A stretch of 64,000 bases of DNA from Octopus vulgaris (lineage: Eukaryota): NCBI GenBank assembly GCA_951406725.2, contig OX597817.1, positions 61,504,001 through 61,568,000 on the forward strand, written 5' to 3'. Shown piece after piece: positions 1 through 64,000 of the stretch. The notes below the pieces were generated by a model. That model did not search any database and was not told the DNA's origin. It worked only from the letters and a program-made list of their open reading frames with translations. Position numbers and translations under genes: made by a program. Within the stretch, counting starts at the first letter, position 1; the number at the start of each line of letters is the position of its first letter.

Positions 1-379
1 TGATGCAATCGCCCACATATTAACTGCTTGGTTTTCATTCCATCCAGCCAATTTTGAGCTCAGCACCAACCTCAGTCTTTGGAAATACTCCATCCTCAGT
101 TGCTCTTTCATTTCCTTTTCTATTATCTCCTTATTATTATTATTATTATTATTTCTAACATTGGCTGGAAGTTCAAAACTAAGGTGTAAAAATATCGTTT
201 CGTTTGTCTTTCTCTCTTACCCAAACACACCTCCAAACTTTATGGTGTAGAAATATCGTTTCGTTCGTCGACGTCTGTTCTTGATTGATGATTGTTTTAT
301 CGATCCGGAAGGAAAGAAAACAAGAAGGAAAACAAGTCAGCCAGAGAGATTTGAACTGAAAATGGCAGGGCATGCAAAC

Positions 380-506
380 CACGTGGTTTCGTTTTCAGAC
401 CCAGTGCGCAGCACCTTGAGCAAGTTCCATCTATTATGAACCGGAAGCTATGAGTGGATTTGGTAGAGGAAGTCTATGTGGAAATTAACCGCGTGTGTGT
501 GTGTGA

Positions 507-539
<33 letters not shown>

Positions 540-585
540 AATGTGTGTGTTTGTGTGTGTGTATATATATATATAAATGTGTGTA

Positions 586-624
<39 letters not shown>

Positions 625-828
625 TGTGGTGTTTCTGCCCACTTTCATTGCTTGACAACCGGTCTCGGTTTGTTTACGTCCCAAGAAAACCAGACCTACA
701 GAAAAAGTTCCAGACATAAAAAGAACAATAAATACTAGGGTCGATTTGTTCAGCTAAACCCTTCAAGGCGGTGCTCCAGCATGGGCACCGTTCAATGAGT
801 GAAACAAGTAAAAGAAGATAAAAGAAAT
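380..828 (+). mobile_element. Degenerate SINE family A copy (tRNA head, CORE-like body, internal microsatellite)
   Basis: Matches better copies at 21161 and 46824: 'caccttgagcaagt', 'gagtggatttggtag', internal (TG/TA)n, tail 'ggcggtgctccagcatgg...tgaaacaagtaaaaga'. Confidence 0.75.
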
Positions 829-880
829 AATATAAACAACACAGATTATTTTAATAGGGCACTGTCACTCGACGGCATTT

Positions 881-1571
881 AACACCACCACTGCCAACAC
901 CACCACCACCAACACTACCACCACCACTACACTCTCTACCACCGCCAACACCACCACCGCCAACACCACCACTGCCAACACCACCGCCAACACCACACAC
1001 CACACTACCACCAACACCACCACTGCCAACACCACTACCACTGCCAACACCACCACTGCCAACACCGCCAACACCAACACTACCACCGCCAACACCACTA
1101 CCACCGCCAACACCACCACTGCCAACACCATCACCACCGCCAACACCAACACTACCACCAACACCACCACCGCCAACACCACTACCACCGCCAACACCAC
1201 CACCGCCAACACCACCACTGCCAACACCCACCACCACCGCCAACACCAACACTACCACCGCCAACACCACTACCACCGCCACACCAACACTACCACCAAC
1301 ACCAACACCACCATCGCCAACACCACCACTGCCAACACCATCACCACCGCCAGCACCAACAATAACACCACCACCACCACCACCACTGCCAGCACACCAC
1401 TGCCAACACCACCACCGCCACCACCAACACCACCGCCACCACCAACACCACCACCACCACCACCACCACCACCACCACCACCACCACCACCACCGCCACC
1501 ACCAACACCACCGCCACCGCCACCACCAACACGCCACCGCCACCGCCGCCGCCGACACGAACACTACCACC
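881..1571. repeat. Degenerate (ACC)n/(CCA)n low-complexity tract
   Basis: About 690 bp of ACC/GCC/AAC/ACT triplet variants. Long ORFs here reflect composition only. Confidence 0.9.
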
Positions 1572-1924
1572 ATGAATGCCACTTTCCACCCACCAGTAAA
1601 TATGTAGGTGAGATCCAACCAGAGTCAAACAGTTGTATGACCCAAGCAGATGCTGTCTTTATCTCAGCACCACGTGATCTGGAATATTACACGACTGAGT
1701 CATCAGATAAAAGTCTTCTTCCTTATAACTTTTGTTTTATACATTCATAAACGAAAGCCAAAGAGAACGAACATTGCAAAAGAGATAACACAAAAAAAAA
1801 AAAACAAGAACACAACACCTACATATAAACACGTTTTACACACACACACACACTCTCTCACACACACAGGTGTATATAAATTTACATACACACATTTACG
1901 TGTCCATACGTGTGATTGTGTGTG

Positions 1925-1991
<67 letters not shown>

Positions 1992-2031
1992 GTATGAATG
2001 TATATGTATGAGTGCATATACAGTAAGACAG

Positions 2032-2069
<38 letters not shown>

Positions 2070-2427
2070 GTGAGTGAGTGAGTGAGTGAGAGAATTCACA
2101 AAAAGTTTTGCTTTTCATTTTTCTACAGAAATATGCATCAAGGCCTCAACCTTACAGATACCCGTTAACCATCGTGGGATCTTTTTTTTTTTTTTCATTC
2201 GCAAAATATACATCTTTTAAAAGGGAGTAAAAAATCTGAAAATCGGTTCTAATAATGTGGGCCTCCCAGTCTCAGTCGTAATCAAAATTCCCAGTTGCAT
2301 CGATATATCAAAATTGAAAGCAATCTGAGCAAAAATAAAGGGGCCTCGTTTTGCGAATGAGAAAAACTAGATCCCCATCATGTGTGAGAGTGTTTTATAT
2401 GTATATATATGTGTGTGTGTGTGTGTG

Positions 2428-2511
<84 letters not shown>

Positions 2512-3260
2512 TTCCTATATATATGTATAGGTTTTTGAATACATACGTATATACATCCACATACACACACACACCTATCAATACACGCACACGCAAACAC
2601 ATATATATATAGCGAGAGAAAGGAAGAAAGAAAGAAAGAGAGAGAGACGCCTGCAGAGGGATATTAAGTAATAAATAGAAATGCATGCAGGAATATCATA
2701 GTGGAGGTGGTGGTGTGGGGGGCGGGCGGGTGTTGGAAGTGTAGAAGCGTATAAAGTGAAGGAATATTACAGCCAGCTGTGCCGGTTGTGAGTGGTGTAG
2801 AAGCGCGTGTTAAAATGGCCGTCTGCTAAAGTTAGAACAAGCATATTTACCAGCGCCAATTAACCTAGTCTTCATAACCTGAGTGCTGCTTCAGATTGAT
2901 ATCAAGGGGTAAATTTGAAATCTTTAATATTCCAGCAGAAACAAAGAGCAACCAAGTAAAATGTAATCTACTTGTCTCTAAATGTAATCTACTCTTACCC
3001 AAACTCACCTCCAAATTTGTGTGTGTGTGTGTGCGTACAGAAAGACAGACTGACAGACATGCAAATTTGTACGAGATTCATACTTTTTAGGCACAGGTAT
3101 GGTTGCATGGTTAAGAAGTCCACTTTGCGACCACCTCGTCTCGGCTTCCGTCCCAATATGTGGCCTCTTGAGCAAGTGTCTTCCACTATAGCCCCGGCCA
3201 CCCAATGTCTTGTGAGTGAATTTGGCGGATGTAAACTGAGAACCTGCTGTGTACATATAC

Positions 3261-3291
<31 letters not shown>

Positions 3292-3550
3292 GTGTGTGTG
3301 TGTGTGTGTGTGTTTAACTTTGCGTTTGTTTATATACTCGTTGTCTTGCAGTTGGCCAGGAGAGACCGATAGGACAATTTCTAGACTTAAAAAATAAGTA
3401 CCAGGGTTTATTTGTTCGACTAAACGCTTTAAGGTGGCGCCCCAAGCACCGCCACACTCCAATGAATGGAACAAGAAACACGAAGTTCTGTTCAACCACA
3501 TATACAAGAAAAACTTAACGTTGCCTTGAAGTGAATCATCAGTAACGAAA

Positions 3551-3609
<59 letters not shown>

Positions 3610-4516
3610 GGAGGGGGTACCCAATAGAAACCGGAATAATGCAATGTTTTTTTTATTCACTTAGTTTCACGTTTACCGTTTTTTCGCCTTCAAAGTATTC
3701 TCCAATTCAAGCAATGCATCGGTCCGGTTGCGTTTTCTACTATTCGAAACGGTGCTGGAACTCTTGCGAAGTGATGCCTTTTAACTCCTCCGTTGGATTT
3801 TTTTTTTTTCACTTCTTCCCCATCAGCAAACTTCGTGGCACCAGCTTTCATCGCCAGCGATGACCTGCAAAAAAGGGTTCGGATCAACTTCCAGCTGTTC
3901 TTTCCGCTCACGTCACGCATTCATTCGTGACTGCTTTTGATCTTCCGTGACCAAGCGAGGCACATATTTTGCTGCAGCTCTTTTCATTCGCAATTCCTCG
4001 ATCAAAATTCATTGGCAGGAACCCCTGGACACACAGTCATATCAACAAGTTCATCAATTGTTCAGTGACGGTCCTCCAAGATCAGTTCATGAATTTTCAT
4101 GATGCTTTCATTCGTTCGGGTGACTGACGGTCACACTGAACGAGGCTGGTCTTCAATCAACAAGGGACAATTCCTAAATTGTGAAAACCACTCGTAAACT
4201 TGTGTTTTGCACCTGATAGCGTCTTTGTAAGCTGTTTGAGGCATGACAAATGTTTCGGGTGCCGTTTTCCCTCGCAGAAAAGAGAATTTCATGGAAGCAC
4301 GTTGTTCCATCGTTTCAGTCTTCGCAAAAATCGACGATCTGGGGAGATGCACTGCAAATCAAAGACGTACCACATGACAGTACGACTTCATCTGACGACT
4401 CCGGTCGGTAGAATGATGGTTGAGGGTTGCATCAAGTGGCTTCTAACGGCGGAAGCCCGAACTACTAAGGGCTTGTCCCACAGAGAACGTTTCCAGTTAC
4501 TTTTGGGTACCCCTCG
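3610..4516 (-). mobile_element. Mariner DNA transposon, internally deleted and decayed
   Basis: Terminal inverted repeats (TIRs) 'ggagggggtacccaatagaaaccggaa' / 'ttccagttacttttgggtacccctcg' with flanking TA. Minus-strand transposase N-terminus MEQRASMKFSFLRGKTAPET...VYEWFSQF...IEDQPRS. Confidence 0.85.
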
Positions 4517-4789
4517 TATACACACACATACACACACACACACACACACACAAATACACACTCAGTTAGGGAGAGTGGGCAAATAATTATAGATGGTAGG
4601 AATTTATTTATATGAGATGTTATATATACATATACCTACTACAAGGTCTTTACATTTGTTTCGGATCTGCGAGTGGCATTCACCACTCATTCCGACGAAT
4701 ATATTCAGCTTGAAGTTATTAACGTGTCATGTTTCATGCGAGTTGATAATATTTTTACTTATTTGCTGTGTATAATTATTGCGCCATTA

Positions 4790-5165
4790 TATCGTCGTCG
4801 TGTATCGTACGCCTACGTCTCATTGATTCTACCCCAATGAAAGTCTTCCCGATTAAGTGCAAGTTCTCCAGCTGCATTGCCGCTCTTATCCAACTAGTGC
4901 GGGATATTGTCCATCCACTGAGTTCTTTGCCTGCCCTTTGGTCGACTATTTTCTACTCTTCCTTCCATGATAATGTCTTCCAGACTTCTGCTTCTTCAAA
5001 TATGGCCATAATAGATGCGCTTTTGCTCCATCATTTTTTCGTTTTTTGTAATGTTCAGGAGTTATCGTCTTTCACCTACTTGTAACACTTATTCATTTGT
5101 CCGTTAGTCCTTACAAGGGACTTGTAACATGTTCCTATAAACCAACATCTCAAACGCATTGATGA
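4790..5165 (-). mobile_element. RTE-clade LINE 3' fragment
   Basis: Minus-strand translation YYGHI*RSRSLEDIIMEGRVENSRPKGRQRTQWMDNI, a typical RTE/BovB C-terminus. Confidence 0.75.
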
Positions 5166-6063
5166 TGTAAGCTTGTTTACATAATATAATATAATTAAAT
5201 CGCCTAGTCGCCGAATGTTTGAAACAGCTGTAAAATCCTATCCTCATCTTTTACTATGAAAAGATATATGTAAGATCTTATACAAATAATTCCTGCTTCT
5301 CGTCTGTCTTTTGTCTATTCATTACTCGCTCAAGCTACGGATTTCTCGCTAATTCATGTTCTGCTGGATTACTTTGCCTTGAATACGAAAATGGAATTTA
5401 GGAAATTAAAAAGTCTAAGCACTATCTTAGCTTACACTAGCGTTATATATATGTGTGTGTGTGCGTGTATATATATACATACACGCACACTCTACATATA
5501 TACATACACACATATATACATATACATTTATACATATGTGTGTGTGTATGTATTTATGTAGGTGTATAAGAATATCTAATTATATTTATAGATATGTATA
5601 CATAAATATTTATATTTGAGTCAGTGTATATATATTTGGGAAACATTATATAGTCTAACCCTTTAATTAATTCGTTATACGTAAAACTGTAAACAAAATT
5701 TCGGGTTAAAACGAGTTAACGGTAGATCGTGTTCAGCAACTTGAGAATTTCATGTTGGATTCTAATTGGAAACATATTTACATGGATAATCTTTTTATCT
5801 TTTATCTTTTACTTGTTACAGTCAGTGGATTGTGGTCATGCTGGAGCACCACCTTGGATGGTTGAGCCGAACAAATTGACCCCAGGGCTTACATTTTTTT
5901 TAAGTGTGGTACTTATTTTACTGGTCACTTTTACCGAACCGTTTAATTACGGGAACATAAACAAACCAACACTGGTTATCGAATAGTGGGTTGGGGTACA
6001 AACACAAAAACAGGCACATGTATGTGTGGATGTATATATAAATATGTAAGTGTATACGTATGC

Positions 6064-6094
<31 letters not shown>

Positions 6095-6329
6095 TGTATG
6101 TATGTATGTATGTATGTATTATGTATGTATGTATTAAGTATGTATGTATGTATGTATGTATGTATGTATGTATGTATGTATGTATGTATGTATGTATGTA
6201 TGCATGCATGCATGTATGTATGAATTAATGATTTTTCTTTGAGTTTCATTTAAGTTCTTCTTGGGGGAGTTCAAACCGGTTGCTAACGGAGTAACAATTT
6301 TTTTGAGTTAAGAAAGTTACCGCTGTTTA

Positions 6330-6660
6330 TAAATATGTGGTTGAGTTGGTGTGTTGGTTGAGCTATCAATTAGTTATGGTGGGTAATTCCCGCGGATGAG
6401 TGTATCCTTTAGCTCATGTTGTCGTGTGTCCCTGGTGCTTGTATGAGATACTATAGTACAAATACATTTTGCCAGGTTGGAAAGGATATTCATTCTAGTG
6501 TGTCTGGGATGTCAAGAATCGAATGGTAGATATTGCTTAGAGTCCGTGGGCTTCTAGTAGATGTCTGTTTCTACTTTGTTGTTGGATTTCCCAATGAGTA
6601 TGTCGAAGAATGGAAATTATGTTGGTATCTCTTTATGGGAGTGGGTGTCTATCTTGCGGG
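6330..6660 (-). mobile_element. Penelope-like (Neptune-type) RT thumb fragment, decayed
   Basis: Minus strand reads KPTDSKQYLPFDS*HPRHTRMNI...LAKCICTIVSHTSTRDTRQHELKDT, homologous to the ORF at 60910-62067. Confidence 0.85.
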
Positions 6661-7996
6661 TAGTGATTTCTTATTGTCTGTTTGATGTTGGGATACCTCC
6701 GATTTTGTTTTGCTGGTGGGTTATGAAGTGAGGGTTAGATCTTGTATTCCTTTTATGACAGGGGAAATGGTTCCGTTTTTAGATAGGTGTGAACCTGTGT
6801 TTGAGTTTTGCTCTGGTTTTCTTATTTTTAGGAAAGGGTTGCTGGAAGCATATTCCAAATTTAAATAATTGATTTATTATGTCTCTCACTGGAATACTCG
6901 GATATTCCCCCCGAATCCTTAGCTCAACTCATATAAATACCCAGCCCGCGAATTACTACCTGTCTAAACAACCATTAATATTAGCATCTACCTCTATTAC
7001 ACCTGCTTTTAGCATAACTTTATTAAAAAAATCACCTCCAATTAACACCTTTGTACCACACCACGAGTAACTTTCTACCAACGTTTCAGTTTACACAATC
7101 GACAACTTTCATAACCGTTTGACCATCATTCGAGCATTTGAAGAGACACGCTTGGCCATATTTATATCGGTTTCACTATTATTCAACAACTATTTTTCAT
7201 TAATAACAATATTAACACATCATTAACTACAAAATGATGCCTGATGTGCACACATATTTTTATATTTATATATTTTATATCTTTATACTTTTATTTTTAC
7301 ATATATATTCATGTAGATTATTTAATTTAACTATTATTTATACATTTATATATTACGACTCCATTACACCTATATTTAGTATCATTTTATACCAATCACC
7401 CTAAATAACTAACATATTTTACACACCAGGTGTAACCTCCTACCGATGTTTGAGCAAACACAATTGCTAACTTTTATAATTATTTGACTTTTATTCTAAC
7501 CTTATGAATAGACACAGTAGCACCTGCATTAGTTTAACTATTATTCACACAACTACCTTTAATTAATAACCATATTAGCATATCGTTAACAACAAAGCAA
7601 CACCTGATATGCACTCACATTTTTATATTTATATATTTTAGAAATTTACTCTTTTAATATAATTGCATGTATGTGTGCATTTACATGAATATGCATGTGA
7701 CAGTGTGTGATAAGTTGCTAGTACAGACATATGTGTGTGTACACGTATGGGCACATGTGAGTATATGTGTATATGTATGCATACATGTACAGATATATAT
7801 GCAGGTGCATTTAAGAATGTGAATATTTCGTGTGTGCTATAATCTATGCATATTTGTACACATATATGTATATGCATATATTTTTGAACCTATATATATG
7901 TATGAGTTTATATGTATATATATTTGTATATATATTTATATATGTATGCGTGTACATACATGAATACACGTATGTATGTATATATATATATACATA

Positions 7997-9246
7997 TTGG
8001 ACAAAAAAATGGAAACACCTTAAAATTTCAAATAAATTTATTTTAATAGGGAGTAGGACCGCCTTTGGCTGTAATTACAGCTTGAATTCTACGAGGTATG
8101 GACTCGTACAAAGTTTGAATTGTTTCCAAACGAATTTTTGTCCCTTCTTCAGCTAAAACAGTCTCCAGTTCTTGAAGTGATGATGATATCGACTCCTTAC
8201 TTGTTTTCCTAAAATGCACCATAAATGTTCAATAATATAGAGATCTGGGGACTGTGGTGGCCAGATAAGATGTTCAATTTCACTAGAATGTTCCTCATGC
8301 CATTCAGTAACAACTTTAGCAGTGTGAATTGGTGCATTATCATCCTGAAAGATTGCGTTTCCCTCCAGAAACAGTTCCGCAACCACAGGATGAATTTGAT
8401 CAGATAAAATGCTTAAATAGTCTCTTTATTCTGCCATGAAGGGAAATCATTGGGCCGGCAGATTACCAATATATAGTACCCAGATCATCACAGATCCTCC
8501 TCCATGTTCAACAATTGGAAGAAGGCAGTGTGGATCAGACGCTTCTTTTGGCTGTCTCCATACATATACTCGGCTGGTGGTTGGAAATGAGGTAAAGGAT
8601 GACTCGTCTGATAAAATAACATTCTTCCACTGCTCCAGGGACCAAATCTGTAGGTTTTTACTCCACTCTAAATGCTTTGCAATGTTTGTTTTTGGAAGTA
8701 GTGGTTTTTTTATTGTGTCCCTCCTGTGAAATATGGCTTTGTGCAGCTCCCGGGAACAGTTTTTGTGGAAACTGGGTTCTCTGGGTAGTCATTAAGCTTT
8801 GCAGTAATTAGGGACCTGTACTTATGTGATCCTTTCTAACAATTTGCATAAGAAACCGACGGTCCCTATCTGAAAGTTTTGGTTTTCTTCTGAAGTTTTG
8901 TTTCGATGAGGAGGTTTTTCCCTTTTTCTCAAAGGCTGTCATTACTTTCAAGACAATACTTCTTGACACACCAAACATTTCAACTGTTTTTGTTATGCTA
9001 GCACCTGCCATACGAGTACCAACAATTTGACCTCTTTGAAAGTCCAATAGATCTGTCATGTTAATGAATTTTAATTACCTTTTTCTGATGATATCTGAAA
9101 AGAAACAGCAATTTTAGCAAAAGATATTAAGCAACACTAATAATAAATCAAAAAACAAAAATAAACAAGATTTTGATGGTTTTATTGATATTTCAAAATT
9201 ATGATGCTATGATGCTAGGTGTTTCCATTATTTTGTCCAACCCCTG
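7997..9246 (-). mobile_element. Tc1 transposon, near full length, pseudogenised
   Basis: TIRs 'ttggacaaaa(a/t)aatggaaacacc'. Transposase pieces MTDLLDFQRGQIVG..., FQDDNAPIH, WPPQSPDLYIIEHLW. Same family as 26963-28217. Confidence 0.95.
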
Positions 9247-9629
9247 TATATATATATATAGACATTACATATATGTTTATGCGTATATGTGTGTGTGTAC
9301 AGATTAAAACAAGTATAAATAATACTTCCCGAGTCCTATAGACTCATAAGGGCCGGTTTCTCCGGTGCATATATTCCCAACCGGAGGGTCCGTCGCAGGA
9401 TTACTCATTTTTTCCTGCTGGGTGGAACGGAGCAACGTGGAATGAAATGTTCTACTCAAGAACGCACCCCCTACTCCAAGAAGCGAAGCCACAATCTTAC
9501 GCTCATGAATTCATCACCTTCACCACTAAGTCACGCACCTTCATGTGTGTGTGTGTGTGTGTGTCTGGCTGTCTGTCTGCCTGACTGTCTGTCTGTTGTC
9601 TGTCTGTGCGTGCGCGAAAACAGCAAGTA

Positions 9630-10300
9630 AAATAGGTGCCATTAATGGTGCCATAGCTGAAAGGACTGTTTGTAGATAGAAATTTTGATTTGGAAGACCG
9701 TGAAAGTTGCAGGAGCCCTAGAATCGTTGACGATGACCGAATCGAAACGTCAATCAAAAGTAATCGAGCCCACACAACACGAGATATCACAAGAGATCCT
9801 CCGCTTGTCTCATGACAGTTTTAAGGCATTTAAAAGCAGCGAGATACACGAACAGCCATATTCTTAGCATGTTTCGAATTTTAAAGGAAAAAAAACATTA
9901 TGGGCAGCATTTCCATCTGCGATTCTCTACACAAACTCAACAAAAGCGACCCATTTTTAAAAGAACGGTGACAGGTGACGGAAACTGGATTCTTTACAAC
10001 AATGTAGAGCGAAAAAGATTCAGGGAAAAACGAAATGAACGACCTTTAATCCCTCCAAAAACCGGTCAGTAACCAAACAAGGTGAATCTATGTATTTGGT
10101 GAGATTGGAAAGGCGTTGTGTATTACGGGATTGTTCTGCAAAACAGACGTTGAATTCAGACAGTTGTACTTAGAACGATTAAAGGAAACAATCAATGAAT
10201 AATGTCCAGAATTTGTCCATCACAAGGGTGTCATTTTCCTTCAGGATAATTCTCGATTTCATGTTTCTTTACAGACCCAGCAGAAATTGATACATGCGGT
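9630..10300 (+). mobile_element. Mariner transposase remnant
   Basis: RTVTGDGNWILYNNVERK (first catalytic D motif), KVNLCIW*DWKGVVYY and an LQDNSR-like second motif, with many stops. Confidence 0.8.
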
Positions 10301-10383
10301 TGAATATAGGTAAGTACAAACATCTAAATATTAATTTTTGACATTTACGTAAAAAAACCGTATTATGTACTTTGGTTCCCACC

Positions 10384-10486
10384 TATATATATATGTGTGT
10401 GTGTGTGTATTTGTACTTTGGTACTTTGGTTCCAACCCAATATATATATATATATATTGGGTTGGAACCAAAGTACCAAAGTACAA

Positions 10487-10530
<44 letters not shown>
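10384..10530. repeat. Perfect palindrome centred on (TA)n
   Basis: Unique arms 10407-10440 'gtatttgtactttggtactttggttccaacccaa' and 10457-10490 are exact reverse complements, extended outward by (TG)n/(CA)n and (TA)n. Confidence 0.95.
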
Positions 10531-10557
<27 letters not shown>

Positions 10558-10942
10558 AGAGAGATAGACAGACAAACGACAAAGTCTCTTAATAGAGGCA
10601 GAACAATATGTTGCTGCAATTATCTGCTGCTGCTGCTGCTGCTGCTGCTGCACCCCTCCCCCCTCTCATTAGCCTCCCATCTGGCTTTAATCATAAATAT
10701 GGCTGCTGCTGCGTCCATTTGCGTATGTACTTCTATATAAGACTATGTTTTGTTTTCTTATTTGTGTGTTTGTGTGTCGTTCAATATGTTACTTGATGAG
10801 TGTCAGGTTGTGGAGGGAAAGACGTCAAATAAAGATATCAACGGATGTTGCTTGTTGACGACATATTTATCATCTGAAATTGCTCTGAATTTGACTTTGT
10901 CACTTACGCTTCTTATATTCACTTTTTCTCATACTCGCTCAC

Positions 10943-11008
<66 letters not shown>

Positions 11009-11103
11009 TTCTCTCCTCCTCCTCCTCCTCTCTATGGTTGTTGTGCCTGTATACCTATGCATCTGTATGTTTAAGTATACAAGGCTGTCTAAATACATGT
11101 CTC

Positions 11104-11177
<74 letters not shown>

Positions 11178-12008
11178 CACACATGCATAGATATAGATAT
11201 GGATATAGCGAGAGAGAGGGCGACACACACACACATATATATTCTCTCTCTGTCTCTTTCATTCCCTGTCCCCCTCCCTATCTCTCTAAACATATCTGCC
11301 TTTATCTCTTCCTTTCTCTTTTTCTCATCTTCTCTCACCCCCTTATTATCTCCTTGTCATGCTGTCATATTTCTTGATATCTTTTTTATTTTTTTTCTAA
11401 CCATATTTCTATCTAGTTATCCATGTGTGTAAGGCGGTGAGCTGGCAGAATCATTAGCACGACGGTCAAAATGCTTAGCTGCATTTCGTCCGTCTTTAAG
11501 GTCGATTTTGCCCGTCATTCTTTCGGGGTCAATAAACTAAGTACCAATTGTACGCTGCGGTTCTCTCACCCGAAATTGCTGGCCTTGTATCAGAATTTGA
11601 AACCGATATTAGTGATTGGCTCTCACTCGCCCATCGCCCGCTCAGAACAAATATAGGAGCTGAAGCATGAAGCAGCGATAAGAAACAAACCTTATGTTAG
11701 GTCGGATATTTTACTTATATATGTTTGTGTGTCTGTGTTTGTCTCCCCACCCCACCCCATCATCACTTCACAACCGAAGTTGGTGTGTTTACGTCCCAGT
11801 AACTTAGCGGTTCGGCAAAAGATACCGATAGAATAAGTACTATGCTTACAAAGAATAATTCCTGGAGTCGATTTGTTCGACTAAAGGCGGTGCTCTAAGA
11901 TGGCCACAGTCAAATGACTGAAACAAGCAAAAGTAATTTTTTGCCCTCGGTAAACTGCAGCGAAATTGCCTTTGGAAGTCAAACTATGTCTTAAACGTAT
12001 TTGGCCTA

Positions 12009-13665
12009 CGAGGATGGGCTTAAAAGGTCACAGGCTGGCTATGAAGGAGTGGTGCTAGAGCTGTGAACTTTTGCATGCATTTTTCTTAATTGCTGCATTG
12101 TTTCTGACATCTGCCTCTTCAGAGAAGACTACAAAAGTAACTAGTTGCGATTTCTTTTGCAAATGGACAAAATTTAGCATCGTAGTGTTATCAAGTACCT
12201 GCAGAAAAGGGGCTGACCCCATCAAGGGCATTCATGTTGATACGGCTGCCACATTGGGCGATGATGCTCCAGCTTTATCAACAGTGCGTAGGAGTGGCTG
12301 TGCGGTAAGTAGTTTACTTACGAAACACATGGTTCCGGGTTCAGTCCCACTGCGTGGCACCTTAGGCAAGTGTCTTCTACTATAGCCTCGGGCCGACCAA
12401 AGCCTTCTGAGTGGATTTGGTAGACGGAAACTGAAAGAAGCCCGTCGTATATATGTATATATGTATGTTTTTGTGTGCCTGTGTTTGTCCCCGCCCCCAA
12501 CATCGCTTGACAACTGATGCTGGTGTGTTTACGTCCTCGTAACTTAGCGGTTCGGCAAAAGATACCGGTAGAATAAGTACTAGGCTTCCAAAGAATAAGT
12601 ACTGGGGTCGATTTGCTCGACTAAAGGCGGTGCTCCAGCATGGCCACAGTAAAATGACTGAAACAAGTGACAGAGTGCAAAAGGGGTCAGCTGAATTTAG
12701 GTAAGCAAGGGATAGTCTTGAAGATGACCTATAGTCTGGATGTCCCGAAACTTCCACCTCTGGTGAAAACATTAATCGTGTCCACCATATTGTGATGGAT
12801 CACAGGTTATTGACTATAAATGAAATAGTGAATGCAATTAGAATATCCCGTGAGAGAGTTGAGAATATTCTTTACAGTGAACTTGGCATGACAAAGGTTT
12901 CTGCTCGGTGGTTACCACGTCTGGATGACACCTGATCGGTGGTTTCTGTTCGGTGGGTGCCTTGGTGAATGACACCTGATCAAAAAACGCACCGGGCTGA
13001 TCATATCCCTACAAAATCTTACATTGTTTGAGGCAGACCCAGCTAGTTTCTTTGAACGTTTCCTCACTCAGGATGAGTGGTGTATTCATTACTTTGAGTC
13101 ACCTGTTCCAAAGAAGGCCAAGGTCATTTCCTCTGCAGAAAAGGTGATGGCCCCACTTTCGGGGGATGCAAAAAGCACTGTGTTTGACTATCTTAAAAAG
13201 GGCTACACCATCAATGGAGAGTACTATGCCAGCTTGTTGAGGCAGTTACGAAAGATTATCAAGACCAAAACGCCCAGGAAAACTGACGAACGGGGTCTTG
13301 TTTCATGAAGTCAATGGTCCAACACAGACGTCCCTGGTTTCAATAATTGCTGTGGCTTTAAACTGGTTGACCACCAACCCTATTCTCCTAATTTGGCCCC
13401 ATCTGACTGTCATTTGTTCCCCAATATGAAAAATAAAACTCTTGGCTGGGAACCAGTACCGCAGTGATGAAGACATCATATCTGTTGTTGATGACGCTTT
13501 TGACTAACAGGATGAGAGCTTCTTCCCCAATAGGATCCAAGCACAGCAGCACTGATGGATGAAGTGTGTGGACTGCAAAGGGATTATGTTGAAAAAAAAA
13601 AACTCATTTTGTCACATTCCATGAGAGTATCTTGGTCAGCTTATGAACTTTTCAGCTGACCCTCG
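12009..13665 (+). mobile_element. Mariner transposon (decayed) interrupted by a SINE
   Basis: TA-flanked TIRs 'cgaggatgggcttaaaaggtca' / 'tgaacttttcagctgaccctcg'. Motifs KVSARWLPR, FLTQDEWCIHYF and PYSPNLAPSD. Confidence 0.9.
12285..12670 (+). mobile_element. SINE family A, full length, nested in mariner
   Basis: A-box/B-box head 'ggagtggctgtgcggtaag...ggttcagtccc', body and tail. The mariner sequence resumes after it. Confidence 0.9.
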
Positions 13666-14528
13666 TAACCACACGTTTGTAAATATTGACATTATCTGGA
13701 AAAAGTAAACAATTATAGCACGAAAGACATATATTAGTAATTAACTAACATCCAAAGACTGAGGTGCAGTGAAACTTTGTCACAGTTTGGTGCAACGAAA
13801 ATTTTAACACGAAAGAATAAATGTTTGTGTGAAATTAACAGCCTTTGTGTGTTTTTGACCGGTTAAGAAAGATCTTTCAGGCTGTAATTGTTTTCGTTTC
13901 AACATAAGAGTGTCAGCTCCAATCACTCGCCAGACAAGTAGATCTCCGTTAAAGAGAAGCTGTTAGATGAGAAGGTTACGAAGAGAGAAATATGGCAGAT
14001 AGACTGATAAAGCGAAGCAAATAGTAAGGGAGATGGATAGGCATGCTTGTCAGGGAGACAGCTGCAGAAAGGGGGGAAAAAAAGCGGGGGACGCTTTGGA
14101 GCAAAGTCGGTTCCCATGGATAAACTGACCTATTTGTAGCTGTACCATATGACAAGTTCTGCGAAATCATCACGTAGCTCACACACACACACAATATCTC
14201 GTCCATCAAAAGCTGCTTTTACAAAATGGATCTAATGTGGGTGACGGCAGAGGTGATGATAGTTCTGAGAAGTAAAAGCTAGCAGTGAGGTGGAGTATGA
14301 GGAGATTCAGCAGCCAAGCAACAACAACAACAACAACAGTTGAATGTCTGTAATGTAAAGTAATAAAACGGAGATGAAACGGAAAAAAGATCGGTCGAGT
14401 TTGAGAGAAGCAGAAAGTGTATGAGCGCAGAAGAAACAATTGATATAAGTAAAGCAAGAGGCAGAAACGAGACGTTAGTAAGCAGACCCAGTACACAAGA
14501 AGTCATAGTTCTATATGTAAACATACAC

Positions 14529-14561
<33 letters not shown>

Positions 14562-14564
14562 CTC

Positions 14565-14890
14565 TTTTACTTGTTTCAGTCATTTGACTGTGGCCATGCT
14601 AGAGCACCCCCTTTAGTCGAGCAAACCTACCCCAGTACTTATTCTTTGGAAGCCTAGTACTTATTCTATCGGTCTCTTTTGCCGAACCGCTACTTTACGG
14701 GGACGTAAACACACCAGTATCGGTTGTCAAGCGATGTTGGGGAACAAACTCAGAGACACAAACACATACACACACACACACACTCACACATACATATACA
14801 CATATATACGACGGGTTTCTTTCAGTTTCCGTCTACCAAATCCATGTGTTTCGTAAGCAAGCTACTTACCACACAGCAACTCCTACGCTT
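14565..14890 (-). mobile_element. SINE family A with internal deletion
   Basis: Reverse complement of the family A head and tail. Confidence 0.85.
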
Positions 14891-14913
14891 ATGTATATAT
14901 AAATATATATATG

Positions 14914-14986
<73 letters not shown>

Positions 14987-15109
14987 CGTGATTTGTAAAT
15001 GCACTGAAATTCAAAGCGTGTAGTGTTTTTTTTTTATTTTGTAATAGATTTTTTCAAATACGGACATCGTTCATGATGTGAAAGTGACGCCGACATTAGT
15101 TTCGGACCA

Positions 15110-16539
15110 CAACATAATAGAGCTGTCTATGTTTGGGCTGAAAGTAGCCAGAGACATACAGCCTAAAGGCAGCACCCAAAATCTCTCCAATCTGAACTTC
15201 CACGAAGCAGACTGGAAAATGATCCAAAAAGAGGACTGACCGAAATGTCTCTCCACACCTGACATTGGCATGAATCTAGAACGTTTCGTGTTGTTGGATT
15301 TCGACCAGGTAAGAGCTGCCTGGCCCAGCTCTTACAACATTATGACTGGGTGTTGACGCAGTTACTCAACAAATCAAGGTGTATCATGGTATGATATGCC
15401 ACAAACTGCGTGATCTCGGTATAGCTGGAAAACTTGGAGAATGGTTACATGACTTTCTGAAAGATAGAAGTCAGGCAGTAGTGGCCAATGGAGCCATCTA
15501 TATGTAAACACAAATAGTGAGCGGTGTTCCACAGGCTACCGTCCTGGGATCACTGCTTTTCAAAATGGCCCTCTCAGATATGCCCTCAGCTGCCCGGACA
15601 CCCACCCTAGCTAGTTGCACAGACGATACGAAAGTCACGCAAAAAATACAGAGACTTCAACGATGTTGCGCATCTGCAGCAAGAGCTGGACTTAATTTTC
15701 AGATGGGCTGAGGACAATGATATGCAGTTTAATGCTGAAAAATTCCAAGCCCTGCGCTACGAGCATTCAAAACTGAATATAAAACTTACAGGGTTCACTG
15801 ATCCACAGCGGATTACAATCCCAGAGCCTAAATCAGTGAGGGACCTGGGTATCGGCATGAGTGATGATACCTCTTTCCAAGTGCACATTACCAGGATGGT
15901 GGCAAAGTGCAGACGACTGGCTGGATGGATCCTAAGAACGTTCAGAACCAATGAGAAGGAAACTATGATGGCCCTCAGCCGCCTGGATTACTGCTCCCAG
16001 CTATGGGAGTATAAAATTAACAGCCGACCTTGAAGCAATCCAGCGAAGATTCACAAAGATCGTCTCATTGCAACAGCGCAGCTACTGGGAAAAACTGAAA
16101 CGGCTGTGACTCTACACCCTGGAGCGAAAGCGGGATAGGTATGCAGTAATATATATCTGGAAGATCCTGGAAGGAATTCTGCCAAATTTTGGCATTGAAA
16201 GTTACACAAATGCCAGAATGGGTCAACACTGCACAGTGCCAAAGATCTCAACAATGCACTCGCGCTTCAGGACCAGTTACTACAACAGCCTGGGTTTTAG
16301 GAACCCACAGTTTTTTTAATATTCTCCCAAAGAACCTGGGGGACCTACACAAAGTGGATGTAGATGTTTTTAAATGAAAACTGGACCTCTTCCTGCCGAG
16401 AGTCTCAGATGAACCTACCTCGCGGCAAAGAGGTGCAAATGAGGGTAACGATATCAAACTCCCTTATTCACCAAATGCCACATATTGGAGGAGGTTCTCA
16501 ATAACAGTGTAGCATGGCCACAGCTCTGAGCTGAAACTA

Positions 16540-16540
<1 letters not shown>
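15110..16540 (+). mobile_element. CR1/L2-group LINE, 3' part of ORF2 plus tail, decayed
   Basis: SGVPQATVLGSLLF, CTDDTK (from YADDTK), MQFNAEKFQ, VRDLGI, SRLDYCSQLW. Tail 'agcatggccacagctctgagctgaaac'. Confidence 0.9.
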
Positions 16541-16580
<40 letters not shown>

Positions 16581-16819
16581 CAAAGGTGGATATAAGCAAT
16601 ATAAAACCAAAACGGAAGAATTCAATTGTCATTATTTGTGACTGACGGTGCAGGGTAGCAACTACGTTGCTAGAAATAAGAGATAAAAATCCTCTTAGCT
16701 GAGTGGTTTGGCCAAATCCCGACCGTCAGTAGATAGTATTTACCATATAAATCAATGTATGTAGGTAGGTATACGTATGCATATATGTATACATATGCAT
16801 GTATGTATACATATGCATG

Positions 16820-16885
<66 letters not shown>

Positions 16886-17252
16886 GCAATCCCAATTCAG
16901 TTGACTGAGCTACTTAAATTGAAGCACCTTGTTAGGTCTGAGTTATATGCATATGCATAAACTTGGTGCATAAGTGCCGGCCACATGATGTTCTTGCAGT
17001 GTATGCAGATAGATAATAAGACCCATCTGAGTGAAGAAATCTGCTCGTAGCTATTCAGATATGTACTTTATAGTAAAAATACTGTCTATAATATTTACGA
17101 AGCGTAGATTCCGGGATAGGTGAATACAATATGAGTAACAATATTTACATTGGCCAACAGAATGGTAGCAAGATCAATGTAAATACTTTTACTCGGTGAA
17201 GTTGTTAAACATTTTGAAGAAGTTGAACTGTCCTTTCTGTTTGAAGATCATG

Positions 17253-17341
17253 AATCCATCTGACGAAAACGGTTTCTTTGCAATGATATAATGCTCTCAT
17301 TAATCAATTAAAGGAGTCGTTCGAAATAGCCGTTATGAATT
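17253..17341 (+). ncRNA. Degenerate type I hammerhead ribozyme motif
   Basis: aatccat-CTGACGA-[aaacggtttcttt...aaaggagtcgttc]-GAAA-tagccg-TT-atgaatt. Helices I and II pair; helix III has decayed. Confidence 0.55.
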
Positions 17342-17439
17342 GACACCTGTACCTATTTGTTACTCACTTATATTTCATACATAACATAACGTTCCGTGAT
17401 GGTAAGGTCAACAAAAAAAGCACTCCGTCTGGCAAGAGA

Positions 17440-18257
17440 TAAATATTATTTGATAAGCACAAGATATGCTTTTATATGCTGCTAGAAGTTTCATGTGATG
17501 AGAGCATGCCAAACAATATTTTAAAACTTATCTGGTGTCTGAGCACAATCTTTAGGCTCTGCCTACATGGCATAACAAACTAAAAATGTGACAATAGGAT
17601 GAGGGGAAAAGCGAGAAAAAGCGAGAAAGAACCGCTGAAAATTTCGGATCTAGAATTTAGCCGTGTTACAGTTCTTAGATTCAAAAAGGATCTGAGTTCT
17701 TTCAGCTACACATAGCTTACATTTTTTAATCGTTAACATATGGTGTGGAGTTTACGATTATTTTCCACTTTATTGTATGTTGTATGGTGTTCGACTTCAA
17801 GCCCCATACATGATAAAAGTAAAGCTAAGTTGTCTAGCCAGGTATGGTGTTTGAAATCGAACGCCACACCACATACGATTAAGAGGAAAATAGTCGAAAA
17901 CTCTACGCCATATGTTAACGGATCGGAAAAAGGCAAGCCATGCGTAGCTGAAAGAACTCAGATCCTTTTGCTTCTTTCTGTTCCTTTTCCATTTTTCGGT
18001 TTTTCAACCTTCTATTTGTTATATCTACTTCTTTCTCGCCTTTTCTCACTTTTTCTCTCATCCTATCGCCCCATTTTTAGTTTGTTAATCCATATGAGAA
18101 GTGCCTGAAAATTGTGCTGAGACACGGCTAGTGAAAAAATATTGTCTGGTATGCTCTCATCGCATGAAACTATATTATTTGATAAACACAATATATGTTT
18201 TTATGTGCTACTATTAGCTTCATGTGATGAGACCATGCCAGACAATATTTTTTCACT
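17440..18257. mobile_element. Rearranged Penelope-like remnant: ~680-bp imperfect palindrome plus direct repeat
   Basis: Arms 17488-17810 and 17840-18170 are inverted. Both encode a GIY-YIG C-terminus (VWCLKSNATPHTIKRKIVENSTPYVNG; KCKLCVAERTQILF...LNSRSEIFS). 17442-17521 recurs at 18172-18251, ending in (TA)n. Confidence 0.8.
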
Positions 18258-18654
18258 ATATATATATATAATCCCTTGGACTCTAGTTGCGGTCACGCTT
18301 TCCCGTGGTGGTGTTTGCTTGTGTATGTATGTCTATGGTGGTGCATGCGCGTACGCACGTGTGTGAGAAAGAGAGGCAGGACACGTTAAACAAATCATGC
18401 ATTGTACTCGCATGACCAGCTGGAGAGCTTCAGTTACCATGGCCTGGGTACCCGACATTACTCACTTCCTCCCTTCATCTGGCTACCCCCGAAATATGTG
18501 ACATATTCCATAGGACAGGATTAATATAATCCATTGTAGAGTGAATACAAAAGAACAATTCAGTCATTTTCTTGCGCATTGGTATGGGGGTATAATCTCT
18601 CTTTCTTTCTCTCCCCCTCTCTCTCTCTCTATATATATATATACATACATATAT

Positions 18655-18720
<66 letters not shown>

Positions 18721-18722
<2 letters not shown>

Positions 18723-19021
18723 AGTTGCAATGGCCCAGTGGTTAAGGCAGCGAACTCGCGGTCGTAGGATCGTGGTTTCGATTCCCAGACCGGGCGTTGT
18801 GAGTGTTTATTGAGCGAAAACATCTAAAAACTCCACGAGGCTCCGGCAGGCGGGGGGCGATCCCTGCTGTACTCTTTTCCCACAACTTTCTCTCACTCTT
18901 TCTTCTGTTGGCCTGCTCGCTTAGCCAGCGGGGGTGGCGTCATTGAAGGCTAAAACAATGCGAAGCGCATTGTGACCAGCGATGTGTAGCAACATCTGAT
19001 GGCCTGGTCGGTCACAGTGAT

Positions 19022-19028
<7 letters not shown>
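18721..19028 (+). mobile_element. tRNA-derived SINE family C (tRNA-Arg-like head)
   Basis: A box 'tggcccagtgg', anticodon-like 'ctcgcgg', B box 'ggtttcgattccc', non-tRNA body, flanked by (TA)n. A related head lies near 39720. Confidence 0.8.
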
Positions 19029-19063
<35 letters not shown>

Positions 19064-19130
19064 ATTATTATTTTTATTATTTATATATATGGTAGCATAA
19101 CATCAAATAACCTAACGCTGTGTCTTTTCT

Positions 19131-19207
19131 ACTCCTCTGATGAGATTTAATGTTTTCGATTACTGGACTTCAATTCTTTGGGCAAAATCGGAACAGCTGT
19201 AAGAGAA
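19131..19207 (+). ncRNA. Hammerhead ribozyme motif with a core mutation
   Basis: CTGATGA-gattt...aaatc-GGAA(for GAAA)-cagctg-TA-agag, with the palindromic helix III typical of PLE hammerheads. Confidence 0.65.
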
Positions 19208-19591
19208 TAATGCTACATTTCCTTTTTTGGAATTTTAATCTGTATGAATGTATGTATGTACATATAGGTTGTTAGAAGTGATGTACAGATTTTGCATATT
19301 AAGAAAAACGAGGCAGACAGAATTTTGGATACTTCTATATTTAGCGTTTTCGTTCATTGAAATATTTCAGCACGAAAGAATAAATTTACCATTTTATCTT
19401 ACCTAAATCTGTCTTGAACAGTGCTGAAGATCTTACACCGCCATTGTGCCCCAGTGATAAACAACAACAGCTGCCGTTGACATTTGCATTCTTCTCCCAA
19501 GAAATCCGGATGAACAACAAATAAAAAGCTTACATCTTCTTCATTCCTCTCTTAGTTCATCACCATCACCTTCTTCTTCTTCTTTTCTTCT

Positions 19592-19623
<32 letters not shown>

Positions 19624-19810
19624 TTCTTCTTCTTCTTCTTCTTCTTCTTCTTCTTCTTCATCTTACATTATTTTTTTTGTTTTTTTACTTCAATATCTTT
19701 TATATTCCATATAAATATAAATGCATTTATGCACATGCGTATAAAAACGTAAATATATAAATGCCTATGTAAGTGTAAATGAGCACGCATGTACATATTA
19801 TGAATGTGTG

Positions 19811-19841
<31 letters not shown>

Positions 19842-19882
19842 GTGTGTGTGCATTTATGTATGTATATATACGTATGTATATG

Positions 19883-19919
<37 letters not shown>

Positions 19920-20081
19920 TTTATAAATAGGGTTTAGCAACCCTTTGCTTCACCACATACCGAAGTTTAGAAATAGTAGTCAAAAAATCTTAGCTATTCC
20001 TTCTACTTTAAAGGGGGTTCCCAGAAAAACCAAAGCACTTGAAAACAAACCACGCAGGCAAAAGGGAAAAAACGACGAAAA

Positions 20082-20141
<60 letters not shown>

Positions 20142-20142
20142 C

Positions 20143-20194
<52 letters not shown>

Positions 20195-20344
20195 ACATAC
20201 ACGTATATATATGCATATATATGTATATGTATGTATATATATACGTATATATATACATATATATGTATATGTATATATATATATACGTATATGTATGTAT
20301 ATATATACGTATATGATATGTCTATATGAATATATATGTCTATA

Positions 20345-20399
<55 letters not shown>

Positions 20400-21160
20400 C
20401 ATACATATAGACAGGTAGGTAGATAGATGCATTCATATATATCAAGAGTGGGCGTATATAAGTTTATTTCCAGTAATCTCTCCTAATTTCGAAGGCCAAT
20501 TTACATTCCTGGTTTGCGAATCTGGTCTCGGGAACGGTTTTAACATCCTCCTGAAATATAAATATTTAACCAAAAAAAAAAAACATTAAAAAAAACTAAA
20601 TGACAACAAAAACAACAACGACAACAATACTAATAATAATGATGATGATGGTGATGGTTGCCATGGCAATGGGATTAACAATAACAATCCTTTACGACCA
20701 ATTAAAATTTTTTTTGGCGAAAGACTTCCTCTTAAAATTTTTACCCTGACTAATCAGTCATAAAATTTCATGGTGATGATGATCCTCACCAGTTATCATC
20801 CTCATCAACAGCAACAGCAGCAGCAGCAGCAGCAGCAACAGTATCGTCAACAGAAACATTTTATTTAACGTTGATTTCATCACCAACTGTTTTCTCCTCA
20901 TTCTGCGCTTCTCATCTTGGAAGCTGACATACATTAAAACCTCTTTTAGCGAAACTCTACTCTCATATTTAAATAATTATCAGATAAATAAAAAATTGTT
21001 AATGACTAATTTTGGGAAATGCTTAACATTCATAATTCTTTCTAATTTTGGCACAAGGCCAGCAATATTGTTCGTACATCCTCTTCTCAACGTTCACTCC
21101 ACTACCGTCTCATTTGAAAGCTTTTCACTTAATCCATTACTAATTATCTTAAACATTATA

Positions 21161-21630
21161 GGCGCAGGAGTGGTTGTGTGGTAAGTAGCTTGTTTACCAA
21201 CCACATGGTTCCAGGTTCAGTCCCACTGCGTGGCATCTTGGGCAAGTGTCTTCTGCTATAGCCTCGGGCCGACCAAAGCCTTGTGAGTGGATTTGGTAGA
21301 CGGAAACCGAAATAAGCCCGTCGTATATATGTATATATATATATATATATATATGCGTGTGTGTGTTTGTGTGTCTGTATTTGTACCCCTAGCATTGCTT
21401 GACACCCGATGCTGGTGTGTTTGTGTGTCTGTATTTGTCCCCCTAGCATTGCTTGACAACCGATGCTGGTGTGTTTATGTCCCCGTTACTTAGCGGTTCG
21501 GCAAAATAGACCGATAGAATAAGTACTGGGCTTACAAAAGAATAAGTCCCGGGGTCGAGTTGCTCGATTAAAGGCGGTGCTCCAGCATGGCCGCAGTCAA
21601 ATGACTGAAACAAGTAAAAGAGTAAAAGAG
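21161..21630 (+). mobile_element. SINE family A, full length, with internal tandem duplication
   Basis: Complete head, body and tail. A block of about 55 bp 'gtgtgtttgtgtgtctgtatttgt..tagcattgcttgaca..cgatgctg' is duplicated. Confidence 0.9.
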
Positions 21631-22000
21631 TATTATGAAAAGCCTGAAGAAATAGATCAAACAATATTTGTTGGATGTTTCTTTTCTCTCACTACCAAAA
21701 GGATCAAACAGGTTTTTTTTTTTTTACATATTCAAAACTTTATTGAGGTTTTCGAGTCTTCTACTGTAGCCCCGGGTCGACGAGCATGTGTGTGCGCGCG
21801 CGTATTCTGTGTTAAATGAAGAAGGGGTGACGAGTGAAATTTTTTTATAAATCGATTCCCAGGCGTACGGAAACCCACTTTTTTTTTCCGTCGGGAGCTT
21901 GTATTAGACTATTTTCTGTAGCCAATATACGGTGAACATTCATAACCTTAAAGCTTATAATTATCATCATCATCATCCTCATCATTATTATTATTATTAT

Positions 22001-22610
22001 GGCGGCGAGCTGGCAGAAACGTTAGCACGCCGGGCGAAATGCGTAGCCGTATTTCGTCTGCCGTTACGTTCTGAGTTCAAATTCCGCCGAGGTCGACTTT
22101 GCCTTTCATCCTTTTGGGATCAATAAATTAAGTACCAGTGAAGCACTGGGGTCGATGTAATCGACTTAATCCGTTTGTCAGTCCTTGTTTGTCCTCTCTG
22201 TGTTTAGCCCCTTGTGGGTAGTAAAGAAATAGGTATTTCGTCTGTCTTCACGTTCTGAGTTCAAATTCCGCCGAGGTCGACTTTGCCTTTCATCCTTTCG
22301 GGATCAATAAATTAAGTACCAGTGAAGCACTGGGGTCGATGTAATCGACTTAATCCGTTTGTCAGTCCTTGTTTGTCTCCTCTGTGTTTAGCCCCTTGTG
22401 GGTAGTAAAGAAATAGGCATTTCGTCTGCCGCTACGTTCTGAGTTCAAATTCCGCCGAGGTCGACTTTGCCTTTCATCCTTTCGGAGTCGATTAAATAAG
22501 TACCAGTTACGCACTGGGGTCGATATAATCGACTTAATCCTTTTGTCCCCTCTGTCTGTATCCCCTTGTGGGCAGTAAAGAAATAGGTACTTCGCACTGG
22601 GGTCGATGTA
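22001..22610 (+). mobile_element. SINE family B (Meta-domain-like body), three units in tandem
   Basis: Head 'ggcggcgagctggcagaaacgttagc', body 'gcctttcatcctttcggggtcgataaa..agtacc', each unit ending 'ccccttgtgggYagtaaagaaata'. Confidence 0.9.
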
Positions 22611-22632
22611 CAAAGGATTATTATTATAATTG

Positions 22633-22690
<58 letters not shown>

Positions 22691-23115
22691 CATTTAGTAG
22701 TTTTATTTTTATGGTGTGCTTTCACTTCACTACCGAGCGCAGCTCTGTGTGCCTTGGGTATGTGCTGTGATTTGTTGTGATGCTCTGGTGGTTATTGTAT
22801 GGAAAGTGTTCTGCGTAGGATGTGTGCAGTGCCTTGTAGTGCAATTTTCTGTATGTTATATGTGTTTGTAAGTCCTGGTGTTTTTGTTATGTATTTGTCT
22901 GAATATTTTTTATCATGCCTAATGCACCTACTATGATAGGAATTGGTTCTGTTTTTTGACTCCACATTCGAGTTCCCTCCATTTCCAGATCTTTGTATTT
23001 TGAAAGTTTCTTCATTTCTTTTAGAGACTCGTTATCTGCTAGTATTAATACATCAATTAGAAAGCATTTTTTTCCTTCATGATCTCTGACAACTATATCT
23101 GGCCTGTTGGCCTTA
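22691..23115 (-). mobile_element. R4/Dong-clade LINE 3' end (restriction-like endonuclease) inside a (TTA)n tract
   Basis: KANRPDIVVRDHEGKKCFLIDV...KKLSKYKDL...IPIIVGALG...QKIALQGTAHILRRTL with one frameshift. (TTA)n lies on both sides. Confidence 0.85.
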
Positions 23116-23166
<51 letters not shown>

Positions 23167-23790
23167 TACTGAATACATCTATGTATGCATGTGTGTATGT
23201 ATATATGTATGTATGTATGTGTGTGTGCGTGTGTGTACGTGTGTCTATCTTTACCCGCCACTTGACAACCGGTGTTGGTTTGTTTACATCTCTGTAACTT
23301 AGCAGTTCGACTTAAGAAACGAATAGAATAAGTACCGGGAGTTGATTTGCTCGGCTAAACAGTTCAAGGCGGCACCTCAGCATGGCCGTGCTCCAGTGAC
23401 TGAAACGAGTAAAAACTATAAACCCAGGCGGCCCGGGTTCAATCCCTGGCATGGGAACTTATATATCTTCACTGTGTTTTTGTACTTTGTTACAAGAATT
23501 CCTTTTCACAAATCGTCGAAATATACAAATTGTTCAACAGCAATTTTATTCAGCATTTCTGAGAACGCGAATTGCTATATATTGTTTGTTGCTACGGTCA
23601 GTTTCGCTTTGCAATACATTTCCATTCATCGCATATTATTCCATTCTGTGTGAATATATGAAGGTGAGTATAAATGAAGACACTTGAGAAAGGCTACGTA
23701 TCCCCTATTATATATTTCGCATGATCTGAAACCCACGTATTAAATACCTTCAAAATATTATTTGGTTTGACTTCATTATCACAAATATAA

Positions 23791-24084
23791 ACAACGAACA
23801 TCTCTATAGTTTATCGCCAGCATTATTTCTTCCTCTGATGTAAATTTCGCCATTGTTAACCCTTAGCTTGCCCTATGCTTCATATGTTGATACACGGGAC
23901 ATTTTCCATTTCTTTCCATTCTTGAAGTGTTTTGGGGTCCACCTTGATCAATTATTTCACACGTCCTACAACGAACATCTCTATAGTTTATCGCCAGCAT
24001 TATTTCTTCCTCTGATGTAAATTTCGCCATTGTTAACCCTTAGCTTGCCCTATGCTTCATATGTTGATACACGGGACATTTTCC
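23791..24084. repeat. Identical 117-bp direct repeat
   Basis: 23791-23907 equals 23968-24084, separated by 60 bp. Confidence 0.9.
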
Positions 24085-26104
24085 CCCTTGAGTCCATGCA
24101 TTATCCGTCATGCACATTTTCAATTACAACCCTAACACTAACTTGAGACTTATAAAAAGAAAGCTTTATATTCCTCAGAAAGCATGAAGCAAGGATTGAC
24201 TAAAAGTGAGAAAACAAACAAGGACGTTTAGGACAAGCTTAACGAAAAATATTTTGGCCATGAGAAGGATTAAACGTTTTTTGTTTTTTTGGTGGCTGTG
24301 GTTCGGTGGTTGCCTTCATCTGTTAATAATTTTCGATATTTTTAAATTATGTTTCTGAAATTTGATGGTTGGTACAGAACTGTGGCCCAGTGACACTGAA
24401 AAAGTTTTCGTTTTTTACTATTATTAAAAAGAGTAATTTGACGCACCATGCGATCAAATGAACAGCAAATGCTCCTCTGATTAATGCCTGTATTTTTAAA
24501 TCATGCACACTTAGTTTATCATTCCTTCCTGGCAACTATAACGTTGCATAATCGCTTCCACCTTTATGTGAAGACGAAATATTTTTTTAACTTTAAAACA
24601 CATTCGAAAGAAAATAAGAAACTATAAAAAATGCTACGATTTTATAGATTTCTTGAAATGATGCCTTATCTCCTTTCATCTGAAGGGAAACTCCCAACTG
24701 CATGTATTACAACATCCTGTCCTTTATCAGATAATGTGCAAACAGATGTCTTTTATGCCGGCTTCATTTCTTGGCTTAGCAAAAGAACACCTGCTGTAGC
24801 AGTCGTCTCTTTTAGTCTCTGAATAAGGGAGATAACTATTTACAGGAGTATTCCTCTTATCAAACAGAATGACATGAAGCATCCATTATCCTCATGCCAA
24901 TCACTATCTTAACATGTAGCATATGGTCCCGCTTAGCACCGAGCCTCGCTAATAAATACGATTTGTTTGAACTTCACCAGAGACCGGTAACAGAACAAGC
25001 ATTGCCAGGTTTGATTTCATTATTTCAGCGAACGCTAGGAATAAACTGCTTGGCGGCAATTCTTTCAGCTTTACGCTTGGAGTTCAAATTCTGCTGCAAT
25101 TGACTTTGCCAAAATGCTTAGCGGCATTTTCTCCTGCTAAAGTGACATTCAAATTCCTTTGAGGCCCACTTTGCTTTTCATACTTTTGAAGTCGATAAAA
25201 TAATTATCTGATTAGCACTGAGGGCAATGAAATCGACTTGGCTCCTTCCCTAGAATTTGCTGACCTTGCGCCATTGACCAAAGAGGTAAAGGCAGGGAAA
25301 ACATCCAGGACAAGCTCACCTCTGTTTCCTTGATTTTCTGATGGATCTGCTGAGACTAACTCGGACAAAATTTTAGTGGCATTTCTGCGTTCAAATTCCA
25401 CCGAGGTCTTACTTTGTCTTTCATCCTTTGAGAATCGATCAAATAAAATACCGTTCAAGAACTTGGGGTCAATGTAGTCATCACCTCCCCACCCCCACCC
25501 AAATGTTGGCCTTGTGCCAGGATTAGAAATAATTATTTCAGAACGATAGATGATGGGGGTTCTCGTTGGTCCCTTAACTCTTCGATGGTTTTGTAGAGGC
25601 ATCATTGTGACATGCTCCAAGTCTGGCCATAACCGATTTCTTCCAGGAGAGACAAACGGACAAATAGAGAGTAAGAGGGAGAGAAAGACAAGAATCGAAT
25701 CCTGCACAGATTTGGTACTTCATGTCCTGCCGTGACCTTCTTGTGTGGCAGACTGAATCCTTTGAATTACAATCGATCCAGTGGGCTTCTGCACAGTTTC
25801 CATATTTCAAATTTCACAAACAAAGTTTAGGTTTACTGAAAATGACTCTTGCCCAAGATACCATGCCGTGGAGTCGAACCCAGCACCTCTTGATTTCAGA
25901 GCGAACTCTTCGGCCAGGTTGATGGTAGTATTAAATAAGAAAGAAACTGACTGATCCAAGTTTATTCTATCTTACCAGCATTCCGTACAGTTTCCATTTA
26001 CCGCCTGTCCACTCAGTTTCATTCAGACTGTTTGGGTCAATTCGCGGGTTTCACCAAAGCCAAATGCTGTAGGACAGAAGTAGGGGAACTGTCTGCTACT
26101 TACC

Positions 26105-26176
<72 letters not shown>

Positions 26177-26184
26177 CCTCTCTA

Positions 26185-26229
<45 letters not shown>

Positions 26230-26962
26230 CATTCTCTTTCTCTCTCTCTTCCCCCTCTCTCACTACCTCCCTTCATCAATCCTCTGCTTATTTGACCACT
26301 TCTCCCTTCCCACTCCATTCGTCTCTCTTCCTCTCCTTACATTTTGTGTATCCCACCTCCTGACTCCTTAAAACTGATTCTTTCCCTCCCGTCCTTGAAC
26401 CGATTCCAATATTCCTTCCCGAACCTTAGACAGACACCTACGCCATTCAGACTAAATACCAAATGTTTCGATTCTACCCGACTGAGGGCCGCCAGTAAAA
26501 GCCGTATGAGTGAGGGCAGCTGTTCGCCTTCCTCTGATTAGTCTAGAAAATATAATTAGAATAACTACCTTTGCACATGGAAATTTAGAACTAATTACTT
26601 TATAATCGTCTGAGTAATAGGAATAGTGAACTAAATGCGGGAGTAGAAACCTCACGGTATTTATCCCTAAAAGTACTTAATTGATATTCTATATAGAGGT
26701 TGATCTGGGGCTACAGTAGAAGACACTTGCTTACGGTACCGTACAGTAGGATTGAACTCGAAACCATGTGGTTGCAAAGCGAGCATCTTCACTGCACAGC
26801 CACGCCTTGTATACGTGTGTGCATGCATGTCATTGTTCACTTTTATTTCAAGAGAGAAAAAGGCGGTCTCTAACCTAGATCCAAGGCTCCTGCAGTGGAA
26901 TTTCAACATCAACAACGGGGTATTTTTGTATGTATGTATGTATGTATGTATGTATGTATGTA

Positions 26963-28217
26963 CAGGGGTTGGACAAAATAATGGAAACACCTAGCATCAT
27001 ACCGCCATAATTATCTCTAAAACCGTCAAAAGCTTGTTTATTTTTATGTTTTTTGATTTATTATTAGTGTTGCTTAATATGCTTTGCTAAAATGACTGTT
27101 TCTTTTCGGATATCTTCAGAAAAAGATAATTAAAGTTCATTAACATGACAGATCTATTGGACTTTCAAAGAGGTCAAATTGTTGGTGCTTGTATGGCAGG
27201 AGCTAGCATAACAAAAACAGCTGAAATGTTTGGTGTATCATGAAGTATTGTCTCGAAAGTAATGACAGCCTTTGAGAAAGAGGGAAAAACCTCCTCGTCG
27301 AAACAAAACTCTGCAAGAAAACCAAAACTTTCAGATAGGGACCGTCGGACTCTTACGCGAATTGTGAGAAAGGATCACAAACGTACAGCTCCCAAATTAC
27401 TGCAGAGCTTAATGACCACCCAAGAACCCAGTTTCCACAAAAAATGTTCACTGGGAGCTGCATAAAGCTGGATTTCACAGGAGGGCTGCAATCAGAAAAC
27501 CACTACTTTCAAAAACAAACATTGCAAAGCGTTTAGAGTGGAGTAAAAAACCTACAGAATTGGTCCCTAGAGCAGTATAAGAATGTTATTTTCTCGGGCG
27601 ATTCATCCTTCACCTGATTTCCGACCACCAGCCGAGTATACGTGTGGAGACAGCCAAAAGAAGCATTTGACATAGACTGCCTTCTTCCAACTGTTAAACA
27701 TGGGGGAGGATGGATCTGTGATGCTCTGGTGGGCTATATCTTGGAAATCCGCTGACCCAATGGCTTCCTTTCACGGCAGAATTAATAGACTATTTAAGCA
27801 CTTTAGCTGATCAAATTCATCCGGAACTGTTTCCGGAGGGAAACGCAATCTTTCAGGATAATATTGTACCAATTCACACAGCTAAAGTTGTTACTGAATA
27901 GCACGAGGAATATTCAAGTGAAGTTGAACATCTTATCTGGCCACCACAGTCCCCAGATCTCAATATTATTGAACATTTTTGGTGCATTTTAGAAAAACAA
28001 GTAATGGGTCGATATCCTCCACCATCATCACTACAAGAACTGGAGACCGTTTTAGCTGAAGAAGGGACAAAAATTCTTTTGGAAGCAATTCAAACTATGT
28101 ACAAGTCCATACCTCGTAGAATTCAAGCTGTAATTACTGCCAAAAGCGCTCCTACTCCATATTAGAATTAATTTGTTTGAAATTTTAAGGTGTTTCCATT
28201 ATTTTGTCCAAACCCTG
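26963..28217 (+). mobile_element. Tc1 transposon, full length (~1.25 kb), pseudogenised
   Basis: TA-flanked TIRs 'caggggttggacaaaataatggaaacacc'. Transposase from about 27145 to 28164 with stops and frameshifts (WPPQSPDLNIIEH). Confidence 0.95.
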
Positions 28218-28544
28218 TATATACATACGCACACACACACACACACATACACATATATATATGCATGTACACACATACATACATACATACATACATACAT
28301 ACATACATACATACATACATACATACATACATGTGTATGCGCACACACACTGACCCCCACACATGCGCACAAATAAACAAAAAGAACGCATCTCGGAAAA
28401 CGGACAAAGTCAACGATTAATGGAAAAGTTGCAAGACGCAACGGAAATTTTAGAAAAATAAATAAGTAAATGAGTGGAAACTTTACCGGGGAGTGTGTTA
28501 AATTATAAGGTACTAAAAGAGAATGACTCTCTCCAGACACAACA

Positions 28545-28652
<108 letters not shown>

Positions 28653-28673
28653 CTATCTCTATATATATATATA

Positions 28674-28777
28674 GGCGCAGGAGTGGCTGGGTGGTAAGTA
28701 GCTTGCTAACCAACCACATGGTTCCGGGTTCAGTCTTGTGAGTGGATTTAGTAGACGGAAACTGAAAGAAGCCTGTC

Positions 28778-28829
<52 letters not shown>

Positions 28830-29055
28830 GTGTGTATGTGTTTGTGTGTCTGTGTTTGCCCCTCTAGCATTGCTTGACAACCGGTGCTGGTGTGTTTACG
28901 TCCCCGTCACTTAGCGGTTCGGCAAAAGAGACCGATAGAATAAGTAGTGGGCTTACAAAGAATAAGTCCCGGGGTCGATTTGCTCGACCAAAGGCGGTGC
29001 TCCAGCATGGCCACAGTCAAATGACTGAAAGAAGTAAAAGAGTGAAAAGAGTAAA
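28674..29055 (+). mobile_element. SINE family A
   Basis: Head, internal (TA)n and tail. Further partial copies lie near 3090, 5800(-), 11720, 23255, 26690(-), 29862, 30450, 40921, 43570, 47670, 50790 and 51240. Confidence 0.9.
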
Positions 29056-29187
29056 GAGATATCTGTAATATAACGTGACAATTATTCGGTTGTCATAATA
29101 AAGCTCCGAATAATTGGCACATATGTTAGAGGTAAATTCCTCTATTTACATAATATTGAGGTCTCTTTCATTCTCTTGTTGTCATAC

Positions 29188-29305
<118 letters not shown>

Positions 29306-29826
29306 CCAGCAATCCTAAAATCTCTAAACGGGATATAAGTAGTAACAACATTATACGGCAACGCTTGTTTTTTTTTTGTTTTTGTTTTTTTGCCACTATG
29401 CCATGGTTGTTCTATATAGAACTATGTTACTACATTTTAACCCCAGGATATATATGTTTTTGTTACCATTTTTACCCCTCCGCAAAAAAATCTCAAATTT
29501 CATTTAATTTGATTTTCGCGGGAAGGAAAGTTTTATAGAAGTCATGTATCGCCTTGACCTTCGAAACGTGGAGTAGATGAAACTAAGGCGACTGAAGAAG
29601 AGGAATTTTCCTTGTTTTGTATGTCCTGTACTCTATTTTTTCGTTGTTTAAAAGAAATGTCCATTTCTTTGTTTTTGTGTTTATGTTTTCGTTTCTCATT
29701 GTGTTCGACGTTTTTTTTTTGGTGTCCTGTACCCATATATGCATGTATATATACATCTAGAGGTAGGTACGTACATATATGTATGTATATATGCATATGT
29801 TTTATTTATTAATTTATTATATACTC

Positions 29827-29862
<36 letters not shown>

Positions 29863-30009
29863 GCGCAAGCGTGGCTGTTTGGTAAGAAGCTTGCTTCCCA
29901 GCCACATGCTTCCGGGCAAGTGTCTTCTGCTGTAGCCTTGGGCCGACCAAAGCATTGTGAGTGGATTTGGTAGACGGAAACTGAAAGAATCTCTTCGTAT
30001 GCGCGCGTG

Positions 30010-30044
<35 letters not shown>

Positions 30045-30385
30045 TTTTTGTGTTTGTCCTACGACCACTGTTTGATAACCGGCTGTGGTGTGTTTGTGTC
30101 TCCGTAACTTAGCAGTTAGCAGAGAGACCGATGGAATAAGTACTTCACTTTAAAAAAGAAGTACAGTGGCCGATTGAATCATTCGACTAAAATTTCAAGG
30201 CAGTGCTGCAGCATGGCCACAGTCTAATGACTGAAATATGTAAAAGATAAAATATGTAAATATTTTATCTTTTACTTAATTTCATTTCATTTTACTTTAT
30301 TAACATATATTTCTGCAAATGTTTGAAGAGGGTTGCTCCAGCCTGACCACAGTCCAATAGCTGAAACTAGTAAAACAATGAAAGG

Positions 30386-30451
<66 letters not shown>

Positions 30452-31842
30452 CCCCACCCCCCACATCGCTTGACAATCGTTGCTGGTGTGTTTACGTCCC
30501 CGTAACTTAGCGGTTCGGCAAAAGAGACCGGTAGAATAAGTACTAGGCTTACAAAGAATAAGTCCTGGGGTCGATTTGCTCGACTAAAAGGGGGTGCTCC
30601 AGCATGGCCACGGTCAACTGACTAAAACAAAAGAGAGTATATATATGTATATATATATTATAATAATATAATCTACATTTAAAAGAGATCGTAGTTGTCT
30701 CCCTTGCATCGATTCGTATTTAACATTTGAAGTTTTATCTTGTCTGCCTCCTTCCAGATATTCAGACATCACTATTTCTTAACAATGAAAGAAAAATTGT
30801 TTTAAGGTCGGAGGAAGAAAAATTATTTTTCTTTTCGACATTTAGTTACAAGTTCAACGTCTTCGAAAGTAATTTTTTTCTCTCTTTATCCTTCGAAGTC
30901 GATGAAATAAAGTAACTTCAGGTTTCCTTTTAACAATAACAATTATACATATTTTTTTTTAATCAAATCTTTCGGATTTGTTTTTATTTATTTATTTATT
31001 ACGGCTGCTTTTGTTTTCGATTTAAATATTACTAATGTTAAATTTTTTGCTATATAATTCAATCATTCTATGCACCCAGCACCAAAATATCCGCGACCTT
31101 TTAGCTACATTAGAAACAGTCGTTGCCGTCGCCGGCGGCAGCGAACATCATTATCACCTCCACCATCACCATCATTATCATCATCAACATCATCACAACC
31201 TCCACCACCACCACCATCACCATCATCATTTTTCTCCCCACCCCTCCCTAACTTGACAGAACTCTAACTGAGGAAGGACACCGACAGAGGAGGGGTGCCG
31301 TAGCGAACTCTCTGACCATAACTGCTGGACGTAGTGCTTAAAATTAGGGATCAAAGTGTTACAAAAATGGCTCACACTTGTCGATGGTTTGATTAGGGAA
31401 TCTGAAACTGAGGGATCCCGAACCGGTCCATCCACGACAATTTGCCCTTCTTGCAATATATCACAGAACTTTGAGGAAATAAAGCTGATTTTGGTGGCAC
31501 CCTGATGGAAATGAATCAGTTGGAAGCTTTCGATGGGGTTAATCATTATTACTTGATTAATCATACGTTCAAATTCCGCCGAGGTCAGCTTTTCACTTCA
31601 TCCTTTTGTGGTCGATAAGATAAGTACCAGTCGATCCACCAAAATTTCAACCCTTGTACCTACAACAGAAAGAATTATTGCTAAGTAACCGTCCGAAAAG
31701 CGACCTCATTCGATCCTGTTTTCAGAGACTGGATTGCTGCAATGCACGTTGGCATCCACTCGCTATACAGGGTAAACGGTCACTTTTCTAACCGTTTCGT
31801 CTCATTGTTTCAAATCGCCGATGATATTCCTTCTCGTCTCGC

Positions 31843-32660
31843 ATGTTGACTTTGAAGTCACTGCTGTGGAAGCTGGAACGTTTGAGGAGTATTTTTTTTC
31901 CAAATGGGACGCGATGGGGCCATGTCAGTGTATGCAGACGACGTTACCATAATAGTAACGGATGCTACTATTATGAAGTGGAGGTGGTTGACACGTCTCT
32001 AAAAGAATGCGAGGGGAAGACAGGATCAAAACTCAGCCAGGGCAAGTCAGTGGGCTTATAGCTCGGTACCTGGAGAGCAAGTCCACACCGTCGGAAGACA
32101 CTATGAGGCACTGGACCGATAAACCATTTAAATTGTTCGGGGTTTCGTTCGGTCCAACCCTATGTCAGTAGGAGCTGGAACGTGTTAGCGAACATCGTAG
32201 CTGTATAAACGCATATGGCCTGTGGTCACCCTGGGAGCAGGTTCACCGGTTCAATGAACGCAGGCCTCTAACTTTGGTTGTGAGAGCCATCGGTGAAACC
32301 TGAATTTCCGATACGTGCATATTAGCACCCATTTTTGGCAACTTCAAGATCTTCGCATCTCTTACTCCGACCGAAATATGGGGGATGCGGGGCTATTACA
32401 GAAGATCTGAGCCTCAAGATACGGTCGATCTTCCTGGACCTAGAAGGTAAGTTGGTGGTCATGGACATGAACAGTAGCAAAGGTGATGCCTTTAGACTAG
32501 TCACCGTGTATTCCCCGACTGGGGAGACCAGGTTTGTTCAGGTGTCTGGAGGTTTTCCTAAAGAAGCTCCATTCTTTAGTGCTACTGGGTGACTGAAACG
32601 ACATCTTGGATGCATGTATGGATTTTGTGGGACTAGCTATAAAAGCCTGGCAAAGTTGCT
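31843..32660 (+). mobile_element. Tx1/L1-like ORF2 remnants (RT then APE endonuclease, rearranged)
   Basis: VSVYADDVTI near 31925, then LDLEGKLVVMDMNSSKGDAFRLVTVYSP...LVLLGD*N endonuclease motifs. Confidence 0.7.
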
Positions 32661-33539
32661 CAGGCCCAAATCTTAATTTCCTTTTTGCCTCAATTTTCTT
32701 TCTTTCTTTTTTCTTGGAGCGGGGAGTTCAAGGAGCTCGGTAAAATAGTCTTTCACTTACGACCATCTTAATTAGATTTTTTCTCTCTATTACTAGATAA
32801 AAATCTGGACTTGTCTTCTCTAATTCTTTTACTATTTCGATGCAAAATTACCCTCTTCGTCATTTTTGTTCTTCTGTATAATTAATTCTGTATTAGATTG
32901 GGGAAGTATCCCACTTGCTTTTCTCTTTACACTATTTACATGTTTTCCCATCGTTTTCAATCTCCATAGTCGAAGCTCTCACACGAATAACTACAAGTAT
33001 TAAAACTAAAATGATGTAAATATACGTTTGATAGGCTTGTTGTCTGTGAATCTTTTATATTTTGTGGATTCGTTATTCTAAGTTGTCCTTCATTCTCGTA
33101 GTGTCGAACTTGTTAAGAGGCTTCCAATTTCTTGGTTTATATAATACCATAGATTGATATTATGTAATTCTCCTTCATTGGGAGAAGGCAATACTTATTT
33201 CACAGTTTCGCAATTTGAGGAAGATTTTTGCATAAATTTATCTGCGGTAAAATTGTTTCCCTTCTTCGAATTTGCGCAACTGTCTAAAAATACTTATTTT
33301 AAAGTTTAAAATTTATAAAGAAAAAAACACAGAAAATAATTACCTACTTTTCGGTATTAATCAGAACATAATAAAATCTTGAATAACAAAAAGCCGCATA
33401 AGAATGGCCACTGCAAAGGTGACGACACTGTTGGTGCTCCAGTATGACTACAGCCTTTGATCTGAAACATATTAAAGAAATAAAAACACATTTTTATGTC
33501 GTTCAAGAGTTAATCTGCATCTTTCAAAAAACTCTGATG

Positions 33540-33619
<80 letters not shown>

Positions 33620-34270
33620 TGTGTGTGCTTGCCTGCACACAATTTAACATTAAACTGAAAAATTATTCAATAGTTTTTTTTTTTTTATTATTAATCTCTT
33701 ACAAGACGAGGGATGACAGTAAATCCGAAGTTTCGGCCTGCTGGCTTTCATCGGACTGTTGGCAGCGAAGCGAACGCCATCAGGCCACCTAGACTTCGAA
33801 GTCACTGCCATCCATCTTTTAAAACTGCAACATACACGCATACAAACACATACAAGCAAAGAAACTAGTACACATACATACATACACACATACATACACA
33901 CATACATTCACACATATATACATACATACATACATACATACATACACACATACATACATACATACATACATACATACATACATACATACATACATACATA
34001 CATACATACATACATACATACATACATACATACATGCATGCATACGTACATACACACATACATACACACACATACATTCATGCATACATACATGTACACA
34101 TACATTCATGCATATATACATACATACATACATACATTCATACATACATATATACACACACACATACATACATACATACATGCACACATACATACATTCA
34201 GACATACATATATACACACACACACACACATACATACATACATACATACATACATACATACATACATACA

Positions 34271-34301
<31 letters not shown>

Positions 34302-34440
34302 TGGGTCATCCCATAAATAATGCGGTTTTTTCAATCGCTTCGGAGGGGAACGGGACAAACTACTTGCATCAACTTGCTATGAAAGCAGGTAGTCATTTTA
34401 CTATGTACTTATTCTTAGCGCAAGTTTATTTTGCGAGGAT

Positions 34441-35812
34441 TGTTTTGTGCTGAGGAGTGTGTTGTGCTGAGGAGTGTGTTGTACTGAGGAGTGTGTTGTG
34501 CTGAGGAGTATGTTGTGATGAAGAGTGTGTTGTGCTGAGGAGTGTGTTGTGTTGAGGAGTGTGTTGTGCTGAGGAGTGTGTTGTGTTGAGGAGTGTGTTG
34601 TGTTGAGGAGTGTGTTGTGCTGAGGAGTGTGTTGTGTTGAGGAGTGTGTTGTGCTGAGGAGTGTGTTGTGCTGAGGAGTGTGTTGTGTTGAGGAGTGTGT
34701 TGTGCTGAGGAGTGTGTTGTGCTGAGGAGTGTGTTGTGCTGAGGAGTGTGTTGTGCTGAGGAGTGTGTTGTGCTGAGGAGTGTGTTGTGTTGAGGAGTGT
34801 GTTGTGCTGAGGAGTGTGTTGTGTTGAGGAATGTGTTGTATTGAGGAGTGTGTTGTGCTGAGGAGTGTGTTGTGCTGAGGAGTGTGTTGTGCTGAGGAGT
34901 GTGTTGTGTTGAGGAGTGTGTTGTGCTGAGGAGTGTGTTGTGCTGAGGAGTGTGTTGTGTTGAGGAGTGTGTTGTGCTGAGGAGTGTGTTGTGTTGAGGA
35001 GTGTGTTGTGCTGAGGAGTGTGTTGTGTTGAGGAGTGTGTTGTGCTGAGGAGTGTGTTGTGCTGAGGAGTGTGTTGTGCTGAGGAGTGTGTTGTGCTGAG
35101 GAGTGTGTTGTGTTGAGGAGTGTGTTGTGTTGAGGAGTGTGTTGTGTTGAGGAGTGTGTTGTGCTGAGGAGTGTGTTGTGCTGAGGAGTGTGTTGTGCTG
35201 AGGAGTGCGTTGTGCTGAGGAGTGTGTTGTGCTGAGGAGTGTGTTGTGTTGAGGAATGTGTTGTGTTGAGGAGTGTGTTGTGTTGAGGAGTGTGTTGTGC
35301 TGAGGAGTGTGTTGTGTTGAGGAGTGTGTTGTGCTGAGGAGTGTGTTGTGTTGAGGAGTGTGTTGTGTTGAGGAGTGTGTTGTGTTGAGGAGTGTGTTGT
35401 GCTGAGGAGTGTGTTGTGCTGAGGAGTGTGTTGTGTTGAGGAGTGTGTTGTGCTGAGGAGTGTGTTTTGCTGAGGAGTGTGTTGTGTTGAGGAGTGTGTT
35501 GTGCTGAGGAGTGTGTTGTGCTGAGCAGTGTGTTGTGTTGAGGAGTGTGTTGTGTTGAGGAGTGTGTTGTGCTGAAGAGTGTGTTGTGTTGAGGAGTGTG
35601 TTGTGTTGAGGACTGTGTTGTGCTGAAGAGTGTGTTGTGTTGAGGAGTGTGTTGTGCTGAGGAGTGTGTTGTGTTGAGGAGTGTGTTGTGTTGAGGAGTG
35701 TGTTGTGCTGAGGAGTGTATTGTGTTGAGGAGTGTGTTGTGTTGAGGAGTGTGTTGTGCTGAGGAGTGTGTTGTGTTGAGGAGTGTGTTGTGTTGAGGAG
35801 TGTGTTGTGTTG
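34441..35812 (+). repeat. 17-bp minisatellite (GAGGAGTGTGTTGTGYT) x ~80
   Basis: Homogeneous tandem array varying mainly at one C/T position. The minus-strand ORFs repeat every 17 aa (3 units). Confidence 0.97.
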
Positions 35813-35880
35813 TGTTGCTTTGCAGCAGTTTTTTGTGTGTAGCGCCATCTTTCTTCGTTGGCCTGTGACGGAGGAGCGAA

Positions 35881-37298
35881 ATGAATAGTTATGCGGCAGC
35901 AACGGGAAGTCGGGGTTCTGTCGTCCCGGATACGCTGAAACAGAATGAACAGCATTGTAATTTGGACCTGCTCCAGAAATATCAATATATGGTAAAGAGG
36001 GAGGGGCCGAACACAAAGTTGACCCCACCAGAGGATGACAAGGTGAAGAGGGAAAGCAGAGTGATAATTTATAGAACTTTTTCAAAATAAAGTAAGAGGC
36101 TGGAGAATGCAATGCAGGAGGAGGTGAACGAATGTCTGGAAAAATTGAAGGAAAGTTTTATACCAGAGGGAAAAAATACGTTTCAGCGGCAGTTACATTT
36201 GTCTCAGAAGAGGAGACAAAAAGACATTCCACTAAGGTGTTACATGGAGAAAAATGGACACTCCTGCCCACTTACCTGGGTAAACGAGTTACCAGGATTA
36301 GGGTAGGGAGGATCCCACCTAGAATCGATCCAGATAGGATAATAGCGGCAATTTTCACCGCAAGAGAGAAAGGAGACAACGAGGAAGTGAAAGTAATAAT
36401 GATAAACCGGACCCAACAATCAAATTAGTGGAGGTACGGGGTAGAGATGATTTTTATGGTGAACCAAAAAGAGTACGAAGGTATACCAGAAACATTGGAG
36501 CTGCCCAATGAGGACAAACTAGATGTAATGTTAGAGGGGAGGCTTCTGAAGTATCACGAGTGTGGAGAGAAGGGACATATTAGAAGGTGTCCACAAAAAA
36601 ACGATGGAAACCTCAGAAATAGAAACACAAGAAGGCGTAATGGAAGTGGAGAGGAGGACCCAGGAAGTGGAACGGAACAGAGAGGTCATGGAGACCGAAA
36701 CAAGGAAGAGAGAGAGAGGAGGAGGAGTTCACCCCCTAAAACGGAGCAACAACAGAAGAAACATAAAGCACAAGAGGAAGTGGACCAACCAACAACGACT
36801 AGTAGAAGCAGTACGCCATTGGGATCACCGAAGAAAAATGCCACAAGCAGAACAGCAACATCAAGCAAACATACGAACTTAGAATCACACAAACATACAG
36901 ACTCACAGACACATAAGCACACAGACATACTGACTCACGGAAATAGAGACAGACACATGATAATACAGAGTTACAGAAACGTAAAAGCGCAGACACACAG
37001 GCACAACACGCAGACACACAAGACGTACACAGAAACGAAATTTGTTTTATTGACACACCAGACGACCCAAAAGCTGGAGATGAAAATAACGAAAATGAAA
37101 GGGATTGTGAGGGTGAATCTTTCTGAGGCATATGATAAGGATATGAGATGTATTCTAATGGAGAAAGGAAAATATAGAACTCTGAAAGAAGCTTTTCCTT
37201 CAGATGTAAATCCACTGGGGCCCGAGGTGAGTATTGAATCCAGTGATCCAGTTGTGAATTATGAAGACATTAAAAGTGACATAAAATGGTTAAGTTGA
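35881..37298 (+). pseudogene. Tx1/L1-like ORF1 (Gag-like, zinc knuckle), disrupted
   Basis: Starts MNSYAAAT. Contains LPTYLGKRVTRIRVGRIPP and IPETLEL...LEGRLLKYHECGEKGHIRRCP (decayed CCHC). Stops at 36088 and 36426 and at least one frameshift near 36165. Confidence 0.8.
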
Positions 37299-38619
37299 GA
37301 TTATTTTTAAAGAACTGTTAAAGACTCTTTGTTTGAAATAATTGAAATCATGTAATCATCCCGGAGTGGAGCCGGGGTAACCGTTTTACCTTCATTGTAA
37401 AATTTCATTTTATTCATTTTTCATGTGCTAATTGTCCCCGCATGTATATTTGTCCCCTCTATGTTGGCCCCTTGTGGGCAATAAAAAAAAATCAACTATT
37501 CTTAGTGCAAGTTTTGAAGAGTACAGTTCGATTTTAACGGTTATTTTCTTCAAAGCTATAATGGAAGTGACAAAGGAGCATATTAGGCATATTTTGCTTT
37601 ATGAGTTCAATAAGGGCAACGATGCAAATGAAAGTGCGAGGAATATTAATGCAGTATATGGGGATCGGACAATAAGCATAAGCCAGTGTCAACGGTGGTT
37701 CTAGAAATTCCGAGCCGGAAACTACAGCCTAGAAGACAAGCTTCGTCCTGGAAGATCTGTAGAGCAGGATGAGGACGTCCTGTGAACCCTGATAGCACAA
37801 AATCTCATTGTAACTGTTGGGAAACTAGCAGAGAAGCTTGATCAGTCAATCATTCATCGACACCTGCGGGGCATCAGAAGAAAAGCCAGCAAATTGGGTC
37901 AATGGGTTCCTCACAAACTTTCTTTGTCTAATCGTGTGCAGAGTGTGAATGTGTGCTCTTCTTTGTCTCATGAATGAACCTTTTTTGGACCGAATAGTGA
38001 CTGGTGATGAGAAATAGAATGTCAAGCGCCGAAGACAGTAGATAGAGAAAGGAGAAACACCGGCACCACAGGCTAAAGAAGGCCTTCACCAATGCAAGGT
38101 GTTGTTATCTGTTTGGTGAGATATGAAAGGTTTTGTCCACTTTGAATTTTGAAACCCAAACCAAACGGTAACAAAGGAGATATAATCTTTTCTACTCTAG
38201 GCACAAGCCCCGAAATTTTGGGGGAGGGGCCAGTCGATTAGAATGACCCCAGTACGCGACTGGTACTTAATTTATCGACCCCGAAAGGATGAAAGGCAAA
38301 GTCGACCTCGGTCACATACAGCGAGGATGACATTCCAAAGGCTGGAGCAGTTTGAAAGGGAAACGATGCCACCCACCATATTCGCCAGACATTTCCCCAT
38401 CTGATTATCATTTATTCCGCAGTCTTCAAAACCATTTAGACGGATTAAAAAATATGAATTCTGTAGACGAGGTCAGAACAGTACTAGAGGAGTATATTTC
38501 GTCGTGAATTTTGGAAGAGGAGCCTTGCAAGTCTACCAGATAGATGGAAATAAAAGAAGTATTTTTAAAAAAAACCGTATTACATATATGTATATATATA
38601 TATAAGAGTACATACGCCG

Positions 38620-38682
<63 letters not shown>

Positions 38683-38689
<7 letters not shown>

Positions 38690-38986
38690 ATACACAATGG
38701 GAAGAACGCAAAACATCCAAGTAGACGATACAAAAAATACGGACGGGTCATTCAAAGCCGCTAATCTTCAGTCAAGAACCGGATCATCCTCGCAATTTCG
38801 GCTGATTAATCTTGAGATTGCTCCAATCTGGCCCAGCCCCTGGAGCAATCTCAAGATTAATCAGCCGAAATTGCGAGGATGATACGGTTCTTGACTGAAG
38901 ATTAAAGGCTTCGAATGACCCGTCCGTATTTTTTGTATCGTCTACTTGGATGTTTTGTGTTCTTGTCCCATTTTGTATTTTATATA
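38683..38986. repeat. Near-perfect palindrome, ~143-bp arms, 15-bp spacer
   Basis: 38683-38825 is the reverse complement of 38841-38986. Both outer ends run into TA repeats. Confidence 0.95.
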
Positions 38987-39642
38987 TGCACTAAGGGTTA
39001 TAGCATGACAGTTATTTAAAAGCAAAACACAAATAATTTATTCTGTAAAACTAACAAAATTCTTAGTTTTTTTTTCATCCATTTTTTTCTGGGGTTTTTG
39101 CTTGGGCGGGGGTGGGGAGAGGATTTCTCTTTTTCCTTTTCTTCTCTGTTTTATATTTTATCCTTTTCTATTTTCCTTTCTCTCTCTCATTGTTTACTTT
39201 GTTACTTGAATCTATGTTATCTTCATATAAATATATTATGGTTTAAAAGTTCTTTTTTGTTTTTACTCTTCTATTATTTTTTCTAAAAACACCTGATTGT
39301 AAAAATACAACTTAATTTTAACAAGATGTTTCTTTGGTATTCTTGTCTGATTACCAAGTTCAAGTAGGGTTAGGCTTTCATAATGATGATGATGATGATG
39401 ATAACGACAAATAATAATAACAATGATTAAAATGTAAACCCGTTAATGCTTATGGAGAAGCTTTTCTTTTTTTTTTTTCTTTTCAAATTTTCAAGTTGAA
39501 TAAATAGCGATCCTATAAAAAAAATAACAAATATACGAATGGGAATTACATCAAAAACAAAGGTATAAAGTAAAAACAAACAAAAAATAACCAAAATGTT
39601 CTTATATTAAGACACACACACACACATGCACATATGCACATG

Positions 39643-39678
<36 letters not shown>

Positions 39679-39956
39679 AATCTATGGGTTTGTATGTATG
39701 CTTGCGTCGCGTGGAACCGGATGGCTTGGTGGTTAAGGGTCTGAACTCATGACCATAAGATTGTAATTTCGGTTGCTGAATCGGGCGATGTGTTGTGCTC
39801 TTGAGCGAGACACTTCATTTCATGTCCCTTCAGTCTATTCAGATGATTAATCCTACGACGGACCGGCGTCCCGTTCAGTGTGGACGGGCATATACGCCAC
39901 AGGATCCGGAGAAACCGGTCTTATAAGCCTAGGGCTCGGCAAGAACCTTTGATTTT

Positions 39957-40020
<64 letters not shown>

Positions 40021-40145
40021 GTATATATAAGTATGCAGATATGTATGTCTGCATGCACATATACATATATAGACGCGCGTGCGACATATATATATATATG
40101 TATGCATGTATGTATATATATGATGCTAGAGTGCTACAATGTGTT

Positions 40146-40208
<63 letters not shown>

Positions 40209-41089
40209 CTATCTGCATCGTTACTACTACCCCCTGCAACTACCCCTAACATCCACTTCGACAACAAACAAACACTAAATATCAAATCCTGCTGATAAAA
40301 TAAACAAAGATTGGGGGAGATATGTTTAAATTAAAAACTCTTACAACAGAACAACAACAACAACAACAACAACAACCACAACAGCGCCATGACAGAAAGG
40401 CACCCATTTTTTTTTTAATCACTCCTCCCGCGCGCATGCTCAGACGTTTCTCTTCTCCCACATTTTTTAAACACCTGATTACTGCGATAAAAATTTTAAT
40501 TTTAGCAAGATGTTATGTTATGTTTGCTTGTTTTTTTCTGACGGAATGGCTTCTAATGAGGGAATCTTGTAAAGTTTAAGAAAACATTAAAGTAAGCAGA
40601 CACAAAAGATATTGGGTAGGCGGCGTAAAGATGAAAAAAAAGGAGGCAAGATGAGGTGTTATCAGAAGGTGGTGTGTATGTGTGTGTGTGCACGGTTGGA
40701 TGTATGTGGATACGCGTATTTGTGTGTGTGTGTGTGTGTGGATGGATGGCTGCATGGATGGAGAGGAAGAAATGGATGAATAATGAGATACATTAAATAA
40801 GTAAATAAATAGATTTTTAAAAGCATAAGATTGATATTTTTTAATCTGTTCCGGTTGTCATATTTATAGCCGTGTGTACATCCACTGACACGCATACACA
40901 CACGACGCCATAGGTATATAGGCGCAGGCGTGGCCATGTGGAAAGAAACTTGCTTCCCAACTACATGGTTTCAGCTTCAGTCCCATTGTGTGGCACCTCG
41001 GGCAAGGGTCTTCTCCTATACCCTCGGGCCAACCAATGCCTTGTGAGTGGATTTGGTAGACGGAAACTGAAAGATGCCCGTCGTGTATG

Positions 41090-41135
<46 letters not shown>

Positions 41136-41226
41136 TAATCCAAACGGGAAAACAGAAAAAACAACAACACGTGGAACAATTACAGTATTATTATTATTAG
41201 GCGCTCAGGAAAATGGAAGAAGGAGG

Positions 41227-41261
41227 GTATGACGTTTCGAGCGGAGCTCTTCGTCGGAAAC
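41227..41261 (-). ncRNA. Minimal hammerhead ribozyme motif in a PLE-type tail (about 41131-41660)
   Basis: gttt-CCGACGA-A-GAGC-tcc-GCTC-GAAA-CG-TC-atac. Flanks are homologous to 62562-62715 and the tail ends at (TA)n. Confidence 0.75.
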
Positions 41262-41712
41262 ATAGGAGAAATAAAGATCCCGAGACGGGAGGACAGAGGA
41301 AAAAAATTGCAGGTAGTCTTCACGAGGTCACATACTAAAAAGACGGAAGTGGTAAAAAAGGAGGAAAATGTTTTTTAAAAACAGGAGAGCTGAATCAAAG
41401 AGGGAATGGTAAAAAAGGTGTGCGATATGACAATGGTGTGTGTGTGAGTGTGTGCGTGTGTGTGTATGTGTGTGTATGGTGGACAGTGGCTAGTAGCAGG
41501 CAGTAGTAGAATTAAAGGAGTGGTGTGGGGGTACCCTAGCAGGTCAGAAATGCAGATCAGAAACGGGGAGGTATGTGTGTGTGCGTCTGTATGTATGTGT
41601 GAGTGTGTGCGTGTGCGTGTGTGTATGTGTGTGTGAGGCGATATATATGTACCCACTCTTATATGGGTGTACCTCCTCTGATTTTCATGTTTAATTTAGT
41701 TTGTTCTTCATA

Positions 41713-41838
41713 ATCTCTGAAGAGGCCTTGGGATATTTTTGTAAGTATCTCATTTATAACTACATATTAACCTATCACACATGGCTAATATGAGCATAAT
41801 GAGGCACCCATATCTGCATGACTGAAACAGCTGTAGAT
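41713..41838 (+). ncRNA. Hammerhead ribozyme motif with long helix II insert, partly decayed
   Basis: atct-CTGAAGA-ggcc...gact-GAAA-cagctg-TA-gat. Confidence 0.65.
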
Positions 41839-42397
41839 GTAGTTTATATCTATATTTGCATTTATTTATATTCACTTATACATACTGTACTTATTGTATC
41901 TTATTACTCATTGATGTACATTGTTTTGTTCTATATTATGTTTGACCTTAATGTTCATAAGTAGTGGTTTAATAAATTATGTGATTGGGTATTATCTGGT
42001 AGTTGATTATTGATTAAGATGTATTTCTCCATTTCCTTATTTTGTATTATATATAAATATATATATAGTTCACAGTGAACTGTCAGCCGAAAAAAGCAGA
42101 AAGCAAAAGAAGTTGACCAACGTTTCAAGTGAAGTCTTTATCAAAGTAATGTAAGAAAAATAGTTGCCAGAAAAAAGCAACATACATTTCAAATAAGTCA
42201 GCGTCGAATCAACGACGTCAAATCAGCAGCGGCAAAATGTTTAAGCATGAATGGCTAAGTAGAACAGATGATATTGCGTGTAGGACGAACCAGGCTGTCA
42301 ACGGAGTCTCTTTCAAAAATCATAGTATCACCCTTCTTGACATAGAAAGCTTAGATATTTTCCTCTTTTTCGTGACTACGACGAAAGAGATTGTATA

Positions 42398-42795
42398 ATC
42401 TTTTCTACTCTAGGCACAAGGCCCGAAATCTTTGGGAGGGGTCCAGTCGATTATATCGACCCCAGTTCGCAACTGGTACTTAATTTATTGATCCCGAAAG
42501 GATGAAAGACAAAGTCGACCTCAGTGGAATTTGAACTCAGAACGTAAAGACAGACGAAATACCTATTTCTTTACTGCCTACAAGGAGTTAAACACAGAAA
42601 GGACAAACAAGGACAGACAAGTGGATCAAGTCGATTATATCGACTCCAGTGCGTAACTGGTACTTATTTAATCGACTCCGAAAGGATGAAAGGCAAAGTC
42701 GACCTCGGCGGAATTTGAACTCAGAACGTAACGGCAGACGAAATACGGCTACGCATTTCGCCCGGCGTGCTAACAATTCTGCTAAGCTCGCCGCC
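42398..42795 (-). mobile_element. SINE family B dimer
   Basis: Unit 1 ends '...ggcagtaaagaaata'. Headless unit 2 ends 'ggccttgtgcctagagtagaaaaga'. A monomer lies at 44005-44230(-). Confidence 0.9.
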
Positions 42796-43011
42796 TTTCA
42801 CCAACTTAATGGTCAGTGAAAATCTTGATCCTGTTGGCAGGAGGATGTGGATTCCACCTTGGAAGAGCTTTTGCTCCTAATTTATTTGAATACGTATTTT
42901 TTTAATGTTTCGTGTCGTACTTGGTAGTTTATTTTGTATATTTTCCTATGAGGTCACGTGGTTAATAAAGAAGCCATCGTTATTACAAGCAGCAGCAGCA
43001 GCAGCAGTAGC

Positions 43012-43067
<56 letters not shown>

Positions 43068-43341
43068 ATAATTTAGTCAATTGGTTTGTTTGTAGGTTTG
43101 GAATGCTTTCATGTAGTGTTAATCCTTCCATTGATGACTGGAATAGAAAGACACGGACAGACAGACAGACAGATAGACAAGTAGGCAGATAGGCAGGCAG
43201 GCAGGCAGGCAGGCAAGCAGGCAGATAGACAGGCAGGCAGGCAGGCAGATAGGTAGGTAGGTAGGTAGGTAGGTAGGTAGGTAGGTAGGTAGGTAGGTAG
43301 GTAGGTAGGTAGGTAGGTAGGCAAGTGGGCAGACCGACCGA

Positions 43342-43413
<72 letters not shown>

Positions 43414-45716
43414 AAAAGAGTGGGTGGTTGACGTCTGTTGAAAATGTCAACAATTTACATCGGATAAAATGTTTATATCTACGCATGCACGCACGTATAC
43501 ACATACCTATACACACACGTTTACAGACACACACACACACACACAATTATGTCTGTGTGAATTATCTACACGCGCAGGTGTGGCTATGTGGTAAAGAGTT
43601 TGTTTCCCAATCACATGGTTCCAGGTTCAATTCGACTGCGTGGCACCTTGCGCAATTATAGCCTCGGTTCGACCAAAGCTTTGTGAGTGGATTTGACAGA
43701 CGGAAACTGACAGAAGTTTGTCGTTTATTTATGTAAATAGCTATGTGTGTGTGAGTGAGGTTTTTGTGTGTGTGTATCTGTCCTCCCACCGTCGCTTGAC
43801 AACTGATGTTGGTGTGTAAAGTAGCGGTTCGGCAAAAGGTACCGATAGAATAAGTACTAGGCTTACAAAGAATAAGTCCTGCGGTCGATTTCTTCAGCTA
43901 AAAACCCTTTAAGTCGGTGCTCCAGCATGGCCGCAGTCCAGTGATTGAAACAAGTAAAAGAATGGAATAGGCAGACAGACAGACAGACAGATAGACAGAC
44001 AGATATATTTCTTTACTGCCCACAAAGGGCTAAACATAGAGGGAACAAACAAGGACAAAGGGATTAAGTCGATTACATCGACCCCAGTGCGAAACTGATA
44101 CTTTATTTATCGACCCCGAAAGGATGAAAGGCAAAGTTGACCTCGGCAGAATTTGAACTCAGAACGTAACGACAGACGAAATACCACTAAACATTTCGCC
44201 CGGTGCATTTCCACTAAGCATTTCGCCGCCTTGATAGACAGACAGATAGACAGGCAGGTAGGCCCGCAGACATACAGACAGACTGACAAACAGAGATAGG
44301 TAGATAGGTAGGTAGGTAGGTAGGTAGGTAGGTAGGTAGGTAGGTAGGTAGGTAGGTAGGTAGGTAGATAGATAGATAGATAGATAGATACATACATACA
44401 TACATACATACATACATACATACATGCATACATGCATGCATACATGCATACATACATACATACATACATACATACATACATACATACATACATACATACA
44501 TAGTTGAACAGACACACTGATAGATACACGTGTATGTAGGCGGATTGCTTGATAGTTCCCTCCACGTACATTGCCTATACGCATGTACGTGTGGGTAACT
44601 ATATCCCCATATATACGTATATGCAGGGAATATGCAATTTTCGGCGGAGCTGTACCTTGTCGCATTCGTTGTCACGCTGAATCTCCCTGAGAACTAACTT
44701 TAAGGGTACTTTAAAGGTATGTGGAGTACTCATCCAGTTGCACATTAATTTTCATCGAATCATCTGGAACATTCATCACCGACGGAAAGCCAGATGTTTG
44801 TTTGATAGTTTGTGTATGTGTGTGTTTATGTATGTATGTGTGTGTACTTAAGTACGTATGCATATATGTATGTATGAATGTACGAGTGTATGTGTGTGTT
44901 TATGTATGTATGTGTGTGTAAAGTACGTATGCATATATGTATGTATGAATGTACGAGTGCATGTGTGTTGTTCTGTAATGGCCGCCACCCCACTCGTGGC
45001 TGTAGTTGTTGCCGCTCTTATTGGTGCTTTTAAAGCCCCTGGAATGTTACGGGTCAGCGGCATACGACTGCATTATCAGACGGTTTTGGAAGAAGTGAAC
45101 GATTGGTGATAACATACCGACAACGGCTTTCAGATATCCGCTTCAGCATCCACGTAGGGGAGGGGAAAAGGCAGATGCTTTTTTTCGACAAGTTTAGGCA
45201 CACGTAATCGTGATAAGCGGGGCGCGCGTGTTCGCCAGCACGTCCCCTTCGGCGTGTGGATGACGATATGAGCGTGCGTACGTGCGTACTACGAATATGC
45301 AGATGTATGTAATACACACGCACACAAATGTGTAAGCGTATGTGTGTGTGTGTGTGTGTGTGTACGTGTGATTGTGGCTTTTATTATAGTATTAAACACC
45401 ACTACTACCACCACCACCATCACCATCTTCTTGGCGCAAAGTGAGATAGATGCACTTCTGGGTAAAAAATATCAGCAACAATGGGTAAAAAAAACTATGA
45501 CTTCATGTATGAATGTCAAGAGAAATCTAATAAGATCTTCACATACCATGAATAATCTATATTGTCAGATTAGACATTTCCTTTCCTTCCACTATTATTT
45601 CAATTAACAGGACAACTATTAATTATATGGGGAGTTTTGTAGCTCTGGTCTTCCTCTACAACTTTCGTTTATCGTTTTGAAATTTAAATAAATTTTACCT
45701 TTTTAGACATATGAAC

Positions 45717-46040
45717 ATGGAATGCCAAATAGAGAGAAAAGAAATCAACATTTTCTACACCCGTTTGTTTTCTCTTTCAGTCAAGGTTGCAGAGACACCA
45801 AAGCTGCCGCTCGAAACATTTGCGCTCTGTAAAGAGGTGTGGCTTTCAGGCATCGCCGAAGGGGAATTCGACCTCACAGTCTCTCCACATTCCCGCCGAC
45901 CAATTCAGTTCAAAGAGGAATAATTGAACGAGCTCATCCACGAGGTATGCGTTAATCCTCCGAGGAATTTGCCCAACAGATTAGATGTTCTCATGACAAC
46001 CGTCACCCGTCACCTTCACCCGAAAGGTAATGTCCAAAGC
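45717..46040 (+). mobile_element. Mariner transposase N-terminal remnant
   Basis: MECQIERKE..., AARNICAL, GEFDLTVSPHSRRPIQFKEE*LNELIHE, TTVTRHLH. Confidence 0.8.
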
Positions 46041-46222
46041 TCTTCAACTGCTTCTTTAACACGAGTCGTTAATTTGACCAAAAACTGCCATTCCACCGTA
46101 TTCACTTCTATAACGTTTCCAAATTGCTACGTTTATCACTCACTCTCTCCAACAGTCTGCAAATGTGTATATATGCATCAAATGATATATATATATATAT
46201 AAAGAATGATATATGTATAAAT

Positions 46223-46292
46223 ATAAAGAATGTGTAGTGGCTAGCGATCTATATATATATATATAAATCGCTAGCCACTACACATTCTTTAT
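46223..46292. repeat. Palindrome centred on (TA)n, upstream of a hammerhead
   Basis: ataaagaatgtgtagtggctagcgat-c(TA)n-atcgctagccactacacattctttat. Confidence 0.9.
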
Positions 46293-46319
46293 TTTGCCTC
46301 CTTGTTTCTTTGTGTGTTC

Positions 46320-46355
46320 CTTTCTGTGGAAGAGCGTAGGCTCGAAACGTTAAAG
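46320..46355 (+). ncRNA. Minimal hammerhead ribozyme motif (core variant)
   Basis: cttt-CTGTGGA-A-GAGC-gtag-GCTC-GAAA-CG-TT-aaag. Helix I covaries with the copy at 62633. Confidence 0.7.
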
Positions 46356-46462
46356 ACATTTTCACTTCTCGAGCGTTAAACTAATACATCTGTTTGTTGT
46401 CTACACCACCCGTCTTCGTCTTTAGGGGGAGGGTGAATTCTCCCTATATATACGTATATGGA

Positions 46463-46759
46463 AACATAATGTGGCAGTCCTGATTAGGACGAATATTACT
46501 GTTATTTAACCCCAGGATACATCGTCTCCAGCTGGGTATCGACGCACTATCTGCGTCCTTATATGTTCGAACAAGGGAGTTTACTGTTGCCACTTAGTTC
46601 TGGTACACAGACATTGCTTTAGAGCTGAGTGGGGACAGTAAACTCCCTTGATCGAAAATACAAGGACGCAGATAGTGCGACGATAGCCAGCTGGAGCCGA
46701 TGTATCCTGGGTCTAAATAACAGTAATATTCGTCCTAATAAGGACTGCCACATTGTGTT
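46463..46759. repeat. Imperfect palindrome, ~139-bp arms, 19-bp spacer (foldback or MITE-like)
   Basis: 46463-46601 is inverted relative to 46621-46759, with scattered mismatches. Confidence 0.9.
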
Positions 46760-46823
46760 GGCAGATAATCTTTACTCGCTGTTACTGAAAGTTTCTGAGA
46801 TTTAGAAATAATATTTTATATAT

Positions 46824-47240
46824 AGGCGTAGGAGTGGCTGTGTGGTAAGTAGCTTGTTTACCAACCACATGGTTCCGGGTTCAGTCCCACTGCGTGGCAT
46901 CTTGGGCAAGTGTCTTCTACTATAGCCTCGGGCCGACCAAAGCCTTGGGAGTGGATTTGGTAGATGGAAACTGAAAGAAGCCTGTCGTATATATGTATAT
47001 GTATATATATATATATGTATGTGCGTGTTTGTGTGTCTGTACTTGTCCGCCCAACATCGCTTGACAACCGATGCTGGTGTGTTTACGTCCCCGTAACTTA
47101 GCGGTTCGGCAAAAAAGAGACCGATAAAATAAGTACTTGGCTTACAAAGAATAAGTCCTGGGGTCGATTTGATCGACTAAAAGGCGGTGCTCCAGCGTGG
47201 CCACAGTCACATGACTGAAACAAGTAAAAGAGTAAAAAGA
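46824..47240 (+). mobile_element. SINE family A, full length
   Basis: Complete head, body, microsatellite and tail. Confidence 0.92.
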
Positions 47241-47830
47241 GTATATATATATACATACATGTTTGTGTGTGTGTGTATGCATGTATGTATGCATGCATGT
47301 GTCTATATGTATGTATCTATGTATATGTGCATATGTATTCTATTTTCAGTATAATGAAAATAATGCTAGCACCTTTGTTTGTTTTGGTTTTGTTTTTCCT
47401 TTTGTTTTCATTTTCGTTCGTTTTTGTTGTTATATCGCATCGAGTGAGCAGGATTTTGGTGGAGAATAAAGAAAATACAACGAAAACATTTTGCGCCATT
47501 GGAGGAGAAAAATTCGGCAAAGACTTAACAACAAACGCGAGATAAGGCAAACGCCAGCTGGAACACTTCTCCATTGGCGCCATATATTCACAGATGAATC
47601 TAAAAGTGTGAAGAAAGTCAGTCACATTGGTAGAACCACGAAATAGAAAATAAAATTCTGCATAGTTTATAGGTGCAAGCAAAGCTGTGTGGTTAAGAAA
47701 CTCGCTTTGCAATAAAGTCGTTTCGAATTCAGTCCCACTATGCGGCTCCTTGGGAAAATATCGTCTACGATAGCCCCAAGCCGACTAATCCCTTGTGAAG
47801 GAATTTAGTAGACGGAAACTTTGCAGACAC

Positions 47831-47911
<81 letters not shown>

Positions 47912-47944
47912 CCTCATTTTCCTCTTCCCTGTATTTTTTTCCTC

Positions 47945-47977
47945 TATCCGACGAAGAGCCATGTTCGAAACGTCATT
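47945..47977 (+). ncRNA. Minimal hammerhead ribozyme motif (decayed)
   Basis: tat-CCGACGA-A-GAGC-cat-GTTC-GAAA-CG-TC-att. Confidence 0.6.
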
Positions 47978-48092
47978 CACTCCTATTTTTCCATCCGAAA
48001 CTTTCACTGAGCGTTAATCTAATATATTCATTAAGTGCGTCCAAATAACTTTCGTTGTTTTTCCCTGTTTGTCCATAGATTTGCACATGTAT

Positions 48093-48676
<584 letters not shown>

Positions 48677-48757
48677 TTAATGTTTGAGTTCAGTTATAGC
48701 AAGAATAATTTTACATTAATCTGATGGGTTATTCTATACGAATAGAATACAAATATA

Positions 48758-48892
48758 TTATTCTTCAACAAGAACTTTGTTAACAGTGACTTCGAAGTTT
48801 CAGCCAGCTAAATCATCGTCGCACGGTCCAACGATGGCTTAGCTGGCCGAAACTTTGAAGTCAGTCTCAACAACAGTCTTGTTTACGAATAA
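48758..48892. repeat. Hairpin/inverted repeat
   Basis: Core 48787-48819 pairs with 48831-48863. A non-inverted homolog of the left flank lies at about 55010-55118. Confidence 0.85.
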
Positions 48893-49282
48893 TACATGCG
48901 TGTGTGTGCATGTCTGCAATGTCTCGAGTATATGACAGCTGTATTAACTTTTACATCCCATTGCCACTCATTGTTTGTCGCTTACACAACACTGTTCTCC
49001 CCTTCCTTGATATCAGTCACACTCACTTCTGCTACTACATTTCCCTCAGTTTAATATTCTTTGCACCCTTCTCATTTTATCATATAATTCACCCAACCCC
49101 ACCTAGGAGGCCCATTATCGATTTTTGTTGAAATCCAATTAGCTTATTGGATGTTAGTTAGACATGTATGCAAAAATTTCATGCATATAGGTTCGCTAGT
49201 TTAGGCAGTAAGATGGTAACAGACAGACAGATATATTTTACCCTTTATATATAAGATATATGCATGCTTGTATGGATATATA

Positions 49283-49347
<65 letters not shown>

Positions 49348-49535
49348 TGTATGTATGTATGTATGTATGGCTTAACATATATAAAGAGATGGAGGAGTAA
49401 AAAATAAGATTTTCTGATAAAGAAATAAAATCAAAACAATAAAACAAAAGCAAACAAAAAAGTAACAAAGAAAAACTAAAGAAAGGAAACTAAAATATGG
49501 AAGAAATATTTGAGATCAGCAAAGCATTCTGGTAT

Positions 49536-49596
<61 letters not shown>

Positions 49597-50342
49597 CACA
49601 CGTACACACACACATACGAAGAACATTCACACGCATGTATGTGTGTTTATACACGCATACATACACACATACATACACACATACATACACACATACATAC
49701 ATACATACACACATACATACACACATACATACATACATATATACATACATACATACAGACAGACAGACAGACAAACAGGCAGACAGACAGACATAGACAC
49801 ATATGAGAAAGAAAGGAGAGATTTTAGACGTTTCAAAATTTGATATGAACGCGGGTTGGGAAGCGAAGCGAACGGGTGATGGCGTGTGACTGAACGATGA
49901 CGAATGGTTGGTGAAGAAGAAGAGAAGGAGGTAGGCTTTTTCTGGTTTTATTGCTGAAAAAACATACACTTGAATGCTGACACCTATTTTATGCATTTAT
50001 TTGCAGGTGCATGCGTTTATCTAAGAATGCTCCATGTTTGCTAACATTATAATGAATATCTGGGTTAATTGACATATAGAGTTTTTACATAATATACCTG
50101 ACTATATTTATATACATGTACAGTATATCTATATACAGTATATATATATGTATGTGTGTGTGTGTGAAACTGTGCACGCAACAACCCATCAACACACATA
50201 CACATGTCTATATACGTGTATATGTGTATGTATGTAGATATTTCAAACAGTCTTTATGCAGATATGGTTATATATGTAAATAACATGTGTGCAGATATGT
50301 GTGTGTATTCATGTGTCTAAGCGTGTATGTGTGTATGTATGT

Positions 50343-50411
<69 letters not shown>

Positions 50412-50462
50412 TGTATGTATGTATGTATGTATGTATGTGCAAATAGATAGATAGATAGATAT

Positions 50463-50496
<34 letters not shown>

Positions 50497-50936
50497 GTGT
50501 GTATAGGATATTATAAATACGTATATGTGTAGGGGGCAGTGTACATAGGTGTGCATATGTATGATTCTACGGAGGCGGGATTAGCTGCTTATAGAACAAA
50601 CAGACATCTCTGCTTTTCAAACAGAGTTGCATATTTCCATACGTTGTATATATTTTTCATAAATTGTTGATAATGTGCTTAAGGCACTCGAAATATAAGA
50701 TACAGCATAGCTTTGGAAGACTTGTTTTTCATCTCCGCGCTAGTGTAAATAAAAAACTTTCGTGTTTTAAAGACAAAAAAACAATTCTAAGGCGCAGTAA
50801 TATCATGTGGTTTAGAAGCTCGCTTTGCTACAACGTAGTTACGGGTTCAAGCCCATTGCTCAGCACTTTGAACAAGTGTCTTGTATTATAACCCCAATGC
50901 CTTAAGTGAATTTGGTAGATGGAAACTGTGTGGAGC

Positions 50937-51039
<103 letters not shown>

Positions 51040-51805
51040 CAAACTAAATCGAACACACATACACAAGATGTGTGTTGCTAGTTACACACTCACACACTTT
51101 AGTTTGCAGAACGGAAGATGTAACTTGTGCCTTTCTGGGTCATCCACGATGCTAGGTGAGAAGTATGCCGGCATATATACATACGTACACATATATATTG
51201 TTCTATATATATCGTTATATTTCGTGATGGTCATTTTTTACCAAAGCCTTGTGAGTGTATTTGGTAGACAGAAACTGAAAGAAGTCCGTCGTCTATATGT
51301 ATAGGTTTGTGTGTCTATGTTTGTCTCCCCGCCATCACTTGATAACCGATGTTGGTGTGTTTACGTCCCCGTAAGCTAGCGGTTCGGCAAAAAGAGAACG
51401 ATAGAATAAGTACTAGGCTTATTAAGAATAAGTCCTGGGGTCAGTTTCGTCGACTAAAGGCGATGCTCCAGCATGGCCGCAGTCAAATGACTGAAACAAG
51501 TAAAAGAATATATATCACATCCGAATAAGAAACACATTCTAAAGAACAGAGCAGTAAAGCGTTGAAACACTGAAGTTTGGTCAAAGAGTGAGCAATGGTT
51601 CCGCATCCACGAAGGCCGCAGCTTTGTGCATGGCTCATCAGACTCTATACAAAGACAAAGTTAACTCTTCACCTCACGGAAGAGGAGAAACACTATGGTC
51701 AGTTGGTCAAGCAGCTATCAGAGATAAAAAAAACAAACATTTGTTAGGATGAGTTGTCTCACCTGGATCATCGATTAATTGACAGTGGCGATCAATTTCG
51801 TAAGG

Positions 51806-51911
51806 ACTCTAATGAGCCTAATCAGCGAGCGGAGAATCCCAATTTTGCAGAAGATAGCGCTACCTCCTGCAAAATTAGGATTCTCCACTTGCTGATTAGG
51901 CTCGTAAGAGT
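51806..51911. repeat. 106-bp zero-spacer imperfect palindrome
   Basis: Centred on 'tagcgcta' (51855-51862). Confidence 0.9.
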
Positions 51912-51944
51912 GGATTTAAGTTTAAATCTTTAGAATCTTTAAAT

Positions 51945-52520
51945 TGTTTCAGCTTTAAAGCTGCGGTCATGCTGGGGCGCCACCGTTGGCTGTGCTATAC
52001 CATTATTTGAAACCTCCTCTGATATATGGCATATGGTGAACGAGGAGGGCTGTTGCCCTCATTTGTGTTTCCTGCCGTAAGGTAGGCTCATCTGGAACTC
52101 TTGACAGGAGGAAATCCAGTTTTGTTTTCATGACACCAACATCCACACCATACAGGTCTCTCGGGCATTTTAGAAGTATATTGAAGAGCTGTGGGCTCTT
52201 GAAACCCAAGCTGCTGCAGTATCTGGTCCTGTATTTTGATGGTGATACTGAGATCTTTGGCACTATGCAGTGACGCCCCGTTCTGCTGTTTCTGTAACTT
52301 TCAATGCCAAAGTTTGGTACAAGGCCTTCCAAGATTTTCCAGATGTATATCACTGCATATCTTTCCCGCCTTAGTTCTAGGGAGAAGAGTTTTAACTCTT
52401 TCAGCTTTTCCCACAAGTCGATATGTTGCATTGAGACGATTGCTTCGAGTTCCGCCGTTAATCTTATACTGTGTAGTGGTCATATTTGGGAGCAGTAGTC
52501 CAAGTGGCTGAGGACGTATG
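51945..52520 (-). mobile_element. CR1/L2-group LINE 3' end
   Basis: LKLFSLELRRERYAVIYIWKILEGLVPN...PQLFN...VPDEP. Tail 'cagcatgaccgcagctttaaagctgaaacaa'. Confidence 0.9.
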
Positions 52521-52522
52521 CC

Positions 52523-52554
<32 letters not shown>

Positions 52555-53122
52555 TATTAGAAAATAATGTAAATAAAGTGTTAAAATCTGAAAGTTAAGT
52601 TAACAAGCAATTATATAAAAAAGATAATGCAAATGAAGCTAAAATGATAGTTTTATAATTTGGGTTTTATTGAAGAACTCAAAAGAGTTGTCTCCCCTTA
52701 CTCACAACACAGGAACTGAAGAACCAGGACCACAATTACTACTACTTCCTGTCCTGCAAACATGCTGAATTTAACAACACAACACAACACATGCTCTTAA
52801 TCCCTTTGGATCTTAACACCTCAAGGTAATTTTCTCGTAAACAACCATAAAACGCAAGATACACAACGAACTCACAATGTATCGGAGAACTTATTTTTTA
52901 ATTTTTGTACATTTTTATCATTATTCTTTTACAAAAAACAATGCAATTTTCTTTTTCCCTTTCTAATTTTTAAAAAACTTCTTAAAACATAAATATTCTT
53001 GACAAGTCATACAATGACGAAAACCGGTTGAATAAATATACATTTATATATTTTATCATTTTCTCATTTTATTAAAATTTTCTTTCATTTGAGCATTCTG
53101 CATTTTTAAAAAAAATTTTCCT

Positions 53123-53180
<58 letters not shown>

Positions 53181-53184
53181 TACT

Positions 53185-54960
53185 CGTTTCAGCCATCGAA
53201 CACGGTCATGCTGATTTCCTCAGTCTGGGGTGTTTCACATCAACACTCCTGTAAGTGCCTTTGTCCCAGCTGTTGGCCCATTTGATGTATAGGGGAGTTT
53301 GATTCCGCTGCCCTCGTCTGTACCTCATGTTGGTTCATCCGGTACTATGGGGAGGAGGATGTCTAGTTCCTTTTTGAAGATATCTGCTTCCAACTTATGC
53401 AGCTTTCTTAATTTTTGTGGCAGGGCATTTGAAGAGCTGTGGGCCTTTGAACCCTAGGCTATTGCAGTACTTGATCCTGAATTTAGATGGAGTGGATGGT
53501 AACTTTGCTACAATACGATAGCGGCCAGTTCCAACATTTGTATAACACTCAATGCTGAAATTAGGTACCAGTCCTTCTAGAGTTTTCCATATATAGAGAG
53601 TATTACATATCTGTCGCGCCTTCGCTCCAAGGAGCGAAGTTGCAGTTTTTTCAGCCTCTCCCTGTAACTCACCCGCTGCACTGTTTCAATCGTTTTAGTG
53701 TAGTGATGTTGGACTGCTTCAAACTCCGCTGTTTGTTTGACATTACATGGTGGCCATTATAGAGAGCAGGTGACTGAGAACAAAGGTTCTCCATCGGATT
53801 GACATATTTTCTTAGTCTCTTGTCTTGAAGGACCTTAGTATCCATCCTGTTAGTTGTCTGCACTTTACTGCCATCATGGTAATATGCATATGAAATGATG
53901 CAACATTTCACATACTGATCCTCAAGTCTTTCACTGCCTGTGACTCTGGGATTGCAGTACCTTCGGTTCCTGTATATGCAGGTTCTAGTGAGTTCGTGAG
54001 TTGATTGTGTAGTGCTTGCAATTTTCCAGCGTTAAATTTCATGTTGTTTATTTAGGTCCACTTGTATATCGAATTCAGGTCCCGCTGTAAACTTGTGTTG
54101 TCATCTTAATTTTTTATTGTCTGTGATAATTTTGTATCATCGGCGTAGCTAGTGACAGAGGCTGTCCGAGTGACTGTGGGTACGTCTAAGAGGGCTATTA
54201 TGAATAGTAATGGCCACAGAACAGTTCCCTGGGGGACACTACTTAGGATTTGAGTTTCCTCAGAAAGGGTACCATTGGCTGCAAATACCTGACTTCTGTC
54301 TTTATGGAAGTTATGCAGCACTCTCCCAGTTTATCAGCAACGCCAAGGTCTCGCAGCTTATCATGCCGTGATCTACCTTTTCAAATGCCTTTGCAAAGTC
54401 AAAGCATATCACACTGACATCTGAATGGTCAAGCAGTTGTTTCAAAACCCAGTCATAGTGCTGTAGGAGCAGTATGAGGCAGCTTCTTCCTGGACGGAAG
54501 ACATGCTATGTGTTGTTCAGTTGGTCACTTTCTTCTAGGAACATTACCGACTTCTTTCTGATGATTCGCTCCATGAGTTTACAGACATGTGAAGTCAGAG
54601 AGACTGGCCTCTAGTTTTGGGCCTCTGTTCTGCTTCCACCTTTCTGGATAGGGCATATAATGCTTTCTATTAGCTTTTTAAGAAGTTTACCACTTGCAAG
54701 GAAATTTTGGAAAAGTATCTGAAGTGGTTTCACCAAAGCCTGTTTACATAACGTCAGGAGAATAGCTGGGAAGCCAGCAGGACCAGTGGCAAAGCTTGAA
54801 CTCATTTCATCTATGGCCGCTGTTACATCTGTCTCCTCAATATTGATGTAATCGATGGTTGGCGCTTCCTTTATTAGAGCTGCAATATTAAAGAATTCAG
54901 CCGGGTTTTGTTTTTATCTGCATGTGACCAAGGGGGGAAGGGAAGACACTTTTAAATTGT
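53185..54960 (-). mobile_element. CR1/L2-group LINE ORF2 remnant
   Basis: ATGPAGFPAILL, ICPIQKGG, DFAKAFEKVDHG, VPQGTVLWPLLF, YADDTK. Interrupted at about 53670-53915. Confidence 0.9.
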
Positions 54961-55364
54961 TCACACACACACATATTAACGTCTGATTTTATGTTCAATT
55001 AAAATAAACACAATTTTACATTAATCTGATGGATTACTCGATACATTATAGGGGACAAATTTATCATTCTTGTACAAAAATGTTGTTAACGGTGACTTTC
55101 AAGTTTCGGCCAGTTAGGAATGCCAACTTTTGAATGAATGTTAATTGCGACTGATTTAATTTAAATCAATTAAATTCACATAACTGCTACATCTAAGGAC
55201 ACCGGGATACTTATCCAGCAGAAACATGTGTCGGATTGGAATTTTATGAAAAAATACTTTCACAAATAATTTTTGAAGACGTATAATTCTCCATTCCTCA
55301 TTATGAAATCTTGATTATATATGTGTGTGTGCGCGTGTGTATACATACACACACACAACAGTGA

Positions 55365-55474
<110 letters not shown>

Positions 55475-55874
55475 AATTAAAGAGGAATGTAAAAATACAT
55501 TAGGAAGGATATATCATAATTCATAATTATTTACGAATATTTTAATGGCCAAACATGTAACCATAAATTTGATAAAAGAAGTGTGTATGATTATGAATAA
55601 ATCGCAATTATAGTGGTTTTGACTGCTATTTCTAGACATATAAGGTTTTTGCAACTGTCTCCGTTATAATTGTGATTTATTCATAATCATACACATTCCT
55701 TTTATATGTGTGTATGTATGTATGTATGTATGTATGTACGTATGTATGTGTGTATGTATATACGTATGTATGTATATACGTATGTATGTATGTATGTATG
55801 TATGTATGTATGTATGTATGTATGTATGTATGTATGTATGTATGTATGTGCGTACGTACGTACGTATGTATGTT

Positions 55875-56430
55875 AGTGTCAGGTCACTTTTGAGTGCTAC
55901 TGTTAACATGTAACCCAGTACAACCTGTTGCATGGTCGGGTCGTCGGCGACTAAACCGGCAACCCCACCAAGTTTGCTTGGTGAGGAGGGTGTTTATTGG
56001 ACACCCTGCGGGATGAAAAACAAAACCCGTCATAGGGTGGAGGAACTCTTGAGAGTCAACGGCCATCCAATAAATGTCTTAAGGCTGGATCATACGCGGA
56101 AACATGGAAATAATCGGACTGAATACCCGATCGCGTGGTTAAACCATTGGGAGTGAAGGACTCCTAGCCTTTGTTAGGGCGTCCTTCTAGGAGAAGGTAA
56201 CTCAGGTAACTGGGATAACACCGATACAAAAACCTGCGGCTCAGTGGTTACCGATGATGTTGACTTGGTCTTCTTTTCGGATTATGGCTGCTGTTGCTTA
56301 GTGAGTGGGATTGACTCAGTGCACAGCCTTTCCCCACTTTAAAAGAAATCTTCTTGCACAGGCATTGCACGGTAACAACATTGATTAAGCTTCGTGCAAT
56401 GCCATATTCGATAACGAGGGGGAAGCCACC
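55875..56430 (+). mobile_element. Probable RTE-related 5' region or SINE-like repeat between (TATG)n tracts
   Basis: GC-richer block with 'ccttctaggagaaggtaactc', which resembles RTE 5' UTR motifs. Recognition only. Confidence 0.35.
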
Positions 56431-56670
56431 AAGTATGTATGTATGTATGTATGTATGTATGTATGTATGTATGTATGTATGTATGTATATTTTACAAACA
56501 GCTTGCAAATGCAAGTGCTGGCAAGTTTCTGAGCTCATCGGGAGAGAACGCGCCCCGTTTTGGAGCCTACTTCCTGATGGCATCAGTAAGCACCGCCGCC
56601 CCGCCCGACCCCGCTTGCTCGATCAACTGGTTTTTAGCTTTCGCTCAATATTCTTCTAGCCATTGGTCAT

Positions 56671-58399
56671 TGTTATGTAATCATCACAACAAACATGAAC
56701 AATCAACGTTGCCCATTGTCTCCCTTGATACAAGGACATTCAGTAAGTTTCCCGACACAACAAATACCTTGTACAACAATGGCAGTCTAATAAAGTATCT
56801 CGTATCGTTAACACGTTTTTTCACTCTCTCTCATTTTCTTAATCTTTCATACTAAGTACTCAATACTTCCTTTAATACTCAATACATTATATATATAACA
56901 ACAACATGGTGTCAGAATACTAAAAGAACCCAAAATACAGAAACCAAAAGAAAAAAGAGGTTGAAATCATACTTCAAAGACGAAATGGAAAATTTACCGC
57001 ATCCAAAAGACCTAGACTTTAATCAGGAAAATTTCGCCGTAGCATGGAAAAAGTGGAAAAAAGAATTCAATCTCTTTTTGATAGCAACAGAAAGTGACAT
57101 GAAGCCAGACAAAGTAAAAACTTCAATGTTTTTAACTTGCATCGGTTCCAATGGCCGAGACATCCATTCCACTCTGGATTTCGATTCACCCGACGAAGAA
57201 ATGAACCTTCAAACAGTAATCGAAAAATTCGATGCATATTGTGAACCCAGGAAAAACATAACTTTCCTGAGACACAAATTCTTCACATGTGGACAAGCGG
57301 AACATCAAAAATTCGATGAGTACGTGTTAGAGTTGCGCCAAAAGGCACAACAGTACGAATTCGGCAACCTGACAGACAGTCTCACCAAAGATATTCTGAT
57401 ATGTGGAATCAGAGACATGAGATTAAGAGAAAGATTATTGAGAGAACCAAATTTAGACTTACAAAAAACAATTCAAGCAGGTCAGAGTGCAGAGCAAACA
57501 CGACTCCAATCAAGGATGTTAAATGCCTCATCCGAAACAAGAGATAACGAAATCTCGAGGGTATATAGTCAACACGACAGAAAAGGCGCCAAAACTCAAA
57601 TAACTCGCCATATGCAATCCAGACATCAAAACGAACAAGGTGGAAGTGACAGAAAGCCCGCGAAGTTTCAAGCGCCAAGTCAACACTACGTCACTAACTG
57701 TCACTATTGTGTTTATAATCACAAAAGAAATAAATGCCCAGCATTTCACAAGACATGTGAAAAATGCAAGAAACAAGGACACTATGCAAAAATGTGCAAA
57801 TCAAGAAAATTTGTACATAAAGTAGAGATACATACCGACGATGAATCAGATGACGATACACATGCACTCGAAATGATCACTGCAAATAATTCCCGCGTGC
57901 ACAAAATCGAAAAGTTCAAGACTCCAAAAGACATTTGGACGGTCGAACTAAAAGTGAACAACTCGAATGTAACATTTAAAATTGATACTGGAGCAGACGT
58001 AACCGTACTGCCATTCAGAGAATATAAAAATATAATTCCAAAATAGCACAACTACAGAATTCAACACTACAAAATAATAAAACCACAAAAAGTGGACGAC
58101 GAATAATTATTCCCTGTAGATACAGATAAAAAAATAAATAAATAAATAAATAAATAAATAAAAAGGAAGATGTTATGTAATCATCACAACAAACATGAAC
58201 AATCAACGTTGCCCATTGTCTCCCTTGATACAAGGACATTCAGTAAGTTTCCCGCCACAACAAATACCAACGGCAGTCTAATAAAGTATCTCGTATCGTT
58301 AACACGTTTTTTCAGTCTCTCTCATTTTCTTAATCTTTCATACTAAGTACTCACTACTTCCTTTAATACTCAATACATTATATATATATAACAACAACA
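56671..58399 (+). mobile_element. Non-autonomous Ty3/Gypsy (Mag-clade) LTR retrotransposon
   Basis: LTRs 56671-56906 and 58171-58399 (TG...CA), 5-bp TSD GTCAT, primer-binding site TGGTGTCAGAA (56907-56917, tRNA-Leu-like), polypurine tract AAAAGGAAGA (58161-58170). Confidence 0.97.
56985..58046 (+). CDS. gag: Gag (capsid plus two zinc knuckles) fused to the N-terminal half of the aspartic protease
   Basis: Open frame with WKKWKKEF, CHYCVYNHKRNKC and CEKCKKQGHYAKMC (double knuckle typical of Mag), then FKIDTGADVTVLP. Confidence 0.9.
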   Translation: MENLPHPKDLDFNQENFAVAWKKWKKEFNLFLIATESDMKPDKVKTSMFLTCIGSNGRDIHSTLDFDSPDEEMNLQTVIEKFDAYCEPRKNITFLRHKFFTCGQAEHQKFDEYVLELRQKAQQYEFGNLTDSLTKDILICGIRDMRLRERLLREPNLDLQKTIQAGQSAEQTRLQSRMLNASSETRDNEISRVYSQHDRKGAKTQITRHMQSRHQNEQGGSDRKPAKFQAPSQHYVTNCHYCVYNHKRNKCPAFHKTCEKCKKQGHYAKMCKSRKFVHKVEIHTDDESDDDTHALEMITANNSRVHKIEKFKTPKDIWTVELKVNNSNVTFKIDTGADVTVLPFREYKNIIPK

Positions 58400-58458
58400 G
58401 TCATCGCCTCTTTTTAACCAAAGATAAATAAAAACAACAAACGGAAAATATTACATGC

Positions 58459-58537
<79 letters not shown>

Positions 58538-59157
58538 AAGTTGAATTAAATACACAAATATGTGTGGTCAAACTTCATTTGTAGCTGTGAAGCTTACTGA
58601 TGACCGGCGGAGAGGAGTCAAAACACGACTTTATACTTCAACAATCAACGGGTATATAAACAAACCAAGAAAACTGTCTTTTAAATATTTAAAATATAAA
58701 CTGAGTGACATAATTACAGATGTGTACCCCCCCTCCGACTTTGTTGCCTCATAACATCCAGAAAGATGGATATTTTTTATGGAAATTTTCAACAAATACA
58801 GCTAAGATGCTGTGGATTCAGAGTAAATAGCTATTAAACGAATACGAAAACGAAAAACTGCGCCAACGAAAACAATTTTCCGCGCAGATTTCTTTATAAT
58901 CATAATATATGCCATTTGAAAGGTATCTATATAAAATTTCGATGAAAAGATATCCATTTTCTTAAAGGTTATGAGGCAAAAAATCGTATCGTGTGAATTT
59001 TCCGAAAATCCTCTTCCCGGTTCTTTGGCACAATTTTTTTGTTTTCATAATTGTTTTATACACATTCTTTTACACCTGTTACACCTTGTTTGTTTGTTTG
59101 TTTTGGTCTGCTATTAAAATGAATTATTGTTTACATAATTGACAACCGGAAGATTTA

Positions 59158-59410
59158 ACGATTGATTTCTTTATTGCCCACAGGAGGTTAAACATAGAGG
59201 GAACATACACAATATGGGGACAAAAAAAATTAAAAAACAAATGATAGGATGAAAAATGAAAGCGATGTCAGCCGTGCCATCGAGCAACATCGCTTACTTG
59301 TCTTTCTTTCAATCGTACTCTAACATATCTACCCCGTACTATTCCTTTAGTTCTTTGTAATTTATTACTGGAGGCAGCCTGGTGTGATCGAGTTCAATAC
59401 CTGGCTCAAC
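59158..59410 (-). mobile_element. 3' fragment of a non-LTR element with the same tail as the ORF1-only element
   Basis: Minus strand 'ttgtcccc...gttccctctatgtttaacctcctgtgggcaataaagaaatcaatc' matches 37432-37496. Confidence 0.65.
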
Positions 59411-59693
59411 CACGAAAAAATAGTGATTGGGCTGGAGATTGAGCTTATTATTAAAAAAAGATAATTACTAATTATCTTTTTTTAATAATTTTGATATATA
59501 TTTAAAATAATATAAATTAATTAATCTTATGTATTGGGTTAAGTTTTTCATTGTATGATTTGCCTAATAGTGGTTTTATCTCTAATTTAATATAATATAA
59601 TATTTTACTATAAAATTGGATTCAATCCTAAATCTGATTTTTCCCTGTAAGTTTGGATTTATTCCCTAATATTTGATTATATATATATATGTA

Positions 59694-59753
<60 letters not shown>

Positions 59754-59761
<8 letters not shown>

Positions 59762-60096
59762 ATGAATTTCTTGTGTTTGACGGCATGAGCTGTCTTTTTT
59801 TATATATAACTTTTTTTTGATAAGGTTCATTTCAGGAACTGAAACATGTTATAATGTATATATAAAAATTAAAAATTGTATAATATAGTAGCATTTTCGA
59901 ACTTCATTTTTTACAAATATATATATATATATATATGTAAAAAATGAAGTTCGAAAATGCTGCTATATTATACAATTTTTAATTTTTATATATACATTAT
60001 AACATGTTTCAGTTCCTGAAATGAACCTTATCAAAAAAAGTTATATATAAAAAAAGACAGCTCATGCCGTCAAACACAAGAAATTCATTTATAATA
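59754..60096. repeat. Near-perfect palindrome (~161-bp arms) centred on (TA)n, formed by the PLE 3' end
   Basis: 59754-59915 is the reverse complement of 59936-60096, with one substitution and one homopolymer length difference. Confidence 0.97.
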
Positions 60097-60406
60097 CACA
60101 ACGGAGTCAGACATCTTAGAGTTCATGTATAGTTGATATATAGTTTGAAGTAAGTTCATTCATGCTATATGTTCAAAGTGTTCGATGCAGTGGCCCACGG
60201 TGGCGATACGTATTCAATACAAAAAACAGATCAAAGTGGTGGAAAGCAGTCAATACAGAAGATTGATGTTTCCGAAAGAGCGAGGAATTCATTTTTACCT
60301 TAAGCAATTGTGATGACCCATGGTGGGTGTTCGCTGGGTGGTTCTAGTGAGTCTTGTGAATTGCTCGGTTTTATAATGCCTGTTAGGTGGTCAGTCCAGC
60401 GTAGCG

Positions 60407-60740
60407 TGACGTCATCAACGTTTTGACCAATCGTTTCGTTAGGTGGCTTTAGTCAAGCAGATCGGGACGTCATCATCATTTTGACCAATCGCTGTATTAT
60501 AACTGCCTCTTGTCTGTTTCCTGTTTTGACCAGTCGCTTCGTTAGTCAAGCAGAACGGGACGTCATCCAGATTCTGCCCAATCATGACTTATAGCTACAT
60601 TAGATCTGTCCCCTGTCTGTACTTGTTAGGTGACTAGTCAAGCAGAAAAGGACGTCATCAATATTCTGACTAATGACTGTCCCCTGTTTGTATCCTGTCC
60701 ATTCTAGCAGAACTAGACGTCATCAACTTGTTGACCAATC
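60407..60740. promoter_or_regulatory. Array of five CRE/ATF + CCAAT composite sites
   Basis: GACGTCATC(A/C) at 60408, 60466, 60559, 60651 and 60716, each followed after exactly 9 nt by CCAAT (one copy CTAAT). Confidence 0.6.
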
Positions 60741-60909
60741 AGAATCGGGTATGACCCTTAGCTGTATCGTATGTATCAGGGTCAGATTTGCACGAAAGAA
60801 TTTTTTTCCCTTTTTTACTAAGGCATATTTCCGTCAGTGCGAGTGTCTGTTTAAGGTAGCGGCCGTGGTGGAATTTTGCTTCTCCTTTTCGGAGGGCTTA
60901 TCTTTTGTT

Positions 60910-62062
60910 TTAGTATTCCTGGCCCAGGGTGTTTAAACTTGGTCTAAATTTTTTTATGAAATATAGTTCTTTATTTTGGCGTTGTGTGAAGGTTGCGTTG
61001 TCACTGAATTTATAGAGCGGGTTAGTTGTAAATTTCGGATTTACATTTCCAGCACATCTACCTATGTGTCCGCTGACCGGTATTTTGCGGTAATCAGGGT
61101 TTCTAATTTGTGATTTATGCACCGCCATCCTGTTACGTAAGCTATTTTTTGTATGGCCTATATACTGCCTATTGCAGCCTGCGCATGTTATGACGTAAAT
61201 TAAGTTTTCTGATGCGCAGGTGAAGTTTGTTCTAATGGTGAACTGGTGGCCTTGTTCCAGTATAAATTCTGATCCTTCTTTCAAGATGACACAGATTCCG
61301 CAGTTGGGCCTTCCACATTTTCTAACTGCTGGTTTTGTGGTTGATGTTGAGTGCAGTGTAGCTTGGGTTAAAATCCTTTTCAAGGATTTTGGTTGCCGTT
61401 TACTTTTAATGATGGTGTGTGTTTCGAGGATCCGGTTCATCTTTGGGTCTCCCTTTAGTAGGGCTGTGCTTTGTAGTATGGTGTTGAAGGCCTCATTGTT
61501 GAGTGGGTTGTGTGTAGAGATGTAGGGAAGGGTTTTTAATTGTTCTTTCTTTTTTGGTTTTGTTTGTCTCAGGTCTTCTATACTTAATTTAAGTACCCGT
61601 TGGATTGCACTGTCTATTAGGGGCTGTGGATAGTTTCTATTTGTGAGTGTGGTTCTAAGTTCCTGGAGACGTGTGTGTCGGGTGTTTGTGTCTGATATTA
61701 TGGTGCAAATCCTTCTAGCTAAACAAAAAGGGACATTCATTCTAGTGTGTCGTGGGTGGCATGAATCAAAGGGTAGGTACTGTTTAGAGTCTGTCGGTTT
61801 ATAGTAGATATCTGTCTCTATTTTGTTGCCGGTTTTCTTAATGAGGATGTCTAAAAATGGTAATTCTTTTTCGTTGTGGTCCATCGTGAATTGTATATTG
61901 TCATTTATTCCATTTAATAGTATTTTAAATTCCTCAAGTTTCTCTATACCTTTGTCCCAGATGATGAAACAGTCATCGAGGTATCTTTTCCAGTTGTTAT
62001 GGATATAGGTGGCGAAGGTGTTTCCATATTTCTCGAGTGTTATCCGGTATAGTATTTTCTCT

Positions 62063-62067
<5 letters not shown>
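60910..62067 (-). CDS. PLE reverse transcriptase C-terminal half + Cys linker + GIY-YIG endonuclease (partial, uninterrupted)
   Basis: WKRYLDDCF, LPFLD, YYKPT, SCHP, CGRPNCGIC and NLIYVITCAGCNRQYIGHT. The N-terminal IYIY run in the ORF track is microsatellite. Confidence 0.93.
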
Positions 62068-62122
<55 letters not shown>

Positions 62123-62632
62123 TGTATGAACATTTAATGTAGTTTTAGAGTCAAGTTTTGGCTACTATTTCCAGTGTGAAAGAAGAGCAGTTTCTGTCGT
62201 CGTTATCTTGATATTTCTGCACAAGTTAGGGGGCCCCCAAGGATCCGTTTTGTCGCTTATTTATTATAAAAAAAACTATATCATAGCATAAAAAATAGAT
62301 GCATTTTGTAGATAATTCTTTTTTATTGGCTTAGAGCGGATACTGACCTTGATAAAATAAATTATTACATACTTATTACAGAAACATGGTTATTACGACC
62401 TTCAAAAACTTTTTTAGGAAGAACTGTTTAAAAAAAAACATATACGAAATATAAAGGTATACATGAATACACAACCACCCACTAATGTATGTATGTATGT
62501 ATGTATGTATGTATGTATGTATGTATGTATGTATGTATGTATGTATGTATGTATGTATGTATGTGACCGCGTGTGTACCATTGGCGATTTTTTTCCTCCG
62601 TCTTCCCTTCTCTGGATCTTTCCTTTTCCTTT

Positions 62633-62667
62633 GTTTCTGACGAAGAGCTCCGCTCGAAACGTTAAAC
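62633..62667 (+). ncRNA. Minimal hammerhead ribozyme, intact core
   Basis: gttt-CTGACGA-A-GAGC-tcc-GCTC-GAAA-CG-TT-aaac. Helices I and II are fully paired; helix III is reduced to the palindrome ACGT. Confidence 0.85.
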
Positions 62668-62855
62668 CCTCCTTCTTCCCTTCCTTCCTGAGCGTCCAAT
62701 AATACTATATTTGTATATACCCTAAATTATAATTTTAATAATAATTATTACCTTTGAAGGTTTTTATTCCCATGCTGGCTACTTGATAAGTTCGTTATTT
62801 AAATAACAATATTATCCTTATTTCTATAAAGTTATATATATGTATATATATATAT

Positions 62856-63552
62856 AAAATAAATATAAGAGAGTGGTCACTATATTGCTCACTCTAGCAC
62901 CAGTTAATCCAAAAGGTTTCAACCACGAAAATACATGCTTACCATGAAAGTCAGTACGATTGTTAGCTCACACGGACAGGGCAAATAAAAAATAACAAAA
63001 ATACAGATTATTTTGGGACAATTGTTTCGCTATTAATGAATTAAATGTAATTTTACTTACAAAAAAAATCCATTTGTAGCTCGTCAGCCAAGACTATCTG
63101 GATGAAATCCACTCAATCACACGCCAGATTTTACCATAACGATAAATACGCGTGTGGTTCAATTGATTACATCCGACGTTATAATTCAAATGCCCCAACC
63201 AACAGCGCGCCAAACTTTCACGGAAAACAAATACAGCATTTAGAAATAAATGCAGCATAATTATAATTAATTAATAAGGGTGAGAGAATTAGATACTAAT
63301 TTAATAGTATATTTATTCAACACCAAGTGGCCTAGTGCTTCGAGAAACCTGGATTATTATAATATTTTATAACATATTATAATATTTTTACAAAATAAAT
63401 ATAAGAGAGTGGTCACTATATTGCTCACTCTAGCACCAGTTAATCCAAAAGGTTTCAACCACGAAAATACATGCTTACCATGAAAGTCAGTACGATTGTT
63501 AGCTCACACGGACAGGGCAAATATACTATTAAATTAGTATCTAATTCTCTCA
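62856..63552 (-). mobile_element. Non-coding PLE/retrozyme-like unit with direct terminal repeats and an inverted segment
   Basis: 62856-62987 equals 63392-63523 (132 bp). 63519-63552 is an inverted copy of 63281-63314. It abuts (TA)n and contains an HHR. Confidence 0.8.
63013..63091 (-). ncRNA. Type I hammerhead ribozyme, intact
   Basis: ttgg-CTGACGA-gcta...tagc-GAAA-caattg-TC-ccaa. GUC cleavage is predicted between 63017 and 63016, with a palindromic AAUU loop in helix III. Confidence 0.88.
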
Positions 63553-64000
63553 TTTAAGGCGAATTCAAATTTAAGGCGAATTCAAATTATTACAATATAT
63601 AAAAGGGCTTAGTAAAATAAATTACTTTGCCGCATACTGAACTCATTAGAAATAGCAGCTAAAAAACTTTTTTAAAAGGAAAGGGGAAAGGGGAGAACAG
63701 AAATTCTTCGCTTGCATGTTTGAGTTTGTTGGCACTGTTAGTTACGAGCGGATCTTCGAAAGAGATGAGAGGCCGAAGGAGTATGCTCTCACTTTCAGTG
63801 TTTTCAAATCCAAACCAAAGGAGTTTCTGAGCTGATGATAGAAGTGTCGTGTTGACTAATCTTGAAACGTACGTTCTCAAATAACCTTTGCATTTGATTT
63901 TTTGATGTATTTACCCCCAAACTTTCGTGAGTTGAGTTGAGCAAGCACTATATGAGAGAGATTTTCTTTAAGTATTAGAAATGGTTTTTTAAAAAAGTTT

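Follow-up and report, generated by a model that had tools for sequence, protein, structure and literature searches.

ORF1-only LINEs, the kind of bipartite non-autonomous LINE in which ORF1 is present, are listed in PMC5786205 from three lineages: mammals, Drosophila, and Anopheles. The mammalian case, HAL1 (half-L1), arose several times according to PMC5753468 and PMC5786205, and the insect cases are HeT-A of Drosophila, from the Jockey clade, and Ag-Sponge of Anopheles, from the CR1 clade (PMC5786205). The ORF1-type proteins of such elements have been proposed to multimerise with those of their partner, thereby helping transposition (Kojima 2018, PMC5786205). For Octopus vulgaris, 80 L1-Tx1 families are reported, 13 of them recently active (PMC13282606). 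Here, we describe an octopus locus that resembles HAL1 as a non-autonomous LINE derivative encoding ORF1p alone (PMC5753468, PMC5786205), and HeT-A and Ag-Sponge as an ORF1-present bipartite element (PMC5786205). We think it quite probable that the locus holds a dead copy of an ORF1-only element that is multi-copy in octopods, has a 3' tail shared with a SINE, and likely moved as a non-autonomous LINE on the reverse transcriptase (RT) of a partner.

The stretch of DNA analyzed, hereafter the window, is 64,000 nt long. The insert proper occupies 3,069 bp of it (34428-37496), between two 18-bp repeats. The features of the locus, in window coordinates, are as follows.

34300..34409, plus strand: 5' part of a mariner (the host element, split), matching loose ends of mariner contigs
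34410..34427, plus strand: left target-site duplication (TSD), 18 bp, 17/18 identical to the right copy
34428..35809, plus strand: 5' end and 17-bp tandem array with two alternating unit variants, found by repeat detection
35810..35880, plus strand: leader, a 71-nt 5' UTR, where other copies align in four of four runs
35881..37298, plus strand: decayed ORF1-like gene of ~472 codons, colinear with A0A0L8HJ83 of O. bimaculoides (C-terminal profile, E 1e-22); in order, a predicted RRM, an RRM-like domain, a CCHC knuckle, a low-complexity linker, and a conserved C-terminal domain (~37030-37290)
37299..37448, plus strand: family-specific 3' UTR, joined to the ORF by three non-self contigs
37449..37496, plus strand: 3' tail common to a SINE, containing AATAAA plus a short run of A, delimited by SINE alignment and a jump in depth
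37497..37514, plus strand: right TSD, pairing with the left copy
37515..38575, plus strand: 3' part of the mariner, a decayed transposase (PF17906), with very high contig depth
59160..59410, minus strand: divergent 5'-truncated remnant with the last codons of the C-terminal domain, a short UTR, and the tail (profile E 0.024; tail match)

The right flank of the insert encodes a Mos1 HTH (PF17906, E 1e-18). In each of four public runs, 98 to 152 mariner contigs extend beyond 37497 on its upstream side, and their sequence there matches the left flank just before 34410. Since these contigs join both flanks, an empty site exists and the 18 bp are duplicated mariner sequence; the mariner was split by the insert, and the 18-bp repeat, whose copies (34410-34427 and 37497-37514) differ at a single base, is a true target-site duplication. 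The original prediction, an insertion of ~3.07 kb in a mariner with an 18-bp TSD, is thereby borne out. No further site within four mismatches of the TSD sequence occurs on either strand of the whole window, and the T-rich nick motif, a feature of mammalian L1, is not present at the target site. Nor did a preference for one specific target, as many Tx1 members have, emerge from the data listed (24 loose-end rows, with 2,623 further ones): another copy (record 15) does not enter the mariner site, and the remnant near 59 kb lies in other sequence. The 3' part of the mariner itself contains a SINE, near 38180-38315 as placed by SINE matches.

Within the insert, the 17-bp array is followed by the leader of 71 nt, by a single gene of 472 codons, and by a 3' region of 198 nt, much as anticipated (17-bp array, short leader, ~190-bp UTR). 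No endonuclease (EN) or RT motif was detected in its three forward frames and no EN or RT Pfam match was obtained, in agreement with the earlier claim that it holds no trace of either enzyme. Rfam gave no match inside the insert, and outside it only microsatellite and palindrome noise. The array proper (34435-35809) has a period of 17 and 80.9 copies, and its units are near-uniform: leaving aside one C/T site, the 79 units compared show differences at 13 of 1,264 bases (~1%). Given so low a divergence, the array was likely amplified once the element had inserted, and the insert length of 3 kb is likely specific to this copy.

The gene runs over 1,418 nt from an ATG at 35881 to a TGA at 37296-37298 and is broken by stops at 36088 and 36426 and by a frameshift near 36155. 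Its CCHC knuckle (~36552-36590) is damaged, the first Cys being lost and the last spacing being one short. These breaks are copy-specific. At 36427 and 36553, most of the contig depth is free of the stop and of the knuckle damage seen in the window, and at 36154, the frameshift site, seven extra bases are present in other copies. The window copy of the gene is dead. A single ORF1 of ~470 codons with a zinc knuckle had been predicted, and we do find one gene of that size with a knuckle region in place, but the reading frame is not open and the knuckle is not intact.

Read through with X, the gene aligns colinearly over its whole length, start codon and stop codon included, with A0A0L8HJ83, an intact 404-aa model of O. 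bimaculoides (51% / 37% identity). The structural model and the fold searches were made on this intact homolog. AF2, run on the family alignment, predicted two confident alpha/beta domains (approximately residues 60-142 and 142-226, with pLDDT ~80-95 across residues 21-230), followed by the knuckle region, by a linker modelled as disordered, and by a small C-terminal domain. The best Foldseek match was to tandem RRMs (IMP3 RRM12, E 9e-5). With VIA-align, the two domains separately matched RRM/ferredoxin-like folds at a middling Z of 6-8, the best (Z 8.1, rmsd 2.2, 73 aligned) being no better than the common RRM/ferredoxin arrangement. The Atlas neighbours comprise unnamed CCHC clusters, ZCCHC3-like clusters, DUF4283, and a PRE_C2HC cluster, and zf-CCHC is matched by 20 of 103 aligned members. 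The combination of RRM and CCHC characterizes the type I ORF1p of non-LTR elements and is found, according to PMC5203782, in plant L1s and in animal elements consistent with Tx1. The ORF1 reading is sound because this combination defines type I ORF1p, and we predict that the gene product is an RNA-binding protein resembling a type I LINE ORF1p, the RRM/CCHC architecture being present here but not exclusive to Tx1. Of the proposed Tx1-like, RNA-binding ORF1, it is the RNA-binding part that gains support, from the predicted fold, the CCHC, and the Atlas neighbours. The ~90-residue C-terminal domain is kept in about ten relatives; it matched no named family and no usable Atlas feature, and its fold matches were low-scoring ferredoxin-like ones only.

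A search for relatives of the homolog returned 251 among 50%-identity cluster representatives, the best 150 of which were listed. Twenty-one were looked up; 14 of them carried an organism name, and all 14 were octopod (O. bimaculoides, O. vulgaris, O. sinensis, and Argonauta). Many relatives are short fragments, and two (P0079 and P0095) are embedded in unrelated gene models. No RT or EN motif was found in the 155 family proteins examined. Likewise, no gene model fusing ORF1 and ORF2 appeared among 5,340 long candidates, which counts as weak evidence. Many octopus gene models labelled "uncharacterised CCHC-type" probably derive from this family of elements and not from host genes.

Part of the stretch was found in 20 public runs from 11 studies with 6 organism labels, and at least half of its words in 2 runs; no RNA run is listed among them, which has no bearing on expression. 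We mapped the contigs of four runs (labels A, A, B, and C, that is, three organism labels) onto 35815-38170. Every bin of the element was covered in all four. Expressed as a multiple of the median depth of the eight contigs listed for each run, the summed depth had a median of 6-12 and a minimum of 2.8-5.9. This ratio, not to be read as a copy number, was computed from 17 of the 20 body bins, after removal of the leader bin and of two that are CA-rich. Distinct contigs per variant site numbered 2-13 over most of the body and were 85-92% alike; up to 13 carried a UTR variant at 37370, and in each run 5-18 had a variant at position 37448, directly ahead of the tail.

The junction between stop codon and UTR was captured directly. 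Of the 32 pieces listed (58,881 further ones exist), three non-self ones (records 7, 15, and 32), 85-90% alike, extend across the stop codon, spanning 37149-37422 (26 differences), 37256-37482 (26), and 37062-37441 (57). Each has at least 42 letters on either side of the stop and one reaches the tail, at 37482. They come from three runs, two of which have the species label that best matches the window sequence, and at least two of the pieces are different copies. Consistent with this, the summed depth does not fall across the stop in any run (268 to 255, 904 to 991, 113 to 106, and 785 to 1036). The alignment of record 32 ends at 37441 and leaves 271 of its letters unaligned, on one side or the other; should these lie 3', this copy would pass from the UTR into something else. 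With 24 loose-end rows and 32 pieces listed, and with record 32 as it is, relatives bearing ORF2 may well exist. The contigs are short, and none covers a whole second element or its TSD. A chimera or deletion unique to this locus would agree with the single near-complete copy in the window, but we regard it as extremely unlikely, since the junction is bridged in three runs by non-self contigs 85-90% alike. The element is a multi-copy octopod family and not a one-off. Other copies joining the ORF1 stop to the same 3' region, the check that the original prediction had proposed, are shown by the three contigs, and the one-off deletion that it had named as the alternative fails. With a substitution rate of 0.0036 per Myr, as given in PMC13282606, a pairwise difference of 10-15% suggests, very roughly, 15-20 Myr.

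The 3' end points to a partner enzyme. Positions 37449-37492 match the 3' ends of four SINEs in the window (83-84% identity, E 1e-7 to 6e-6), five SINE-tail copies were aligned in all, and the shared stretch is the last ~45 nt. At 37449 the depth rises about a hundredfold, with SINE-derived loose ends at that point. We take this abundant SINE to be probably of the tRNA-Deu/Nin type. The A-rich tail expected here is present as an A run, but a modest one, merely AAT and nine A followed by five more bases, and the informative part of the 3' end is the ~45 nt preceding it. Shared 3' ends are described as the site recognised by the partner RT (PMC3747384, PMC4824008). Because the SINE shares it, the tail looks like an RT-recognition tail, and the proposal that the element borrows an RT through its 3' end thus receives support from sequence comparison. 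The tail has no significant fold in any of the five copies (z from 0.65 to -1.1), and its pattern had no match (0) in viral contigs and none (0) in metagenome contigs. No autonomous element with the tail was found; Tx1/L1-like EN/RT scraps at 31.9-32.6 kb were considered as the partner and dropped, as they have no tail.

A sixth match to the tail lies on the minus strand at 59166-59223 (78% over 59 nt, E 6e-6) and is not a SINE. Approximately 130-190 nt upstream of it, a C-terminal profile built from five outside proteins and searched against the six-frame window found its best non-self match (22 residues, E 0.024). By a rough product of E-value and target size, such a match would fall this close to the tail, and correctly oriented upstream of it, with a chance of about 3 in 10,000. 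No TSD was found for this remnant, and its DNA similarity to the element upstream of the tail is not significant, as 27 of 674 control stretches score as high. Between element and remnant, the match of the tails extends ~15 nt further than it does with the SINE. We regard this remnant as moderate evidence for another ORF1-only lineage, far older, that carries the same tail.

These observations bear on two other explanations. In the first, the copies would be deletion derivatives of a living two-ORF LINE, passively copied a few times, with ORF1 kept only in the parent and of no advantage to them. Bipartite LINEs do arise through internal deletion according to PMC5786205, the 80 L1-Tx1 consensus families of O. 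vulgaris (PMC13282606) would fit such a parent, copy number at 80% likeness or above seems modest, and record 32 could be a parent. However, several copies 10-15% apart retain the same junction, and the remnant points to this layout also in a lineage too remote for DNA similarity, so that we hold this explanation to be improbable. In the second, a host gene, a domesticated ORF1 of ZCCHC3-like type, would have given rise to amplified retrocopies, its mRNA ending in a SINE fragment that makes it a good RT substrate. The ZCCHC3-like clusters among the Atlas neighbours, the intact O. bimaculoides model, and the match of the tail to the SINE end would agree with it, but the 251 clusters below 50% identity are mostly short fragments, some in unrelated gene models, as for a mobile element, and the extra ~15 nt shared by element and remnant are not part of the SINE match; a host-gene origin therefore seems very improbable to us. 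Against the ORF1-present bipartite kind of LINE, four of six features were found here (an ORF1p-like protein, no EN/RT, a repeated junction, and a TSD with tail). As to whether ORF1 was under selection in the ORF1-only state, other copies are free of the breaks of this one, and the remnant, on weak evidence, has the same layout.

On the reading we prefer, a non-autonomous ORF1-only LINE moved by a partner, the family would probably have originated by internal deletion of an autonomous LINE. A Pol II transcript starting at the 5' end would yield the element's own ORF1p, which would coat the element RNA; the ORF2p of an autonomous LINE would recognise the last ~45-60 nt of that RNA, nick the target, and copy the RNA by target-primed reverse transcription, and the 17-bp array would grow after insertion. 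We infer mobilisation in trans, and L1/Tx1 is the most likely clade of the partner judging by the length of the TSD, the AATAAA at the end, and an ORF1 of type I. A broader reading, which we offer as speculative and rather improbable, is that octopod proteins with the C-terminal domain form an old ORF1-only radiation with less than 40% protein identity, no two-ORF parent left, and one tail of ~45-60 nt in common with the SINE. They may constitute a guild of coding parasites on a single RT, maybe of a clade other than that of the ORF1 donor, their C-terminal domain adapting to a foreign ORF2p.

We found no description of an octopus ORF1-only element in the accessible text of the literature, including PMC4758252, PMC5753468, PMC8967140, PMC9115989, PMC3531059, and PMC10294476; Repbase, Dfam, and the O. 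vulgaris library (PMC13282606) may contain the family. A mollusc case with another ORF1 type would be a further independent origin of ORF1-only LINEs, and would mark the combination of an own RNA-coating protein with a borrowed RT as a strategy that recurs. The tail in common gives a direct handle on the RT driving a very abundant octopus SINE, and LINE, ORF1-only element, and SINE would make a natural three-way comparison for the role of ORF1p in trans mobilisation.

In comparison with the known systems, the ORF1p of mammalian L1, from which HAL1 derives, is of type II, with a coiled coil, one RRM, and a CTD (PMC5203782), whereas the octopus protein is predicted to be of type I; and the mammalian L1 RT recognises poly(A) (PMC3747384), whereas the octopus element has a sequence-specific tail shared with a SINE. 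HAL1 proper was rejected as an assignment: the protein has a CCHC and two RRM-type domains, and no Transposase_22-type family is among the best 25 of the 29 Pfam families found for the 103 members. HeT-A is telomere-specific, whereas the octopus element is dispersed and has a long TSD. From both HeT-A and Ag-Sponge it further differs in parent clade and host phylum, the accessible portions of PMC5786205 containing no mollusc case. The Tx1/L1-clade LINEs of octopus share with it a type I-like ORF1 and a long TSD, but it is without ORF2. Tx1L of Xenopus inserts in another transposon, as the octopus element did in mariner. The abundant octopus SINE, ~240 nt long and non-coding, is 83-84% identical to it over the last ~45 nt and presumably uses the same RT, whereas the octopus element has a gene; with ~470 codons and no Rfam match inside the insert, the element was rejected as a SINE itself. 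The ORF1-only strategy is thus already known from mammals and insects, and what is new at this locus is that its last ~45 nt are common to a SINE.

The last ~45 nt of the ORF1-only element are common to an abundant octopus SINE, and contigs from the public sequencing runs contain a further insertion with this tail. In three of the four runs, one contig per run carries a joint from 37489 to 37631, in which 23 letters of the tail are fused to a different position of a mariner copy; this marks one more insertion that carries the tail and lies in a mariner, at a site other than that of the element. In O. bimaculoides, pieces of the element's ORF1 are annotated within LDL-receptor-A and WD40 gene models (P0079 and P0095), where they are likely element fragments that were mis-joined or exonised. 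Within the element's leader (its 5' UTR), a 9-nt stretch at 35843-35851, spotted post hoc, matches a YY1-type site and is a candidate internal promoter element.

Other features of the window are as follows.

22049-22590: SINE trimer, head-to-tail, body and tail in each unit, 184-bp period
31900-32600, plus strand: decayed Tx1/L1-like scraps, RT and endonuclease-like motifs
38702-38964: palindrome, 124-nt arms (96% complementary), 15-nt spacer
42394-42780, minus strand: SINE dimer similar to the trimer, two different tail types joined
60200-62133, minus strand: Penelope-like element, 407-codon open frame

The palindrome is probably a MITE or fold-back element. In the Tx1/L1-like scraps, after which the shared tail is absent, YADD near 31930 is presumably the RT motif and 32400-32590 the endonuclease-like stretch, with their order reversed (RT motif 5'). 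A TA microsatellite cuts the Penelope-like element on the 5' side, and ~60-nt imperfect repeats come after the element. Its open frame presumably encodes an RT C-terminus and a GIY-YIG-like end.

Follow-up and report, generated by a model that had tools for sequence, protein, structure and literature searches.

An ORF1-only retroelement inserted into a mariner

The window, by which we mean the whole 64-kb stretch of Octopus vulgaris DNA that was analysed, contains a non-LTR retroelement of 3069 bp (34428–37496, plus strand) that has an ORF1 and is devoid of an ORF2. It is flanked by a target site duplication (TSD) of 18 bp, the left copy of which (34410–34427, plus) is identical to the right one (37497–37514, plus) in 17 of 18 positions, and none of 300 shuffles matched as well. 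The left TSD is followed by a tandem array (34435–35809, plus), a broken type I ORF1 (35881–37298, plus) and, from the ORF1 stop to the 3' end of the element, about 200 nt made up of about 130 nt of 3' UTR and a conserved tail (37432–37496, plus). These 200 nt leave no room for an ORF2, and a six-frame scan of the element for short reverse transcriptase (RT) and endonuclease motifs returned one spurious antisense match and none on the sense strand. With an encoded ORF1-type protein and no ORF2 the element is of the same kind as HAL1, HeT-A and Ag-Sponge, and the 18-bp TSD together with a second copy that appears to be 5'-truncated points to its having been mobilised in one piece, through target-primed reverse transcription.

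The 5' array was resolved by Tandem Repeats Finder into 80.9 copies of a 17-bp unit with 94% matches, two unit variants accounting for 67 of 80 units, and likely acts as an internal promoter or 5' UTR. For a minisatellite beside a decayed ORF1 its length (1.4 kb) and homogeneity (94%) are unusual, which may be due to expansion after the insertion or to an assembly effect. The ORF1 itself is interrupted by stops at 36088–36090 and 36426–36428 and by a frameshift near 36140–36160, as seen from its translation and from the tiling of homologs in tblastn. Two RRMs are predicted in it, along with a degenerate CCHC knuckle, a low-complexity linker and a conserved C-terminal domain.

The element has inserted into the leader of a degenerate mariner, a single insertion being too few to show targeting. 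The 5' end of this mariner (left terminal repeat and leader, 34301–34427, plus) stands directly before the left TSD and its remainder (37515–38590, plus) contains a degenerate transposase starting from an ATG at 37561 (Pfam HTH_48, E 2.9e-23), with only a weak match to the right terminal inverted repeat near 38569–38587. A SINE fragment on the minus strand with a different tail interrupts this remainder at about 38180–38312. Further mariner/Tc1 transposase remnants are found at 4134–4358 (minus), 8156–8425 (minus), 12973–13305 (plus) and 27902–28162 (plus).

The ORF1 protein family

Pfam did not recognise the decayed ORF1 of the window. An exhaustive protein search identified 123 representative homologs at E ≤ 1e-3 (best E 7e-61), of which P0093 and P0108 are translations of microsatellites and were left out, and the core profile matched 112 of 124 stored proteins. 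Among 25 homologs that were scanned for domains 15 match a zinc-knuckle family at E ≤ 0.05, none has an RT or endonuclease domain, and neither a PHD domain nor extra knuckles were reported. The structural model of homolog P0006 (pLDDT 78.7) matches tandem-RRM proteins, the best RRM giving Z 9.1 and an rmsd of 2.2 over 78 residues. Language-model look-alikes of P0006 and P0124, to be read as leads only, are eukaryotic CCHC proteins including ZCCHC3-type RBD clusters (0.90–0.91). We assume the latter to be linked to the Tx1 ORF1, a statement that was not found in the literature. Judged by its homologs and the P0006 model, the ORF is a type I LINE ORF1 with RRM and CCHC modules.

For a phylogenetic tree we used the 34 of 124 proteins that cover at least 125 core columns. 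It shows a separation into a long group with four of the 34 rows, including proteins of 771–861 aa, and a diverse short group with the other 30, these row counts partly reflecting decayed copies. The closest relatives of the window ORF1 belong to the short group (support 100/100). A branch of 1.42 (support 100/100) lies between both groups, which share 23% identity. We take the long type to be the ORF1 of octopus L1-Tx1 elements; as the short group is far from it, the parent of the element may not be the long-ORF1 lineage. The C-terminal 110 aa form a conserved domain without a Pfam match, compared between P0001, P0002, P0017, P0027 and P0079 on the one hand and P0066, P0094 and P0124 on the other, and short and long groups align only loosely in it.

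A 3' tail in common with SINEs

A sequence-only reading of the locus had proposed that the element shares its tail with a SINE, and this match is confirmed. The segment from 37449 to 37489/92 is 84% identical to 44049–44005 (minus) over 45 nt (E 6e-8), 83% identical to 22542–22583, 22188–22229 and 22372–22413 over 42 nt (E 2.5e-6), and 78% identical to 59223–59166 (minus) over 59 nt. Scored against the remainder of the window it reaches 50 at best, and dinucleotide shuffles gave a mean of 24.2 and a maximum of 33, with 0 of 200 reaching 50. The three tails named by that reading do match one another, its count being too low: a profile search finds seven tails in the window, of which five belong to SINE units, with three at 22 kb and one each at 42.6 kb and 44 kb, and two to sequence that is not SINE, at 37.4 kb and, on the minus strand, 59.2 kb. 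Likewise, the tail of 37432–37496 is common to element and SINE only in its part from 37449 to 37489 (about 41–45 nt), while 37432–37448 is a better match to the copy at 59 kb than to the SINE tails.

The tail of the element contains AATAAA and ends in TCAAC and not in poly(A). Its A run was considered as a terminal poly(A) and rejected, as the other six copies have AAAGAAAT at that place and both non-SINE tails run on with TCAA(T)C behind it; a terminal poly(A) is absent from all seven tails. AATAAA occurs in both ORF1-type tails and AGTAAA in all five SINE tails, a difference that would fit transcription by Pol II and Pol III, respectively. In the 44-column core each of the ORF1-type tails is identical to the five SINE tails at 33–37 positions, and to the other at 34. 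Over 65 nt the two ORF1-type tails are more alike (51 of 67 positions, 76%) than either is to the SINE tails, the 37-kb tail reaching 59–67% with four of them and the 59-kb tail 64–73%.

The core identity of 33–37 of 44 to SINE tails might be taken to mean that the tail at 37450 is a separate, later and 5'-truncated SINE insertion, a point which we tested. However, one 18-bp TSD brackets the whole 3.07 kb, the right copy pairing with a left flank 3 kb away, and a SINE body is absent upstream of the tail, where 192 of 300 and 154 of 300 shuffles score as high as the real sequence. The same arrangement is moreover found in the second element at 59 kb. On the grounds of the TSD and the missing SINE body the tail belongs to the ORF1-only element, and a separate insertion has next to no probability.

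The SINE at 21999–22590 (plus) is composed of a tRNA-like head with A and B boxes and three tandem body-plus-tail units with a period of 184, which end in the three 22-kb tails given above. The A/B-box-like motifs near 22003–22085 were read by eye; for this head ARAGORN predicted 0 tRNA genes and Rfam gave no tRNA match. The SINE presumably resembles the octopus OK/OR SINEs. A two-unit SINE is located at 42400–42795 (minus), where unit 1 ends in the shared tail (42607–42562) and precedes unit 2 with a different tail. The third one, at 44005–44231 (minus), is a single unit ending in the shared tail (44049–44005), and its TSD is ambiguous because it sits within a tetranucleotide microsatellite. 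The TSDs at the 22-kb SINE fall in microsatellites as well, and none is clear at the 42-kb and 38-kb SINEs.

One and the same SINE body also occurs with a second, unrelated tail at 42445–42400 (minus) and 38232–38180 (minus), and older variants lie near 25480–25540, 25240–25280, 31632–31675 and 11547–11610. The tail thus is a swappable module, and the second one suggests a second LINE partner. In the tandem SINEs the units restart at one head position right after the shared tail (22233 and 22417, plus; 42562, minus), which could go back to a single multimeric master copy or to a SINE that inserted repeatedly into its own head.

A second copy and the conservation of the tail

The second element (59160–59404, minus) appears to be 5'-truncated and comprises the last 21 or so ORF1 codons, about 115 nt of 3' UTR and the same tail. 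There is no SINE upstream of this tail, where a stretch translates to a motif resembling the C-terminus of the ORF1 family. With the ORF1 C-terminal profile in six frames of the window the best non-self match is 59404–59342 (6.7 bits, E 0.18), which is weak alone and yet appears in the expected register, the distance from the stop to the tail landmark being 161 nt compared to 179 nt in the 37-kb element. The DNA similarity upstream of the tail between both copies was matched by 2 of 300 shuffles, and no clear TSD was seen at the 59-kb copy. It likely represents another ORF1-type subfamily. As two diverged elements both run directly from the ORF1 into the tail, an ORF1-only architecture that is inherited seems more plausible than one deletion, and we regard such a family as highly probable given the common layout of the two window copies; the 123 homologs are matches at the protein level only. 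If this is true, it would be a family that annotation based on the RT misses.

A comparison of both copies shows that the tail is selectively conserved. In contrast to its 76% identity, the adjoining sequence is at shuffle level, with 66 of 135 identical positions in the proximal 3' UTR (shuffle mean 0.45, maximum 0.53) and 31 of 68 in the last 21 ORF1 codons (shuffle mean 0.46, maximum 0.54). This favours selection on the tail, which is conserved between two likely ORF1-type subfamilies and the SINE, as well as an ORF1-only architecture that is inherited. Such a pattern is what sequence-specific 3' recognition predicts and is the best available evidence that an RT reads the terminal sequence, and we hold recognition of the tail by its sequence to be likely.

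Many stringent tails carry a hairpin, and folding of the aligned tails had been proposed to uncover a conserved stem-loop, for which we obtained no support. All six tails that were folded gave z between −0.82 and +0.59 against shuffles, none of them significant, and RNAalifold on the tails returned three pairs at −2.36 kcal/mol without covariation. The only hairpin common to the tails, at 37463–37475 in the 37-kb element, has 3–4 bp, with pairing in 24 of 28 cells and 0 compensatory changes, for which seven sequences offer little power. Of the longer 3' regions, that of the 59-kb copy folds better than shuffles (z −2.03) and that of the 37-kb copy does not (z +0.92), and hence this is not a feature of both.

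A different origin of the similarity would be a transfer of the tail from one family to another through template switching or recombination, with a SINE or a LINE as the source, in which case the exchange would be recent, the similarity would owe nothing to selection for recognition, and the RT could be relaxed. The SINE body indeed swaps its tails, the two ORF1-type copies have an identity close to background upstream of the tail, and no conserved RNA structure was found, all of which is compatible with an exchange. However, AATAAA, the upstream 17-nt block and the terminal TCAA are common to the ORF1-type tails and missing from the SINE tails, and over 65 nt the ORF1-type tails resemble each other more (76%) than the SINE tails (59–73%). 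Repeated capture of exactly the terminal block would in itself suggest selection, and overall we regard such an exchange as improbable.

Search for the autonomous partner

Within the 64-kb window no autonomous LINE ends in the tail, all seven tails being assigned to SINE or ORF1-type sequence. Pfam detected neither an RT nor an APE domain in 96 of the 104 window ORFs; three of the remaining eight were scanned separately and five overlap the ORF1 of the element. A word-indexed protein search with the ORF1 core gave 0 of 48 candidates. Fusions of ORF1 and ORF2 were looked for in two weak tests: a search for longer proteins (1508–4305 aa) yielded 0 of 8000 candidates, and at 598–2000 aa 3 of 8000 were obtained, all of ORF1 length and none with an RT or endonuclease domain listed. 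Scans of the prokaryotic GTDB resulted in 188 pattern matches to P0124, 0 of which were confirmed, and in four matches to the tail motif, which we took as chance since they are confined to the motif and show no SINE or ORF1 homology.

A Penelope-like ORF with RT and GIY-YIG at 60913–62133 was rejected as partner, since its end precedes the 59-kb copy by about 1.5 kb and this copy has its own ORF1-like end. The fragment of the Penelope-like element (60910–62133, minus) encodes the C-terminal part of the RT together with GIY-YIG (E 6.8e-7). Repeats were noted by eye at about 59440–60800, namely an inverted duplication near 59700–60100 and imperfect direct repeats at 60400–60760. A Gypsy-like gag-protease ORF of 396 aa (56856–58046, plus) with a zinc knuckle and an aspartyl protease, both at weak E-values, is cut off before the RT. 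Finally, by eye we take a 158-aa ORF without a Pfam hit (52003–52479, minus) to resemble the C-terminal part of a CR1-type ORF2; the shared tail is missing from its end.

Proposed mechanism and identity of the partner

As the same tail is present at both 3' ends, the ORF1-only element and the SINE likely borrow one enzyme. On balance we lean towards an explanation in which both are copied in trans by the RT of one putative autonomous LINE, probably of the Tx1 clade, that reads the 45–65 nt tail and not poly(A). The ORF1-only elements would have arisen from a LINE by loss of ORF2 and would be transcribed from the 5' array. Their ORF1 protein would coat its own RNA and may co-assemble with proteins of the autonomous element, as has been proposed for HeT-A, HAL1 and Ag-Sponge. 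The ORF2 protein of the partner would then bind the tail, nick the target and prime reverse transcription, with a duplication of about 18 bp and frequently a 5' truncation as the outcome. The SINE would have acquired its tail by module swapping and would use the same enzyme.

The sequence-only reading had described this as a three-tier parasitism, which is overstated if meant as a chain, since no positive evidence makes the SINE dependent on the ORF1-only element; a single RT with two parallel parasites is the simpler description. In a true third tier the SINE would have taken its tail from the ORF1-only family and would use the ORF1 protein of this family, itself dependent on an autonomous RT. 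It is true that the only non-SINE carriers of the tail in the window are ORF1-type elements and that diversity appears to be much greater in the short ORF1 group than in the long one (30 versus 4 of 34 tree rows), although these counts are partly due to decayed copies. The SINE tails are, however, equally distant from both ORF1-type tails (33–37 of 44 each in the 44-column core), and an L1 with a disrupted ORF1 still mobilises SINEs (PMC5203782), so that a third tier appears very improbable.

Coming back to two parallel parasites of a single RT, this RT can with fair probability be assigned to the Tx1 clade. The label is based on the ORF1 type, the long TSD, the mariner target and the presence of L1-Tx1 among the recently active octopus LINEs. 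L1/Tx1-type endonucleases typically leave a TSD of 18 bp, those of CR1/L2 less so. The type I ORF1 expected of a Tx1 element is present, a feature that is necessary at most and not diagnostic, and for the preference of many Tx1 families for multicopy target sequences one insertion in a mariner leader and SINE copies in microsatellites are too few sites. RRM/CCHC ORF1s of non-mammalian animals are consistent with Tx1 (PMC5203782), and the recently active octopus LINEs comprise L1-Tx1 (13 families, 421 insertions), RTE, Dong-R4, CR1, Hero and R2 (PMC13282606). As ORF1s with RRM and CCHC occur in several clades, the Tx1 identity remains inferred: type I ORF1s, which can pass from one lineage to another, are known from I, Jockey, R1, Tad1, plant L1, L2 and some CR1 elements (PMC4120745).

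The same architecture could carry the tail of an ordinary stringent-type LINE from another clade such as I/Nimb, L2 or CR1. The TSD length, the homologs scanned without a PHD domain or extra knuckles, and the ZCCHC3-type look-alikes with their presumed link to Tx1 all speak against such a clade, whereas the non-poly(A) end fits I/Nimb, L2 and CR1. It is also in line with this alternative that type I ORF1s are found in I, Jockey, R1, Tad1 and subgroups of L2 and CR1 (PMC4120745) and that the SINE partners so far known from molluscs are CR1, CR1-Zenon, L2 and Nimb (PMC11481361). We consider it unlikely; if it were true, the ORF1-only family would resemble Ag-Sponge or HeT-A and the surprise of a Tx1 partner would be gone.

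Relation to known systems

ORF1-only derivatives of LINEs, borrowing of tails by SINEs, stringent L1-clade elements and SINEs mobilised by Tx1 are each already published. HeT-A from Jockey, HAL1 from L1 and Ag-Sponge from CR1 are established ORF1-only derivatives (PMC5786205; PMC5753468), and the accessible text of both sources names no example derived from Tx1. The octopus element shares with these three a single ORF1-type gene, the lack of an RT, a 3' end of the LINE type and the need for an autonomous partner. It differs from them in its RRM-RRM-CCHC ORF1 with an own C-terminal domain, its 1.4-kb 5' minisatellite, its non-poly(A) end and the tail shared with a SINE.

The sharing of tails between SINEs and LINEs is a general rule (PMC3747384). 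That a stringent RT from the L1 group would be exceptional, as the sequence-only reading had assumed, has to be softened in view of the stringent L1-clade pairs from maize (ZmSINE2/3 with LINE1-1_ZM) and Chlamydomonas (SINEX-3_CR with L1-1_CR); a Tx1 partner is not among the entries of Table 1 in this source (PMC3747384). As in such pairs, about 45 nt of conserved 3' sequence are common to a SINE and a longer retroelement. Unlike there, the sharing partner in the octopus is itself non-autonomous, and a stem-loop with compensatory changes was not found in the seven tails.

There are Tx1 families that have mariners as their target and mobilise SINEs (PMC4494074). Crocodilian Tx1-Mar is thought to mobilise SINEU on the basis of target preference and not of a common tail, SINEU ending in poly(A), and a LINE sharing the 3' end of SINEU-1 was not found there, though Tx1 is the proposed partner (PMC4494074). 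Both systems have the insertion into a mariner and the inferred mobilisation of a SINE by machinery of the Tx1 clade in common; the link in the octopus is a shared tail, with a single mariner insertion, whereas in crocodilians it is the target preference. In bivalves the HCD SINEs occur in tandem arrays, and their tails are exchanged between the partners CR1, CR1-Zenon, L2 and Nimb (PMC11481361). The octopus SINE is similar to them with respect to a single body with alternative tails and tandem units with a truncated head. The bivalve partners are different, Tx1 not being mentioned in the main text of this source (PMC11481361). Further background is given in PMC4758252, PMC8967140, PMC9115989, PMC5753468 and PMC3531059.

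The combination of these features, this tail or a Tx1-derived ORF1-only family was not found in the literature, and Repbase or Dfam may hold these families. The tail motifs are absent from the searched supplements of PMC9115989 (three readable files) and PMC10294476 (12 of 33 files).

Conclusion

In summary, an ORF1-only retroelement of O. vulgaris has its 3' tail in common with a SINE. With a CR1, L2 or Nimb partner this would be an ordinary new SINE/LINE pair along with a new ORF1-only family. With a Tx1 partner it would add to the L1 group an animal example in which the 3' end is recognised by its sequence, and would bear on the question whether the poly(A)-only recognition of mammalian L1 is derived, as proposed in PMC3747384. 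A serious but still tentative possibility, to which we give slightly less credit than to the mechanism itself, is an old and diverse Tx1-derived radiation of ORF1-only elements that depends together with a major SINE family on one Tx1 RT reading a short, non-poly(A) and weakly structured 3' sequence. If true, this would add a tail-sharing Tx1/SINE partnership as well as a Tx1 counterpart of HAL1 and HeT-A, with three passengers competing for one enzyme, and three natural substrates with one conserved 45-nt block would offer a ready test of what the RT reads. It would also name the engine of an abundant SINE in a genome of which SINEs make up 11.6% (PMC13282606).

Follow-up and report, generated by a model that had tools for sequence, protein, structure and literature searches.

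The locus and its host element

The window analysed here is a stretch of 64,000 nt of Octopus vulgaris DNA (contig OX597817.1), and all coordinates count from its first letter. Towards the end of the window lies a PLE insertion on the minus strand, which is bounded by (TA)n at both ends and consists of the following parts:

62066 to 62121, no strand: (TA)n where the element is truncated at its 5' end, from sequence reading
60910 to 62064, minus strand: 5'-truncated PLE ORF with the C-terminal part of the RT (YLDD), thumb, CX4CxxC linker and C-terminal GIY-YIG, without internal stop
59934 to 60909, minus strand: 3' UTR or pseudo-LTR (pLTR) region, about 975 nt long, with (TA)n at its end and the hammerhead-to-(TA)n layout of the relatives L001 and L010
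59754 to 59925, plus strand: 172 nt copied from the 3' end of the element in inverted, tail-to-tail orientation (169 identities, 2 substitutions, 1 indel)
59678 to 59755, no strand: (TA)n at the other end of the insertion, from sequence reading

By the domain and motif criteria of PMC8557442, the sequence of the host element is that of a canonical EN+ Neptune-type PLE. The YLDD motif is found at residue 28 of the ORF, the linker CGRPNCGIC at residue 250 and the endonuclease domain PF01541 at residues 288-375, and the ORF aligns to residues about 379-752 of relatives that are 753 aa long. Longer relatives were drawn from 143 matching proteins among 2898 candidates, and motifs were counted in the 120 that were listed. 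The linker is present in 120/120 of these and GIY-YIG falls within the last 150 aa in 118/120. The DKG region has been lost here by the 5' truncation; among the 120 relatives listed, ADKG is read in 114 and ADKA in 0. The best named match is a predicted protein of Octopus vulgaris (91% over 58% of the query). Several other PLE types can be set aside. The CCHH motif of the endonuclease (C294, C297, H316 and H333, invariant in 57 aligned sequences) excludes the Hydra and Chlamys types; a CX2-5CxxC linker before the endonuclease, as defined in PMC8557442, is present as well. Naiad is rejected because its endonuclease is N-terminal and the one found here is C-terminal. Neptune is favoured over Nematis because the linker is full-length, and in Nematis it is described as reduced (PMC8557442).

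The inverted copy carries its own hammerhead-like motif (59817-59850) and forms with 59926-60096 a near-perfect 343-nt palindrome (59754-60096) centred on (TA)n. This arrangement would fit self-priming on a sense template, by analogy with the proposal made in PMC3846280. No head-to-tail tandem is found at the locus, where the inverted 172-nt copy and (TA)n stand downstream and no second ORF follows; nor did inspection of the sequence reading out from the element's 3' end reveal any ORF start. The insertion looks young, because its ORF is open and the palindrome arms are 98% identical. An old, stop-containing remnant of a related Neptune-type RT lies at 6359-6616 on the minus strand; its DNA is 75% identical to that of the main element, and it has no 3' UTR.

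Relatives of the element

Ten further PLE loci (L001-L010) were obtained from 48 candidates in one scan of bacterial and archaeal genome contigs (GTDB collection); the plasmid and phage collections gave no PLE match. The presence of these loci in bacterial bins is most likely due to contamination with animal host DNA. The Neptune linker occurs in 3/10 loci (L001, L007 and L010). The hexamer ACGTCA was looked for in six loci; L006, L008 and L009 are without a usable 3' UTR, and that of L007 is cut at 158 nt. Both Neptune-type loci whose UTR reaches the hammerhead (2/2; L001 and L010, the hammerhead of L001 having been read by eye and not listed by the descriptor search) contain two copies of ACGTCA each, 32-77 nt before the hammerhead, and in both the pair lies in a short duplication (p=0.005 and 0.0002, dinucleotide shuffling). 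The hexamer is absent from the 158 nt of L007, from the decayed L002 and from the three Poseidon-type loci (0/3), and no CCAAT is found in the UTRs of L001 and L010. The co-occurrences of ACGTCA with CCAAT in L008 and of TGACGT with CCAAT in L005 are ascribed to chance, as they lie inside ORFs and at other distances.

The octopus element resembles L001 and L010 in its domain order and linker; these two relatives have two ACGTCA sites ahead of the hammerhead and, about 85-100 nt beyond it, reach a T-rich end at (TA)n. Unlike it, they have no CCAAT, a short UTR (145-189 nt to the hammerhead in L010 and L001, vs about 875 nt to the hammerhead-like motif here) and a C3-G8 hammerhead core, at about 40% protein identity. 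These sequences, a very small sample, hint that Neptune-type elements commonly double a CRE-like site, whereas the CCAAT partner would be specific to a lineage.

The array of repeated units

The initial annotation had reported, within the 3' UTR of a PLE, five copies of a CRE-like motif followed by N9 and CCAAT. A motif search of the 64 kb window confirms the five units, their distances and the sequences of their spacers, and the surrounding region is indeed a PLE 3' UTR, on the minus strand. The array occupies 60408-60740, with units starting at 60408, 60466, 60559, 60651 and 60716 and therefore separated by 58, 93, 92 and 65 bp. From the most distal unit to the TATA-proximal one, it reads:

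60700 to 60741, minus strand: core of unit 5, the most distal to the TATA box, with the exact motif, a full extended NF-Y match and a CRE octamer with 1 mismatch
60635 to 60676, minus strand: core of unit 4, with CTAAT and an intact CRE-like site
60543 to 60584, minus strand: core of unit 3, with GACGTCATCC, an intact CCAAT and a weaker NF-Y flank
60524 to 60538, minus strand: partial sixth copy, with CCAGT and no CRE, from comparison within the repeat family
60450 to 60491, minus strand: core of unit 2, with the exact motif and a full extended NF-Y match
60392 to 60433, minus strand: core of unit 1, TATA-proximal, with the sole perfect TGACGTCA (60407-60414, at -66..-59 from the candidate start described below) and its CCAAT at -83..-79

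The count of five copies holds for the units and less well for the motif itself. The complete GACGTCATCA-N9-CCAAT is exact in 3/5 units, since the unit at 60559 reads GACGTCATCC with its CCAAT intact and the unit at 60651 has CTAAT in place of CCAAT beside an intact CRE-like site; the full octamer TGACGTCA is present in 1/5; and the partial sixth copy, in which both motifs are lost, had gone uncounted. The extended NF-Y consensus is CCAAT with YRR and SR flanks, and is matched in full in 3/5 units, CCAAT itself being intact in 4/5. The half-site CGTCA is kept in 5/5 units, and under the criterion for a CRE used in PMC3671974 (at most one mismatch to TGACGTCA) one of the five sites is perfect and the other four carry one mismatch. 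With up to 3 mismatches allowed, neither strand of the 64 kb window yields a further match or a second copy of the array, which argues that the array is not a chance occurrence.

The five spacers had been described as differing in sequence. They are not independent sequences: the units belong to one homologous repeat family (67-73% identity to the first unit over 51 nt, gap-free), and the last three bases of N9 (TGA) are part of the extended NF-Y site. The gap-free core shared by the units measures 42 bp and includes, upstream of the two motifs, a third conserved block. Since identity between units outside the motifs is 52-81% and the insertion looks young, the array appears to have diverged in an active transposing lineage and not at this locus. 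The unit spacings correspond to 5.5, 8.9, 8.8 and 6.2 helical turns, with no common helical phase. The third block itself (TAGTCAAGCAGA on the plus strand; 60450-60461, and the matching positions of each other unit) lies 4 nt from the CRE and may be a candidate factor site; CACCTAAC comes next after it on the sense strand in 3/5 units.

Conservation of the motifs and of their spacing

Mismatches to the column majority of the 42-bp core in the five units are few in the two motifs (1/50 in GACGTCATCA, 1/25 in CCAAT) and more frequent elsewhere: 9/45 in N9 (8/30 at positions 1-6 and 1/15 at positions 7-9), 7/20 in the 4-nt linker and 7/60 in the third block, with 47-53% divergence in the flanks outside the core. 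All five CpGs are kept. The 15 motif columns differ from the other core columns (2/75 vs 26/135 mismatches, p=0.0003), and likewise from N9 (2/75 vs 9/45, Fisher p=0.002). With the textbook sites, the CRE octamer and the CCAAT pentamer, the counts are 3/65 against 25/145 in the remaining core columns (p=0.008, and p=0.013 when columns are permuted), or p=0.03 with the 10-bp NF-Y site in place of CCAAT. On the other hand, correction for the post-hoc choice of motifs, taking the best blocks of 10 and 5 columns anywhere in the core with columns shuffled, leaves p=0.13, and all these p values are optimistic because the unit copies are related and not independent; the third block is, besides, nearly as well conserved. 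The retention of the two motifs by selection is therefore moderately supported by the sequence comparison.

The constant spacing, previously regarded as a special feature of the array, does not stand out. For assumed indel/substitution ratios of 0.2-0.05, the probability of finding no indel in N9 is 0.2-0.67, which is not significant by itself, and that of finding none in the whole 42-bp core is 0.008-0.30 (computed with 24 substitutions; the column tally is 25). As the gap-free stretch spans 42 bp, constancy is not special to N9, and because the units are tandem-duplicated copies of one such core, the invariant N9 is mostly a matter of inheritance.

These results bear on a neutral alternative, in which a segment of the 3' UTR expanded in the manner of a minisatellite by template slippage, the motifs being columns that remained unchanged by chance. 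The units are plainly duplicates of irregular length with a broken sixth copy, the corrected p value agrees with such an expansion, a spacer free of indels is expected by chance, and the UTR is far longer than those of L010 and L001. Nevertheless, the columns that were kept coincide with the textbook CRE and CCAAT sites (p about 0.01) while the flanks diverge, ACGTCA is doubled in the relatives as well, and the TATA box, initiator and splice sites described below share a strand and are correctly ordered. Purely neutral expansion is considered quite unlikely.

Another possibility is that the repeats act in RNA, as hairpins or by binding the RT of the element or host factors. The sense-strand array folds somewhat more stably than expected (z=-1.87; 4/100 shuffles as stable), and a 4-bp GUCA/UGAC stem across the spacer could form in 4/5 units. 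However, the consensus fold amounts to -2 kcal/mol with 4 pairs, 0 of them with a compensatory change, the folds of single units differ from each other and no Rfam family is matched at the gathering score, all of which makes a function in RNA very improbable.

Candidate promoter signals downstream of the array

On the sense strand, the array of five homologous units ends in the one with the perfect CRE and is followed by TATAAAA, an initiator match, a donor/acceptor pair, a hammerhead-like motif and the (TA)n end. The initiator consensus is BBCABW. The signals beyond the array are these:

60369 to 60375, minus strand: TATA box reading TATAAAA, separated from the perfect CRE by 31 nt
60346 to 60351, minus strand: match to BBCABW, with the predicted, candidate start A at 60348, 27 nt from the TATA box
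60016 to 60298, minus strand: candidate 5' UTR intron of 283 nt, predicted from the sole MAG/GTRA donor and the sole YYYCAG/R acceptor in the UTR (the slash marks the splice point)
60001 to 60034, minus strand: minimal hammerhead-like motif with a U3-A8 core, helix II of 4-5 bp, palindromic helix III and helix I of 1 bp

For the TATA box, splice sites and hammerhead, shuffles were compared over windows set once the sequence had been inspected, and the frequencies that follow are to be read with this in mind. A TATAWAW within 100 nt is found in 2.6% of 20,000 shuffles, and one followed by an initiator 25-33 nt later in 0.3% of 20,000; the real pair exists on the sense strand only, its distance of 27 nt being at the short end of the range, and the antisense strand of 60097-60909 has no TATAWAW. 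The CRE proximal to the TATA box is the best of the array. Relative to the candidate start at 60348, it occupies -66..-59 and the nearest CCAAT lies close to -80, which is the usual NF-Y position (PMC3730095). The donor at 60298 is at +51, and the acceptor at 60016 lies inside hammerhead loop II. A unique donor and a unique acceptor arise in 1.0% and 3.1% of shuffles singly and in 0/20,000 jointly, and neither site occurs on the antisense strand of the UTR. The hammerhead-like motif, which appears in 9/2000 shuffles, has the U3-A8 core of a variant described for PLEs (PMC4209133). Rfam gives no match at the gathering score, hammerhead motifs going undetected by it, and the miRNA rows it returned were rejected as (TA)n/palindrome artefacts. 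An ATG at 60322 on the minus strand, 26 nt after the candidate start and in a strong Kozak-like context, opens a short upstream ORF only, whether the transcript is spliced or not.

The array might instead serve a core promoter situated towards the hammerhead, as an orientation-independent enhancer or as an antisense or bidirectional promoter, in which case the TATA box at 60375 would not set the start. Other TATA-like words do lie closer to the hammerhead (about 60142, 60093 and 60049), L001 and L003 have TATAWAW 26-35 nt before theirs, the Penelope promoter is internal (PMC2377424), and bidirectional pLTR promoters have been proposed (PMC3846280). Against this, the succession of CCAAT at -80, CRE at -60, TATA box, initiator and donor at +51 fits a start at 60348, the antisense strand is devoid of TATAWAW, donor and acceptor, and no initiator is found at DPE distance on the plus strand, for which reason a reading of the array as DPEs was rejected. 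The enhancer or antisense alternative is thus held to be unlikely.

A series of enhancer repeats ahead of a TATA box is also LTR-like, and the UTR is unusually long, as might be expected if the array and TATA box were the U3 of a solo LTR or of another element nested in the PLE 3' UTR. However, 0/140 TG..CA pairs that bracket the array have a target duplication of 4-6 bp, neither strand contains AATAAA, the longest bracketing inverted repeat is 8 nt and the composition is even; a nested element is, of the explanations weighed here, one with hardly any likelihood.

Proposed mechanism

The interpretation that we favour, and regard as likely from the sequence, is that the array forms the upstream part of a pseudo-LTR RNA polymerase II promoter, in which an ATF/CREB-family dimer and NF-Y would bind the units, a sense transcript would start near 60348 and the next tandem copy would be transcribed with a spliced 5' UTR. 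According to this model, a unit made of a bZIP site and CCAAT would have been multiplied by tandem duplication, and the units would recruit the two factors, whose identity is suggested by the sites. The proximal unit and the TATA box would then set a sense-direction start at about 60348, and the 283-nt intron would be spliced out. In a head-to-tail tandem, the promoter would drive the full-length copy downstream, as it does in Penelope. At the present locus, which has no ORF downstream, transcription would instead lead into the hairpin; this would measure 172 bp in an unspliced transcript and about 90 bp in a spliced one.

The layout is probably that of a PLE pseudo-LTR with an upstream, TATA-type promoter instead of the internal one of Penelope, as far as can be judged from the order of the predicted signals. 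The proposal of a selected composite promoter is supported for the pLTR promoter (TATA box, initiator and splice pair downstream) and moderately for the retention of the motifs, and is not supported for selection on the exact spacing. Responsiveness to cAMP or activity, or to stress, which had also been suggested, finds no backing in the sequence, where neither ERSE nor UPRE is matched, and remains a guess because CRE and TATA content predict induction poorly, as seen in mouse liver, where they do so only weakly (PMC3671974).

Comparison with known promoters and modules

The pLTR of Penelope from D. virilis is a proven promoter region, and the only PLE promoter dissected with reporters in the literature found; it is internal and TATA-less (PMC2377424). 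As in Penelope, the promoter predicted here lies in the 3' UTR/pLTR upstream of the hammerhead and would serve a downstream tandem copy (PMC2377424, PMC4209133). The intron of Penelope begins at +46 and ends at its hammerhead, and the predicted one here has its donor at +51 and its acceptor at the hammerhead (PMC2377424, PMC4209133), although it is 283 nt long vs 75 nt in Penelope, which belongs to a different clade. Unlike Penelope, whose internal promoter has an RGACGTGY element (0 matches in 60301-60800), the octopus element has its sites upstream of a TATA box and multimerised. A start and an intron within the pLTR are also found in Chlamys-3 (PMC8557442). Another example is that of the Penelope pLTRs of Adineta vaga, for which a putative TATA box and a TCACT initiator, as well as bidirectional promoters, have been proposed, and which likewise show inverted-repeat, palindromic insertions; these pLTRs are about 200 bp long, the available text mentions no upstream factor array, and their inversions are usually head-to-head, whereas the one described here is tail-to-tail (PMC3846280).

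Tandem CCAAT repeats in the regulatory region of a retroelement are known from the E3 repeats of human LTR12/ERV-9 (PMC3730095, PMC4889920, PMC7793273). At human NF-Y sites and LTRs, AP-1 or E-box sites lie 10-12 bp 5' of CCAAT and ATF2/ATF3 are positionally biased (PMC3730095, PMC7793273). The bZIP octamer of the octopus array ends 12 nt 5' of CCAAT, so that the partner stands at about one helical turn as in the human composites, with the caveat that measuring conventions differ. The octopus module differs from these in that its partner is of the CRE type (ACGT core) and not AP-1, E-box or GATA, and in that it is read from the sequence of an invertebrate PLE without homology to them. Moreover, the adjacency of CRE and CCAAT need not mean cooperation, because human ATF2/3/4 peaks overlap NF-Y little (PMC7793273). 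Within the sources searched, no PLE pLTR with CCAAT and no invertebrate retrotransposon promoter made of CRE and CCAAT in tandem repeats was found. The array motif was not found in the supplements of PMC13282606 and PMC11167929 (3 files), and gave one chance ORF match in those of PMC8557442. Promoters in pLTRs and tandem NF-Y modules in retroelements are both already known; what is new within the literature searched is that a Neptune-type PLE would join the two, under an upstream promoter of the TATA type.

A CRE/CCAAT pair exists in the fibronectin promoter. Other modules join NF-Y to a partner at a fixed distance, such as ERSE (CCAAT-N9-CCACG), whose partner is 3' of CCAAT and not 5' as here, and related elements are ERSE-II (ATTGG-N-CCACG) and UPRE (TGACGTGR). 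The three were rejected, with 0 matches on both strands of 60301-60800. DECA-CCAAT, in which GAnnGAC precedes CCAAT by 11 bp, is likewise a fixed-distance module (bioRxiv 10.64898/2026.02.16.706105) and was rejected with 0 matches in either orientation.

Significance of the predicted promoter at the 3' end

The element, as predicted from its sequence, would offer a precise model of a second type of PLE promoter, upstream and TATA-containing, with named sites and a predicted start and intron. PLEs account for 6.8% of the O. vulgaris genome (PMC13282606), so that an active family with a promoter at its 3' end could spread it to many places. If transcribed, the tail-to-tail palindrome at 59754-60096 would yield long dsRNA. 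A broader view is conceivable though rather doubtful, resting on a sample of two relatives and on ingredients each of which is already known: multimerised ATF/CREB sites would be a long-kept core of the pLTR promoter in Neptune-type PLEs, and the octopus lineage would have supplemented it with a TATA box and an NF-Y site at a stereo-specific distance, in convergence with the bZIP/NF-Y grammar that ERV LTRs of mammals use. As PLE insertions always keep their 3' end, each would then leave behind a whole promoter able to respond to signals, and tail-to-tail ones such as this would turn it into a source of long hairpin RNA.

Other elements in the window

A second minimal hammerhead, with a C3-G8 core and palindromic helix III, is found at 62637-62670 on the plus strand, in an unrelated short element beside (ATGT)n, which is probably another PLE 3' end or a retrozyme. 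A Gypsy-type LTR element occupies 56672-58398 (plus strand), whose two LTRs of about 230 nt differ by 3 substitutions and 4 indels (222 identities); its gag-protease-like ORF at 56856-58046 has a zinc knuckle and an early stop, the rest of pol being absent. Among the tandem repeats, a 17-bp minisatellite with 94% matches fills 34435-35809 in about 81 copies, and 22049-22547 holds 2.7 copies of a 184-bp unit, which we take to resemble a SINE. Finally, near-identical copies of a short repeat are seen by eye at 62830-62990 and 63390-63525, with flanking pieces inverted.
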